A stretch of DNA of 64,000 nucleotides from Trichoplax adhaerens (GCF_000150275.1 NW_002060953.1:1973429-2037428), one strand, 5' to 3'; shown: positions 1-64,000, counted from the first letter of the stretch. Program-made: numbers and translations. The notes: generated by a model not told the origin, from the sequence alone.

Positions 1-1792
1 TATCTGATAACTTCTGATTTTCCTCAAATTTTGAAATTTTGAGATCGATTTTATTGCAATAGCAAAGTATGCAATGAAATTTATTAGCATCAGATGATTA
101 AGATGATCTTATTAGTGTTTTATTTATTTTTAACTGACTCCGTAGTCAACACTTATCTAATTGATTTAGCTGACCTTTATGATCAGATAATGATATATTA
201 TACCATTATCGTTCCTTTGCAGTAGCAGCAAATAGCCACAGCCCATTTATACTGAGTTGATCCATCAAGTATTCGAATTTTGTTTCATAGCCGATCACCG
301 AAAAGTAGAATTTAGTAGCTGTAAATCGTGTAAGGTTAGGTATGACTTTGTATATTCCTTAAAATGAGTGTGCTTTTAATTAATATATAATTACTTCTGG
401 CATATTAGATTAAAATTACACAACATCGTTTTGAAGGAAACATTTTGCTGAGTTGTAAATCTTTCATCTCTTTATTTTTGATGATTTCATTAGAAGATTA
501 CAGTTGATGATTAAATCAGGCTCCAGCTTAGGGACTGGGTGTTTGGATAGATTATTTCGTGAATTCTATGCGCTCTTTAAATCCGAAATTTCATTTTGAA
601 ATGAGGCTAATAGTCTTAACTACTGTTGGCGTTCATGTTTCATTTTGCTCACATGGATATAATACACTCTAATCTACTTCTCTACGCAGATAGGATTGAT
701 GTTCCATTAAATTAAATCTAAAGGCATTTGCGAGTTGAAAAAATCTTAATTTCATAGACCGTACTGCGCAATCGTCTTCTTTACCCAGCTCTATTAGAAT
801 ATATAAATCTTGCTGCGCATTCGTGAATAGCTAAAATAAATAAAATCTACTAATACTAACAGCCGTAGAGACTAGACTTAAAAGATCTACGTGATCACCT
901 ATTACTTAGAGATCCAAAACTTTGGGTTAGTGAACATAAGATATTCTATCGTACATTTAGTTAGCTAATCTCACCTTCCACAGATAAACACTTGCAAAAC
1001 TCCTTTTATTTGTAGTTGATTTGCCTCGTAAGCTTGAGATCAATTCGAATGATGGATGAAAATCCAAAGGACTCCGGAAATGATGGGTCAGTGCGTAAAA
1101 GGGTAAGCATCTACAATTTGAATAGACGTGTATCATTCTTCTGGAAAAACTAAGAAAGATGGCCATTCCATGCAGTTATATCTTTAGAGTTGCTAGCAGA
1201 CAACTATGTACTCTAATATACAAATGTATAATATCATAAAATCAGTCATACCCCAGTAAATTACCTTTGTGAAAATTAATGTTCTTTCGCTGATAATAAG
1301 GAGTCACTGTAGCTTTAGGATTTAAATGAGATGAGTAATTATTATTAACAGAATAGAATTATCGATAAATCTATAATATCAAGTTTATAAAATCGTTTCT
1401 TTTCCATTAGTGGATAAAGTTTCAATCCGTATAAGTATTACCCTAGGAAATTATATGTAAGCATTGTTTGAATACTCGAAAAAAAGTTAAGTAAGATTTA
1501 ATTTAATTTGATTGGTAATTCGTAATACATCATGAATTTCATTTCTCGTTCATCCTTGAATCTGAAGATTCGGCGGTAACTGCTTGTTAAAGATTAAGCT
1601 TATTCCATAGCTGTTGTTTAAAGTATTATAAAGTAATATACGCGTCAATATAGATATACGATTGATGATACTGAAAGGTATTATATAGGTTCTATCTATT
1701 AATTAGCATGCAACAGATAAATTATATTACTAGAAGTCGAGCACGGCTAGCGAATTTTCATTAGAGATAAATGGACTTTTTCTCTCCAATAG

Positions 1793-4354
1793 GTAGGTCC
1801 AAAGGTCAACTCCAGCCAGGAAAAGAGAGTCATGAAATGGATTGGCAGGTGCATTCGAGAATCAATAGGTGAAGATGCCTATGGAGCGTTACGTGACGGC
1901 GTCGCTTTAATCAAGTTAGTCCTTCTTCCAAGTAATTAGACTTTCTACTAGTAACAAGGCCATTAATGAGTCTTAAATAGCTAACTAAATTTATTTAATC
2001 GCCGTGTAAGTCTTACACAATAGTTTTCAATATGCTGTATCACATTATTGCATTTCTTTAAATAATGAAATCCGTCGTTTAACTTTTATTAATCCGATTT
2101 ATGAGCTCCTGATAATTTCAGCTACTTTCTAAGCAATTTTGTTCAGTCATTGATTGTTACTTTAGTAAGTAAAGGTTTTAAACTAGAATTAAATTACTAT
2201 AGATAGTAAGAGAAGGCTAAATGACTGCCACTCCGATGCTATATGAATATCAGTGGTTCATCGATTTACATTCAGTTTATAATAAAGTACTTTATCTAGC
2301 TCTACTCTGAGTTGGCTACTCAATAATCTGTCTCCCAGTGTGGCGGTTAAGTATAGTTTACAATTATTGTTCAATATTATAGTTGTAAAACTTGGGCCAC
2401 GTAAACTATATACAGTTATTTCTAAGGCTACTGACTGAACTCCGTCCTAAATCAATACCATTATTCAACTCAGGTCTAGCGTTACAGTCTTACTTAGGAT
2501 TACCGGAGGTCTAACTTTAGAGCCTATTTTTCATATACGAACCATCACTGTCTCTAACAGTCATTAGTACTTTATCATCGAAATTAATTCTTCTTAATTT
2601 GCTTCAACAAGCATGTAACAGTATGTCTATTACATATTTTAGAGACATGAAAGGAATTATAGATTGCTTATCTGTCACGACTACATTAGAATTAAAACTC
2701 TTTAGGGATTTAAATATTATTATTTGCTACTTATCACATTTAAGATCGTAATTCAAGACATTAAAGCCTTGAAACCAAAGACACAAAGCATAAATTCTAT
2801 CTTTTATAAATATACTGATATCTGTAAGCTGCTTAATCAAAAAGAATCATGTTATTATAAATTAAGTAGTAAGGTACAGCTTTATTTTAAATTTTAGCTA
2901 CTGGTATTATTGGTTACTGCTGACGGAAATTTTTCTCATCATTAATTGCTTTTAAGAAATCCATCATTTCTGTTTGCATCGCGGTTACTATTATTTATCA
3001 TTACTAATAATCTTAAACCAGCCATCGCAATATCTTAACTACAAATCCTTATCTATATCTATTGCTAGCGATTGATGGAAAATTCTCTCGATACATGATA
3101 CCCTTAAATGAACTACTTTCTATTATGTTTTAAAATGTTTTACGCTAAATATATCTTGCGAGAGGACCAAAATTCAATTTTAAACAGCAGGATAAATAAC
3201 GAATCAGCCTTAATTATTTATTGTTTCTGCTAATCTTAAAAACGACACGATATGTATGAGTAAAATTGTTAACAGTCAGTAAATGTAGCATTTCGTCAAA
3301 ATCGATTAAGGCTGATTGCAGTAATTCCCACCATGCATACTTTTTCTTAATGAGATAAACCACTTTTTGTTCTATTCTTACCCGAACGAGGATTTATTAT
3401 AATATTTCTTCTTTTAATATTTATACATTGCTTCACATTGTCTGATACAGATATGCATTTAGTAATAATGAAAATACTTTCAACTTCAAAGCTCAGTGTT
3501 ATTGCTATTATGATTTTGATTAATCTAGGTTATATAATGCTTTATGTCCCGATATGCATTTAGAATATGTAAAACCAACTACACTTGAAGATCAGGTGAG
3601 AAAAGTAAAAGGCAATTTGAATGAATGCACGTATTGATGTGGTCGAAACTATGAATAACTAGCCATTAAGACTGTCCCATCATTTTATTATCAAAATGTC
3701 AACAATCAGAGCATTAGGTTATTCTATCTAAATCGAAGTCTTGTTAAAATAATTGCAAACATTACTTCCTCGATTGCCTATTACTGTAGATTGAATATTT
3801 GCAGCGGGATTTCATAACTGTACCAACTTATATTCGTAGATTTAGTGTTGCAATTATATCAGTTGCCCGTTAATTATTTCCTAAATCATACTTGTAGAAG
3901 CAAAATATCGAATTATTTCTGGATTATGCTCAAGATTTTGAAGTAAGCGCTGAAGATTTATTTGAAGTAGAACATTTACTGGAAGGCACCAATATTCCGC
4001 AGGTCAGTATTGGTGATACTTTAAAGTTAAAGTGACTATTAACTAAAATTTATCGATCAGCCGAGCTAATGATTATAACATGTCATGATCGATTTTTGCC
4101 TTGTCTTATTTCATAGGTCCTTTATGGCATTGAAGCATTTGCCCGACATGTACAGTATAATCGCTTATTAGCACTTTTTTATCTTTATTGCAATATATAG
4201 TGATCACGACAAAACCCTCAAAAGCTTGAACATTTATAGATTAAAGTGATTATTTATTAGTATCATACTATGAAGTAATGCAGCTAATTTTAATACTTCG
4301 TCATGCATTTTACAGATAGAAATTTGTGGTTTCGTCGTACCTCCTTTCCAATAG
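1793..4354 (+). CDS. Calponin-homology (CH) domain protein, divergent myophilin/transgelin-like (paralog 1); start codon not resolved
   Basis: GT-AG exons 1793-1914, 3529-3595, 3898-4002, 4117-4149, 4316-4354 join in frame: VGPKVNSSQEKRVMKWIGRCIRESIGEDAYGALRDGVALIK/LYNALCPDMHLEYVKPTTLEDQ/KQNIELFLDYAQDFEVSAEDLFEVEHLLEGTNIPQ/VLYGIEAFARH/IEICGFVVPPFQ*. LRDG..L, NI..FL and DLF...L..G.N..QV are CH-domain hallmarks. Candidate first exon near 1665-1677 is uncertain. Confidence 0.85.
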
Positions 4355-7300
4355 TTAAAGTGGAATCTTGGATAGTAACTCATCATCATGTTATTTGCCA
4401 GTTGATTACATTATCTTGGCATTGCTGTAGTTTAGTAACGCTTCATTAATATTTTACGGTTAATTCCATTTTCAATCATACAATGGTATCGTAATTTTTG
4501 GATGCTATCATTTTGCATTATAGTATCATTTATATCTAAATTAAGGATTAATTATGCCTGTACTCTCAATATCTGTAGCATTTATTGTGATAGAATAGTC
4601 TTAAGGAAGGATGTTCTTGTATGTTTTAGCGTAAATGTGTAGCCCAAATTAAATTTTGTTGACCAAACATTATCAGGTACTATTTTCTTTGTTTCATTTG
4701 CCATATTTCAAATAAATATTTGCCATTCGATAAGTCAACTACCCACAATAATTGGAATGTGTGCAGACCTTTAAATTAGCCCCAAACTTCAAACTAATCA
4801 AAACTTGCTTAATATTCCTTAAATCATTTTTAATAAATTTTTCACACCTGCGTTTGTAGTCACAATGGGCAAGCATTGCATTTAGGTAATATAACGCTAT
4901 TCGATCGATTGCAATGCTACGCATGTATTTGCATTTTCCACATTATCTGTTTGGAATGCATGGCCCGTATTACATATATAACACTTAATATAGGCATTAT
5001 GCAAATTTTTAAGGCGAGTAAAATAAAATACGATACTAGTGTACTAATATAACAAGGCACCAAGCAACCTGATTAGAGATAACACCACAAGCCTTTCGAT
5101 CAATTTTGGAGTTGTCAATCATGAATAATTATATAATAATATAGTATATTGATTGTTAACGAAATTCGCGTTGGTAATATTAGCTGCAAGTCTTCTTTAA
5201 ATTATATGATGATTGAACGCATTAGGATACAATTACATAAATGTCTTGAAATAACCTAACTAGAGTTTAATATCATTTCTTTTTAAGTTTATAAGCATCA
5301 CTACAATAATAAATACAAACTATAATTTAATAGTATTCTAGAATAACTGTTTCAATTGGCTTAGCTATAAATGAATATGATTACAATAGTACATTTTACT
5401 ACCTGCTCGAACGCAACTTCCATTAATTCTTTGGAATCAGAATCTGTTGTGACCATCAGTTGTACATAATAGTTCTATGCGTATCTTTCTCATGGAAATA
5501 GCGTATTTTGTTATTGATAACCTAAGAATACTTTTTGTTCTACAAAAGGCTACGCATACAACGTATTGCACTGAGATGGATCTTCCAAAATTATGATCCT
5601 TGAATATTTTTTGATAGGTGAAAAGCCTATAAATTGATTTTAATGCATTAACAACATTATCTGACTTTTAATTTTTAACGTGATGTATTGGTTGAGCAAA
5701 AGTGATACGGCTTTCGCGTTTCATCAACAAGAGATCAACAGTGATTTACTATATAGGATTCGCGTGCAGTGATGTAGTAATTATCGTACTTACATAATTT
5801 CTGTAGCAAGAGATTTATAAATTAGTATTTTGGTAGTCATTGGTAAAGTCAACTCAGTTCTTTGTCTGTATAGTTTGCTGCAAGTCTATATTTGTTCGAT
5901 GCACTAGGTTTATAAACGATTTTTTAGTGTGGCTCCAAGATAGTGATTCAATCGATATGATCTTTGTGCCGTATGATTCAATTTAATATTAGCAATACTG
6001 TGTTATAAGTTAAGTGAATTAGTTACTAACTTAAAAAATAATACTAATATCTTATAATAGAAAATTTATTGCTTATTGCAGCTTACATTTGGCGTAAGAA
6101 TACGGCAGTTGCTATAGAGGAGCATTTTAATTATTGTAATAATCCTATATTCGGCTATCAGACTCGACCTCAACTCGAAAATCCCAGTCTCATACCAGGT
6201 ACAGTACAAATGTGACATTTCATTCCATTAGCCTCATACTGTATAACTGCAATTAACTACGATCACAATTGATCAACATATGAGATCGAATCCCCAGTCA
6301 TGATAGGGATTATAGCTATCAAGATAAAAGACATGCAGAGAGTAAAACTGTAGAATGGAATTTAATGCGACACGTACCATGTTGTTTTCTCGTATCAAGA
6401 TGTCGTTGACCATATGTAAATTAGTGTTTTCCTTTTATGGCATGATGGAGAAAATCTATCACTGTACTTAGTCTCAAAAGACCTCTGAGGTAGTTCTATT
6501 TCGGAATTTTCTTTCGGAAGTTGACAGTATAGAAAAGCGTGCAAGTAGATAAGATACATTGAAAAATGCCCTCTATGCGTCCGAGTTAAGCCAGGGGCTA
6601 ACTAGAAGGAGGTTGCTGCACTTGATCTTCATATAGTGATTCCTAGTTAAGCTTCATGCCAGTAACTTCTTTTATTGAATTAGAGAAAATTAAATGTCTT
6701 TCAGTGCCTCTGAGTGTCTTCTCTCTATCATGGAGTACTAAATGTATCCGCAGGCATATTTAGTAATCCATGATACTGTTTGTAACGTCAATGCATGCAA
6801 ATCCATCGTTGGATAATGAATTAGAAAGAAAATAATAGAAAAAATTCTATAATTACAATCAGTTTATGTAGCTAACAGATGTAGAGATGTATTCATTACT
6901 TCATATGCCAATACTTGTCGATATGATCACGTTTTAATTAATGCATGACTGTCATTACTGCATAACACTTTCGTAAGCACTAGTCATAAATAACTCCTTT
7001 ACTGTATTCATTTCTTTATTCTTTATTTTTTAACTATTGATTATTTATTTAGTATACTTAGTATTTTAATTTAATATATATATGCGCTTCTGTTAACAGT
7101 TCCTTGTTTTTTTGTAAATCATCCAACATAATGCCTACGCTTGACGTAATAATTTCATTGTACCCTTCGGATATTGTGTGAACTTTCAATCTTATATTAG
7201 ATAAAAAATTAGTTTATCGACAACTTGATGACTATTTTCTTTTCACGTTCTCCATTTATTTACTGATTAATTTTTTTATTACAATACTGTCTTATCATAG

Positions 7301-7915
7301 TTTCGATGAAGTCATTTAATATACATCGATTTGATGTTCGCGTACTATTACTTTTATTTTAAATATTTTTTTTTTCACCTGGGCTCTAGCCCTAGGTAGT
7401 TGCCAACTTTAGCTGAAGCACCATCTTGTAAACTACTAGTATGGAAATTTAGTAAATGGTTCTTTCTTCTATTTTCTATACCTTCCCTGGGGACTGTAGG
7501 CACTTATGGAAATGATTTTATGCTTGTTACTTGCCTATTAAAATGCAGTGTTTAAGAAATAATTCCTTGCGGAATATCTAATGATACAGTAATCACTTAG
7601 CCAATATTATCATATCCATGAAAGCAATAGATAGTTATGATATTATGGAGGTACAAAAGGCATCCCAAACAATTCAACTTTGCGTCTACGGGATCTTTAC
7701 TATTTCTTTCCTAAATTAAGGTATCAATGCACTGTTGTTACTTGCCTATTGAATTATATTATATGTTTGAGAAGAGAAAGGCTTCATTTAAGTGATTTGG
7801 TTTCCTATTGAATAGAATCATCGATAACTTCTTTGCTTTTTCTACTTGTTGATCATTCTTGCGAAAGATTATTTCTTTTTAACTCGAATATCAAAGATCA
7901 AAGATTGACTTGAAA

Positions 7916-10900
7916 ATGGCTTCACGTCCAAAGGGTTTTGGTCTTACTGCGGAATTAGAAGCAAAAGTAAGGACATTTTTAGGTTAATTAACACAAAACT
8001 GAAAGGATACTTAGCTAGTTGAAAGGGTTACTGGAAGATAAATACGGATGATTAAACTAAGAGCAGAAATGTTGCATTTTGCGCTTAGTAATTAAAATAT
8101 TTTTGGATAAAAAGCTTTCTAAAGACATCTTAAAGGTTACTTTGCGATCACACTTCGGATATATTACCTTATTCTAAAAATTTTGATTGAAATCGTTCTA
8201 AGTATGTCTATCGTGGCTGCATTAGCCTACAGTATATGAAAATTGTAAATTTTCGCATGTTATTAAAGCTCGAAATTAGCATCATTGGGCAATATAAATT
8301 AATTCATAAAGACTGAAAATTCTGCAGTTTTAAAATAAATATGGAATTCAATCATTTATTAGAAAGATACAAAGTTCGATCCAAATTTGAAAAGGAGNNN
8401 NNNNNNNNNNNNNNNNNNNNNNNNNNNNNNNNNNNNNNNNNNNNNNNNNNNNNNNNNNNNNNNNNNNNNNNNNNNNNNNNNNNNNNNNNNNNNNNNNNNN
8501 NNNNNNNNNNNNNNNNNNNNNNNNNNNNNNNNNNNNNNNNNNNNNNNNNNNNNNNNNNNNNNNNNNNNNNNNNNNNNNNNNNNNNNNNNNNNNNNNNNNN
8601 NNNNNNNNNNNNNNNNNNNNNNNNNNNNNNNNNNNAAGATACACACACTGCGTGAAAGACGGGGTCCGATTATGCAAGTCAGTTCGTTATGACTGTATTT
8701 TAACATTGCATTAAGTTAGCAATAGTTTAAAAGTTTATCGAATATCTAGTTTTGTTACGATATTACTGGGCTAGTTAACCAACAAGCTATCGTAGGTAAT
8801 AATGATGCCTGATTACGTTGATGTTGAAAAAGACATCTTTTATACATAAGTTCAAGTTGGTTAGTAGCGAAGCAATCTAAGATCTTGCGGTAAAGCAGTA
8901 AGGTAGAAGATCAGTTCAATTCTATACTATTGAAGATTCAATATTTTTTATTTCTAATGCATAAATGTCCTCAAATGTCATCGAGTTTCATCACAATTGC
9001 TGTGCTAAACTGAAATCAGTTAATCGACTAAATTTCTGAAATATTAACGAAATGAAAGTTTAATTCTATTATAAATCAACTCCTATGATAATGGTAATTT
9101 CTAGTTAAATTTTTATTCACCAAATACATTTATAAACTTAAAATAATTTGACTTAGAAACGTTCATCTGGGTAAGCCGTAAAAAATGTCCAAATGTTAAG
9201 AGGAGCAAACGCCTATTTAATCGTAAATCGAACCGTTATGACAATCGCAGTTTCTATTCAAGATTTATTCACTGAATGCGGTAAAAAGCTTCCGATAATT
9301 TGATTTAGAAAAGTTTATTAGGATAACTCGCTAAAGAATTCTAAAATATAAGCTGAAGCGACAGTTAATTCAAATCAAACGACTACGATAATCGTAGTTA
9401 CTATTTACAGTTTTAATCGCTAAAAATAGTTCAGAGTTTTCGATAATTTATATAGAACAGTTTATCTGACACAGATTTTGACAATTCTGATTCGGATAGA
9501 TGCTTCATTGATTATTGCTTCATGAAGCTGTTATTTCTATAGGCTAAAATAACACCCGAACTAAGAATGCTTAACCAATTAATTGGCTAGAATCCGTTAT
9601 CTAGTTATTCATACAATCTAATAAACACTTTCTAGCCATTATACACTATAACATTTATTTCCATAATAGAAGGGGTTCAATTATAATTTAAATGCAAGAA
9701 TGATAAGAAAGGTTGTAATCAAATGATAAATAAGAACTATGAACAGGCACGCCATTGAAATCTTTACAGCGACGCTTTATAAATACAAAGATAGGATTGT
9801 TTCATTATATAAAAAATTCGCATTATTGCTAATTCTGCGTACATTTCCAAAGGCCTAGTTTAGAATTATTTAGATAAAATTGTGTAAAATAATTAATAAA
9901 ATTTAATTAATATTAAGATTTGAGTCAGTTTTTTACTTAATAAAATAGCTAGTTGTTTAATAATGCTTTTGCTGAAACTAGAGAATAAACCCGATATGGA
10001 ACAGTTCTAAACGTATAGCTAGGTTTTACTAGTGGTTTAGTAGGTCAACAGTTGGGTGTAGCTTGCTAAAATTCGATAAATTAAGTAAATTATCATAGAG
10101 TGATAGACAAATTGATGTTCTATTTGTGTAGAGAATGAATAGCTTATAATTTTGTCTACAAATAGACTATTTATATTTATTTCTTAAAACTACTTTATTG
10201 TGTCACAGCTCAAATTCATGTTAAATTTACATCGAAAGATTACCAGTATATGATAACTTCATAAAATCTAAGACTTTATCTAGATTGCTATAAATTTGCG
10301 CGATATTGAAATTTTCCTACAAAAAAATATTAAAATAATAGCAGCTAATATTGGATATCTACTGATTCACACAGATTGGCCAGTAAGGTGCAAGCTAACA
10401 AGTATATAAAATACAATGTATCAAAAATGGCTTTCAAAATGGTAAGAAAGTAATTTTAAAGAAGTGTAGTCTTTTATAGTTATATCAGAATCACTTTTTA
10501 TTATCTTAGCCAATTGCTACTGTTTATTGCTCTAGATTAGTTCTAGGAAAACAAAAATTTGCTACACAGAAATTACAATATTCAATCGCTAGCTTTTGAT
10601 TAAGCATTCAAATTGTATCCTGTATATCACTATTCTTGATAAAGTTAGTTTTTTATTATATTAAGTTTAAATCGAATTATCTTGTAATAAACTTAAGAAT
10701 TTCGTAGTTTAGTGTAAGGTAAATTAGCATATACAATTTATGGTAAACAAAACGTTACATTTTTATTGGTTTTTCGGTTACAAGCAAAATTATAGATTTA
10801 CTAGATATTCGGTTGAAAAGCCTATTTAAATTTAATCTTATAATATCAAACACGAGAAAGCCAAGTATATATTCCACAAGAATCGGATTTGCAAATAGAA

Positions 10901-11686
10901 TTCTGTTATAAAGTCGTAGTACTAACTTCATTTAAAGTTTTATTAACTAAAATTTAAATAAGTCATGTTGTAGGGTTCCTGGAAAAGATATGCATACGTT
11001 TATGTAGCTTTTCTTATCATAACTTGTGCAGAAAAGGCTTACTGTTGAGCTTTTGATCAAGATTATGTCTAATTCATTACTGCTTGTAATCCTGAGCATA
11101 AAAGTTCTGCCATACATCATTTGAGTCAGATAACTGGTCGCAAAATATATATCATATTTGCTTAATCTGTACATTCGTAAATGCACCCAAATTCCTTCTT
11201 AACATAAACGTTATGTTTTATTTTTAAGCAAGATGGAAAATATTGGTCTATTTTTGGAAAGTACTTATGAACTAGGGGTTCCTAAGATAGATATGTTTCA
11301 AACAGTGGATTTATACGATGGCACGAACATTCCACAGGTTTTTAATAAATAAATTGATATTCCTATAAAATGATAATTACTATCTGTAGGATATGTCAGC
11401 GAAATTAGTATTCAAATCCATAGTCTAAAGCGCAGTTTCTGATATATCTCGTCCATTAGGTACTGAATGGAATAATAGCTTATGAAAGAAAGGTAAAAAT
11501 ATTCTGCGTTCATATGTTTCTTTATAAAGATTTGCCGAGAAATGACAATTTATGACTTTTGATGATTCAGAACCTGGATATTCGAAGTAGTAGATTATAA
11601 CTCAACTTAATAAAGCTACTTGACTAACTTCATAGGCTAGGGCTACCGGATACAACGGACCTACTCTTGGCCCGAGTTCTACTTAA
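7916..11686 (+). CDS. Myophilin/transgelin/MP20-like CH-domain protein (paralog 2)
   Basis: Exons 7916-7966 (MASRPKGFGLTAELEAK), 8363-8677 (interrupted by the N gap; KDTKFDPNL...KDGVRLCK), ~10375-10441 (LASKVQANKYIKYNVSKMAFKM), ~11233-11337 (MENIGLFLESTYELGVPKIDMFQTVDLYDGTNIPQ), 11460-11492 (VLNGIIAYERK), 11636-11686 (ARATGYNGPTLGPSST*). Family motifs FKMMENI and DMFQTVDLY. Same intron positions as paralog 1. Confidence 0.9.
8398..8635. other. Assembly gap (238 N)
   Basis: Run of N inside exon 2 of the myophilin-like gene. Confidence 0.99.
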
Positions 11687-11796
11687 AAATCCGACAAATC
11701 TCGGATGATATGGATTAACAGTTTCATAGTTAAACTTAAATGACTATTCAACACAAGGCCACAACATAATTATTAAGTCCGCACCCTTACTTCATC

Positions 11797-11802
11797 AATA
11801 AA
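11797..11802 (+). terminator. Candidate polyadenylation signal of the myophilin-like gene
   Basis: AATAAA about 110 nt after the stop codon, followed by a GT/T-rich tract (TGTTGTTT...). Confidence 0.45.
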
Positions 11803-13565
11803 ATGTTGTTTAATTCTGTTTGACTAGTAATATTATCGTTTCTCTCTTTATAGTGTATACTTCTAAATAGTTGAATTGTATCGTAGAACTATCTTAACAT
11901 AGAAGTAAGATGTTCTTATTGCTCATAACAACTTTTAAATGATTTCCTATCACCGAATATCATTTTCGTTCTTACACTACCTATAATAAAGACTATGTTT
12001 TCAATATGTTATTCTCTTGTCATTTCAGGTGATTATGATGGACAGCTGGACTTCCTATCTTCCTAAAAATCTCACTCTCCATCAGTTATACCTTCTTCAT
12101 AGAAGATAAACGTTATTTTAACTAACTATTGAATCATTCTTTTGCTATGCTATGTTCATATCGTGGTATTTATTTCTTACTTAATGAGTTGCGCTGGCTT
12201 TAGTGATCAGAACTTCGATAAGGTTCGATTTAAAGATACTCGTTATCTAAGAATTTTTATACGACAGCTAAGGATAGGGTATTAATACAGTTTCAAATTA
12301 ATTTCTGTCTCAATAGAATATGAAACACCCTTTCTTTAGATTAGGCGGTTGCTTATAAACCATTCCTATAGTAATCTATGTAAAACTTTGCAAGGTAGTG
12401 AAAAAGAAAAGATGGCGAAGTCTCGCCTTGGCTAAGTAAAACTAAAGGGTACTATTACATTCTAGATGTTTTCTATAGTAAAGTGATAATAATTTCATAC
12501 TAACAGTTATAAAGGACTCTATTTTAGTCCTGTGCTACCATTACGTATGACATATCATCAAACAACTCTCTACTTTATTTTTATCGTTAGTATGTCAGGG
12601 TAATCGACTACGTGATTACCGCTTTGAAAAGTAAAAATCGACAATACTATGCCATAATAATAAAACTTATAATATCAGTTAGTAAAATATCAATCATTTA
12701 TTATGCAGATTCAAAATTAATAATAAGTATGACTTTAAGGTAATTATTCAAGTCCATTTCACGAAAAGACGACATAATAGCGGCTTTACATGAAAAAATA
12801 AGTCTGTCAGCTTCACTAATTAATATGGTAGTAAAAGATGAAATGATCAGCTAGAACTAATACAGCTCATTTGTAATCCAGCAGGAAAAGGATAAAAAAA
12901 TGCTACTTTTAACATAGTAACAATCATCAATAAAGGAGTTATTACGAACATGGCAAAAAAGTATAAAAGTTTTAAAGAGAAATATTGACTCTATCTTATG
13001 ATCTTTAATCCATTTTATTTCAATTAAACAGATAAGAATACCGTAGTTGCATGACAATATCAAAATACTGTTCAAATTAATTTTACATGGCTATACTACA
13101 AAGATATACTTTACCATTCACTAATAATTATGCATCTTTAGAAGAACATTACTGCTTAAGTTAATAATCAAATAAGTATAGATGGCTAAGTTGCGTAAGA
13201 CTGGCTTTAAAATGTCGGTGGTCTAAAACTCGTCTATCCTTAAAATTAAAAAGTAATGATAAGAAATCTATTAGAGCTAACAGAGAACTCCAATTTTGTA
13301 AAAAGGCACGGTAACTTTTTAAATAAGACTTTATGTAATAACATCAGCTAGCAATAATAGTAAGTCATTTAATGTACTTAAAAAAGTAATACTGTGCGCT
13401 ATTTCATTATCAGAATAGATAATTTAGTCGGGAAAAAAGTCTGTAATGCTAGTAATAGATTGGAATGAAATTGTCTGTGTCTAGATGACGCAAACAGTCT
13501 TAATTTATCAAAGGATTTCGTCAAACTTAAAATTGATAGGAATTAATTCCAGGCTTTCATTTTTT

Positions 13566-16500
13566 CTAATCAGAAAAGGGCTGGCCACCTGTAGCTACAG
13601 ATAAAATATCTAAAACAACTCTTTCATTACTTAATATGCCGACATGTGTAACTCCCGGTAGTGAACGATATGATACTGGCTGCGATTGCTCATCTTTCCA
13701 ACGTCTACAAACCTATTATATTAAATTAATTATATATTGTTTATGTTTCTATGACATATTCCCATTTATATAGAGAAGTATCTCTGTATCTTACTTGTAA
13801 GCTTGGTAAAGGTACACGTCCATCGCCATCAACTTCGATTACTTTCGGCTTTTGATCAAAATTATCACTATCGTACTGAAAAATATTCGGGGTTTTGACT
13901 CCTATACCTAAATAAGAATTACACATAGGGGTACTTTACAAACGGCATTTTACTAATTTGGTTCAATCTCTTACTCTTTATATTATTCTACTCATAATTG
14001 TAAATGAGGCTAGTTTTAACACAGTTACCATGCCAGCAATAGACAGTGACATTAGGAGCTTGCAGAGTTGTCAAATCCTTGTTATTTAAATACATTTCAT
14101 AAACGCCCTAAATAGCAAATGAATATAACATAGATTTTATCCTCTATTTATTCTATGGTTAAAATAAATTAGCTTATATTGCTGGTGTTGCTATATGTCT
14201 TACATGCAATGATTGCTGTTCCAATAGAGCGCCTATATCACTAGCTGTGTAATTTCTTGTTGGTGTGCTGAGAAAAACGTAATCTTTCCAGTACTTTGCA
14301 TTTGGAAATAGCCATGCTATACTGCCTAAAATTTAAAATTTATAATAGAGTTTGTACAGCTATCTTAATAGGATACTATTATTCTTACAAAATTGCGTAA
14401 AAAGGGCGTCTATTTAAGCTTAGTCTTACATACCGAAACTTCGAGCAAGCGTACGAATAATATTAGGATCAATAAAATCAGGTAATCCATCTAGTATTGG
14501 AGATAGCTGAATAATACGTAAAAATTTCACTTTATGAAATTAAAATAAAGATATTATACCGGGTCTACAATTTTAGATCTGCATACAAAATCTGAATTAA
14601 TTCTTTCATTCAAAGTTTGCTTGTTTTGATATTATAAAATGATCAAAATTCTTGCATTCACTGATATTAAAATATATTGGTTATGTAAATAGCTATGGCT
14701 TTATTTCCTCGCTTCTTATACATTAGCCTTACCACGCCAGCAACTGTCTGTCCAGCACCTGCGAATACTCCAGCTAGAGCAATGTAAGATTTTATATATT
14801 TTGCTTTCCATGCTTCGCTAACATAGGTGTTCAAAAATAAAGTCAAGACTGGATTGCCTACAAAATCGTAATTGTTATAAATTATTATACCGATATAAGT
14901 CTTATATTAATCTAGGCTTTAAGAAGTAAGTCTTGCTGTGAGCAAATCACAAAATAGAAATATACTCGGGATTTCTTTTCCGACATACCTAAACTTTCTG
15001 CCACACAAACCACAGGAGTATTGCTATTGTTTGCGTATGCTCCTTCAATCATTTTTTTCAAATTATGAAATATACCATTTGGTAAATAATAAGAATCAGC
15101 TCCAACACGCCAGTCGTACTAAATTAATAGATCAAATGCACATTGCAGGCAATTTATTAAATCATATTTATAACCGTCTAATAAGAATTAAACTTTTTAT
15201 TAATAGCAACGGCATACTTACAGGAGCAGCTATCAAATTTTTATTCTGCTGATATCCAATACTCTCCAGAGCATTGATAATGGTGTTATACTCTCCAGTT
15301 AATGATTTCAGCAATCCCGATGGGTCAATGAATCGAATGTTTTCTATTCCTGTACGAACTCTTACTTGGACACCTACGGAGATTACAAAAATGATGATCA
15401 GTTCTATTCCTGGTAATTCGGATATATCAAATTTGTTGCGTTTATTTATTCCATCTTAAACGCTATCTCTGCTTGTAATGTAACTAGTATTGTGATTGTA
15501 GACTGTTAGCCATATTTAGTATAATTTACGGTAGATATTTATCCTAAGAGATATTTGGTAGCTATAACTATAGACTGTAGTGGTACAGACTCTATGCTAG
15601 AGTACAGATGACTATACGCAGTAAAGTGATAAAATTATTAAGTTACTAATAAGGCTATAGGTAAAAATAGAACTGTAAATCATATTAAAATACGGTTAAT
15701 TCATTGTACTTTGGCTGGTGTGAATAATGTCTACGTAAGTACTGTAGTCGTATCCATATTGGATTAATGATGGTCGCAGTAGAATAGTCTTACTAAGAAT
15801 AATTTAACTATGTGTAATATAAGGTAAAAGGTTGCCATGCGGATTGTAGCTGCGATTGCTACGAAAAGTATAAAAGCATGCAACTTTAGATTATTCTGTT
15901 AGTTCGTTGTAGAAGTCTTTAGTAGTAGTATTCGGCTAGAGTAGAGCTGTGTGTAGTTAATCTTTGTATAAGATTCAATAAAGCCCTTATTTTTTTTAAA
16001 TTTGGAATTTTGTGATCGGTATATATCACACTGCTAGAAGTATAATTATGATAAATAGCTGCTTAAAGATTTAGCATTAATTGTACCTTCTGCTGCTGGA
16101 GAATAAACGTGAGTAACAGCATCGTACTTTAATTTTATATTATCCTCCCTATTAAGGTTTCAAAATTAAGAAGTTGCTTGATAGACGCGTCATCATTAAA
16201 CAAAAAAATTAATTATAGAATTTAAAACTGGTTGCATCGCATCTAATACTAGCTAATGATAATGATAACTATAAAATCTCATTTATGATAGATAAGAATA
16301 TACAGTAGATTAAGGAGTACTAGAAAATTATCATGTTCAAATGCTCGAATCAAACTATAGTTATCGATCATACTTTATACTTACCAGCAGTCTATAATAA
16401 AGGGAAGAAAATCTTCAATGTTTACCCATATCAATTCCCATTTGGACTTTTTCTTGCAATAAAAGTATGGAACACTTTTTCTGTCAAGTTTAGCTTCGAG

Positions 16501-18011
16501 TTGAGCTCCCAATAGGGCTAACCGTAAAGTGAGTTATTCAAAATCATTTAAGATTACCTTAGATTCTAGAAGTTTGTTCAAGTTAAATTATTTCATATAA
16601 TGTTTGATCTATTAATTAATTGATATAATTCCAAAGAAAAATTTCGTTGGGTCTAATATCAGCACGCAATCTAGTATGTTAGTAGTTGTAAGCTTAGTAC
16701 GACTCCATTGACCAATTACGCTTTATGTACCTGTAACAAGCATGACAGGATACATCTTTTTCTTATTACTAGCTTTAAGTTTGTTAATAAAACTGCGAAC
16801 TGAAGGAGACCGAAGAGGATTTTTTTCTTCATTTTGATATTTGATGTATGGTCTATAGATATGTAAAGCGTTAGTTATTATATCAAGATCCTTGCCTGAT
16901 ACGACGTAGTTAATCACAAATTTCCAAAGACAGTATACAATAAGAAATTTATTAGATCTTTATACAAATACACATTACCCTCAGTTCTACACTAATCGAA
17001 TAAAACTACTAGAAAGCTCTTAGACTGAATTACTATATCATCTAAAATTGCTAGCTTATACGCTTTTGGCAGCATCTGTAGCCATAATAAGGGTAGCAAA
17101 GTTAGCTAGACTATATTTTTAATAACGATAGTGCTCATTGTCATAGATACTTTAGCTGAGTATCATTATAGGCAAAGCTTTACACTTTGTCAGAAAATTT
17201 TGCTATATGTGGCTAATAATTAATTTACAGTTTGGTACTTGATTGCATAACATCTGATTAAAATATATTCGCTGATCATCGTTACTGTAATTCCAATGCT
17301 GATGATAATAGTATTTTCACCGAGCGGAAGACTTATTAACTAAAGTACAAGCAAATTTTAATCCTAAAAATTAATCTATCATAGTGTTCAATATGACTAT
17401 AACAAACATATGTATAATCTAAGCATAGTAAAAGTAAACGATAAAAGTGTAACTTGAAGGGCGAACGTAATTAAACTACGAATTATATATCATTTATCGC
17501 TAGCGATTAATGATAGAATCTTGTAGCTTAAGTTGACATGAGTATTATGTAACTGGGTATAATTTTAATGATTAGCTGGCTACTGCAAACCGCGATTTGA
17601 AAGCAAACTAGTAAGATACCGATTATCAATAAAGGAATTAGATCTATTTCCTCTGAGGCGATATGTGGTTGAAATTCTAGGTTATAGAAACTCTTGCTAT
17701 TAAAATAATATATCTATTTATGCCACCTAAGCCTAATTGACCTCTTAGTTACTACATCGAAATAGTACTACTGTGGTTCGTTTTATTTTGATTATCATGG
17801 TTATTATCAATAAGTTTAGTGATAATAACTTGTTACTATAATAATGATAAGTAGATTAATCGTTATCCGATGATACAAACTCTTTCATCTTGTTCACAAA
17901 TGCATCCTTTCCTCTCTCAGTATATAAGTCTTTCCAATTTCCCATGTCAGCGTTTACGGCCCCAACAGCTAACGTTAACATCGTTAATGTGATAATATCA
18001 AAGCTCTTCAT
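13566..18011 (-). CDS. Group XV (lysosomal) phospholipase A2 / LCAT-family lipase-acyltransferase, paralog A
   Basis: Signal-peptide exon MKSFDIITLTMLTLAVGAVNA (ATG at 18011). Spliced core reads YPVMLVTALLGAQLEAKLDRKSVPYFYCKKKSKWELIWVNIEDFLPFIIDCWEDNIKLKYD...NLIAAPYDWRVGA...PVVCVAESLG...WKAKYIKSYIAL...LQAPNVTVYCWHGIGVKTP...DGDGRVPLPSLQVC...GVTHVGILSNERV...ATGGQPFSD*. Catalytic Ser, Asp and His are present. Small exons between 16860 and 17870 are unresolved. Confidence 0.92.
15474..16030 (+). mobile_element. Solo LTR, family A copy 1 (557 bp), in an intron of PLA2 paralog A
   Basis: TGTAATG...TATCACA termini; 5-bp TSD CTGCT (15469-15473 / 16031-16035); TATAAAA at 15869 and AATAAA at 15977; highly similar to 53901-54454 and 61157-61711. 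Confidence 0.9.
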
Positions 18012-20339
18012 GGTGTCAATGGTAGGCTGCTAATATGACTTTAGTAAAATAAGCAATGATTTTATACTATAGAAAAGTTATCTTATGCTAAATAAGACGA
18101 GTATGCTAGATAAGGTCCACGAGTATTATTTCCAACTGTCAATCGTTAATCTTCAACTAACGGCTGTCTACTAGCGCTTCCTCAGTAATCTAGACTAACA
18201 CTGCAATGAACTACCGTTGATTACCTTAGATATTATAAAAGTTTAAATTATTGCTTTATTATATAACCCTAAAGCAAGATCTTTGCGAATAGGATAGTGC
18301 ATCAAACGTATCTTCAGATTAAATTGAATTATAAGACGATTTAAAAGTAAATAATGGATTGGCTAGGAAGTAGAGGACTGCAGCAGGTAGGCAATTAAGG
18401 ATGTCTTTATCACAGTATAAGGTAATGTATAGAACAATACCTTAGCATTAATAGACCGTAGTATAATGTAGACCAAATGCTGATGTTATAGTGTACGTTA
18501 AATTCTTGTATGCAGAGCTTGCAATGATAGGTTAGAGTTCTAACTTAAATATCATACTGAATATATATTATGCTAGTTTTTAAAAGTAAATCTGTTGGCT
18601 ATAATAGTCTTGTTTGATCTACTACCTATATCATATTGAAATAAAACAAATTTTAGTATCATGTGACTAGCTCGTGAAAAATAGACAAAATTACGGCAGA
18701 TACTGATAACAATCGCATGAATATTTAACGAGTACTGCATTCTAATGACCTAGTTAGTTTACAATTTGTGATATATTGTAAGCTATAATTTGCATTCGAT
18801 ATAGACTAATAGAGGTTCTAGATTAATCATTATATTGTTATAATTATTAGTTTATATAAGCTACCGCCTAGAAATAGGTAATTATTAATAGGTATTTGTT
18901 GTATCATTTAATTGAGACTCATTTATATCTATTAGAAGTTGTATTCCATAAAGATCGACAGTTATTGCTGATTCTACCTTCGTGTTATAGAACGCAATCA
19001 TGTTTGCTGAAGTACAGCAGGAACATCATTACACACTTATACATCAGCTGACTAACATTAGACTATGTTGTATGCTTTTAATTTGAAATTGCAATAGATG
19101 AAGATGGACTATAAAGCGTAGAGGCACATCGCAGTTACATGAAAATACCTTATGCTCATTATTTTGATAGCATTAAAAATAATTCAATCGTAATTTGCAT
19201 TATAAACGTAATGATTGCCATCGTAGTGGAAAAACGCTTCTATCTTGATCATAAATCTCAGAACTATCAATATTATTATTCTAATTTGAAGATTTAATTA
19301 GGAGCTATTTCCTATATATTTCTTCTGCGCCTCACTTGTTGCCAACATCAGCTAGAATTAATTGGAAAGATTACTATCTAATTATAATCAATAGAACAAA
19401 CGATTTAGCAATAGAAATCGTATTATACCAAAGATAAAATTGTCAATCTCTGGTAGTTAACGAAAAGAACAAATGCAGATAATGACATCTCTTCGCAGAT
19501 CCAACAACCTTAAATTTTGAATCAAATTCTCCTTTGCAGTAGTCTACTCAAATGTTAAGAGTCAGATTAGTATACTATATTATAACGTGACGTTATAGAG
19601 CTGACATCTACGACCTTCCATGTACTTAGTATTAATGTTGCAAGTACACTATTTTACCATACCAACCACCTTCTGCAGTTAATTTATGAAGCGTAGCGAC
19701 AACCCAAGGTCACACAATACCGTACTTTATTTCATATTATTAGAAAGCTTCTAATAGAAAATATTACTGCAATTAGCTGAAAACTCTGCGGCTAAATATT
19801 TTGAGTACCATTAATTGAGCTAACACCAATCACTCAATATTTTCATTCGAATTAGTACTCAACTGATTCGTTAGCTAAAAACATTTTTATTTTATTACTA
19901 CAAAATATTCTATTTATTAAAAGGAAGAAATAATATATGCATTATACGCGTATATTGTAGGCAATTGTTGCTTCAGACCGACATTATTTAATTGCAACTT
20001 GTATTTCATTAAACTGATTAGTTTTAATGTGCAAAGGATGCAGATCAATCGTTGACGAGCATCAGGCTTTCACACCTTATCATACATTACTGAGATATTA
20101 CAGGAGTCTATTTTCATTCGCAAGTCCATTCATATTGTTACAATTAAATAGAGTCAATCGTCATTTGCATTAAAAACACATATCTTAACTTATGTATTTT
20201 TTTATACATGACAGTTTTAGTTGCTGGCTGATTTAATCAAGGACACTTTCATCTTTTCCATACATCTCAGAAGGACGAACTACGTTAGTTTTTAATTAAA
20301 AGAATTTAATTGATAGCTATTTCCTATCTATTTCTTTTA

Positions 20340-20355
20340 CCCCCCCCCCCCCCCC
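20340..20355. repeat. Poly-C tract (C16)
   Basis: 16 consecutive C in an otherwise AT-rich intergenic region. Confidence 0.95.
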
Positions 20356-20822
20356 ATCGTTTTATTACAGAAGCCAGACTGAATTACTAGGTAACATTGC
20401 TATCTAATTATAATTAAGAACCCAAACTAGACAGTAGTAGTAATCATATTATGCTAATAGCAATATCACAATTTTATGATAGTTACCAAAGCAACACTTC
20501 GCGAAAAATGATCTGTTTATGTAGGTATATCTGTGTTACGTGATATCATTTCTATTTAAGTTTGTTTCCAAGCTTTATTTTGGAGTCCGTTTGCATGTTC
20601 AAATCAACTTATTAAGTGAATGACTTTTACTAGAAAGTATCAGAAGTTTTTGATCCACTGCAAGTTTTATCCAGTTGACTAAGTTAGTTATATACTATAA
20701 ACATCTACATCACAGTGATGCTACAATAATTGCTAGGCTTAATTAAACAAATAACAGACGAGGCATTCTACAAAAAATTTCATTCATAGAAAACTTAAAT
20801 AACACACTTGAAAACTCATAAT

Positions 20823-23800
20823 TTATTTGCGAAGTGAGGCTACGTATTGCTCTTTGATTATCCGTCGTAGAATTTTGCCACTGGCAGATTTTGGGATCTG
20901 AGTGACAAATTCGACACCACCTCTTAATTTTTTATGTGGAGCAACATTTGCTGCCACATAATCCTGGACCATTTTTTCAGTTAAATCACCTAGGAAATGG
21001 ATAACGTCGCTATTAGCATAATTCTAAATTTCTTTGCGAATCTACATTACCTACAGCTTAAGAGAATACTCTTTAATTCTCATCAATAACCTACCTTCAG
21101 GATTCTTTTTGATAACTATAGCTCGCGGAACTTCTCCAGCTTCTTCGTCATCTATCCCAATTACTGCTGCGTCGGCTATGTCTTCATGGCATTTCAATAA
21201 AGCTTCGAGTTCAGCTGGAGGAACCTAATAAATTATGATGCCTTTATTTAATCTGTCTCTTATCGCAATGTGTTTACTAATTACTTCCGAACACGCTTTA
21301 AAATCTCCGCTAGTACATTAAATAAACATTTCATGTGCAATTTTTTACCTGAAATCCTTTATACTTGATAAGTTCTTTCAAGCGCTCAACAATGAAAATA
21401 TGGCCTTCCTCGTCATAATGTCCGACATCGCCAGTTCGTAGCCAACCATCGCTATCGAGGCAATTTGCTGTTTCTTCCGGGCGATTTAAGTAACCCATCA
21501 TTATCTGCGGACCTCTAGCCCATAATTCACCATCTTTGTTAACCGGCAAAACTTCTTTTGTATTTAAATCGACAAACTAAAAATTTGCATACATGAAAAA
21601 TTATTTCTGATCCAAGTAGAAAAGATTTCGCTTTTCTATTCAAAACTGAATTCAAGATTGCTTACACGAAGTCTTTACTATAAATAAGTCTTCATGATAT
21701 GTTAAAAGAGTGATTATATTCTTTAATACTTGTAATGTCTATAAATTTTACCTTGAGTTCTGTATTTGGAATAGGTGTGCCTACTGAACCAATTTTGTAC
21801 TTGTTGCACTCGAAAGGCAATGTAAGAATTCCACAGGATTCCGTCATACCATATCCTATTAGGATGGCATAAAATGATGCTGATAAATGACACCAAATAC
21901 TAACGACTACAATTTCAAAATCTTTAGATTTAGTCAATCAAACATAGTTGATATTTCTTCAGCACCTTAACGAATCTTGAAATCTACGTTGCTTAATTAA
22001 AATCTGTTAAATGCTAGCATCTATAAAGAATCAATTTTACCTTGATTAAATCTTTTCAGATTGAACTTTGCGATAATAGCATTCATAATTTCACCTCCAA
22101 GCGGTGCAGCACCACATCCAATGTCAGTTAAGCTCGATAAGTCGTACTTGTCAACAAGTGGCGATTTAAGTAAAAATAATGCGAGGGGAGGAACTATGCC
22201 AATATGGCGAACCTACAGTCGTATAAAATCAAAAATCACATTAAATAACCTAGGTATTACTATTAAGTTATGAGTAGATTCCTACTCTCTTCTAACTTTA
22301 TACTCTGATACTTATACCTTTGTAAGAATGCTAAATGATGCTTACGAACGTAGCTAGGCAGATTTAGTACTGTAATATAAATTCTCGATGCCTATTTTCA
22401 AGTTCTTCAGAATGCAATATTTAATAAGTGTCGCAATTGCCTCCGAAATGGTACGGTACTAAATACAGTGATTTCTAATTACTGTAAATGGTTGAGGACA
22501 ATTCTATAAATTCCTTTCATTTTTATTTGCGCTATTCCATAGAAAAAGCATATTAATGCTCCTGATACTAATTTTCTATGTACTGTATACCATACTGAAT
22601 GTGGCTCTGTTACCTTGCAGTCTTGGATTGCTTTCAAGAAAGAATTGGGTTCAAAACGAGGTAATGTTACTATTTGAGCTCCGTCTCTGAGGCCACTTGC
22701 CAATAAAATAATCATACCGAAGGCGTGATAAAATGGCAGTACAGCCAATACAGGTACACGTTTCAAATCTTCAGGCTTAACTGCTTCATGATGGCCTTGT
22801 TGCAAGCATGCTACTAAATTGTAATGGGATAGCATGACTCCCTTTGCAACACCAGTAGTACCGCTGGAATACGGCAAAATGCAAATATCTTTCTTCGGAT
22901 TAATTTGAACATTAGTTGGAAATTGATCTCCACTATCGCTATATTATAAAACAGATGAATGGAAGTTGTAAATACCACATTTGCAAAATAATTATGATCT
23001 AATTGAGCGAATGATTTCAGAATTGCAATTGATTTCTAGTTATTAATGCAAACAATTTCTTCTTCGTTTTGCAAAAATGTTAGTTATTGATTGCAAGATG
23101 CAAAATAAAGAGAACGTTGGCAATAATTTCTTTCTTAAAACAAACATCGACCCATATAGCTGACTACAGTAACCTATTACAGATTGTGAACCGTTTATTC
23201 CAGCTTTTTCGAATCACGGTTTCCTCATAACAACAAGAAAATGATCATTCTGAATAAAATAAACATTTAAATCGGTATGCAGTCTTAGGTTAAGGAATTC
23301 ATGGAAGGAATAGGTGGACAAATTAAAAATAATTATAAATGGTTAGCTGGCGTTGATTTAGAATACGCGAGACTTTTATAGTTAGGTTTTTCGATTCCAT
23401 ATTAAATACGCTCTTAGAGTGGAATTAAAATTGCCCAGAGCTACGCGGTATATTAAGAATTATATAAACAAACAGTTATAACAACAACATGAATAAATCA
23501 CTTGATTCTGTGTATGTTGTATCCAAATATCAGTCCAATAATAAGCGTAACTAACCTGATCATATCAACATATGATATATATCCTTCAGCTACACCAAAT
23601 ACAAATTTCTCTTTGAAAGTGATATCAAGTTTATTGATTGTAGGAATGCAGCTTTCCTCAGCAACCAAGTATTGAGCTCCAGAGTCTTTTAATTGGTGAT
23701 TAAATTCATTTTCTGTGTACATATGATTGCATGTTGTAACAATGCCCCCAATAGCCAAAACACCATAATAAACCACCGCCCAGTCGATGCAATTTGAACT

Positions 23801-25960
23801 AATAATTGCAACCACATCGCCTTTTTTGACGCCCTTCTTTACGAGTGCTGAAGCAAAGCACTTAATAAGGCGATCTAGTTCTTTATACTTGTAAGTTTTA
23901 CCGGTGATACCATCGGTCTAAAATAGGATACAATTTACAATTTATTACGTAAGATGGGCAGTAATGAAAACAGAATGACTGCAGCTTGCTATAAGCTTTA
24001 CACCATTTATCATCGAAATCTCTCTATGAATATACTATTCATAACAATGATCGCAAAATGCTTATAAATATGCATCCAATTCTAATTACGTGAAAATAGG
24101 TTATGATGTTCACAATCAACAGTACCAGTGCTAGCCTGCTAAAAGGTCAAAGTAACGTATGGTAATTTTCATTATTTACACAGTTTATGCTATAGTAATA
24201 TGAATCAGATTTGCTAGGACTGTATTGGTCAACTGCTGAACCTTAGCAATTACATAGGAATCTTATTACGACGATGCGTAATTGGGATGTCGCCAGCCTT
24301 TAGTTAGTAGGATTTATAATGTCTTTTTGATGCAGCAATATTCTCATATAGCTAGCTGTATGCTAGCAAACCTTGCAATACAATAATATAGAAGATATAG
24401 GATGAGTATCTACAGCAAAAGTAAGCACTTGTTATCTGTTCGTAGCCCAACTGGAACTGATATACTTCAAGATTTTCCGATTTTAAAGCTATGCAGTGCG
24501 TAGAAAATCGATTTTAATCTCACAATAGCCTAAATGCTAAGCACATACCGGTACGATAGGTGTAGGAAATAAGTAGTGCAGATTCTGTATCATGCACTAT
24601 GCTTTCAATATAAAGCTGCTGGAATAAGCTGGTCGAAAATACAATTCATGCAATACTACATGAGACTGTGTATGTATTTTGAGTTTTTCTTTCTATGCTG
24701 CTCTTTTTTTAGTGAGTAGTATATGACCATAAAAAGATCAAGTTAGAAATTGAATTTTAGAAGCAACACGAGGTATTACTGCTGGATAAAAAGGGCTAGA
24801 TCAGGGTCACTTTTTATGTGATAGTCCACAGATTCCACCCTAATTATTTGATTTCTTATAACTAGGTACAGTATGATGATAAGCGGTAATGCGAACATGT
24901 TAGCATCCGCATAGAGCCCTTTCTACTTTGCGATAACCTATAAATGTTCTTCCAAAAGAGCATTCATTATTCCTTAGGTAACATGATGAACAAACCATTT
25001 TGGCTAATCATTCAACAATAGAATTGATCATGGACGATTTAACTCTTAACATTATTAATACCACAACTTGTTAGAAAATAATAGTCTGCTTTGAATTTGT
25101 ATTCGGCCAGAAATTAAACAAGATAGTACTGTTATTCAAGACTGAGTACCATAGAAGACTATGGGCAGCAATGTTGTTCACAAATAAAAATTGCACAAAA
25201 GAACTTTAAATTTAAAGTACAAGAAAAATCAACTGCCTTCTCTCTATATCTTACAATCTATTCATCAATTCCTTGGTGCAATGACTATTAGTATCGAAAT
25301 AAGACATTGTATTATGCTGCTTGATAGAAATTAACAACAGTCTAGTCTCTGCAAGCTTTCTTCATTCCAGAAAAGGCCTAAGCTAATTAGATAATGTGAC
25401 TTTATTATGCAACATTTATTAACAAGTAACAACAACTTCAACTATCATCGTCTACTATTCTATGACATTAGCAGCAGTGAATTTATAAATCAACCGGTAT
25501 AAGCCACCTCTATCCTCTATTATTAGGTGTGAAGTAGTGGGTGATAAAATTAAATTTGGCATTTTGGCGCTGCATCATCGTGATTTACATCTCAAGTCCT
25601 TTTTGCCAGTAGATTATGAAATTTGACTGACTATAAATCATCGATCAGTACTTAAACAAGCCTAAGTGGGCTCATCACGTAAAGAAACATTAACATAAGC
25701 TCATAATGGTTCGTTAGAACTGAAAACCGGTTTGAAAACAACGTTATTGATTACATTTTTTTTTGCAACCATATTACAATATTGTTTGACAGCAACATCA
25801 TTACGATTACTTCTAGCCATCATACAGCGTTTGCATCCTCTCTCAAACTTACCACAGCAGGTCGATCAGCATTAGCGGCGAAATTGCGGCTTACGAATTG
25901 ATATAATGAAATATCCTCTGGAATAGGAACAGTAATAGATTGACGAACAACGCCGGCCAT
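20823..25960 (-). CDS. 4-coumarate-CoA ligase-like / firefly-luciferase-family acyl-CoA synthetase (AMP-binding enzyme)
   Basis: Eight GT-AG exons: [23 protein letters not shown]...; [14 protein letters not shown]...; [18 protein letters not shown] (P-loop) and LPFYHAFG; CGAAPLG; QGYGMTE; [14 protein letters not shown]...GWLRTGDVG...[12 protein letters not shown]; [10 protein letters not shown]; [12 protein letters not shown]...ASLRK*. Confidence 0.95.
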
Positions 25961-26208
25961 CCTGTTTATTAACAATGAAAATAGGCGTATAAATAAATTA
26001 TCCAGAAGGTCTAGAGCAATTATATAGCAGCAATATCATACTCCTTATCTAAGATACAGTATAGATAACAAGACTATCTAACGCAGCTCATTACCGTTAC
26101 ACTACATCTACCGATGCCCCAGGCAGTTGTTAGTATAAAACCTCTTACGACTGCTGATACTAAAGGTTCTGTATTGAAGCTTATATTTCACTACATGATG
26201 CTGACCCT

Positions 26209-26495
26209 GGAAGATGTTTTGCTACTGTGGGTGCTGTAGGTAGGTGCTACGTTCGTAATATATAAGTTCTGTTTTTAAAGAGATCTTACTGTATGTTGTT
26301 TTTTCGATGAGTCTGTTCTTTTAAAGGTACTGTATTGGTGCTCATACTTTACTGTGTGGTGCTGATACAGGAAGATGTTTTGCTACTGTATAGCTTATAT
26401 AATATATATTATACTATAGGTAGGTAGGTGCTACGTTCGTAATATTTAAGTTCTGTTTTAATGAGATCGTACTGTATGTTGTACGTTCGATGAGT
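26209..26495. repeat. Direct duplication (~105-125 bp units) just upstream of the acyl-CoA synthetase start
   Basis: GGAAGATGTTTTGCTACTGT...GTAGGTAGGTGCTACGTTCGTAATAT.TAAGTTCTGTTTT..GAGATC.TACTGTATGTTGT..TTCGATGAGT at 26209-26312 and 26370-26495. Confidence 0.9.
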
Positions 26496-27629
26496 ATAAA
26501 TGCGGTTGGATTGTAAAATAAAAGGAAATTTTCGCTGCAGATCGTTTACGAGTGTATTATTGAGTTGCAACAGCTAGGCTATTACTGAGACCCACGTTCA
26601 CTTTTGGATTGTTACGTTGCAGAGTAACAAAAGGTAACACCATCTATGTACAATATTACTGCTTGAGGTTAATTGCATGAGTGGATTATGACTTCTTCAA
26701 GATTTGTGTGTATATACTTGCGTAGTATCATTAAGGCTGTCCACCAGATAGGTACGAGGTTAATTGCAGTCGCATTTTGTCATTAGTATATTATTAGTAT
26801 CTACGATTATAATTTGACTTACGAGTAACACATTTATAGCATTTTTGCTATTCATTAAGTTATTGTAAAGCACACGCGTAAATGATATTGAACATGATAA
26901 ACCCACACTATCAACATTAGCGCACGCAATTACAAGTATAGAAATAGGAACAAAAATATGTAAAATAAATGCTACATTCTTGATTATGAACGCACATGTA
27001 ATGTCGTAAGAATCGAGAAAAATGCCCTATTTTATTTACTGCAAAGTAAAACATGAATTCCTCAATAATACAAACTAGTCCTTGATATAATTCATCTAAA
27101 TTACTGTTAAGCCAGTTCGATATAAAATTCTCATATAGAAAAAAAATTTTAATTTACAGATTACAACGTCAGAATAAAAAATTACAGTAAGCTAGCTGGT
27201 TGCTTAATGTCAACAACGACAACTTAAAGGATCACAGAAATTTCTAAAATTACTGCAATAATTTGTACCTTTATACTTATTACTGGACATAATTCAGTAT
27301 CGACATGGTGGTAATGATAAATCTCAAAAGTTGATGTTGTTAAATTAAAAATTATCACATCGCAAAAATCAAAGGTTACCATAAGCGTAGTATGTACTGT
27401 ATTCTATACTGTACGTGTATAACACAATCGTCAAGACTTGTTGTACATCAAGCTATTCCGTTTTGTCGTAATTAATTAATAACTATTTATAAAATGACCT
27501 CGTTACGAGATATACAAATGTAATTCTAAAAAACTTCAGCATGATTGGATATACTCTGTACAACCATACGCGTATGTAATAAGATCAGTAAAGCAACTCA
27601 GAATGCTTTAATTTCTGCATAAGCCGGTT

Positions 27630-29961
27630 CTATCCATGGGATGGGTGGCCACCAGTTGCAATAGAAAGTATACCCATTATAACAGATTCATCCCCTAGAA
27701 TTCCCATATGACTTACACCTGGAAACGATCTTACAGACACGGGTTTTGTTTGTTGCTTTTTCCAATTCTGGCACACCTATGTTTTTAAATTTATCCATGA
27801 GCAGGAATACTGAGTTATAAAACATCCATATTTTATCCTATAATATATTTAAGCTACCTGCAAACTACGTAAGGGTACTGTTCCATCACCATCAGTGTGG
27901 GTAATGTCAGGTTGCTTTTCAAAATTATCATCCTTGTAATAGAAGCTATTCGGTGTAGGAACGTTTATGCCTATTACAAAAACGAACACGAAAAAAAGTA
28001 AAGGATAGCAAATAACTGATGTATAAAAGGATATAAGAATCTTTTAAACAGGTCTTCAAAGCTTATGAAATGTTAAATATACCATGCCAGCAGTACACCG
28101 TGACATTCGGAGCATGTAAAGTTGATAAGTTTCTAGTATTGTGCCACATTTCCGTTATGTTCTGAATATTAGCACAAATTAGGTAAAACAGTAAAATGAT
28201 GACGTTTTGCAATGACTTTGAAACAATAAAGGAGAATTATTTTGCATATCGTTCCACTAAAGTCTTACTATCAATACTTACATGCAGTTTCAAACGAGAG
28301 AATATTTCACCAAAATCTTCAGCGGTATAATTTTTCTTCTTCGTCCGAACAAACGGATAATCTTTCCAAAATTTTCTATTCGGTAGTAACCATGCAGAAC
28401 TTCCTATAATCCATAACACAACTTAGGTAAAATATGATCATGCAGCAATAGGATTGCATCAAGATTGCATTTTACCATAAGTTCGAATAACCGATCTAAT
28501 AACATCAAAGTTGACGACCGGAGGTAAGACACCGCCGCTGGGAGAAATCTATAAATAAAAATAATGAATGCACGAATCTGAGTTAGCATATTTTTCTAGG
28601 AATTCCATATTTCCATTTCCCTTCAAAACTAGTATTACGCACCACACTATAAATCACTTGGCCAGCGCCAGCGTAAACACCAGATAATGATATATGCGCT
28701 TTAACGTATTTATCTTTCCATTTCTGATCCACGTAAGTATTTAGAAATAAGTTGAACATTGCGTTTCCTATGTCGTAAAGTAATAGGTAATCAAGTTTAT
28801 GAGTCTTTATAACTATTTTTTATAAGGAAGATGTTATGCCTTACCCATGCTTTCGCCAACACAAACAACAGGTATGTTACTGTTGTTGGAATAAGCTTGT
28901 TCAATTGCAAGCTTTAGGTAATGAAAAACTCCGTTCTTTAAGTAGTAAGCATCAGCTCCTATACGCCAGTCAAACTGCAATATTTTAAAATGCATCAATG
29001 ATTACATAAAATAAATACTGCAATTCGTTTCAAAACGAATTTTATCACCTTTGCGATATTGTTATGCCTTACTAAGAAACTAAATTCCTTGCATACACAC
29101 ATATACCAGTACGCTTACTTACCGGGAATGCGATTATATTTTTGTCTTTGGTATAGCCAGTAAAAACTAATGAATCAATAATAGCGCCATACTCCATGCT
29201 GACACCTCTCAAGCCAAATTGTGGATCAATGAAGCGTATGTGCTTTGTTCCATTACGAACTCTAATCTTGATACCTAATTCAGATTGATACAGTAACAAA
29301 TGGAGTGAAAAGATATCCCAAATAACTACGTATAACTAAATGTTGTAATGGAGCGATAGCTTTTACTTCAATTTTACGAGATAAGAAATTAAATGAAGAA
29401 CGATAGGAAAGATGATCTCCTAACTGTATATTATACCTTCATGGGCAGGTGAATAAACATGATTTTTGCTATCATATTTTAATTGCATAATATTTTCCCT
29501 ATGAAGGAATTGATACAATCCAATCAATTACTCTAGTAATACAGTACACAGTATAGCATAAACACATATCGATATTAGACGTAAACTAACCAGCATCTTA
29601 TGACAAATGGGAGTAAAAAATCAACATTTAGCCAAACTAATTCCCAATCGGTTTTTTTGTCACAAAACCAATACGGTGCCGTTGTTCTATTGAGTTTAGC
29701 TTCTAACTGTGCTCCACCTAGGGCTATGTTAAGAGTGAAATAAACTTAATATCAATTTTTCAAGGTGAACATATCACAGTATTACACTTAAATGTAGCGC
29801 AAATTTTACTCATACAGCAATCTCTATAGTATGATCAGTTACGCTTGGATAGTTGTAGTACATACCTGTAATCAATACCACTGGATGCATAACATTAGTA
29901 CCGTTGGCTTTGATTTCTTTAGCAAATTGACTGACTTTATCCCGATTGAAATTGGACTTGC
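27630..29961 (-). CDS. Group XV phospholipase A2 / LCAT-family, paralog B (5' exons not resolved; probably extend towards 31100)
   Basis: Spliced: HPVVLITALGGAQLEAKLNRTTAPYWFCDKKTDWELVWLNVDFLLPFVIRCWENIMQLKYD...NIIAFPFDWRIGA...PVVCVGESMG...WKDKYVKAHISL...LHAPNVTVYCWHGINVPTP...DGDGTVPLRSLQVC...GVSHMGILGDESV...ATGGHPSHG*. Intron positions match paralog A. ORF 30857-31114 (MRKIVLFVFYTVL...) is a candidate first exon. Confidence 0.92.
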
Positions 29962-31904
29962 TATAAAATCTAATTATTATCGGTACCGATTAGTTTTTTA
30001 AGTTTATAGAAGGCAGGTGTCATGAGTTGTCAGTGAGGTAATGTACTGTATTTTATGTTAGGATAGAAGTGAAGAATACAATAGTATCGTTCTTTTGCTT
30101 GTGCAGGAGTTGCCAAAGAATTGCTGTACATTGCCACTATTTTTATGCATAACGTTGGCATATTAGTCAAGATACTATGAGCTCATTTCAACAAATTAGT
30201 GTAATCAAAGATGACAGTCAATGGACGTTAATATGGATCTAAGTCGCTACTGTACCATTGAAAGCCATCGTATGGCGTAAGCTTAAGATGACAGTGTTAA
30301 ACAGTAGTATTTACGTAGTGTCTTACATTATGAATTAAGGTAGGCTGACATATATTAACAGTAGAAACCGTTGGACATGATGCAGTATACAGTATGAACA
30401 TCTCAATCCAATAGTACAGTATCATTCATATCCAAAACAGTTTATAAGGATAATTTAAAGGTATAAAGAGGAACTAAAGCTGCTGGATATTGATCCCTCG
30501 CTGTTAGTACTAGAATAAATCAATTGATCTAGGATACGATGGTATGATATCCTAGAGGATCCACGGAATCAGTCCAGACAATTCCAACAAGATTAAGAAC
30601 TCAATCATTGAGGATTTAATGCGAAATCCAATTATGTTTTTGATGACAACCATCAGATATTGTAGTTCAGAAGAATTTTTAAGCAAAAGACTGAAATTGC
30701 TGGATATTGAATGTGACGATTATTCTTTGAAAAGAAAAATGGCAACAAGAACTGGAATAGCTAGACAAGTTCAGACATCAACATGGCTAACAGGAATGAT
30801 ATGGAACATTATAATACAAACGGGGTACAACAGAATACAGTAACGTCGATAACAATCTACTTTAGCGCGATCACCACTGATCTAACCTGTGAAATTCTTT
30901 TGCCATAGACTGGTATTTTTCTTGAGAATAAAACTGTTTCCAATTCAATGCATGAACAGTTGATGGACCTACCACTGTCCATACCATAAAAAAGTAAATA
31001 CAGATCTTGACTCCTATCAATGACGCCATGATGCCACAAATTGGTTGAAGTCAGCAGCGTTGTTGGACTGTTGTACAACACCGTATAAAAAACGAACAAG
31101 ACAATTTTTCTCATCAGTGCTTATTTTGAATAATATGGCAACGATCGCTGCGCTATTCAATGATCGATCCATCAATAAGAAAGCAAAGATTGCCTAGGAT
31201 GCTAGAAATCAATGGATTATTTTGTGTTCTAGTATGTGTCATAAATGACTGCAAATCATGGATAGAGAGTAAACTATTGCAGTGAAGGCGATTCAATCGT
31301 ACGTTGTCGTAAACTGATTGCAATAGCCGACGTCGAAGGAGCATCCAGAGTTTTTAGCCTACTGTATTATTATTAGCCATTGTTGTTATTTTTATCAATG
31401 CATGTTCGATCAATACTTAGGATAGATAATCTATGATCAACCAACCTTAGATAAATCAATGTTATATGGATAAAGAAGAGCAAGTACGCGCCAAGAATTA
31501 ATCTTGATTTGGTGGCGATCCAGTGATTTGCGTTAATACTGTCGATGATGAATTATTCAATGGATCACTTCATCATTTACAGGCCAAGTCAAGATGGATT
31601 ACACTTGCGTGAAGGCCAACAACGCAAGAAACACTATTTTGATGGATTTCTTGGTCGATTGATATCACCGTAACAAAGCTAAGAGATCAAGTAGGGAATG
31701 ATCAAGGGAAAGACAGTGTCAATGAATGATCCAATCCAAGATGGAGGCGATGAATTTTCAACTCTTTCTCCGATGCTTCTTTGACTATCTATGTGCTCGC
31801 AAAGACGATTAAGCTTGAAAGTTGTCAACGTCAACAAGAAATCATGGCCGGCAGGCGGAAGGACACACCAGTATCAACGCGACCCGCGATGACTGTGTAA
31901 CAGC

Positions 31905-31962
31905 ATCGTGTGACGTCTGGAGTCAAGTCCAATGAGGCGATTGGCAGCTTGACGTCGTACGA
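31905..31962. promoter_or_regulatory. Candidate promoter module: two TGACGTC (CRE-like) sites bracketing two opposed CCAAT boxes
   Basis: TGACGTC 31911-31917, CCAAT 31929-31933, ATTGG 31940-31944, TGACGTC 31950-31956, in a locally CpG-rich stretch between the divergent PLA2-B and CDC16 genes. Confidence 0.4.
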
Positions 31963-32054
31963 TCTCGTATGATGCTTTCAGTTGATAGGTTTTGACCGCT
32001 TGTGACAGACACGCGGACGTGCGGACGCTCTTGTCAGAATCCAGTTCAATCACT

Positions 32055-32520
32055 TTACTGTACTGTACAGTGTACTGTACAGTACAGTAGATTAGATTAC
32101 AATACAGTACAGTACAGTACTGTACTGTACAGTACTATGGATTCATCCGCGTACTGTACTCAACACTACAGTACAGTACTGTACACTGTACAGTTCCATT
32201 CAAATGATACCAAATTTGTCTAATAAGGACTTGAAACTATAATTTCATATATTTCAAACAGTGGGAAAGGCTTATGAGTTATGACTGACACCCCTTACAC
32301 TGTACACTGTACAGTGTACAGTACAGTACAGTACAGTACCATACAGTGCATGTACTGTAGGCTAACCCTGAACTAGTCTGTTGCACAGTACAGTACAGTA
32401 CAGTACTGCACCTTACAGTGCATGTACTGTATGCTAACCCTGAACAAGTCTGTTGCACAGTACAGTACTGTACCTTACAGTGCATGTACTGTAGGCTAAC
32501 CCTCAACAAGTCTGTTGCAC
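32055..32520. repeat. (CAGTA)n/(TACTG)n pentamer arrays plus three ~60-70 bp minisatellite units
   Basis: Head-to-head CAGTA/TACTG runs at 32055-32195 and 32298-32345. Unit ACAGTGCATGTACTGTA(G/T)GCTAACCCT(G/C)AAC(T/A)AGTCTGTTGCAC occurs three times in 32343-32520, separated by variable (CAGTA)n. Confidence 0.92.
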
Positions 32521-32825
32521 GGAGCCACGGACTACTGCAGTACATGAACCTAGACTTATCACTCTCGGATGGACAGACACTGTTGGCCTCACTTCCTCAA
32601 AATAGGGTACCAAACACCTCGATAGGACACTACTTTAGTATGGAACCGATCGATTTGAAATTGACTCATTTTTTTCTAAATTAAGTAGTATTGCATTGAA
32701 TATCAGCATCGAAAACTAAAGCTCTTCATGGAATCAGCCAGATCAGATCGTCCATGTTATTGAAATGAATACCAGGGATTCAGAATACAGACGCGGAAGC
32801 TCCATACTAAGTAAGCATTTTTCGA

Positions 32826-33044
32826 GATTGACGGCCCTCATCGGGTAAGAATAGTCCGTCTGTCTGAAGGAATGATCAGCCCAGGGCAGGATGGTGTTGG
32901 TCTTCTTCTAGTATTGAACAGAGTACGGTATGATTGACTGCCCTCATCGGGTAAGAATAGTCCGTCTGTCTGAGGGAATGATCAGCCCAGGGCAGGATGG
33001 TCTTGGTCTTCTTCTAGTACTGAACAGAGTACGGTACGGTACGG
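32826..33044. repeat. Near-perfect tandem duplication, 106-bp unit x2
   Basis: GATTGAC.GCCCTCATCGGGTAAGAATAGTCCGTCTGTCTGA.GGAATGATCAGCCCAGGGCAGGATGG...GAACAGAGTACGGTA starting at 32826 and 32932; ends in (GTACG)3. Confidence 0.93.
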
Positions 33045-33469
33045 TCGAGAGACTAGTTGTTACCCAGGCAGAACTGAAAGTTGTAGGAAAGAGTATGGAC
33101 TGCGAAGTGAAACTGCCAGTCAAAGTAGGATGGTCGAGCAAGCATTCAAATTTGAGCGGTTAGACTGAAGACTACATCAAACTGCTCGCCTAGCGCTGCA
33201 TGAATGGAGAACAGCCTTCGTCATTAGCAACAAGTTATCAAGGTATTTGATCCAACCTGGTTTATTTTTCAATAGGAGAGATGCGTTAATAAATTGTTCG
33301 ACTTGCTCTTTTATCTCACCTTATTCATTGATCATCGCTTAGTTCGGAATTCCTCCACTAGAAGCACGATAGTCGACTAGACATTCCAACAACAATCGCC
33401 CAAAATCGCATTGGTAATAAGAGTAATTCAAAGTCAACCTGCAGCAGCGTCAGCGGTTATCTTGTAACC

Positions 33470-36400
33470 ATGGATATTAGTCTTCTACGCCAACGTATGC
33501 ATGATTTTATTGACAAAGTAAGTAGGAAGAAGAGAAAGTGTCAATAATTTCGATCTATGATCATGAATTTAAGATCATTGGATTAAAAATCATCGACAAG
33601 CAATAGATTGCTTTAATCATCCAATTCTTGCTCTCTAGGGAAGCTACAGCACAGCTTTATTTTGGGCAAACAAGTGCCTTTGCTTATCCAAGGGTAAGTT
33701 AAATAAGATAAACCAATTCAACATGTTGTATAAGCTTAGTTGTGCTACCAATACTATCAGTGCTATGATCTTACTACCTACGATATGCTAAACATGGTGG
33801 ATAATTCTTCATTCATGCTTATGATTGTATCCTTCTTGTAAATTGAAATCAACCACACTAATCTTAGGACAAATTCGTGATTATTATTGGCTCCTTCATA
33901 TCCATGCCATGAATGGACATCACCGACGTGCTATCCAAATTATCCAAAATAAAAATTTAACCGAGGTCTGCTTTATCATTTCACTTTTTCATGTAGATTG
34001 TCTTTGTTAGACGACAAGAGTACATTTTGCCTTCAATTGTACTGAAAATCAGTCAATTCAACCGTAATTTTTTCCAATGCTAATACATGAATGATGCGAA
34101 TAGCATTGACTGGCGAACAAATATCATGCACAATAAATGTCAAGTTAATGTTGTTATGATAGATAGACACTCTTTTAATTTCCTATTTCCAACCTTAGGC
34201 TCACCTCATCTTTGTTTATTTCATGGCCAAGTGTTATGTAAGTATACAATAAGAGAGAAATTTAGAAATAATAAATCTTGATACGTACAAGTAAGTTGTA
34301 CAATGGTGCTAAAATGAATGGGACATTAAACCTTATTGACTTGCTCACAAATACGAGTTGGCTACTGTAGCAGTTGCCCTATCCGGAAGAATCGATCATT
34401 GATAGAGTAAACTAGTTCAACAAATCGACTGTCAATGGGATTGATCTTTAGCACCCTTGTTGTAGTCTTTGCCTTCTAGTACAATTTCTACTCCAATAGT
34501 ATCACTTTCATCAAGGCGATAATTCTCTAACGTTAACATTCCACTTCTTTTGTCGCTGTCTCATAGGCTGAACGTAAGGAATGGTTGGAAGCGTTGCGAA
34601 TCATTGAAAAAATGAACGAAGGTTATTCACTAATAATTAATACCATGTTTAAACTGTGCAAACATTTATTGGGATATCAACTATAAATTTATTGTAGGAG
34701 TGTTGGTAATTTAAATCTTTCCCTTCACAAATTTTGCGTTTCATTATATTCAGAATGGTTGAATTGTCAACTTATTCATAAACTAACATTTTGTCCTTGC
34801 TATAGGTGGTAATTGTGAACCGTCTGATGAAGATATCACTGGCGTACCTACGACGAAAGTAAGTCTTGATGGCATGATTTGAACATCATTTTACTGATAG
34901 AAAAATTTTAGTGTGCAAAGACAAGATTGATAAAAGTCTCATACAGTAATAGCATACCTGAATAATTCATTAGGTACGCAGTTGTCTTTACCTGTTGTGC
35001 GGCAAAATATATGAAGCAGTCAATAATATATCAATGGCAAAGGCGTGCTACAAACAAGCTCTAGAATTTGACCTCTATTGTAGCGAGGTACCCCTTACCA
35101 AGAGTTAGAAAATCAATATCAATCTGTCGATTACAATTTTAACTACTGTACTTACTATACCTTTAGGCAATGGACCTTTTAATAAATCAACACATGTTAT
35201 CGGTAGATGAAGGTTTGACTTCTTATTGCATTCGTTAATCAGATAAGCAATTTTTAAATTGTCCAAATTCGATCAATATCAATGTCAGCTCTAATTCGTT
35301 GCAGAAGTACAGCTGTTGGATAGCCTCTCTAATTGTCAGCAATGTAGCGACGCTGAACGACAATTCATTTTACAAATGTATAGGAGAAAAACTGCAAAGG
35401 TGCCAGTCAATAGATGACCAATAATGTTAGCGATAGCTTTAATAATAGTTATTTCATTAAAATATATTAGCAAGAAAGTGTTGAATCGAAATTGAGCAAC
35501 GGTGCGGAAATTTTTTCCCATGACACGGTAAGTATCAGTGCCAGAGTTAAGATGTTATGGTAATAGTGTCTCAACATTAATTTCGAGATATAAAGTTACC
35601 AACAATTCCAATTTTTGCATGGATTGGGACAAATAGGATAGTCTACTTGATTTAGCGAAACGACATTGTCTTCGAACCGACTATGATGCCAGCTATAAGA
35701 TAACATCAACGTAAGCTAATTCAATATAATAGGGACGGAAATCTGCAATGGATACATTTAACATACGCGTAAAAGCAAATTCAATTTTGTAGATTAATGT
35801 GCATATTATTATTAATAGGATTTTAGAGGAAGATCCTTACCATGAAGAATGCATTCCATTCCATGTTATATGTTTAATCGAACTGAAAAAAACAAATGGC
35901 AAGCAATCCATAAGAATTACCTTATACGCGATTTTGATGGCAATAATTATGTTATTTAATCCTATTTCCTTAATACTATTCAAATTTTTAGAACTGTTTC
36001 AGTTAAGCCATGTCTTCGTTAATAATTATCCAGCATCTCCGGTAATAACTCTATTCTAGCATTACTGCCTGACGCTCAGCAAGCATAATAACTTTAACTG
36101 AATTAAAATATTGATATCCTTCTTAGATTGCATGGTATACGGTTGGATGTTACTATTTGTTAGTGGAAAATTATGCCCAAGCTAGGGTTCACTTCAAGTT
36201 GGTCTCACCGCTTTATATTCATGCTTGAATAGATGAATTTTACATTCCCTAAAATATCGTCGTTTTTTTGCAGTAAAGCCATATCACTTAGAAGCAGTTT
36301 CGGATTGGCATGGCTAGGCTTTGCACATTCTTTCGCTGCAGAAGTAATTGTTCGGTTTATTCAAAAATATTGTTTTAGTGTATTGTATTGAAATGTAGAA

Positions 36401-37699
36401 TTTTTTTTTAACCTAGGCAGAACACGATCGCGCTATGGCTGCTTATAGTACAGCTTCAAACTGCATGCCAGGGTTAGATTGCAAACTGATTTAACTTGGT
36501 TACATTGGTAAGGTGGCAATATTTATGATTGAAAACTTATCGCTTCTGTTGCCTTAGGAGTCATATGCCTTTGGTATACATTGGTAAGGAATACGCACTA
36601 TCGAATAACTACAGAATTGCAGCTAATTTCTTCGCCAAAGGTATTAACTCATAATTAATTATAGGATTAAAATCTACCTCATAACTAATTGTACGAGAAT
36701 AAAGTTTTTTGTCTAAACTATCCGCCTGCTAGCTCTACAAATTGCTCCAGATAATCCTTACGCCGAACATGAAATTGGAAGTGCAGCCTTTAATAATGGA
36801 GAGTAAGTTTCTAAGCTTCTAAATGGATCTTTTGCCGTTAGTTAAAATTTTGAAACCTTTTGTATTTTTATTATAGTTACATCACGGCAAAGAAACATTA
36901 TTTATTAGCTTTAAAAGTATTTGAAAGTGATGATAACAAGGTTAGCGTTGTAGTTTCTGGATATACTGTACATTTTTAAGAATACTGTAATGTTGCAATC
37001 TTCCATTCGAATATATTTGTCTTTGGTTGATTGGCAATGATTGTAGTCGTTACCGGAAGCTTGGGAACCTCTGTTAAATAATCTTGGTCATACTTGCCGA
37101 AAACTAGAGTAAGCTGTGGGCCAATTTCAGATATTTCAAGTAACAATAGGCAATTTATTTTTAATGGATACATGTTTCTCTTGTACATGAATATAGAGAA
37201 TATGAGTTGGCATTAAAGTACCATAATTTAGCTCTTAAACTTTCACCTCGGAACTTTTCAACACTTACCGCTATTGGATTTACTTATAGTCTTATGGAGA
37301 AGCATGCGATTGCCTTAGGATATTACGATAAAGTATTGTGCAACTGCGCGTGACTTTTAATTTTTGTGTAACTTTAGAGAAAAATAACTATTGTTTGCTT
37401 GCAACTTACATTTAAAATAGGCAATTTCATTGAAAAAGGATGACACTTTTACTTTACAAATGATTAATAATACCATGGAGATACTAGCAAATATTAGTAC
37501 AGTAGCCAAAGGCAAGTTCTGTTATGATTGCGATATGGATTAGATTTTATTTTATCTGCGGTTATAGAGTCCTTTTAAATATTGGCTGCTTATTAAATTT
37601 TTGATAGATCTTCCAGTTGCCGAAACTCCAACTCCAAAACTGAAAATAGCTGCAGACTTGGACAGTATTGGAGATAGCAATATGAGCGTTGACGATTAA
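33470..37699 (+). CDS. CDC16: Anaphase-promoting complex subunit 6 (cell division cycle 16 homolog), TPR protein
   Basis: Many short exons: MDISLLRQRMHDFIDK/GSYSTALFWANKCLCLSK/...DYYWLLHIHAMNGHHRRAI.../CYKQALEFDLYCSE/ILEEDPYHEECIPFHVICLIEL/ELFQLSHVFVNNYPASP/IAWYTVGCYYL/FGLAWLGFAHSFAAE/AEHDRAMAAYSTA/WEPLLNNLGHTCRKL/...SNMSVDD*. These match APC6 motifs (ALFWA.K, W.AVGCYY, EHD.AMAAY.TA, WEPLLNNLGH.CRKL). Confidence 0.95.
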
Positions 37700-40239
37700 A
37701 CTTTAGCGTAACGCTTTCGTATACAGAAACGTCATTGCTTGTTTCTATTTACTTCCACAGTGACTTTAGCATAATCGTGAGACGTTATTTTAGCTATAAA
37801 TTTTAATGTAAATAGTTACGTGAGTAATAGTTGCTTTACTGTATGAAAATAAAACTAAAGACAATTGTGTTCTTAATGACTGGAAAATTTGGGAGTAAAC
37901 AACAATTGTGCGGTTGGTTTGTGATAATATCTAACTTGATGGATTTATTATTAGTCTTGATTCGTTTGTATAAAATGGTATACAAGATAACGCCTGAAAA
38001 TGTAAGCATTGCAAATGTAAAGGTAATCGCGTTCGTATCATGCAAAAATACTACTGGCGTAAAAGTCAGTAATTTCTAGTTTGAGTATTAAAGGCCATAA
38101 TTTGTAAAATAGTAGCTTAATCATGCAGAAGCGAATTTGAAGTTGATGATGGAATGGAATAGCATCATTGATATAACCGAGGCGGGTTCGATCAATAACT
38201 AATGTATTGGTATTTTTACTTGGGCATTCTACAACCTACTATTTGCGTACATATTTCGTGCTCAAGTTGTAATTGTTGGTCATTTATAAAGATGAGTGTA
38301 AAAAGATTGGTTCATTTTGTGATCATACCTAATTGCTTATTCAACGACTGATTGACAATATAAGTCAACGTTTGCCGGAGATACTACTAAAGCAAGTAGT
38401 TTATTGTCCGCATTTATTGAAGTTAGAATACTCCATTAACAAATAAAATGGCTTTGACCACGTTTATAATAAGATTGCATTCAAATATATTAGAAAATTC
38501 TTTGAAAATTAGGACAATGGTATACGAAATATGGATATACTAAAATTGAATTTGAGTGTACAATGCTTGCACTATGTCTGAAATCATGTTTCACTTTCAA
38601 GTAGCATTTTACTATTCTAGGATTTAATGTATCCGCATATCCATTATTTACAGTAAATAAGATTAGAGAATGCCTCCTGATAGTTTCAACGACAAATATC
38701 ATACGTCTTAAATTTTCTTTATTGGAGAAAACAAGGGAAGTAGAGTGTAGGGCAGTAACTACCCTTGCGTACTAAAATCGATAAAATGCTTAATATTTCC
38801 TATCTTTTCTGGAAGGAATAAAACTGAAGTCATGCTACAGATCATTTTCTTATGCCGATTAAGACATCGGCGTTATTGTATTACAATGATATATGACATT
38901 ACAGACTAGGAAAATGGCGTTAACTACGGAGTATCTTCGAATTTAATATACCGGTATACTTGAAATCGAACATGAAGGATTTTACAATAGAAAGTAACAT
39001 TGAGTTTAAAGATATTCGTACATATCAATGATAAATTAGTTATTTCCTTACTGAAGTTTATTGTCTCATTAGATGCTAAACTGCTCATCCATGCTGTAAG
39101 GGATAGTAAACTGCCTACGATTAGAGAACGATGTAATGATGGAAATCCAGTAACATGATTACAGTGGCTTTTTCGAACTTATTTCTATTTCTTCATTTAC
39201 CCTAAAATCCATATAGAACGCGATCATGTCATCAACTTTAATCCCCTATCTTCTACCGCAAACGCCGCGAACGCCCAATAGGTGTTGTAAACGATCGCAA
39301 TAGTACATAGGGTAGCGTTTGTTGTTTTGACTTTAGTACTTTCATAACCATATCAATCCTGTAATAATTAACAACTTAATTTAGCGGTCAAAGTTTAATT
39401 TGCCATACATCGTATTAAGCAAGCATCAGCACTTATTAACGCCTGTATAGTTAGAGTTCCAGAAAAATTCCTTCTTGCAATGAAGTTTCACGGAAATGCT
39501 GGGCTCCATTCCCTGGGAGTTTTACTGCACTTATTTAGTTTATTAATTGTTCGGATCAAACTGCATAACCAAGACCTTGCTCATGTCTTCAGAGTTTACT
39601 TATAGAGCCTTAACTCGATGAAATAGGACAAAAAAACTATCAGTCTAATCCCTCCCGCCCTACCTTTAATGCAGAGTGAGGGACTTTATAACTAGAATTC
39701 TTCTTCTAATAATAATATTAGTAGCATGACTAATCAAAATATAAACCTAATTAACATACAATCCTTCCCTATTTATGAGCATCCGATTATTAGACTACGG
39801 AAATGACTTTCCCAAGAATTTATCTTTTTTTCCCCTGCTATTTCATTTTACGTGGTGGATTTATCAAAGGTACTGTAATAAATATAATACAACGACAATT
39901 AATGGAAAAACCTCGAATGAAAATCCTCATACAATTTACTTGATTTCCAAACATTCTGGATGAGGATTGTTAGTATCAAGCTACAACAAGATTGCATCAA
40001 TCATAACTAATTGTCTTACTTAGAAGGATTTTAAAGAATGAATTGCCAACATGATTAAATTAGACTAGAATTTGGTATAACATGGACGAGTAATTGAAGT
40101 ATTTTTAAATGTGATATTGCAGTCTAAAGTTGAAGCTCAATATTTTATCTGGAATAAATCGATGTGCATTATATTATTATGATATTTCACAAATATAGCA
40201 TCATTTAAAAGGCATCAATCATAATCTGTTTATGGAAGA

Positions 40240-40595
40240 TGTCACACACCACTAGTGACAAAGTAGTCTACACACGCCAATCCTTGCGTAGAACGCCACT
40301 TACTAACTTAAAGAGGTGAGATTAGCTATATCACCAAATAATTCAGTTCCAACAACCGAATACTATGGTATAATTATAGCGTCACAGATGATGTAGACGA
40401 GATAGTCAGAGATTTACTATCATTTATTACTGAAGGAATCTTGGCACCCAAGATTATAGTCTTTACAATTAAATATCAATTGAAAAACTAGTTGACTATC
40501 TAACCGACTAACGAACTAAAATGGAATCTTCAGGCACCAGCCTTTTATAGTCTCGTCAGAAACTCCTAATTAGGACGAGCTTACGCATCGTAACA
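40240..40595 (-). mobile_element. Solo LTR, family B copy 1 (356 bp)
   Basis: TGTCAC...GTAACA termini; perfect 5-bp TSD GAAGA (40235-40239 / 40596-40600); TATAAAAGG followed by AATAAA on the minus strand; homologous to 61146-62097. Confidence 0.85.
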
Positions 40596-41235
40596 GAAGA
40601 ATAGAAAGTTCTTATATGTTTAAACATTGATTAGCTAAAACATAATTGCAGCGAGTAATTGACAAGTAAAAATCTTAATACAGAATAGTGCTAATAAAGT
40701 TACGCTTATTCCCACCGCTAGACACAAGTAGAACTTTGTACGTGACAATAAACCAGTATAGAAAAAGCTTAATAATCAAATAAGCATACGTTGACTATCT
40801 AGGTTAGCAATTACTAGAACGTGGAGAAATATTTGAGTGAAGTTAGCGAAATATTATTTTACTATTTTGTAAAGTAAGTATTCACCAGCACGACACCAAA
40901 TACTTTAAACTTATTATGCATTGATTGTTATCGTCGTATTACTTAGCTATTCGTAATACTGCAATCATGCTATCTGCATAAATTAGATGATATATTTAGT
41001 ACTATATTTTGACTGAAACATTTTATGCTTATAGACATTCAATAATACAAAGTAAATAGCAAGACAGTAAATTAATGGTCGATTGGGAGTGTCATAATAA
41101 GATCTGTGTTTATAATTAAAGGTTTAGTTATTTAAAATCAAAATTTCTATTAACCCCAATACATGCCCGATATAAGATGTATAGCAATCACAGTTCCTTC
41201 ATTTCAACATCATCGGTTCTAGAGAAAATAGCTCC

Positions 41236-44200
41236 ATGGCAAAGCTGTATTTAATATTACTTATCTGTTCGATTTTTAATGGGACAAATCAAGGTTAGTA
41301 CCAATAGGTTCACTTCAAATCCATCCAATAATAATGTAATGATCTAAGACTACTAATTCAAGGCCATGAATTCAATCGAAGTTGTAAACAAGATCCACCA
41401 CGATACGATAATGTGAACATTTTTCTGTTTAAGTTAGTACACTGATTGCTTTTCAAGCAATCAGTGTACTAACTTAAACAGAAAAATTACAATATTGTAT
41501 TATTCTGTCTAGCCCAAGCTTTTCCCAAAAAAGTACTATGAAACTCGGTGAGATTTGATTTAAACCGAATAAAATCGGCTACATTCAGTAGAAAAAATTA
41601 CTATCAAATACCAGCAGTGGAACAAGAATTGTACAATTGATGGCTTTATAGTAGTTAAAAGTCTCTTGTTTTCGTTCAGCTAATATCTAAAATTTATGGC
41701 ACAAGATTTCTCTATTTAAAAAGACTCTTTTACTATAACGAAGAATTATCTCACTTATTTCAACATCAATTTGGTCCATACAATAACTATATTTCCAGTA
41801 CGTATTCATAAACACTACCTGAAACAATCTCCATTAAAAAGACCTAAAATGTCTATCGTTTTAGCTCAATTAATATCTAAAATTTATGGCACCGAGCTTC
41901 ATTACTTATAAAAATTCGTTTAGTATATCCAATATTCGTTTCTCTTTATTTCAAAGTCAATTTATTCCATTCAATAACTATATTTCCTCCACATAGTTGC
42001 ATATTCACCACCTGTAACGATTTCTGGAAAAAAAATCTAAAAAAATTTAGGCCAACTAATATCTAAAATTTATGATGTAGTGCTTCATTATTTATGAAGA
42101 TTCGGTTAGCATATCCGACAAATTACTCTCTTTATTTTAGCATCAATTCAGCCCATTCAGTAACTATACTCCCGACACATATTTGCGTGATCACTATTAG
42201 ACATGGTCTTTAATTTGCTAATTTGCTAATTTTCTATCGATCAATCATCAATGTTTTCATACTAATAATTAATTTAACACCAAAATCAATCTCTTATTAT
42301 TATCATTGTTGGCAATACTCGTGAATCTTTTCTAAAAATTAAAATGATATTAACACGATCTTGATTTTTTCCATACTTTACTACCGATGCATCTTCTCAG
42401 TGCTAGTACCAGTACTCGTCTAAATCAACTGAGATGGATAAATCATCTATCCTGATAAGATACTAGCATAAAAGTTAATACTTTCATGACTTTCTCATGT
42501 AGAAAGGAGAAACGAAAGAAGTATATAAGTTTATAAACTGTATGAGAAAAGACAATGTCATTGGTTTATCATTTGATTCATCCACAGCCACGTTATTGTT
42601 GCTACATTTATTGGCTAAAATACTTCGTAGCAGTGAAATAATTAGTATTACGCTTACAACACACTTTAAATTTTCTGAATAATACACTTTTATCAAAACA
42701 TAACCAATAATTTGTTTGAACTAGTTGCATTTACGTAGGTGTACTATTACTGATTCATCGTTTGATAGTTACTCAGGAAAAGTTAACATTGGTTATTTTC
42801 TGTTGCATGATTTCGTATCTTTTCATCAAAGCCACTAAAAGACTATTTAAAAATAACATGAGAAAATTTAAAATTTTTTGATGAGTAATGCGGGGAAATT
42901 AGTCATATGGAGGGAAAGAGCACTCCTATTCGCATATATATTAAATTAATTCTACGATGGTGTCAATGAGCTGGTATGCTGTGTATGCTTACCAGTGATA
43001 TATAACTACTCACGGAAATCCCAAATTTATAGAAATATAGAAGGGCACGCTACAGTACGTCATACTCACATAACTAATAGTCTACAATCCCAATACTTAC
43101 TATAGTTAGGTTACAGTACTACATGGTATTGGGCTAATATAATTAATATGGAAGCGTTAAACATGGCTTACACATAGGTTAATCCTGAAATTTATCGAGT
43201 AAATATGACTATCAAAAGAAAGATTTAGTTATCGCATTTAACCTAACAACGTTTATTCGTACTAATTCAATTACTTCTCTACTAAATTATCACAGTGCAC
43301 CGCAACTTTATATGCCTCACAGGGCTACTAATAGTATCAAACTAAAGTAATATCACTCTGAATTACTCTACATTAATCTAATCGCGAATTGCATAGATCT
43401 AGAAGGATTATAGCCTACGTTCCTAATATACTTTAACTTATCTAGCAACCGACCTTTTAGCTTGTCTTGCCTTCCTTTTGTAACCGCATTAGATGTAGTG
43501 CAATGAAGAATTTGAACAAACTAACATTTAAAAATTAGAATTTTGATGATATGAACAATTTTATATCATATTCTAAGACAAAATAACCGTAATTATTGAG
43601 GCTCGGTACAGTTAAAATCTCAACAGACTAACGTTCATAAATTAGAAATTAGATAAAGCACTCGATTTTATATTATATTTAAGACAAAATAGCAGTATCT
43701 ATGAATAGACTAACTTTCATACAGATAATATCTCTATAATATAAAGAATTAGTGGGAAATTCAATAGGAAGCCTTTATTGTTATGTTATTATTTCTTGAC
43801 TTAAATAACAATTAACCAACGTGTTTCGATTTCTTTCATTCCAGTTAAAAGTGGAAATGAGCCCGATGAGGAATGCAATGGTTTAGGTAGAGCATATACT
43901 CGTATATATTATATCCATATATATATATGTATCCGGTAACTCTTAATTTTTCATGCTATGGTAGATATAAAAATTATGTCCGTTACATGATATTGGCACG
44001 GAGAAATATTGCACGACAGCAAATCTAAAGCCTTGAAATAATTTCAAATCTTTTGGATTTCATTTCTAGCTTCTATACCTACAGTCTCCTCTCCAAATCT
44101 CACACAAGAATGCAGAGTGATAAAATTAAGCTGGAAACCTCCCACTATCAAGCCATCATGCTGGTCACAACTACATTACACTGTAGCTTACCGAACGTAT

Positions 44201-47200
44201 GTCGGAAATCCTAAGGAAACGAAACGCTTTAAAAATGCCTGCAACAATAGTACTGAGCCTTTTTGTAAATTGCCACCACTTGGTAAGTATGTAAGCGTTA
44301 TAGATTACCGGGTTATGACTTCAATGAAAAGCAACTCAGAATTAGTATCGCGCTCCAAAACTCGCCGCTTTTATCTTAACTTGCACGGTGAGTTTTCTAC
44401 ATTCAATTGTTTTCTAAAACGAGACTATTTTGATAGTAATAATCCTAATAGATAATCTAATTAATCCAATTTTGATTTTTAATTACATTACAGCATCTTA
44501 TCATCATCTGTTAAAATTACTCTCATGACAAGAGACTAAGATACCGTATACAAATTGCATTAGATAATTATATATTTGCGTAAGGCATTTACTTTATCCG
44601 TTTCGTTTTCTGAAGTAATCCATTCCTAACCAGCTTCTCATGCCTAGCTTACAAAAGTTTCGTAACTGTAGTTGAAAATTCCTAATTTGAAAAGCATAAC
44701 AAGATTTAGACCATAGCAAATACCCTGAGTGGCCTAGTTATATCGTTGATGTTTTTTTATAATATAATTTGTTGCACTTAATATAGAATATTAGTACTCT
44801 ATAATATATCATACATTAATTAAATTGGCAATAAAGTAATAATAAGATCTGGTTTAATATTATTAGATAGTAAAATACGACCATAGCATACGAGAATAGA
44901 ATAACGAATTTAACAGAATTAACTACGGTAATTGAATTTATCCGTCAAATTTTTTCCAATGCCGATTCCTCCTTACAAGGTTTTATACTGTTACTGTACA
45001 TCATAATACATTAAGAGCAAGTTCATAGTATCAATATGCAAAATGCCCTTGATTACGTTCCAAATATTTCAGTAATAATATAGCATGGCATCCTATAATA
45101 TAATTGAAGAACAGAAAAATTTAATAAAATTAATATACCCAGATTAGGCCAAATCCCAATGTTTGCGAATGCAAATTGTCTACCGAATAGACTAATTTTG
45201 CAACTAAAACTTCGTATGTCAATAAGAATAAAACGCAGTGTGAAGACATTTACTTCATGTACTTACTACTTCTGAGCTTAAGTAATATAAAATTGTTCGT
45301 GTTATTCTAGTACAATGATACTGAATTTAAAAACTATTTGATAATTAATTTGTTTAAATAGTAATGATATTACGACCTTATACCGCAATAGCTAACAAAT
45401 TATGTCAGAATAGAATCAAAACTGTCAGATTCTCAACGGCAATAACCCCTATCCTTGTAGATTATCGCACCTTACAATATCACGCCACACCGCTTCAATA
45501 ATATGCTAGAACTGAAAGACTACCATAAGACTGTGTCTGAAAATAAATTTTTAATTGATAACAATTCAATGAAGCAAAGTATTCTAGTTCTGATAATTCG
45601 AGATATATTACTTGAAAATGGCAAAAAATTAATTTAATCATTTTCCCCTTCCTATGCTAAAGTGGTTATTCCGCCAGATGAATGCGAATCTAATTACGGC
45701 AAAGGCAATAACCGTATTCTTGTAATCTGTAAAGAACATATCAAATGTGATTCTGGGCAGACCTACAGATATAATTTCTATTGGGGAAAAAATTATTCAA
45801 AGGATGAACCAGATACAGTTAGTAGCCTTTGATTTATTATTAAGTTTATGACAACCAATTTTACCGCACATTTCTGTCTATTTAATATCAACTAACAATG
45901 ATACTTTCTTCTTTAGTCATCTACTAATTATTTGAGGATGGAGCTTTCTGAGCTAGAGCCTGATACATTATATTATTGGTATGTGGAGGCTGTGGTGCCA
46001 GCCAGAAGTTTGGTCAGCAAACCTACACCCAAACTCTATTTCCGCACATTACCTTTGATTTTAACTACACATACAGAAACGATTGCGACTACACCTTCAA
46101 CTACTGCTACGATTGCAACTACGCCTACAATTGTAGTTTCGACCGCAACTCAGCCAGTAACTACATCTACAACTCTGCCTACAGCTTTGCCTACAACAGC
46201 TATTACTGTCTTCAAGAAATTAGGTATGCTTGTTAATAAATGTTCCTACATTGACACTTCCAAATAATAACATATTGGATAAGTACAAAATAATTCATGG
46301 TGCGGAGGATAAAATCGCAAGATATTAAAAAAAGCCTAATTGATAATTATGGCAGTATTTTTCAGATAATACAGTTTTGAATGCCGCTATATATTATAAT
46401 AAGCTAGCCTAATAGAACAAAATATGAGCTTGATAGACATTATAGCAGCACTTTTCAGTGAATATAAACTTAAAAAAAAGTAAGCACTACGATTTACTAT
46501 TTTAACAAAAACAAGATTTGAGTTTAATTGGCTTAAAGGCAGCATTTTTCAGTTTATGCAAACTTAAATAACACTAGATGTTACAATAAATTATTACAAT
46601 TTAATAATAAAATGAGCTTGATAGACGTTTATGGCTGCATTATTTACTTAATGTAAGTTTCATTTGAAGAACGCTAGATGTAGTAATACATTATCTTTAT
46701 AGAACGAAAAGTCAGCTTGACGAAGGTTTATGGCTACATTTTTTAGTATAGATTTAATTTTAACATAAGATATGTGTTTCAATCGTATAATGCGGTGAGT
46801 AGATTGGGAATTACAAAGTATTAGCCGATTGTCTGTAAAAAAATCATTACAAAAGTTTCTGAACAGCTACTTTGCACTCCAGATCCTTCAAGTCATGGTA
46901 TCTATGTTTTGCTAATTTTTAGAACCAACAATTACCGATATCAAGATTATTCTCTCCGCAAATCGAGTTAATATTACTTGGAAAGTTGTAGGACCCAGTA
47001 AAAAGTGTCAGAAACAAATTCGTTATCAATTAGTTTATTGGTGCAATCAGACCCGTAGCTGGAACACAGCCTGTAATAATTCAATAATAGCTGCCTGCCA
47101 GATTAACCTCGAAGATGGCATTTCTGAAAGTCTAACCTTTAAGATAGTACTCAAAGATGAAGCTCAAACTGTGATTAAAGAAAGTGACAGCTTTATCCAT

Positions 47201-48499
47201 CTTATAGGTAAACAAATACTGACGATTGCCTATTTTGGGAGAAGCTAGAATATTTCAAGCTTTGTTACTACGATAGATATTAACAGGGTTACAAAATATT
47301 TAAACCATCATGACAGCAAATTAGTCTCGATAATCGCATGTGCAAATTGAAATCGTTCGGTTACTTATCGCAACTTTTATTCGCAATGAGCTCAATTAAT
47401 CTATCAATTTTAATTTACTGTATACAACGTAAATTGGGAATACAATTTTTGATTCATACGCAAGTGCTATGATTATTAGTTGCATTTTCTATTGATTACC
47501 GATGATCCATGATCGAGGTTTAAATACCTATAGAATACATGCAATGAAACAATTTACTAGATCCAATTATATCGCGAGAATAACTCTTCAAATACTGTTA
47601 CAAAGAAATCAGAATGAAATTTTTAATTGAGTAAATCCTTAAACTTAAACTACTCATACATGAATATTAGCTATTGTAACAGGTGCGAAAGGATCTTGAT
47701 GAATCTGTAATGACTATGGATGTAAATCGATCGTAAATGAAACTAATAGGAAACAATTTAGAAATTATTTTGGAAACTTAATATCCCAATGGTAGCGAAG
47801 ATTTCATTAATAGCTCATACGTTATACTATAATTGATCCAATTAATCACTAATCACATCTGGTTGACGAGACTACTTATAGACAAAGATCGATGGGTATG
47901 ATAGCTAATGCTACATATCCTAATAAAGAAATAGTTTCAGTAGAAATGTATCTAAATATTTCGAAATTAAAAGTAAAAGCACCGATGTTGTTATTGTAGA
48001 AAATGATACTATAATACAATTTTGATCTAGTTTTATATTGATTCATAATATTTCAGATTTAGGCAAAGGAAATGTAGCTACTACTGGTAGAAATGAAATT
48101 ACGGATACACCTATAGAAATTACACCATCAAGCCTTACGAAAAGAACATCACAACTAAAGGCAGAAACTAGAGGTCCAACAACTAAGGATATAATAATAA
48201 GCGATTCGCCAGGAAATTCGAAAGAATCCGCCGCATTATCTGTGCTAATATTACTTAGCATCATCATTGCTTTGATTGCCGCTCCACTTATAATAGTTAG
48301 CGTTATTATCTTAATTATATTCTATAAGCGATATGTTACCCGAGTTTCAAATCCAAAATCTCAATCAGATGAACATTATTATTCGAGCGTAGAAAACGTG
48401 CAAAAGCCAGACTCAAATATTACTGTCCAAGAGGAGTGTACACTAACTGAGGAATCGGAGTATTCCGGCCAATTATTCGCAAATAGCGTTATCGTATAA
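41236..48499 (+). CDS. Single-pass type I membrane protein R1: signal peptide, FN3 pair (tissue factor/class II cytokine receptor-like), Thr-rich stalk, third FN3, TM, short Tyr-containing tail
   Basis: Exons 41236-41293 (MAKLYLILLICSIFNGTNQ), 43845-43886, 44070-44387 (LSWKPP...HYTVAY...CNNSTEPFCKL...YRV), 45663-45817, 45917-46223 (LSELEPDTLYYWYVEAV + T-rich), 46923-47207 (ITWKV...RYQLVY...WNTACNNSIIAACQI), 48057-48499 (TM ALSVLILLSIIIALIAAPLIIVSVIILIIFY, tail DEHYYSSV). All junctions are GT-AG and in frame (phases 1,1,1,0,1,1). Confidence 0.8.
41421..41485. repeat. Perfect inverted repeat: 31-bp arms, 3-nt loop
   Basis: TTTTCTGTTTAAGTTAGTACACTGATTGCTT-TTC-AAGCAATCAGTGTACTAACTTAAACAGAAAA in intron 1 of R1. 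Confidence 0.97.
41676..42190. repeat. Degenerate tandem repeat, ~190-bp unit x3 (intron 1 of R1)
   Basis: Anchor TAATATCTAAAATTTATG at ~41681, ~41871 and ~42057, each followed by ...CA(A/G)TAACTATA(T/C)T. Confidence 0.8.
46325..46750. repeat. Degenerate ~95-bp tandem repeat (R1 intron)
   Basis: Recurring AAAA..GAGCTTGATAGAC.TTAT.GC.GCA.TTTTCAGT-like motif near 46340, 46425, 46520, 46613 and 46712. Confidence 0.6.
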
Positions 48500-49004
48500 T
48501 GATTGATGTAAGGGAGTTAGACCAAATTATAGATATACTTCATAACTTTGTAGCTAAAATATTATAATAGTGAAGAGTATAACGTGCAGTTACAGAGCTA
48601 GAAAGGATTGAATTGACATCCACAATTTATAATATAATACGTTAGTCTTTTTATATCCGCTTTTGCAATGATTAAGGCAAACTTTGCAGGTATCAAAATT
48701 GTTTATTGCAATGCTGTACGAATACTTTTACAATAGTTGCTTAATAATGTCGGTAATACGCTTTTAATATGATTGGATTAAGGCTAATCTTATTTCCAGG
48801 AATGCTGAATGAAAATAAGAAAATTACAGTAGCCGATTAATTCTTTAAATGGACTAATTCTATCAGTGTTACCTAATTGATCTTGTTCAAGTAACTGGCA
48901 ATTTGTAGCATTAATGACAAATATTAATATCAGCTTCTTCAAATTTCAACTATAATATATGTTCACAACATCATTCTACATTAATACTATTTTATTTAAA
49001 CTAT

Positions 49005-49830
49005 GAATCATTTATTACTGGATAAATCTAATTAGAATTACTATTCTATTGGTTATAGTAATGAGAAATTTTAATCTTGAAAATACACATCCCTAACGCA
49101 ATATTATATTTCGATACGGTATTATCGGATGGCTAAATACTATTTCAGAAATGATGGAAGATCTACTTTACTTCAATTCGATGCAATTTGTAACATTTAT
49201 CAAAGTTAGCAAAGTACTAATACGAACTCAAGCAATCTTAATATAAATCATGCTATTTACTGCGTTTCAGGGATTTTTGTATCATATCGATTCAAAGAAA
49301 AATAAAACTTATTTGATATATTTAACTTCAAATTATATTAGTTGTTCTATTATATCTACATAGAAGGCATAAAGAAATACATTAATTTATCAATTTCCTA
49401 GTTATGGTGTGAAATAAATTGATTTGATAGCTGATTGTGATTGTGAATTTGTGCACTTAGATAGTTCAAATTCGAACTATAAAATTTCTAGCGCAATATT
49501 CTGCATTACTGTTATTTATTGAAACTGTAAAGTGTAAATTATTGGATAAATCTAATTAGACTTTACTATTCTGTTGGCTATAGTAAAGAGGAATTTTGAA
49601 AAAATATAGATGGTCTAATGGAATATTCAATTTCGACACGAAATTATTGGATGAATAAATTAAAAATAAGCAATGATGTAAGATCTATCTTAGTTCAATC
49701 CTATTTAATTTGCTATGCTTGTTAAAGTTAGTAAAGCACCAATCCGAACTAATAATTTTAATTTAAATAGCTTTATTTACAGCCAAACTTTAAGGATTTT
49801 AGATTCATATGTATCAGTAAAAATGAATTT
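49005..49830. repeat. Diverged direct duplication, period ~524 bp, between R1 and R2
   Basis: GGATAAATCTAATTAGA.TTACTATTCT.TTGG.TATAGTAA at 49020 and 49544, with further colinear anchors (TTCGA.ACG, AATGATG.AAGATCTA, AAAGTTAG.AAAG.AC). Confidence 0.8.
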
Positions 49831-52085
49831 ATATATATAAACACAGTGATAAAACTATTCTTTAACCATTAAACTGCTAATTGTAAAAATAGGTTAATTG
49901 TATCAACATATAAGGCAAGGAGAAACACTTTAAAGTAATGATTTTCTAGTTATGAAATGCAATAATTACCATTAGTAGGAGGTTCTAAGAACATACTAAT
50001 GACCGTTTCAATTTTGAAACAGACATATGGGTATGACATTGCCTACAATTAATTAAAGTAACTGGACATTAATGTATCTTGCTGTAGATTATTCTATTCC
50101 TCAAATACATTAACAAAGACGTTAACAAAGATGTTGTAAATATATTTAGCTCTAACATAGCACCAATAAACTTTAGCCGAACAAATTATTTAAACTTGTC
50201 GACGGCAATTTCATATTTGAATATTTTTACGCTTATGTTCTATTACATACAGCACCGTATCTGGCCTATGGATCAAACGTTGAATTTATGAAGAGCTAGT
50301 ACATTTTAATGGGCATGAATTCGGTTAATTTTACTTACAGCTCCAGGCTTAACTGTTAATAGAGCAATATTAAAGTTGTAAAAACCAATTTCTGGTAAGT
50401 GATTACGTCCACTGTCATTAGTACAGATGAATTAATAATAGTCACCGATTCACGATAGTATCGTATTTAGTATGGCTACTAATCCAGTGAGCGAAAAAGG
50501 TAACGACTATACTTTATAAGCAAGTTCAGCTAAATTAATATTAATTTATTGGTTACATTGTAATAGTTAAAACTTGACAAATTTTATCTTAAGCTCTGCT
50601 AAAAATGGAAAAAGAATTGAGCGAGTTTAATTTATTGACCTAACTTTGCTTGATCTTGTTGAAAGGATAACAGTAACAAAGTAAAGTTTTAAAAATACTT
50701 TGTAGAAGCCGTCTTTAAGATTCGACTGATTTTATGTCAGCCAGCTGCGTACCGAAAGATAATTAAACTATTTCCAGCGCATAATAAACGAAGAACAACG
50801 CCAGTATAAACATAATCCTAAAAATGGAAAAGCGTAGCTTTTAAAATAGTTTTTCATTTAAAATTGAGAACTGATTATATATTACCAATTTAGGGGCCAA
50901 AATGTAGCTTTTACGACATTTTATGGAAGTCTACACTTTATACAATAGCTTGAAAAATATATGGAATATAAGCATATGTTTTGTTATTATTTCCCCTACA
51001 GCTATATTTTTCAGAGCAATTTGCACCTGGATGTTAGTAAATGATATTCCAAAGAAAAAGAAAAATAGAGAATACTGGGTAGCTTAGCCAAATGAGCGAT
51101 GTTATTCAAATACGTTCCCTTCCCCTTCAAAGAAAATAAAATAATAAAATAAGCAGTCTCGTGAATTCAAACAAGGCAAGTAATGCAGTATTCAAACTAC
51201 GTGTCACAAAACAGCTTTGCAACAAGATAATGCAATATACGATCAATAAGTCAATTCCTTGAACTACGTATCAAGGAACGATATCTGCACTATCACAAAC
51301 ACTTTTGCTCTACTAGCAGACTACACAAAGACTTAAACGTCTCGTATTTTACGTTAAACACTAAGTTTGAGAATCTTCTTTATTCACGATATACTGCATT
51401 TATATACTACTCCTCATTAGTTCACGAGTCATAGTTAATACAATTAACATTAGAATCATTTACTGAATTAGATATTAATTTTAGCTACTGCTCCCTTAAT
51501 GCAGACAACAGTATTTACGAACATAGACATGTAATGACTAATACAGAATAGTCAGATTACGATATGTCCTATCACGGAACATTTCCATGATAACTTACAG
51601 TCTACCATAAGTAAATTACAATCATAATGATTCGAACTGTAAGTAGATGATTTGCATTCCCTATTATAACTATTAATTTCAGTATGTGTATAAGTGTCAC
51701 TGTCATAAAAAGTCAGTGCTATATTAAAACACAGTATATCCAAATTAGAAGTTAACTAAATAAGGATAGTCTAATAGAATTATCCTAACATAGATATTTC
51801 TACTGTAATACAGTATATAACACTGTAACACTACGCTATTCAGAAATAAGAAATTTTAATTCTTTTTATACTTCATGACGTAACTACAATAATAATGCCA
51901 CCTGCTGTATATTACAGTCATACTTAAATCATTTCAATAATAAATTACTTATAGATAAATTGTCAAATATTATTATCAATAATGAATGATACTTAAACTC
52001 ATCAGCTAGGGGCCGTCGAGTGTACTAGCTAAAAATTTAAAATGAAAAAGCCATTGCAGATCTACATAAAAAATCTATTCTCAAA

Positions 52086-55000
52086 ATGATTGCAAGAATT
52101 CATGTACTAGCCTTCTATCCTGTAATAATTGGCATTCATTTCGGTAATTTAATCGATTTAGTCAATCGTTCTTTTAATTTTATAATATAAATCTTAATAC
52201 ATGGTATTACCAAATGGAAAGTTATTTTTTTTCCGGGTAAAAAATACTTCACTTAGTGTTATCAATAGAGAGAATTTATATGGCGTTTAAATTTAATCAG
52301 ATATACGCATTCTTTTTATTGCCTTTTGTAGCTTAAAATTTAATTTTCTAGCTCTGTTGTCTCTGAAATTTACTTTGCGCAATATTCTACCATGACATTT
52401 TTAATAATATAGACGAAAATAGTGATTACCGCTGGTATTACCAATATGAAGCGTCATTATCATATAAAGAAATACTAATTACTTACATCAACTTCCAAAT
52501 GCTTCTAAAGTATTGAAATAGAATTATGTATAAGCATAGCAAGAGAAGCATGCTGTAATTTTCTATCGCCTCGTATGTTGTTACGGCTATTCCAATAAAG
52601 ATAGTAAACTTTTTTAGTCATATTTGCGATGTCTTCATAAGATCTGTTTATCCTTTTAGCTTATGGTTTGAATCAGCCTGTGCCTGATTGCAGTGACTTA
52701 GGTATCTACGCCATAGATTTGATATTTTTAACTTGTTAGATTGCAAGCCAAGATTATCGGTGAAATAATCGACATAAAATAGTTTAATAGAAAATACTTG
52801 ATATTAATAGATAATCTAATATAGAGATTATACTAGAAGTTTAATTTCAGTCAATGTTCTTCTAATTCAACGACTAGATCCGCTACCTTCGATGAACTCT
52901 GTAAGCTCAACGATAGTATGCAGAAATTTCAAAATTAGCTGGAATCCTATAGCTGTCCGATCGTCATGTTCATCCGTTATTCGATATCGAATTTCTTATA
53001 AAATCTATTCGTCCAATGGCGACTCAAACTGGCATTCTACCTGCAACGAAACCTCACAACTTTACTGTAATATAGAACTTGAAAAGGGACTTATTGGAGC
53101 TACGGTTGTTTACAAAGTTATAGCATTTACTCACTCCAATCCAAGGTTGCAATCAAGCAGTAAAGATAATAGAGATTGGCCTAATGTTTCTTGTAAGTAG
53201 AATTATAGTCTCTAAAAAGCGATCTTTTAGTCCAATCATGACTTGTGCATATTGGGTGATTCAGAATCAGAAGCATCATAAAATGTATTAATTCGTTACC
53301 AAAAATTGATAATATCTGGATTAAGATTAATTGGAGTACTTTCAGAGATAGATCTACCAGCAATGATCTATAAAAGTAACGTGATAGCAGAACAACATTT
53401 TTTATACAGAATACATCTACTGATAAATCAAGTTAAAAGTATGGTAATAGCCGACTAAGATGATTTTAAGAAAAAAAACTACTGAAAAACATGTGTAAAA
53501 TTAACATGATTATTTTAAGAGAATAATCCTACGTTAATGAAGTCTAAAAGTAGCATAATAGCAGAATAAAATTATTTGCAGCGAGTAGATCGACTGATAA
53601 TCAAGTATAAAAGTAGACCGATAGACGATTAAGATTACTTGCGTAGAATAGATCGACTGATAATCGAGTATAAAAGTAAAGTGTTGGCCGACTAAGATTA
53701 CTAGTTGAGAAGATCTACTGACAAACAAATAAAGAAATAGCGTTATAGCCCATTAAGATTATTCGCATAAAATAGATCTGCTAATAATCAAGTGTGAAAG
53801 TAGCATGATAGACCATTATGATTTACGATCAAAGAACGGATCTGTAACAGAAGGCTTGCGTGATCTAGCTGAACTAATAGTCCGTCGGGTATTTCGTCTC
53901 TGTAATGTAACTTAGTATTGTAATTGTAGACTGTTAGCCATGTTTAGTATAATGTACGGTAGATATTTATCCTAAGAGATATTTGGTAGCTATAACTATA
54001 GACTGCAGTGGTAGAGACTCTATGCTAGAGTACAGATGACTACTATATACAGTAAGCTGTTGAGTTACTAATATGGCTATAGGTAAAAATAGAACTGTAA
54101 ATCATATATTAGGATATGGTTAATTCATTGTACTTGGGCTGGTCTGAATAATGTCTACGTAAGTACTGTAGTTGTATCCATATTGGATTAATGATGGTCG
54201 CAGTAGAATAGTCTTTCTAAGAATAATTTAACTATGTGTAATATAAGGTAAAAGGCAACCATGCGGATAGTAGCTGCCAATGCTACGAAAAGTATAAAAG
54301 CATGCAACTTTAGATTATTCTGTTAGTTCGTTGTAGAAGTCTTTAGTAGCAGTATTCGGCTAGAGTAGAGCTGTGTGTGGTTAATCTTTGCATAAGATTC
54401 AAGAAAGCCCTTATTTTCTAAAATTTTGGAATCTCGTGATTGGTATATATCACAGTCTCCTACTAACTTAGAGACTAATGGTAATGGAGCTAACTTGCTT
54501 CTGTTATAAGAATTACTCCAGCTCCCTTAATTAAGTATTTCGAATGCTTTACTTTATTAATGCTACGAGCGCCGACAAAATACTGTCTAGTAATCTATTA
54601 AACGTGGAACTAAGCAGTTAAATAGCAACAGGTCTTTATATACTCTTGCTTTAGACCGGTAGTACATACCAGATAATTGTACCGACTATAATTATTATAT
54701 AAGATCATTATGAAAAAACAGGCAAATGTAGTTAAAATAATTTAGTACTGGAAAAACAAGGTAATTGCAAACATCACTAATAAATAAAAGTTAGTCATAA
54801 GCCAATTAAGGCCTTGAGGCTCTGGACGACAAAAGCATCCTGGCATTTACAGTGCCGAAAATAATCGACAATATTAAATTAACAATACCTATCTAATACT
54901 ACAGCATGTCAAGCAAATTGACGAAAAGACCACAATCTGTGTTCGGTTATATATTTCAATAGACAAAAATAACCTAAGTTACTTCTAAAAACTAATGCAA

Positions 55001-58000
55001 TGTAACCTATTAAGAACAGAACTGCTCAGTTGTTAATAAAGGCCGTTATATGGAGCATTGCACCTTCACAAGATCTTTTGACAATCAAGTGTAAAAGTAG
55101 TGTGCTAGCAATTTAGTATAGTCTCATCTTACCATATAACCTTAATTGGATCGAGATCTATTCTATGTAACTCCTGAAATTTGTTTATGTATTAACTCTC
55201 TACATTATTCTTGAAATAATATAAAAGTTAAGCCTCAACCACCTACGGATTGCGAAACATTGACAGATGATGAAAATCAACGCGTTACTTTAAAATGTCG
55301 CTATCATGAGGATTGCTACTTCGGCGAAAGCTACAAATATGATTTCTATTTGGGTGTAAGAGATTCATCTGAAAAGCCTAAAAAGGTAATTTATCCTTAT
55401 AATCGATAACTTGCTACATAATTTCAAAATTAAATAGGGTAAGGCTAATTAGTAGCGCAAGATGGATAAGCTAATAAACTGTTATTTTGAAATTAAGTTA
55501 CAGACACTTGAATAAATCTCTGTATAGAAAGTTCAGAATTCTTATTATTAGTATCTAAATTCAATCATCATCTAATTTACTCCTGCAGTTTACAGTAGAA
55601 GACTCAATTTCCAAAGTTCTGGACTATTCCTATTTTACAGTAAACGTAAACTACTACTGGTACGCTCTCAGTGTGGTTTCATTTACTGGTCAAAAAAGCG
55701 ATTTTACCGATCAAATTAATTTCACACTACCTAATTCCAAGCCAAAACCGCATTCAATTACTTCATTATCTACGGATCCTATAATAATGTCATCTATAAC
55801 GTCCTTCGTAACGAGTTCAACAATTGCTATCTTAACGCAAGCACTACTTATAACCAATTCAGTAAGCACAAGATCGACTTTAAATGTGCCTTCGGTCAGT
55901 TCTACATCTTTAAGACCCACTATATCTTCGTCGACATCGAGTGGCATATCTATAATACCGACTAAAACATTATCGTCGACGAGTAGACAACATTACCCGT
56001 CAACTGCAAAAGAACCTACAAAAAAGTCTACAAAATCTACGACTAATTCACCAGTAACTTTGTCACCATCATCCTCGGTTCCTAGATTTACGAATAATAC
56101 TCTATCACCTGATATCACATGCAAAAATCTAGGTAAACATATTTACAGATCTAGGCCAAATTAAAATTCTACATACTTTCTCTCTATATATTACGGCTAA
56201 TGTATACGTTATATACTTGCGAAGTTTTATAACAAATAAGCGCTATATTATTTCGATATGATGTCATTACGACAATTTTATCTAGCTTGCAAATAATATT
56301 TAGACAACTCTTCTATTCTCTACGAATTTATATTATAATCATATTATCTCCATAATATTTCAATCTAACATTTACTTGAGGCAATACCTGAAATAATCCG
56401 GTCAAAAATAGATATAGGCTAGATTAAATTACTAATCTAGTTGTACCATAAATTTATAGCGTATTATAGCCTGACTTAGATTAGTTAATCGATTAATTAT
56501 TAGAACTGTATCGTCAATAGTGCGAATAATTATCGGAGTACTGAAACAGTTTTATTTTCAAAATGGAACAGTATCATTAAATTAAGTAAAAAAAAGTACT
56601 AGAAGTTAATTATACCATGGTTTTGAAATAGTTTTAACTTAGCTATGATAATAATTAGTACTGTATCTTCAATAGTTCTAATCGTTATCGGAATGCCAAA
56701 AGTTTTATTTCCGATATTATTAAGTTAAATGTAAATTAAAGTATCGAAGGTTGACTATTTAGTTTATCATCTTCCCACATCTATTTGTAGTTCTTAGAAA
56801 CACGTTTAATTTATTTCAATATTTCAGCTAAATTTATTTCTTAGTATTAAAAATCTTTAGGAGTAATTAATTACCTTAGCAATATTGTATAATTCTATAG
56901 AGTAGTCTATTCAAATTCAGTAGAAGATATAATGGAAATACATTCATAAATTTATAAATAACAGTATCGATTAACTTTTGTACCTAGAGTGAGCTCTTTG
57001 ACATTATCTACTTTACTATAAGCTAATCACATATCTAGTAACCCTGCTAGAAGTAACTTCTCGGTCTTTTTAGGGTTCTTTGTTGTAAAAGACATCCAAT
57101 AAATACTCCGATTGTCAATATATCCGTACATAGCTAATAATGCTTCCTCTATGTTACATTTCTTATTGTTAATCACTTTGTTGTATAATCTTTCGTATCA
57201 GCTTTGAATCGATTCGCCTAATTTTCGCTTAATATTAGATTTAGATCACTTGCCAACTGTTCGTAATGTGAAGTTAGTAATGGAATGTGATACATGCAAG
57301 ATTAATTGGTATCCACCAAATATTAATTCCCGATGTCTGCCTTTCATTCAATACCAAGTTCATTATGATATTCTTCGGATATTTCCAAAAATATTAATCA
57401 ATGGAATACTGTTTGTGATTCTATAAATGATACAAGTTGTCAGTTTCCAATCAACAGTAGTACAGTAGGTTCTACTTTAATCTATGAAGTCATCACTATA
57501 TTTACATGGACAAATTCGAAGTCTAAATTACGTAGACAGACTTATCTGGACTTTCGCTGTAGGTTTTTAACGTGGAGTGGCTTTTATTTCTAGATTGATA
57601 TTATAATATTAACAATTTTAGAAGGGATTAATTAAATAATAAGGTATGATATTGTTGCATTTGATAATAATGGAAATTATGATTTAATTTGTATATTATA
57701 TTAGTTAAACCGGAAAAACCCAAGGATTGCTATAGCTGTATCGATTATCATCAAAGAAAGGTCGAATTAACTTGTTATCATTCTGAAAGGTGCCTAGCTG
57801 TAACTGCACATATATACAATTTCTATCTATTGCAACAAAACTCAATCTTTAAAGTTTTAGAGGTAAATAATAATACATGGTAACATCTTAGAGTTAATTT
57901 CTATTTCATGGAAAATTGAAGGATTTGCAATAGCTTAGAATAGTCCGGTAATAAAATAGAGAAGTATTTAATATTATAAGTAACACCTTTATGTGATAAT

Positions 58001-61000
58001 TTTAGCCATATTACATAAACTTAGAATGGTCCAGCATTAACATAGAGATGCATTCAACACTGTTAGTATTACATTTAGGTTGTGATTTTAGTTATATGCC
58101 ATAAAAAACAAAGATATAGGAGGTTATAGTTAGCACTAAAATTTGGCGATCTATCATTATTTTCAATCATAAAATTAGTAATTTCGAAATTAGGAAGGTT
58201 TATTATATGCATTAGAAGGACGTATATTTCAGTTAGATAAATTAAAACCAGCACAACAAGTAGAAGATTACTGTCTTAACGTATCCCTAAACTTAATCTT
58301 AATTTCTCTCTAAATCAAATCATCTAATCCTCTTTCATATACCTACGCTACTTAAATCATTATCAAATGAATATCTTTTAACCACAGAGGGTATCAACCT
58401 TGTAATATCGTTTTCACAGTAATTTTAGTCCACAGAGGAATCCAGTACTATAAAAGCTTTTTATTACAAGGTTCTAAAGAATAGTACAGCAATAATTAAT
58501 TACTCACAAGAATCTAGTCTAAAGTAATCTGAGCTCAATTAGATATCAAATCTTTTCTCCTCCTTTACGCTCAGATTTGTACACCTTATATACTTTTCTC
58601 TGAATCTATTTAAGGCAATAACATCGTCTACAATCAGACATGAATCATCACTACATTTTACAGTATTAATCAAACTGCTACAATATTATTACTTTACCAT
58701 TAATGTCCAACACCGTAAGGTATTGGGCATCTTTACAATCTTAGTATTTCAAGTCGTATAACGTCCTGTACCATAACTAGTTAACAGCTATATTAGTGAA
58801 TAACACCTTCTAATATAGTAGTTACCAGTCACCTAAATCTAGCAGCACAAGAATATCTATTTTTAGAAACTTAACTATTCTAAATATAGTACGCAACACA
58901 ATCAAATATAGCTATCGCTACAAGCAAATATAGGGTGCATCACTACAAACCTGCATACTGTACATACGAAATCAACTAAATGCTACTATTCAATATAAAT
59001 CATTGATTTTACCACATTATCTCGATATCATAGACTATTAACCTATCATAGCTCATCGCAATGCAGGCATTATTATAATCTATCAGAATTTATTAATAAC
59101 TTACATTCCCACATGTTTACCATTATTACCTATCAGAAGCGATCCCTATAATTGATTAATGTATCTAATAATAATTAATCGACAAGAATAAATTAATCCA
59201 AGTTGGAAGTTAAATTGCAGCACTACTGAGGTATTCTGAGCTTCAACGCTAGTAATCTTTGCTATTTCAGTCCTAATCTTTGTAGCACAGAATAGCTAGC
59301 CAATACTTAAAAAGATTTATGATTTTCGAGTAACACTTTACTCTTTCAGTATCGTATTTATCTTAGAAAAGCTACTAATGACTTCAATATCAAGCAGTTG
59401 CCAACTAAAATGCGTACAAATATATATATATTAACATATACATAAATAATTCTTATTTTTCGCTACCGAGTATTTTAATTTTATATTATAGATTAAATGT
59501 AAAATATTTAAACTTTACTGGATAATATTTACACAATTTGTTCATATTAGATCCCTCAAAGTGATGCTAGTACCTTGGCCATCGGATTTAATCATCTTAA
59601 ATATGATACTAATTACTATTGGTTTAGTAATGCTGTTAATAACTACAATATAAGCAGCGACAATTCGACCATGTCGCATTTTTCTATATTATCAACAAAA
59701 GCATACGCTAGCTCTGTTGGTACTCCATCTACTATTTGTGAATATCTAACTATCCAATCTGGAAGACCTGATAATCAATGTAATGATACAGGTTGGCATC
59801 CAATATTAGCTTTATTAAATAGATCATATACAGATTGAGTAAACGAAATATTACATCAGATAATGATTTCTTTTTACTAATTAATACTGTAATTTAATTC
59901 AACATTTTTCATGCAATCTTCTAGAAAGTAATCTACTTCTTTATTAACAGCTATCAGAGAATGACTACTGTAGCATAATGATACCATAAGAAATGATAAT
60001 CTCTGTTTTAAATCCGCTCATCAACTTTAAGTGTAGTAGCGTTATAATAATCAATCAAAGTTTACTATCGTAAAAGTTTAATCTTAAGATTATAAGTACA
60101 ATTAAAGGACTACTTTAATCAAATACTCATATCCGTCTACAATACATAGGATTTTCCGATCTTAGATAAAAACAATGTTCCCGTTTTACTTATTGTACAA
60201 GTTTAAATAAATCTTCATAAGCTATCTGAATAGAATAGTACCGTGCCATACTGACTTTGAATATAATATCACATCCAGTTCTTTTACTCATTAAAGTCTG
60301 ACTTATAACTATCTTCGAGTCAAGTTAACTATCGCACATTATATCATATACCATTACTAATTCCAAATTAGATTATGCATCTGATGTATTATATATATCC
60401 TTTCATTTGATATTTCATCCCTGAAAAGTATTAAATGTATCGTGTGTATCTTTAGGTGTTAATATTAGCAATGTTAGACTAGAAGCTACTTGGACGGCAG
60501 TCTATGTTAAGTGGGATACCGAAATTGCGAAAGCCGAAGAAAATTGTTCATTAAAAGTTTATTATCAACTGGAGTATGCTGTTGTCAGAAATGGAACCGA
60601 TACTGATAATTGGATGATAGCTTGCAAAAATATCACTTCCAAGGAATGCTTTTTCAAACGAGATTGTTCCACGCTAAATAAATCACTTATCTACAAAATA
60701 ACGGCTACAAATCACCATGGTCAAATCTTAACCGTTAGCAGTAATCAAACTTATTTTCCAGGTCAGTTTAAGCAATACAATGGATATAAAATTTTAAATA
60801 AAACGATTCATACGTACAACAATTCAAACTTTCATGAGCAGTTGTACAAATTGGTAACAGTGGTTTATTAACCATTATTGATTAACGGAAACGTGTCTTA
60901 TTAAAGCGTAAGATTTCACGCTATAAGTTATTAAGTCATTTTAGTATTTATATTAGTGACCAGTTTTAAATAAACTGATTCATACATTCTGTAATTCAGA

Positions 61001-63799
61001 TTTTGATATAAAGTTGGATTAATTGCTAATAGTAGGTTTGTCGACCATTAGTGAATAACCAAATAAGTCTTTTCGAAATAAATTGTTTTGTTGCGTGTAC
61101 TACTACGAGTCTTTTTAGGATTTTTGGTAGTGGTTATAGACTAACTGTTACACTCCTGTAATGTAACTTAGTATTGTGATTGTAGATTGCTAGCCATGTT
61201 TAGTATAATGTACGGTAGATATTATCCTAAGATATACAGTATTTGGTAGCTATAACTATAGACTGTAGTGGTAGAGACTCTATGCTAGAGTACAGATGAC
61301 TATATACAGTAAGTTGTTGAGTTACTGATAAGGTTATAGGTAAGAATAGAACTGTAAATCATATATTAGGATATGGTTAATTCATTGTACTTGGGCTGGT
61401 CTGAATAATGTCTACGTAAGTACTGTAGTTGTATCCATATTGGATTGATGATGGTCCGCAGTAGAATAGTCTTACTAAGAATAATTTAACTATGTGTAAT
61501 ATAAGGTAAAAGATTGCCATGCGGATTGTAGCTGCGAATGCTACGGAAAGTATAAAAGCATGCAACTTTAGATTATTCTGTTAGTACGTTCAAGAAGTCT
61601 TTAGAAGTAGTATTCGGCTAGAGTAGAGCTGTGTAGTTGATCTTTGTATATGATTCAAGAAAGCCCTTATTTTTCTAAAATTTTGGAATTTCGTGATTGG
61701 TATATATCACAACTCCACTAGTGACAAAGTTGTTTAAAAAAGCCAATCCTTGCAGAGAATGCCACTTACTAACTTAAAGAGGCGAAATTAGCTATATCAC
61801 CAAATAATTCAGTTCCAACGACCGAATACTATAGTATAATTATAGCGTTACTAATAGTGTAGACGAGGTGGTCAAAGATTTACTACTATTTATTACTAAA
61901 GAAATCTTGGCACCCACGATTATAGTCTTTACGATTCAATAGCAATTGATAAACTAGTTGACTATCTAGCCGACTAACTAACTAAAAAGGGATCTTCAGG
62001 CACCAGCCTTTTATAGTCTCGTCAGAATCTCCTGGTGTACATAAAGTAAAACTATCCTTCTAAACTTATAGTTAGGACGAGCTTACGCATCGTAACACTA
62101 ATATATAGACCGTTTTGGAGAAATATGAATAGGTAGAAACTATGGTACTAACAAATAGAGATACAATAGCTGTTGCAGATGAGATACGACTACAGAAAAA
62201 TATTGAAATTAATGATAACATATATCATAGCGGCTTAAGCAATATTCAAATCCTTATAAATAAAAGGAAGAGAAATTTAGGTATTATCAATTACAAAATA
62301 ATCTATATTGAAAAAGTGGCATGGAAGAAATGTAAATGCGGCTTTTATGAATACGTTACCATCACAACATCAAATAGTCCTAAGCGCTCAATTTGCGTAG
62401 AATCTTGAGATTAATTTAATATGCATAGCATCAACCTCCATGGAAATCCAGCATTATTAATAAACTAAGACTTTAGTATAACTTTTGTTTGTAATGAACT
62501 TCTTAGTGAATCCGAAATCTCCGGAACTCTGTAGCCTCAAAATGGTTGATAAGTATAAGAAGGAGAAATTGGTTCTGTCTTGTCCAGGAATGGCTAATGA
62601 TTGTGACTGGGTCAATATTAAAATCAAAATATGGCATCCGAATAGCACTAAAGTTAGTAACCATAATGAATATTTTTGGGTCCAAAAAATCGTGACCATT
62701 ACTGTACTATAACAAAAATAAACATAATTATCATCGTTTACAATTAGCGAAAGTTCGTTAGCCTATAAGGCAAGATGAAATGATGCTAGATGCCATTGTT
62801 TTTTATCGAAGGATCCAGATTTATATATCGTTACTCAGTACTCTTGAATAGTTGTCTAAATTCAAAGTAAAACTTATTAATATTTTAAATTAGGAGAGTT
62901 TTCGTGCAATATGCGGTAGTCGAACTAACAAGAAATTTAAATTCATACTTTATTACTTTGGAGGCACTTTATTTTATGAATATTCGATCGCTTTATTGTA
63001 GGCTAAGGTATTCTCATATAGCTACACACGCTATCGATCTATCGTAATTATGTCTCAAGATCAAATCCATAAACTTGCAAGGATTATAACATACTTTTGG
63101 CAAGCAAAAGTCGAAAATTTAGCTGGCCTAGAAAGCTCTTACACTACAATACGAAGCTTCAAGCCAGATTTCAGTAAATAAATTTAATTTTTAATATTAT
63201 ATCAATCGCTGTTTTATATGCTATGTAATTGAAGTATTCAAATTATTGGAATGCTGCTAAAATTTATCTTTTATTAAAATAATTTCCTTTACAATTATTA
63301 ACTTTCATTAAGTTGATGGGAGATTGTATTTACCATTTACATGTACCTTACTATAATTTTATGCGCAATCTGAAATTTTCTATGCTAACTGCAAGATCCT
63401 ATACCGTTTATTTTTACCATGATATTAATCGCCTTTTAATATCGTTGCTACGGTAGAAAATAATTACTTCCTTGTAAATTTCATTTCTTGAAAAAACTAA
63501 TCAAATTTATTGAATTCACAGATCCTTCACATACCATAAATACTATAGTCGTCGTTATAGGGACTGTCTTTGGCATTATATTTTTACTTGGTATTTCATG
63601 CATTCTACGCTTTCGCAAACATAGAAAATTAAGTGAGAATAATGTGCATGAATCACATCGTTCTGAATCGCACTATGATGAAATTTCGGTAGCAGAATCA
63701 ATAAATCTCAAAACTCTAAGGTCAGAAAGTCGAATCAGAAATCCAAATGCTTCACCCCACGATATTACATCCGAAATAGGACGCTATTTACAAGGATAG
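52086..63799 (+). CDS. Single-pass type I membrane protein R2, paralog of R1: signal peptide, three FN3 pairs, Ser/Thr mucin stalk after pair 1, TM, tail with HYDEI; frameshift in exon 6 as assembled
   Basis: Exons 52086-52143, 52660-52701, 52878-53192 (ISWNP...RYRISY...WHSTCNETSQLYCNI), 55228-55385, 55589-56132 (NYYWYA + S/T-rich), 57245-57558 (INWYPP...QYQVHY / WNTVCDSINDTSCQF, frameshifted), 57705-57862, 59551-59791 (HLKYDTNYYWF), 60456-60761 (DNWMIACKNITSKECFF), 62507-62652, 63002-63173 (TYFWQAKV), 63522-63799 (TM IVVVIGTVFGIIFLLGISCIL followed by RFRKHRK). The first five exons mirror R1 in size and phase. Confidence 0.78.
53345..53830. repeat. Degenerate ~64-bp minisatellite (R2 intron 3)
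   Basis: Recurring TAGATC.ACTGATAATC.AGT.TAAAAGTA......GAC.AAGATTA; cleanest copies at ~53585 and ~53649. Confidence 0.75.
53901..54454 (+). mobile_element. Solo LTR, family A copy 2 (554 bp), R2 intron 3
   Basis: TGTAATG...TATCACA termini; TSD GTCTC (53896-53900 / 54455-54459). Confidence 0.9.
61146..62097 (-). mobile_element. Solo LTR, family B copy 2, interrupted by family A copy 3
   Basis: Starts TGTTACACTCC (61146-61156), resumes ACTAGTGACAAAG at 61717 and ends CATCGTAACA at 62097. Flanks CTAAC / CTAAT (TSD with one mismatch). Carries ~38 bp absent from copy 1. Confidence 0.85.
61157..61711 (+). mobile_element. Solo LTR, family A copy 3 (555 bp), nested in LTR family B, R2 intron 9
   Basis: TGTAATG...TATCACA termini; TSD ACTCC (61152-61156 / 61712-61716). 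Confidence 0.9.
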
Positions 63800-64000
63800 A
63801 TTTAGACCAAATCAGCATGATTATTACTTATGCTTCTTAAATTATCATGATATTTTGGCTTTGCCCAGTTTAATTATTGTTTATAAACTAGGTTAAAGAT
63901 AAACTTATAAAGTTATGCTGATTTTGGTTATCAAATTTAATATTAACAATGGCCTCAATGTAGTAGTCCATAATTATAATTAGCATAAATAATTTTGAAT

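What the first reader, a model, noticed from the sequence alone, without database searches (positions are those of the whole stretch)
41236..63799. Tandem receptor family with tissue factor / class II (interferon-type) cytokine receptor-like modules in an apparent early-branching animal
Seen: two paralogous type I membrane genes contain five copies of a D1 FN3 domain with hydrophobic-x-W ... Y-x-hydrophobic-x-Y ... (W/F)-x3-C-x7-C (FKNACNNSTEPFC, WNTACNNSIIAAC, WHSTCNETSQLYC, WNTVCDSINDTSC, WMIACKNITSKEC). Four are followed by a D2 FN3 domain (P-x2-C...C-x5/6-C...Y[YF]W). Known: W...C-x7-C in the first of two tandem FN3 domains is the signature of class II helical cytokine receptors. From memory, tissue factor reads WKSKCFYTTDTECDL and IFNAR1 reads DNWIKLSGCQNITSTKCNF, close to DNWMIACKNITSKECFF here. 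That family is characterised mainly from vertebrates. D2 is split by a phase-0 intron between phase-1 introns, matching the second half of the 1-2-1-0-1 cytokine-receptor intron rule; the phase-2 intron in D1 is absent. Inference: this is an undescribed, fast-evolving receptor family, either an ancient relative of class II receptors or a convergent immune/recognition array. The ORF track shows only fragments, so automated annotation would probably miss the architecture.
Basis: partly seen in the sequence, partly recalled or inferred. Interest (0 to 1): 0.85.

Follow-up and report, generated by a model that had tools for sequence, protein, structure and literature searches.

The report
Cytokine-receptor-like gene pair in Trichoplax
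Two neighbouring genes of the simple animal Trichoplax encode membrane proteins built from repeated two-domain units whose first domain looks most like that of interferon/IL-10 receptors and tissue factor. That receptor type has so far been traced only to chordates, but here the kinship is suggested rather than proven, and one of the two genes is broken by a frameshift.

Summary
The window is Trichoplax adhaerens. On the + strand lie gene A (41236-48499, annotated as uncharacterized TRIADDRAFT_59604) and gene B (about 52086-63799, annotated only as a 149-aa fragment, TRIADDRAFT_59605).

Together they carry five single-exon D1 FN3 domains with the W...Y-x3-Y...[WF]-x3-C-x7-C signature. Four are followed by a D2 FN3 domain split by an intron. 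A spliced RNA contig confirms three gene B junctions.

D1 resembles the first domain of class II cytokine receptors:
- Tissue_fac is its best and usually only Pfam hit, though below threshold for the window's copies.
- The C-x7-C aligns with that of IFNGR2 and IL-22R1.
- The two cysteines sit on strands C' and E of a confident model.

D2 is an unclassifiable FN3. It has no Interfer-bind hit, no F-G cysteine pair and no WSXWS. Fold searches rank interferon-gamma receptor first, but tied with ordinary FN3 tandems. No relatives were found outside placozoan-type sequences, and no JAK was detected.

Gene B has a one-base frameshift in its second D1, present in both haplotigs and in RNA.

Verdict: a real, lineage-restricted receptor family that is cytokine-receptor-like; class II membership is unproven. 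The scan had already flagged this family on adjacent DNA (s1-741771) and in another cluster (s1-800992).

The parts
41236..41293 (+). Gene A exon 1: start codon and signal peptide, phase-1 donor
   Evidence: identical to the N-terminus of TRIADDRAFT_59604 (P0003)
43845..43886 (+). Gene A exon 2: mini-exon ending in C-N-G-L, the conserved Cys that precedes every D1
   Evidence: present in P0003
44070..44387 (+). Gene A D1a, single exon (motif at 44228); the database model uses an internal donor and drops the last third
   Evidence: Tissue_fac 17.6 bits, the only Pfam hit
45663..45817 (+). Gene A D2 first half (P-P-x-x-C ... C-x5-C ... Y-x-F-Y), phase-0 donor
45917..46223 (+). Gene A D2 second half (YYW strand F) plus Thr/Pro/Ser-rich stalk, phase-1 donor
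   Evidence: D2 of P0003 is a generic FN3 by language-model features and predicted structure
46923..47207 (+). Gene A D1b, single exon (motif at 47060), not followed by a D2
   Evidence: IL6Ra-bind 17.3 bits, the only Pfam hit
48057..48499 (+). Gene A last exon: stalk, transmembrane helix, 58-aa tail with Y-x-x-V motifs, stop
52086..52143 (+). Gene B candidate exon 1 (Met plus hydrophobic 19 aa, phase-1 donor); weakly supported
   Evidence: the only ATG-started hydrophobic ORF with a phase-1 donor between the two genes
52660..52701 (+). Gene B mini-exon ending in C-S-D-L
52878..53192 (+). Gene B D1c, single exon (motif at 53030)
   Evidence: Tissue_fac 23.6 bits, E 4.9e-5. Second-best Tissue_fac hit of the whole genome. 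AF2 pLDDT 90.8, with C50 on strand C' and C58 on strand E
55228..55385 (+). Gene B unit 1, D2 first half, phase-0 donor
55589..56132 (+). Gene B unit 1, D2 second half plus long Ser/Thr/Pro stalk, ends in C-K-N-L
57245..57558 (+). Gene B D1d (motif at 57402), with a 1-nt deletion near 57369; the upstream frame stops at 57424-57426
   Evidence: The match is split into two frames in the window and in haplotig C729. Sequence. The RNA contig is contiguous with no indel, and the donor at 57558 is confirmed
57705..57862 (+). Gene B unit 2, D2 first half
   Evidence: both junctions seen in RNA contigs of two runs
59551..59791 (+). Gene B unit 2, D2 second half, ends in Q-C-N-D-T
   Evidence: both junctions seen in an RNA contig
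60456..60761 (+). Gene B D1e (motif at 60611); acceptor confirmed, donor not confirmed
   Evidence: Tissue_fac 19.7 bits, the only Pfam hit
62507..62656 (+). Gene B unit 3, D2 first half; donor at 62652 (phase 0) or 62656 (phase 1)
63060..63173 (+). Gene B unit 3, D2 second half (YFW); boundaries uncertain, only a phase-1 acceptor found
63522..63799 (+). Gene B last exon: transmembrane helix, tail with Y-D-E-I, stop

Best explanation
The region holds two adjacent same-strand paralogues of a family so far seen only in placozoan-type sequences. They are single-pass type I membrane glycoproteins.

The ectodomain is built from a repeated unit. It consists of a short C-x-x-L lead-in, a D1 FN3 domain on one exon, a D2 FN3 domain on two exons, and a Ser/Thr/Pro-rich stalk. 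All unit boundaries lie in phase 1, so units can be duplicated or skipped in frame. Gene A has one full unit plus a lone D1. Gene B has three units.

D1 is a divergent relative of the Tissue_fac-type first domain of class II cytokine receptors, or at least their closest look-alike. It has the B-strand Trp, the C-strand Y-x3-Y, and a C-x7-C pair on strands C' and E. D2 is a divergent FN3 with its own cysteine pattern. It has neither the class II F-G cysteine pair nor the class I WSXWS.

Inferred mechanism, not shown: the D1-D2 elbow binds a secreted or cell-surface ligand. Clustering then exposes a conserved tail tyrosine (Y-x-x-I/V) to SH2-type or endocytic machinery rather than to JAK.

Gene B cannot make a full-length receptor from this genome, because of a fixed 1-nt deletion in its second D1. 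It is a transcribed pseudogene or yields a truncated secreted product.
For: Identity and annotation.

Exons, phases and motifs.

Co-transcription and exact junctions.

Family size: at least 13 D1 exons, in two clusters plus a haplotig.

D1 fold: AF2 pLDDT 90.8, with the two cysteines on strands C' (47-53) and E (57-61).

D1 leaning to class II receptors:
- Tissue_fac matches 7 of 12 D1 and fn3 only 1 of 12.
- Paralogues pass the threshold: 30.2 bits for TRIADDRAFT_59606 and 27.9 bits for the TRIADDRAFT_60477 exon.
- The genome-wide Tissue_fac scan ranks two family D1 exons first and second.
- The D1 profile against PDB gives, as single-domain hits, IFNGR2 (E 0.002), IFNAR2, IL-22R1, tissue factor, IFNAR1, IL-10R2 and IL-22RA2, with C-x7-C aligned to C-x7-C.
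- Control: a plain FN3 of the same genome scores 58.9 bits on fn3 and 23.6 on Tissue_fac. Family D1 score on Tissue_fac only.

Tandem tests on the paralogue TRIADDRAFT_60478:
- All ten nearest predicted structures in the ESM Atlas are cytokine receptors, and the top feature hits are IFNGR1.
- The Foldseek top five are IFNGR1 (1.1e-7), then IFNAR2.

Tails: Y-x-x-I/V in genes A and B and in two paralogues.

Signalling parts: STAT-like exons are present and the JAK FERM_F1 domain was not found.
Against: - All four testable window D1 are below Pfam's gathering score.
- Enlarging the D1 profile to 22 sequences did not improve the PDB E-values.
- A plain FN3 cross-hits Tissue_fac at the same 23.6 bits.
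- D2 has no Interfer-bind or fn3 hit, and gene A's D2 looks like a generic FN3.
- A search of 1.84 billion representatives found no relatives beyond Trichoplax proteins and unnamed short fragments. All other hits were multi-FN3 proteins summed from weak matches; the ten read in full looked bacterial.
- The D1-D2 pair was folded only for a paralogue, not for the window's own spliced products.
- No ligand, no JAK and no Box1 were found.
- The signalling role of the tail tyrosine is pure inference.
Confidence: 0.6

Rival explanations
1. Lineage-specific FN3 adhesion or recognition proteins with no special kinship to cytokine receptors. On this view the C-x7-C pair and the weak Tissue_fac scores are convergence on a fast-evolving FN3 scaffold.
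For: - Sub-threshold scores for all window D1.
- A plain FN3 reaches the same Tissue_fac score.
- Fold searches are tied with NCAM, PTPRD and titin tandems.
- D2 looks generic.
- Mucin-like stalks and unit repetition are typical of adhesion or recognition molecules.
- There are no relatives outside placozoan-type sequences.
Against: - Generic fn3 fails on 11 of 12 D1 while Tissue_fac matches 7.
- Two paralogues pass the Tissue_fac threshold.
- Seven different class II receptors appear among the weak PDB hits although they are a tiny share of the FN3 chains in the PDB, and the cysteine pair aligns exactly.
- The intron pattern 1-0-1 around and inside D2 matches the class II rule (PMC8863823).
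Confidence: 0.3
2. [quoted passage not shown] They would bind helical cytokines and signal to STAT.
For: D1 evidence as above. All nearest Atlas structures of the tandem are cytokine receptors. The Foldseek top hits are IFNGR1 and IFNAR2. STAT-like exons exist in the genome.
Against: - D2 lacks Interfer-bind similarity and has Trp in place of the F-strand cysteine.
- The phase-2 intron in D1 is absent.
- No JAK FERM domain was found and there is no Box1-like motif in the tails.
- 2026 screens found interferon-like ligands only in lancelets and vertebrates (bioRxiv 10.64898/2026.05.30.728932).
- Multi-unit ectodomains with mucin stalks are unlike most class II receptors.
Confidence: 0.08

Closest known systems
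Class II cytokine receptors (tissue factor, IFNGR1/2, IFNAR1/2, IL-10R, IL-20R, IL-22R, IFNLR1; Pfam Tissue_fac plus Interfer-bind)
   Same: - Type I membrane protein with a D1-D2 FN3 pair.
- D1 has the B-strand Trp and a C-x7-C pair on strands C' and E, aligned by HMM to IFNGR2 and IL-22R1.
- Tissue_fac is the best Pfam family.
- There is a phase-1 intron between D1 and D2, a phase-0 intron inside D2 and a phase-1 intron after D2.
- Repeated units occur, as in IFNAR1.
   Different: - The window D1 are below the family threshold.
- D1 carries two further conserved cysteines plus one in the lead-in.
- There is no phase-2 intron in D1.
- D2 has three N-terminal-half cysteines and no F-G pair, and gives no Interfer-bind hit.
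- Mucin-like stalks follow the units.
- Tails are short, without Box1.
- No JAK was detected in the genome.
- The ligand is unknown.
Class I cytokine receptor homology module (gp130, Domeless, EPOR, GHR, IL-6R alpha)
   Same: - Two-FN3 elbow module.
- Four cysteines in D1, including a C'-E pair.
- D1b's only Pfam hit is IL6Ra-bind.
- Class I receptors are among the nearest Atlas structures.
   Different: - No WSXWS in D2.
- The first cysteine pair is spaced differently: C-x6-W-x8-C here, against C-x9/10-C-x-W.
- The C'-E spacing is 7, as in class II.
Generic tandem FN3 ectodomains (NCAM, RPTP delta/LAR, Robo, titin)
   Different: The Pfam fn3 profile fails on D1 and D2. These proteins have no disulfide-rich D1. 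A plain FN3 from the same genome scores 58.9 bits on fn3.

Membership tests
Class II cytokine receptor family | Type I membrane protein whose ligand-binding part is a pair of tandem FN3 domains (D200) | tested here: met
   Signal exon, TM exons and D1/D2 exons. D1 model pLDDT 90.8. D1-D2 beta-sandwich pair in the paralogue model. The Atlas tandem matches are cytokine receptors.
Class II cytokine receptor family | D1 matches Pfam Tissue_fac (PF01108) at the gathering score of 27 bits | tested here: inconclusive
   Window D1: 23.6, 19.7 and 17.6 bits, and none for D1b. Paralogues: 30.2 bits and 27.9 bits. A plain FN3 cross-hits at 23.6 bits.
Class II cytokine receptor family | Conserved cysteine pair in D1 bridging strands C' and E (C-x7-C) | tested here: met
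   Invariant in 22 of 22 D1. On strands 47-53 and 57-61 of the model. HMM-aligned to the C-x7-C of IFNGR2 and IL-22R1. The bond itself was not observed.
Class II cytokine receptor family | D2 of Interfer-bind type (PF09294), with the cysteine pair on strands F and G | tested here: not met
   No PF09294 hit on five family proteins or on exons genome-wide. The F-strand position reads Y-Y-W, with no cysteine in the second half of D2. That class II receptors have the pair there is established knowledge, not tested here.
Class II cytokine receptor family | Intron phases 1-2-1-0-1-0 (PMC8863823) | tested here: inconclusive
   Observed: 1, (no intron in D1), 1, 0, 1, with three junctions RNA-confirmed. 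Phase-1 flanks are common to shuffled extracellular modules. The equivalence of the phase-0 position was not tested.
Class II cytokine receptor family | Membrane-proximal JAK docking (Box1-like) and JAK kinases in the genome | tested here: inconclusive
   No proline Box1 is shared by the tails. JAK FERM_F1 (PF18379) gave no hit, but the exon-wise search has low power and its controls were silent. STAT_alpha gave two loci; STAT_bind gave none.
Class II cytokine receptor family | Ligand is a class II helical cytokine (or factor VIIa for tissue factor) | not testable with these tools
   No ligand search was possible. A published screen found interferon-like folds only in lancelets and vertebrates.
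Class I cytokine receptors | WSXWS motif in D2 and C-x9/10-C-x-W in D1 | tested here: not met
   D2 second-half alignment has no WSXWS. D1 has C-x6-W-x8-C.
Generic fibronectin type III (PF00041) | Match to the fn3 profile | tested here: not met
   fn3 matches 1 of 12 D1, at E 0.013, and none of the D2. The fold is FN3 nonetheless.

The most novel reading that the evidence does not exclude
The D1-D2 unit descends from the same ancestor as the class II (and perhaps class I) cytokine-binding module. If so, that module predates Bilateria. It would have existed in the placozoan-bilaterian ancestor without JAK, coupled instead to tyrosine-motif signalling. Vertebrate interferon/IL-10 receptors and tissue factor would then be late survivors of an old receptor type.
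Probability: 0.3. Interest if true: 0.85.

Novelty: new variant of a known kind. Interest (0 to 1): 0.6.

Why it matters
Class II cytokine receptors are regarded as a chordate invention. The most recent work in the library pushes interferon and its receptors back only to lancelets and lampreys. Nothing in the searched literature describes such receptors in placozoans.

A placozoan family with a class II-type first domain would give a concrete, testable candidate for the pre-bilaterian root of the cytokine-binding module. It could also show what such receptors did before JAK existed.

If the resemblance turns out to be convergent, the family is still a sizeable, clustered, fast-diverging set of surface receptors in an animal whose cell-cell recognition and immunity are poorly known.

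Tried and rejected
- Joined spliced products were not searched or folded. Everything on the window was done exon by exon, by reference. Tandem tests used the database proteins P0009 (paralogue) and P0003 (gene A model).
- Adding D2 exon fragments to a full-length alignment misplaced them onto D1, so they were dropped from the folding alignment.
- The search for homologous proteins with P0003 returned only itself, because its candidate list was swamped by mucin-like words.
- The large hits of the representative search are multi-FN3 proteins whose scores are sums of many weak matches, not relatives. The ten read in full looked bacterial.
- D1 alone in Foldseek and VIA does not discriminate.
- D2 half-domain profiles against PDB gave one meaningless hit (IFNAR1, E 7.7) and nothing.
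- The third-best genomic Tissue_fac hit is a plain FN3 of an Ig-FN3 gene. It was used as a control.
Calling them other placozoans is a guess.
- Cysteine pairing could not be read because model coordinates are not exposed.
- The idea that genes A and B are one gene with alternative TM exons was considered. It is less likely now that a candidate gene B signal exon exists, but it is not excluded.

Full report
**What is there**

The window is AT-rich eukaryotic DNA. It belongs to a 105.6-Mb, 1414-contig assembly. Exact protein look-ups identify the organism as Trichoplax adhaerens.

Translating the + strand of 41-64 kb shows a series of open segments flanked by good splice sites.

Gene A has seven coding exons:
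- signal peptide, 41236-41293
- a mini-exon ending C-N-G-L, 43845-43886
- D1a, 44070-44387
- D2 first half, 45663-45817
- D2 second half plus a Thr/Pro/Ser stalk, 45917-46223
- a lone D1b, 46923-47207
- a TM-plus-tail exon ending in a stop, 48057-48499

Gene A is annotated as uncharacterized TRIADDRAFT_59604. That model uses an internal donor and drops the last third of D1a, which is conserved in paralogues.

Gene B has these exons:
- a candidate signal exon, 52086-52143
- a mini-exon ending C-S-D-L
- three D1-D2 units: D1c 52878-53192, D1d 57245-57558 and D1e 60456-60761, each followed by two D2 exons
- a TM-plus-tail exon, 63522-63799

Only a 149-aa fragment of gene B is annotated (TRIADDRAFT_59605).

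**Check of the observation**

The five quoted strings are at the stated places. The composite motif occurs four times, against none in 100 shuffles.

D1 is always a single exon between phase-1 introns. D2 is split by a phase-0 intron in three units. In gene B's third unit only a phase-1 pairing could be found.

A spliced 1134-nt contig from a public run joins D1d, D2a, D2b and D1e with GT..AG introns at exactly the predicted positions. A second run confirms one of the junctions. So the exons are co-transcribed.

The contig shows no indel in D1d. Yet D1d matches the family in two different frames, both in the window and in a haplotig, C729. A 1-nt deletion near 57369 therefore sends the upstream frame into a stop at 57424-57426, and gene B cannot encode a full-length receptor here. 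The same contig reads through the D1e donor, where that run has G>A at 60761, and continues into the intron.

**The family**

A D1 profile finds these D1 exons in the genome:
- the five copies in the window
- two just downstream (TRIADDRAFT_59606)
- six in a second cluster on contig C1400 (TRIADDRAFT_60476-60478)
- a haplotig copy

A search of 1.84 billion representative proteins adds only short unnamed fragments that carry the same signature. The rest of the list consists of multi-FN3 proteins scoring by summation of weak matches; the ten read in full looked bacterial.

Each unit carries eight conserved cysteines: one in the C-x-x-L lead-in, four in D1 and three in the first half of D2.

Tails are short or long, but all have a Y-x-x-I/V motif preceded by acidic residues.

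**Is D1 a class II receptor D1?**

Evidence for:
- Tissue_fac is the best, and usually the only, Pfam hit. It matches 7 of 12 D1, against 1 of 12 for generic fn3.
- Window values are 23.6, 19.7 and 17.6 bits, all below the 27-bit threshold. D1b hits IL6Ra-bind instead.
- Two paralogues pass the threshold.
- A six-frame scan of the whole genome with Tissue_fac ranks family exons first and second.
- The third-ranked hit is a plain FN3 that scores 58.9 bits on fn3 and 23.6 on Tissue_fac. A 23-bit score is therefore not specific by itself, but the pattern "Tissue_fac without fn3" is.
- The D1 profile against PDB sequences gives, as single-domain hits, IFNGR2 (E 0.002), IFNAR2, IL-22R1, tissue factor, IFNAR1, IL-10R2 and IL-22RA2, plus two class I receptors. 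The C-x7-C aligns to the receptors' own C-x7-C.
- A confident AF2 model of D1c (pLDDT 90.8) puts the two cysteines on strands C' and E.

Evidence that leaves it open:
- A larger profile did not sharpen the E-values.
- As a fold, D1 alone is an FN3 that matches cytokine receptors and adhesion FN3 equally well.

**D2 and the tandem**

D2 gives no Interfer-bind or fn3 hit in any family protein or exon. Its half-domain profiles find nothing in the PDB. Gene A's D2 looks like a generic FN3.

Its F strand reads Y-Y-W, where class II receptors (from established knowledge) have the cysteine of the F-G pair. There is no WSXWS.

The pair was therefore tested on the intact paralogue TRIADDRAFT_60478:
- In the ESM Atlas, the ten nearest predicted structures are all cytokine receptors of both classes. 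The top feature hits are IFNGR1 fragments.
- An AF2 model (D1 pLDDT about 85-94, D2 60-84) gives IFNGR1 as the top five Foldseek hits, then IFNAR2. Pikachurin, titin and NCAM follow within a factor of a few in E-value.

So structure leans towards class II receptors but does not discriminate.

**Gene structure and pathway**

The published class II receptor intron phases are 1-2-1-0-1-0 (PMC8863823). Here the pattern is 1, no intron in D1, 1, 0, 1. This is compatible but not specific.

STAT-like exons exist. A JAK-specific FERM domain was not found, though exon-wise searches are weak. No Box1 is shared by the tails.

The searched literature has no report of such receptors in placozoans. It places the origin of interferon and its receptors at basal chordates.

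**Conclusion**

This is a real, clustered, placozoan-restricted family of type I membrane receptors. Its D1 is class II-like in signature and in best profile match. Its D2 and its signalling parts fail the class II tests.

I put about 0.6 on the cautious reading that this is a cytokine-receptor-like family with membership unproven, and that gene B is broken. I put about 0.3 on pure convergence of ordinary FN3 proteins, and under 0.1 on true class II receptors with cytokine ligands.

The same family was flagged earlier by this scan on adjacent DNA (s1-741771) and in the other cluster (s1-800992). I used those notes as leads and re-tested the Pfam and fold claims on my own data.

Noticed in passing
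window 57360-57430 (also G000 contig C729): There is a one-base deletion in the second D1 of gene B, relative to all paralogues. It produces a stop at 57424-57426. It is present in both haplotigs and in a spliced RNA contig that differs from the window at other sites, so it is not an assembly error.
   Followed up: yes
window 60761-60890: The RNA contig of run X5 reads through the predicted D1e donor into the intron. The same run has G>A at the last exon base (60761). This could be intron retention or a weakened donor in that allele.
   Followed up: partly
window 44279-44387: The database models of gene A (TRIADDRAFT_59604 and its Trichoplax sp. H2 copy) use an internal GT donor. They omit 36 codons that align with strands F-G of D1 in all paralogues, so this is probably a mis-annotation.
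   Followed up: partly
window 43883-43886, 52698-52701, 56129-56132, 59776-59791: Every D1 with a D2 is preceded, in the exon before it, by a conserved Cys in C-x-x-L/T. Three of these junctions read TTA G|GT; the fourth, before D1e, reads ACA G|GT. D1b has no such Cys. The duplication unit therefore runs from the D1 exon to the next lead-in. With eight cysteines per unit, a D1-D2 interdomain disulfide is conceivable but could not be checked.
   Followed up: partly
window 61156-61711, 53900-54454, 15474-16030; 61698-62033 and 40233-40567; 58400-58950: Interspersed repeats lie in the introns of gene B and elsewhere, with 88-93% identical copies. Their depth in RNA-type contigs is very high (hundreds to thousands), far above the 4-7 of the gene's exons.
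   Followed up: partly
G000 C1414:1399965-1400168 (L017:3289-3714, minus strand): The third-best Tissue_fac hit in the genome is a plain FN3 of a multi-exon Ig-FN3 adhesion-type gene. It scores 58.9 bits on fn3, and was used as a control.
   Followed up: yes
G000 C1414:9845024-9845248 and C1413:8995512-8995727: Two loci have STAT_alpha matches above Pfam's threshold. No JAK FERM_F1 and no STAT_bind exon were detected.
   Followed up: no
window about 8400-8640: A run of N (an assembly gap).
   Followed up: no
window 22479-23815, minus strand: Open segments carry an AMP-binding signature (S-S-G-T-T-G-x-x-K-G). They are probably exons of an acyl-CoA synthetase or luciferase-type gene.
   Followed up: no
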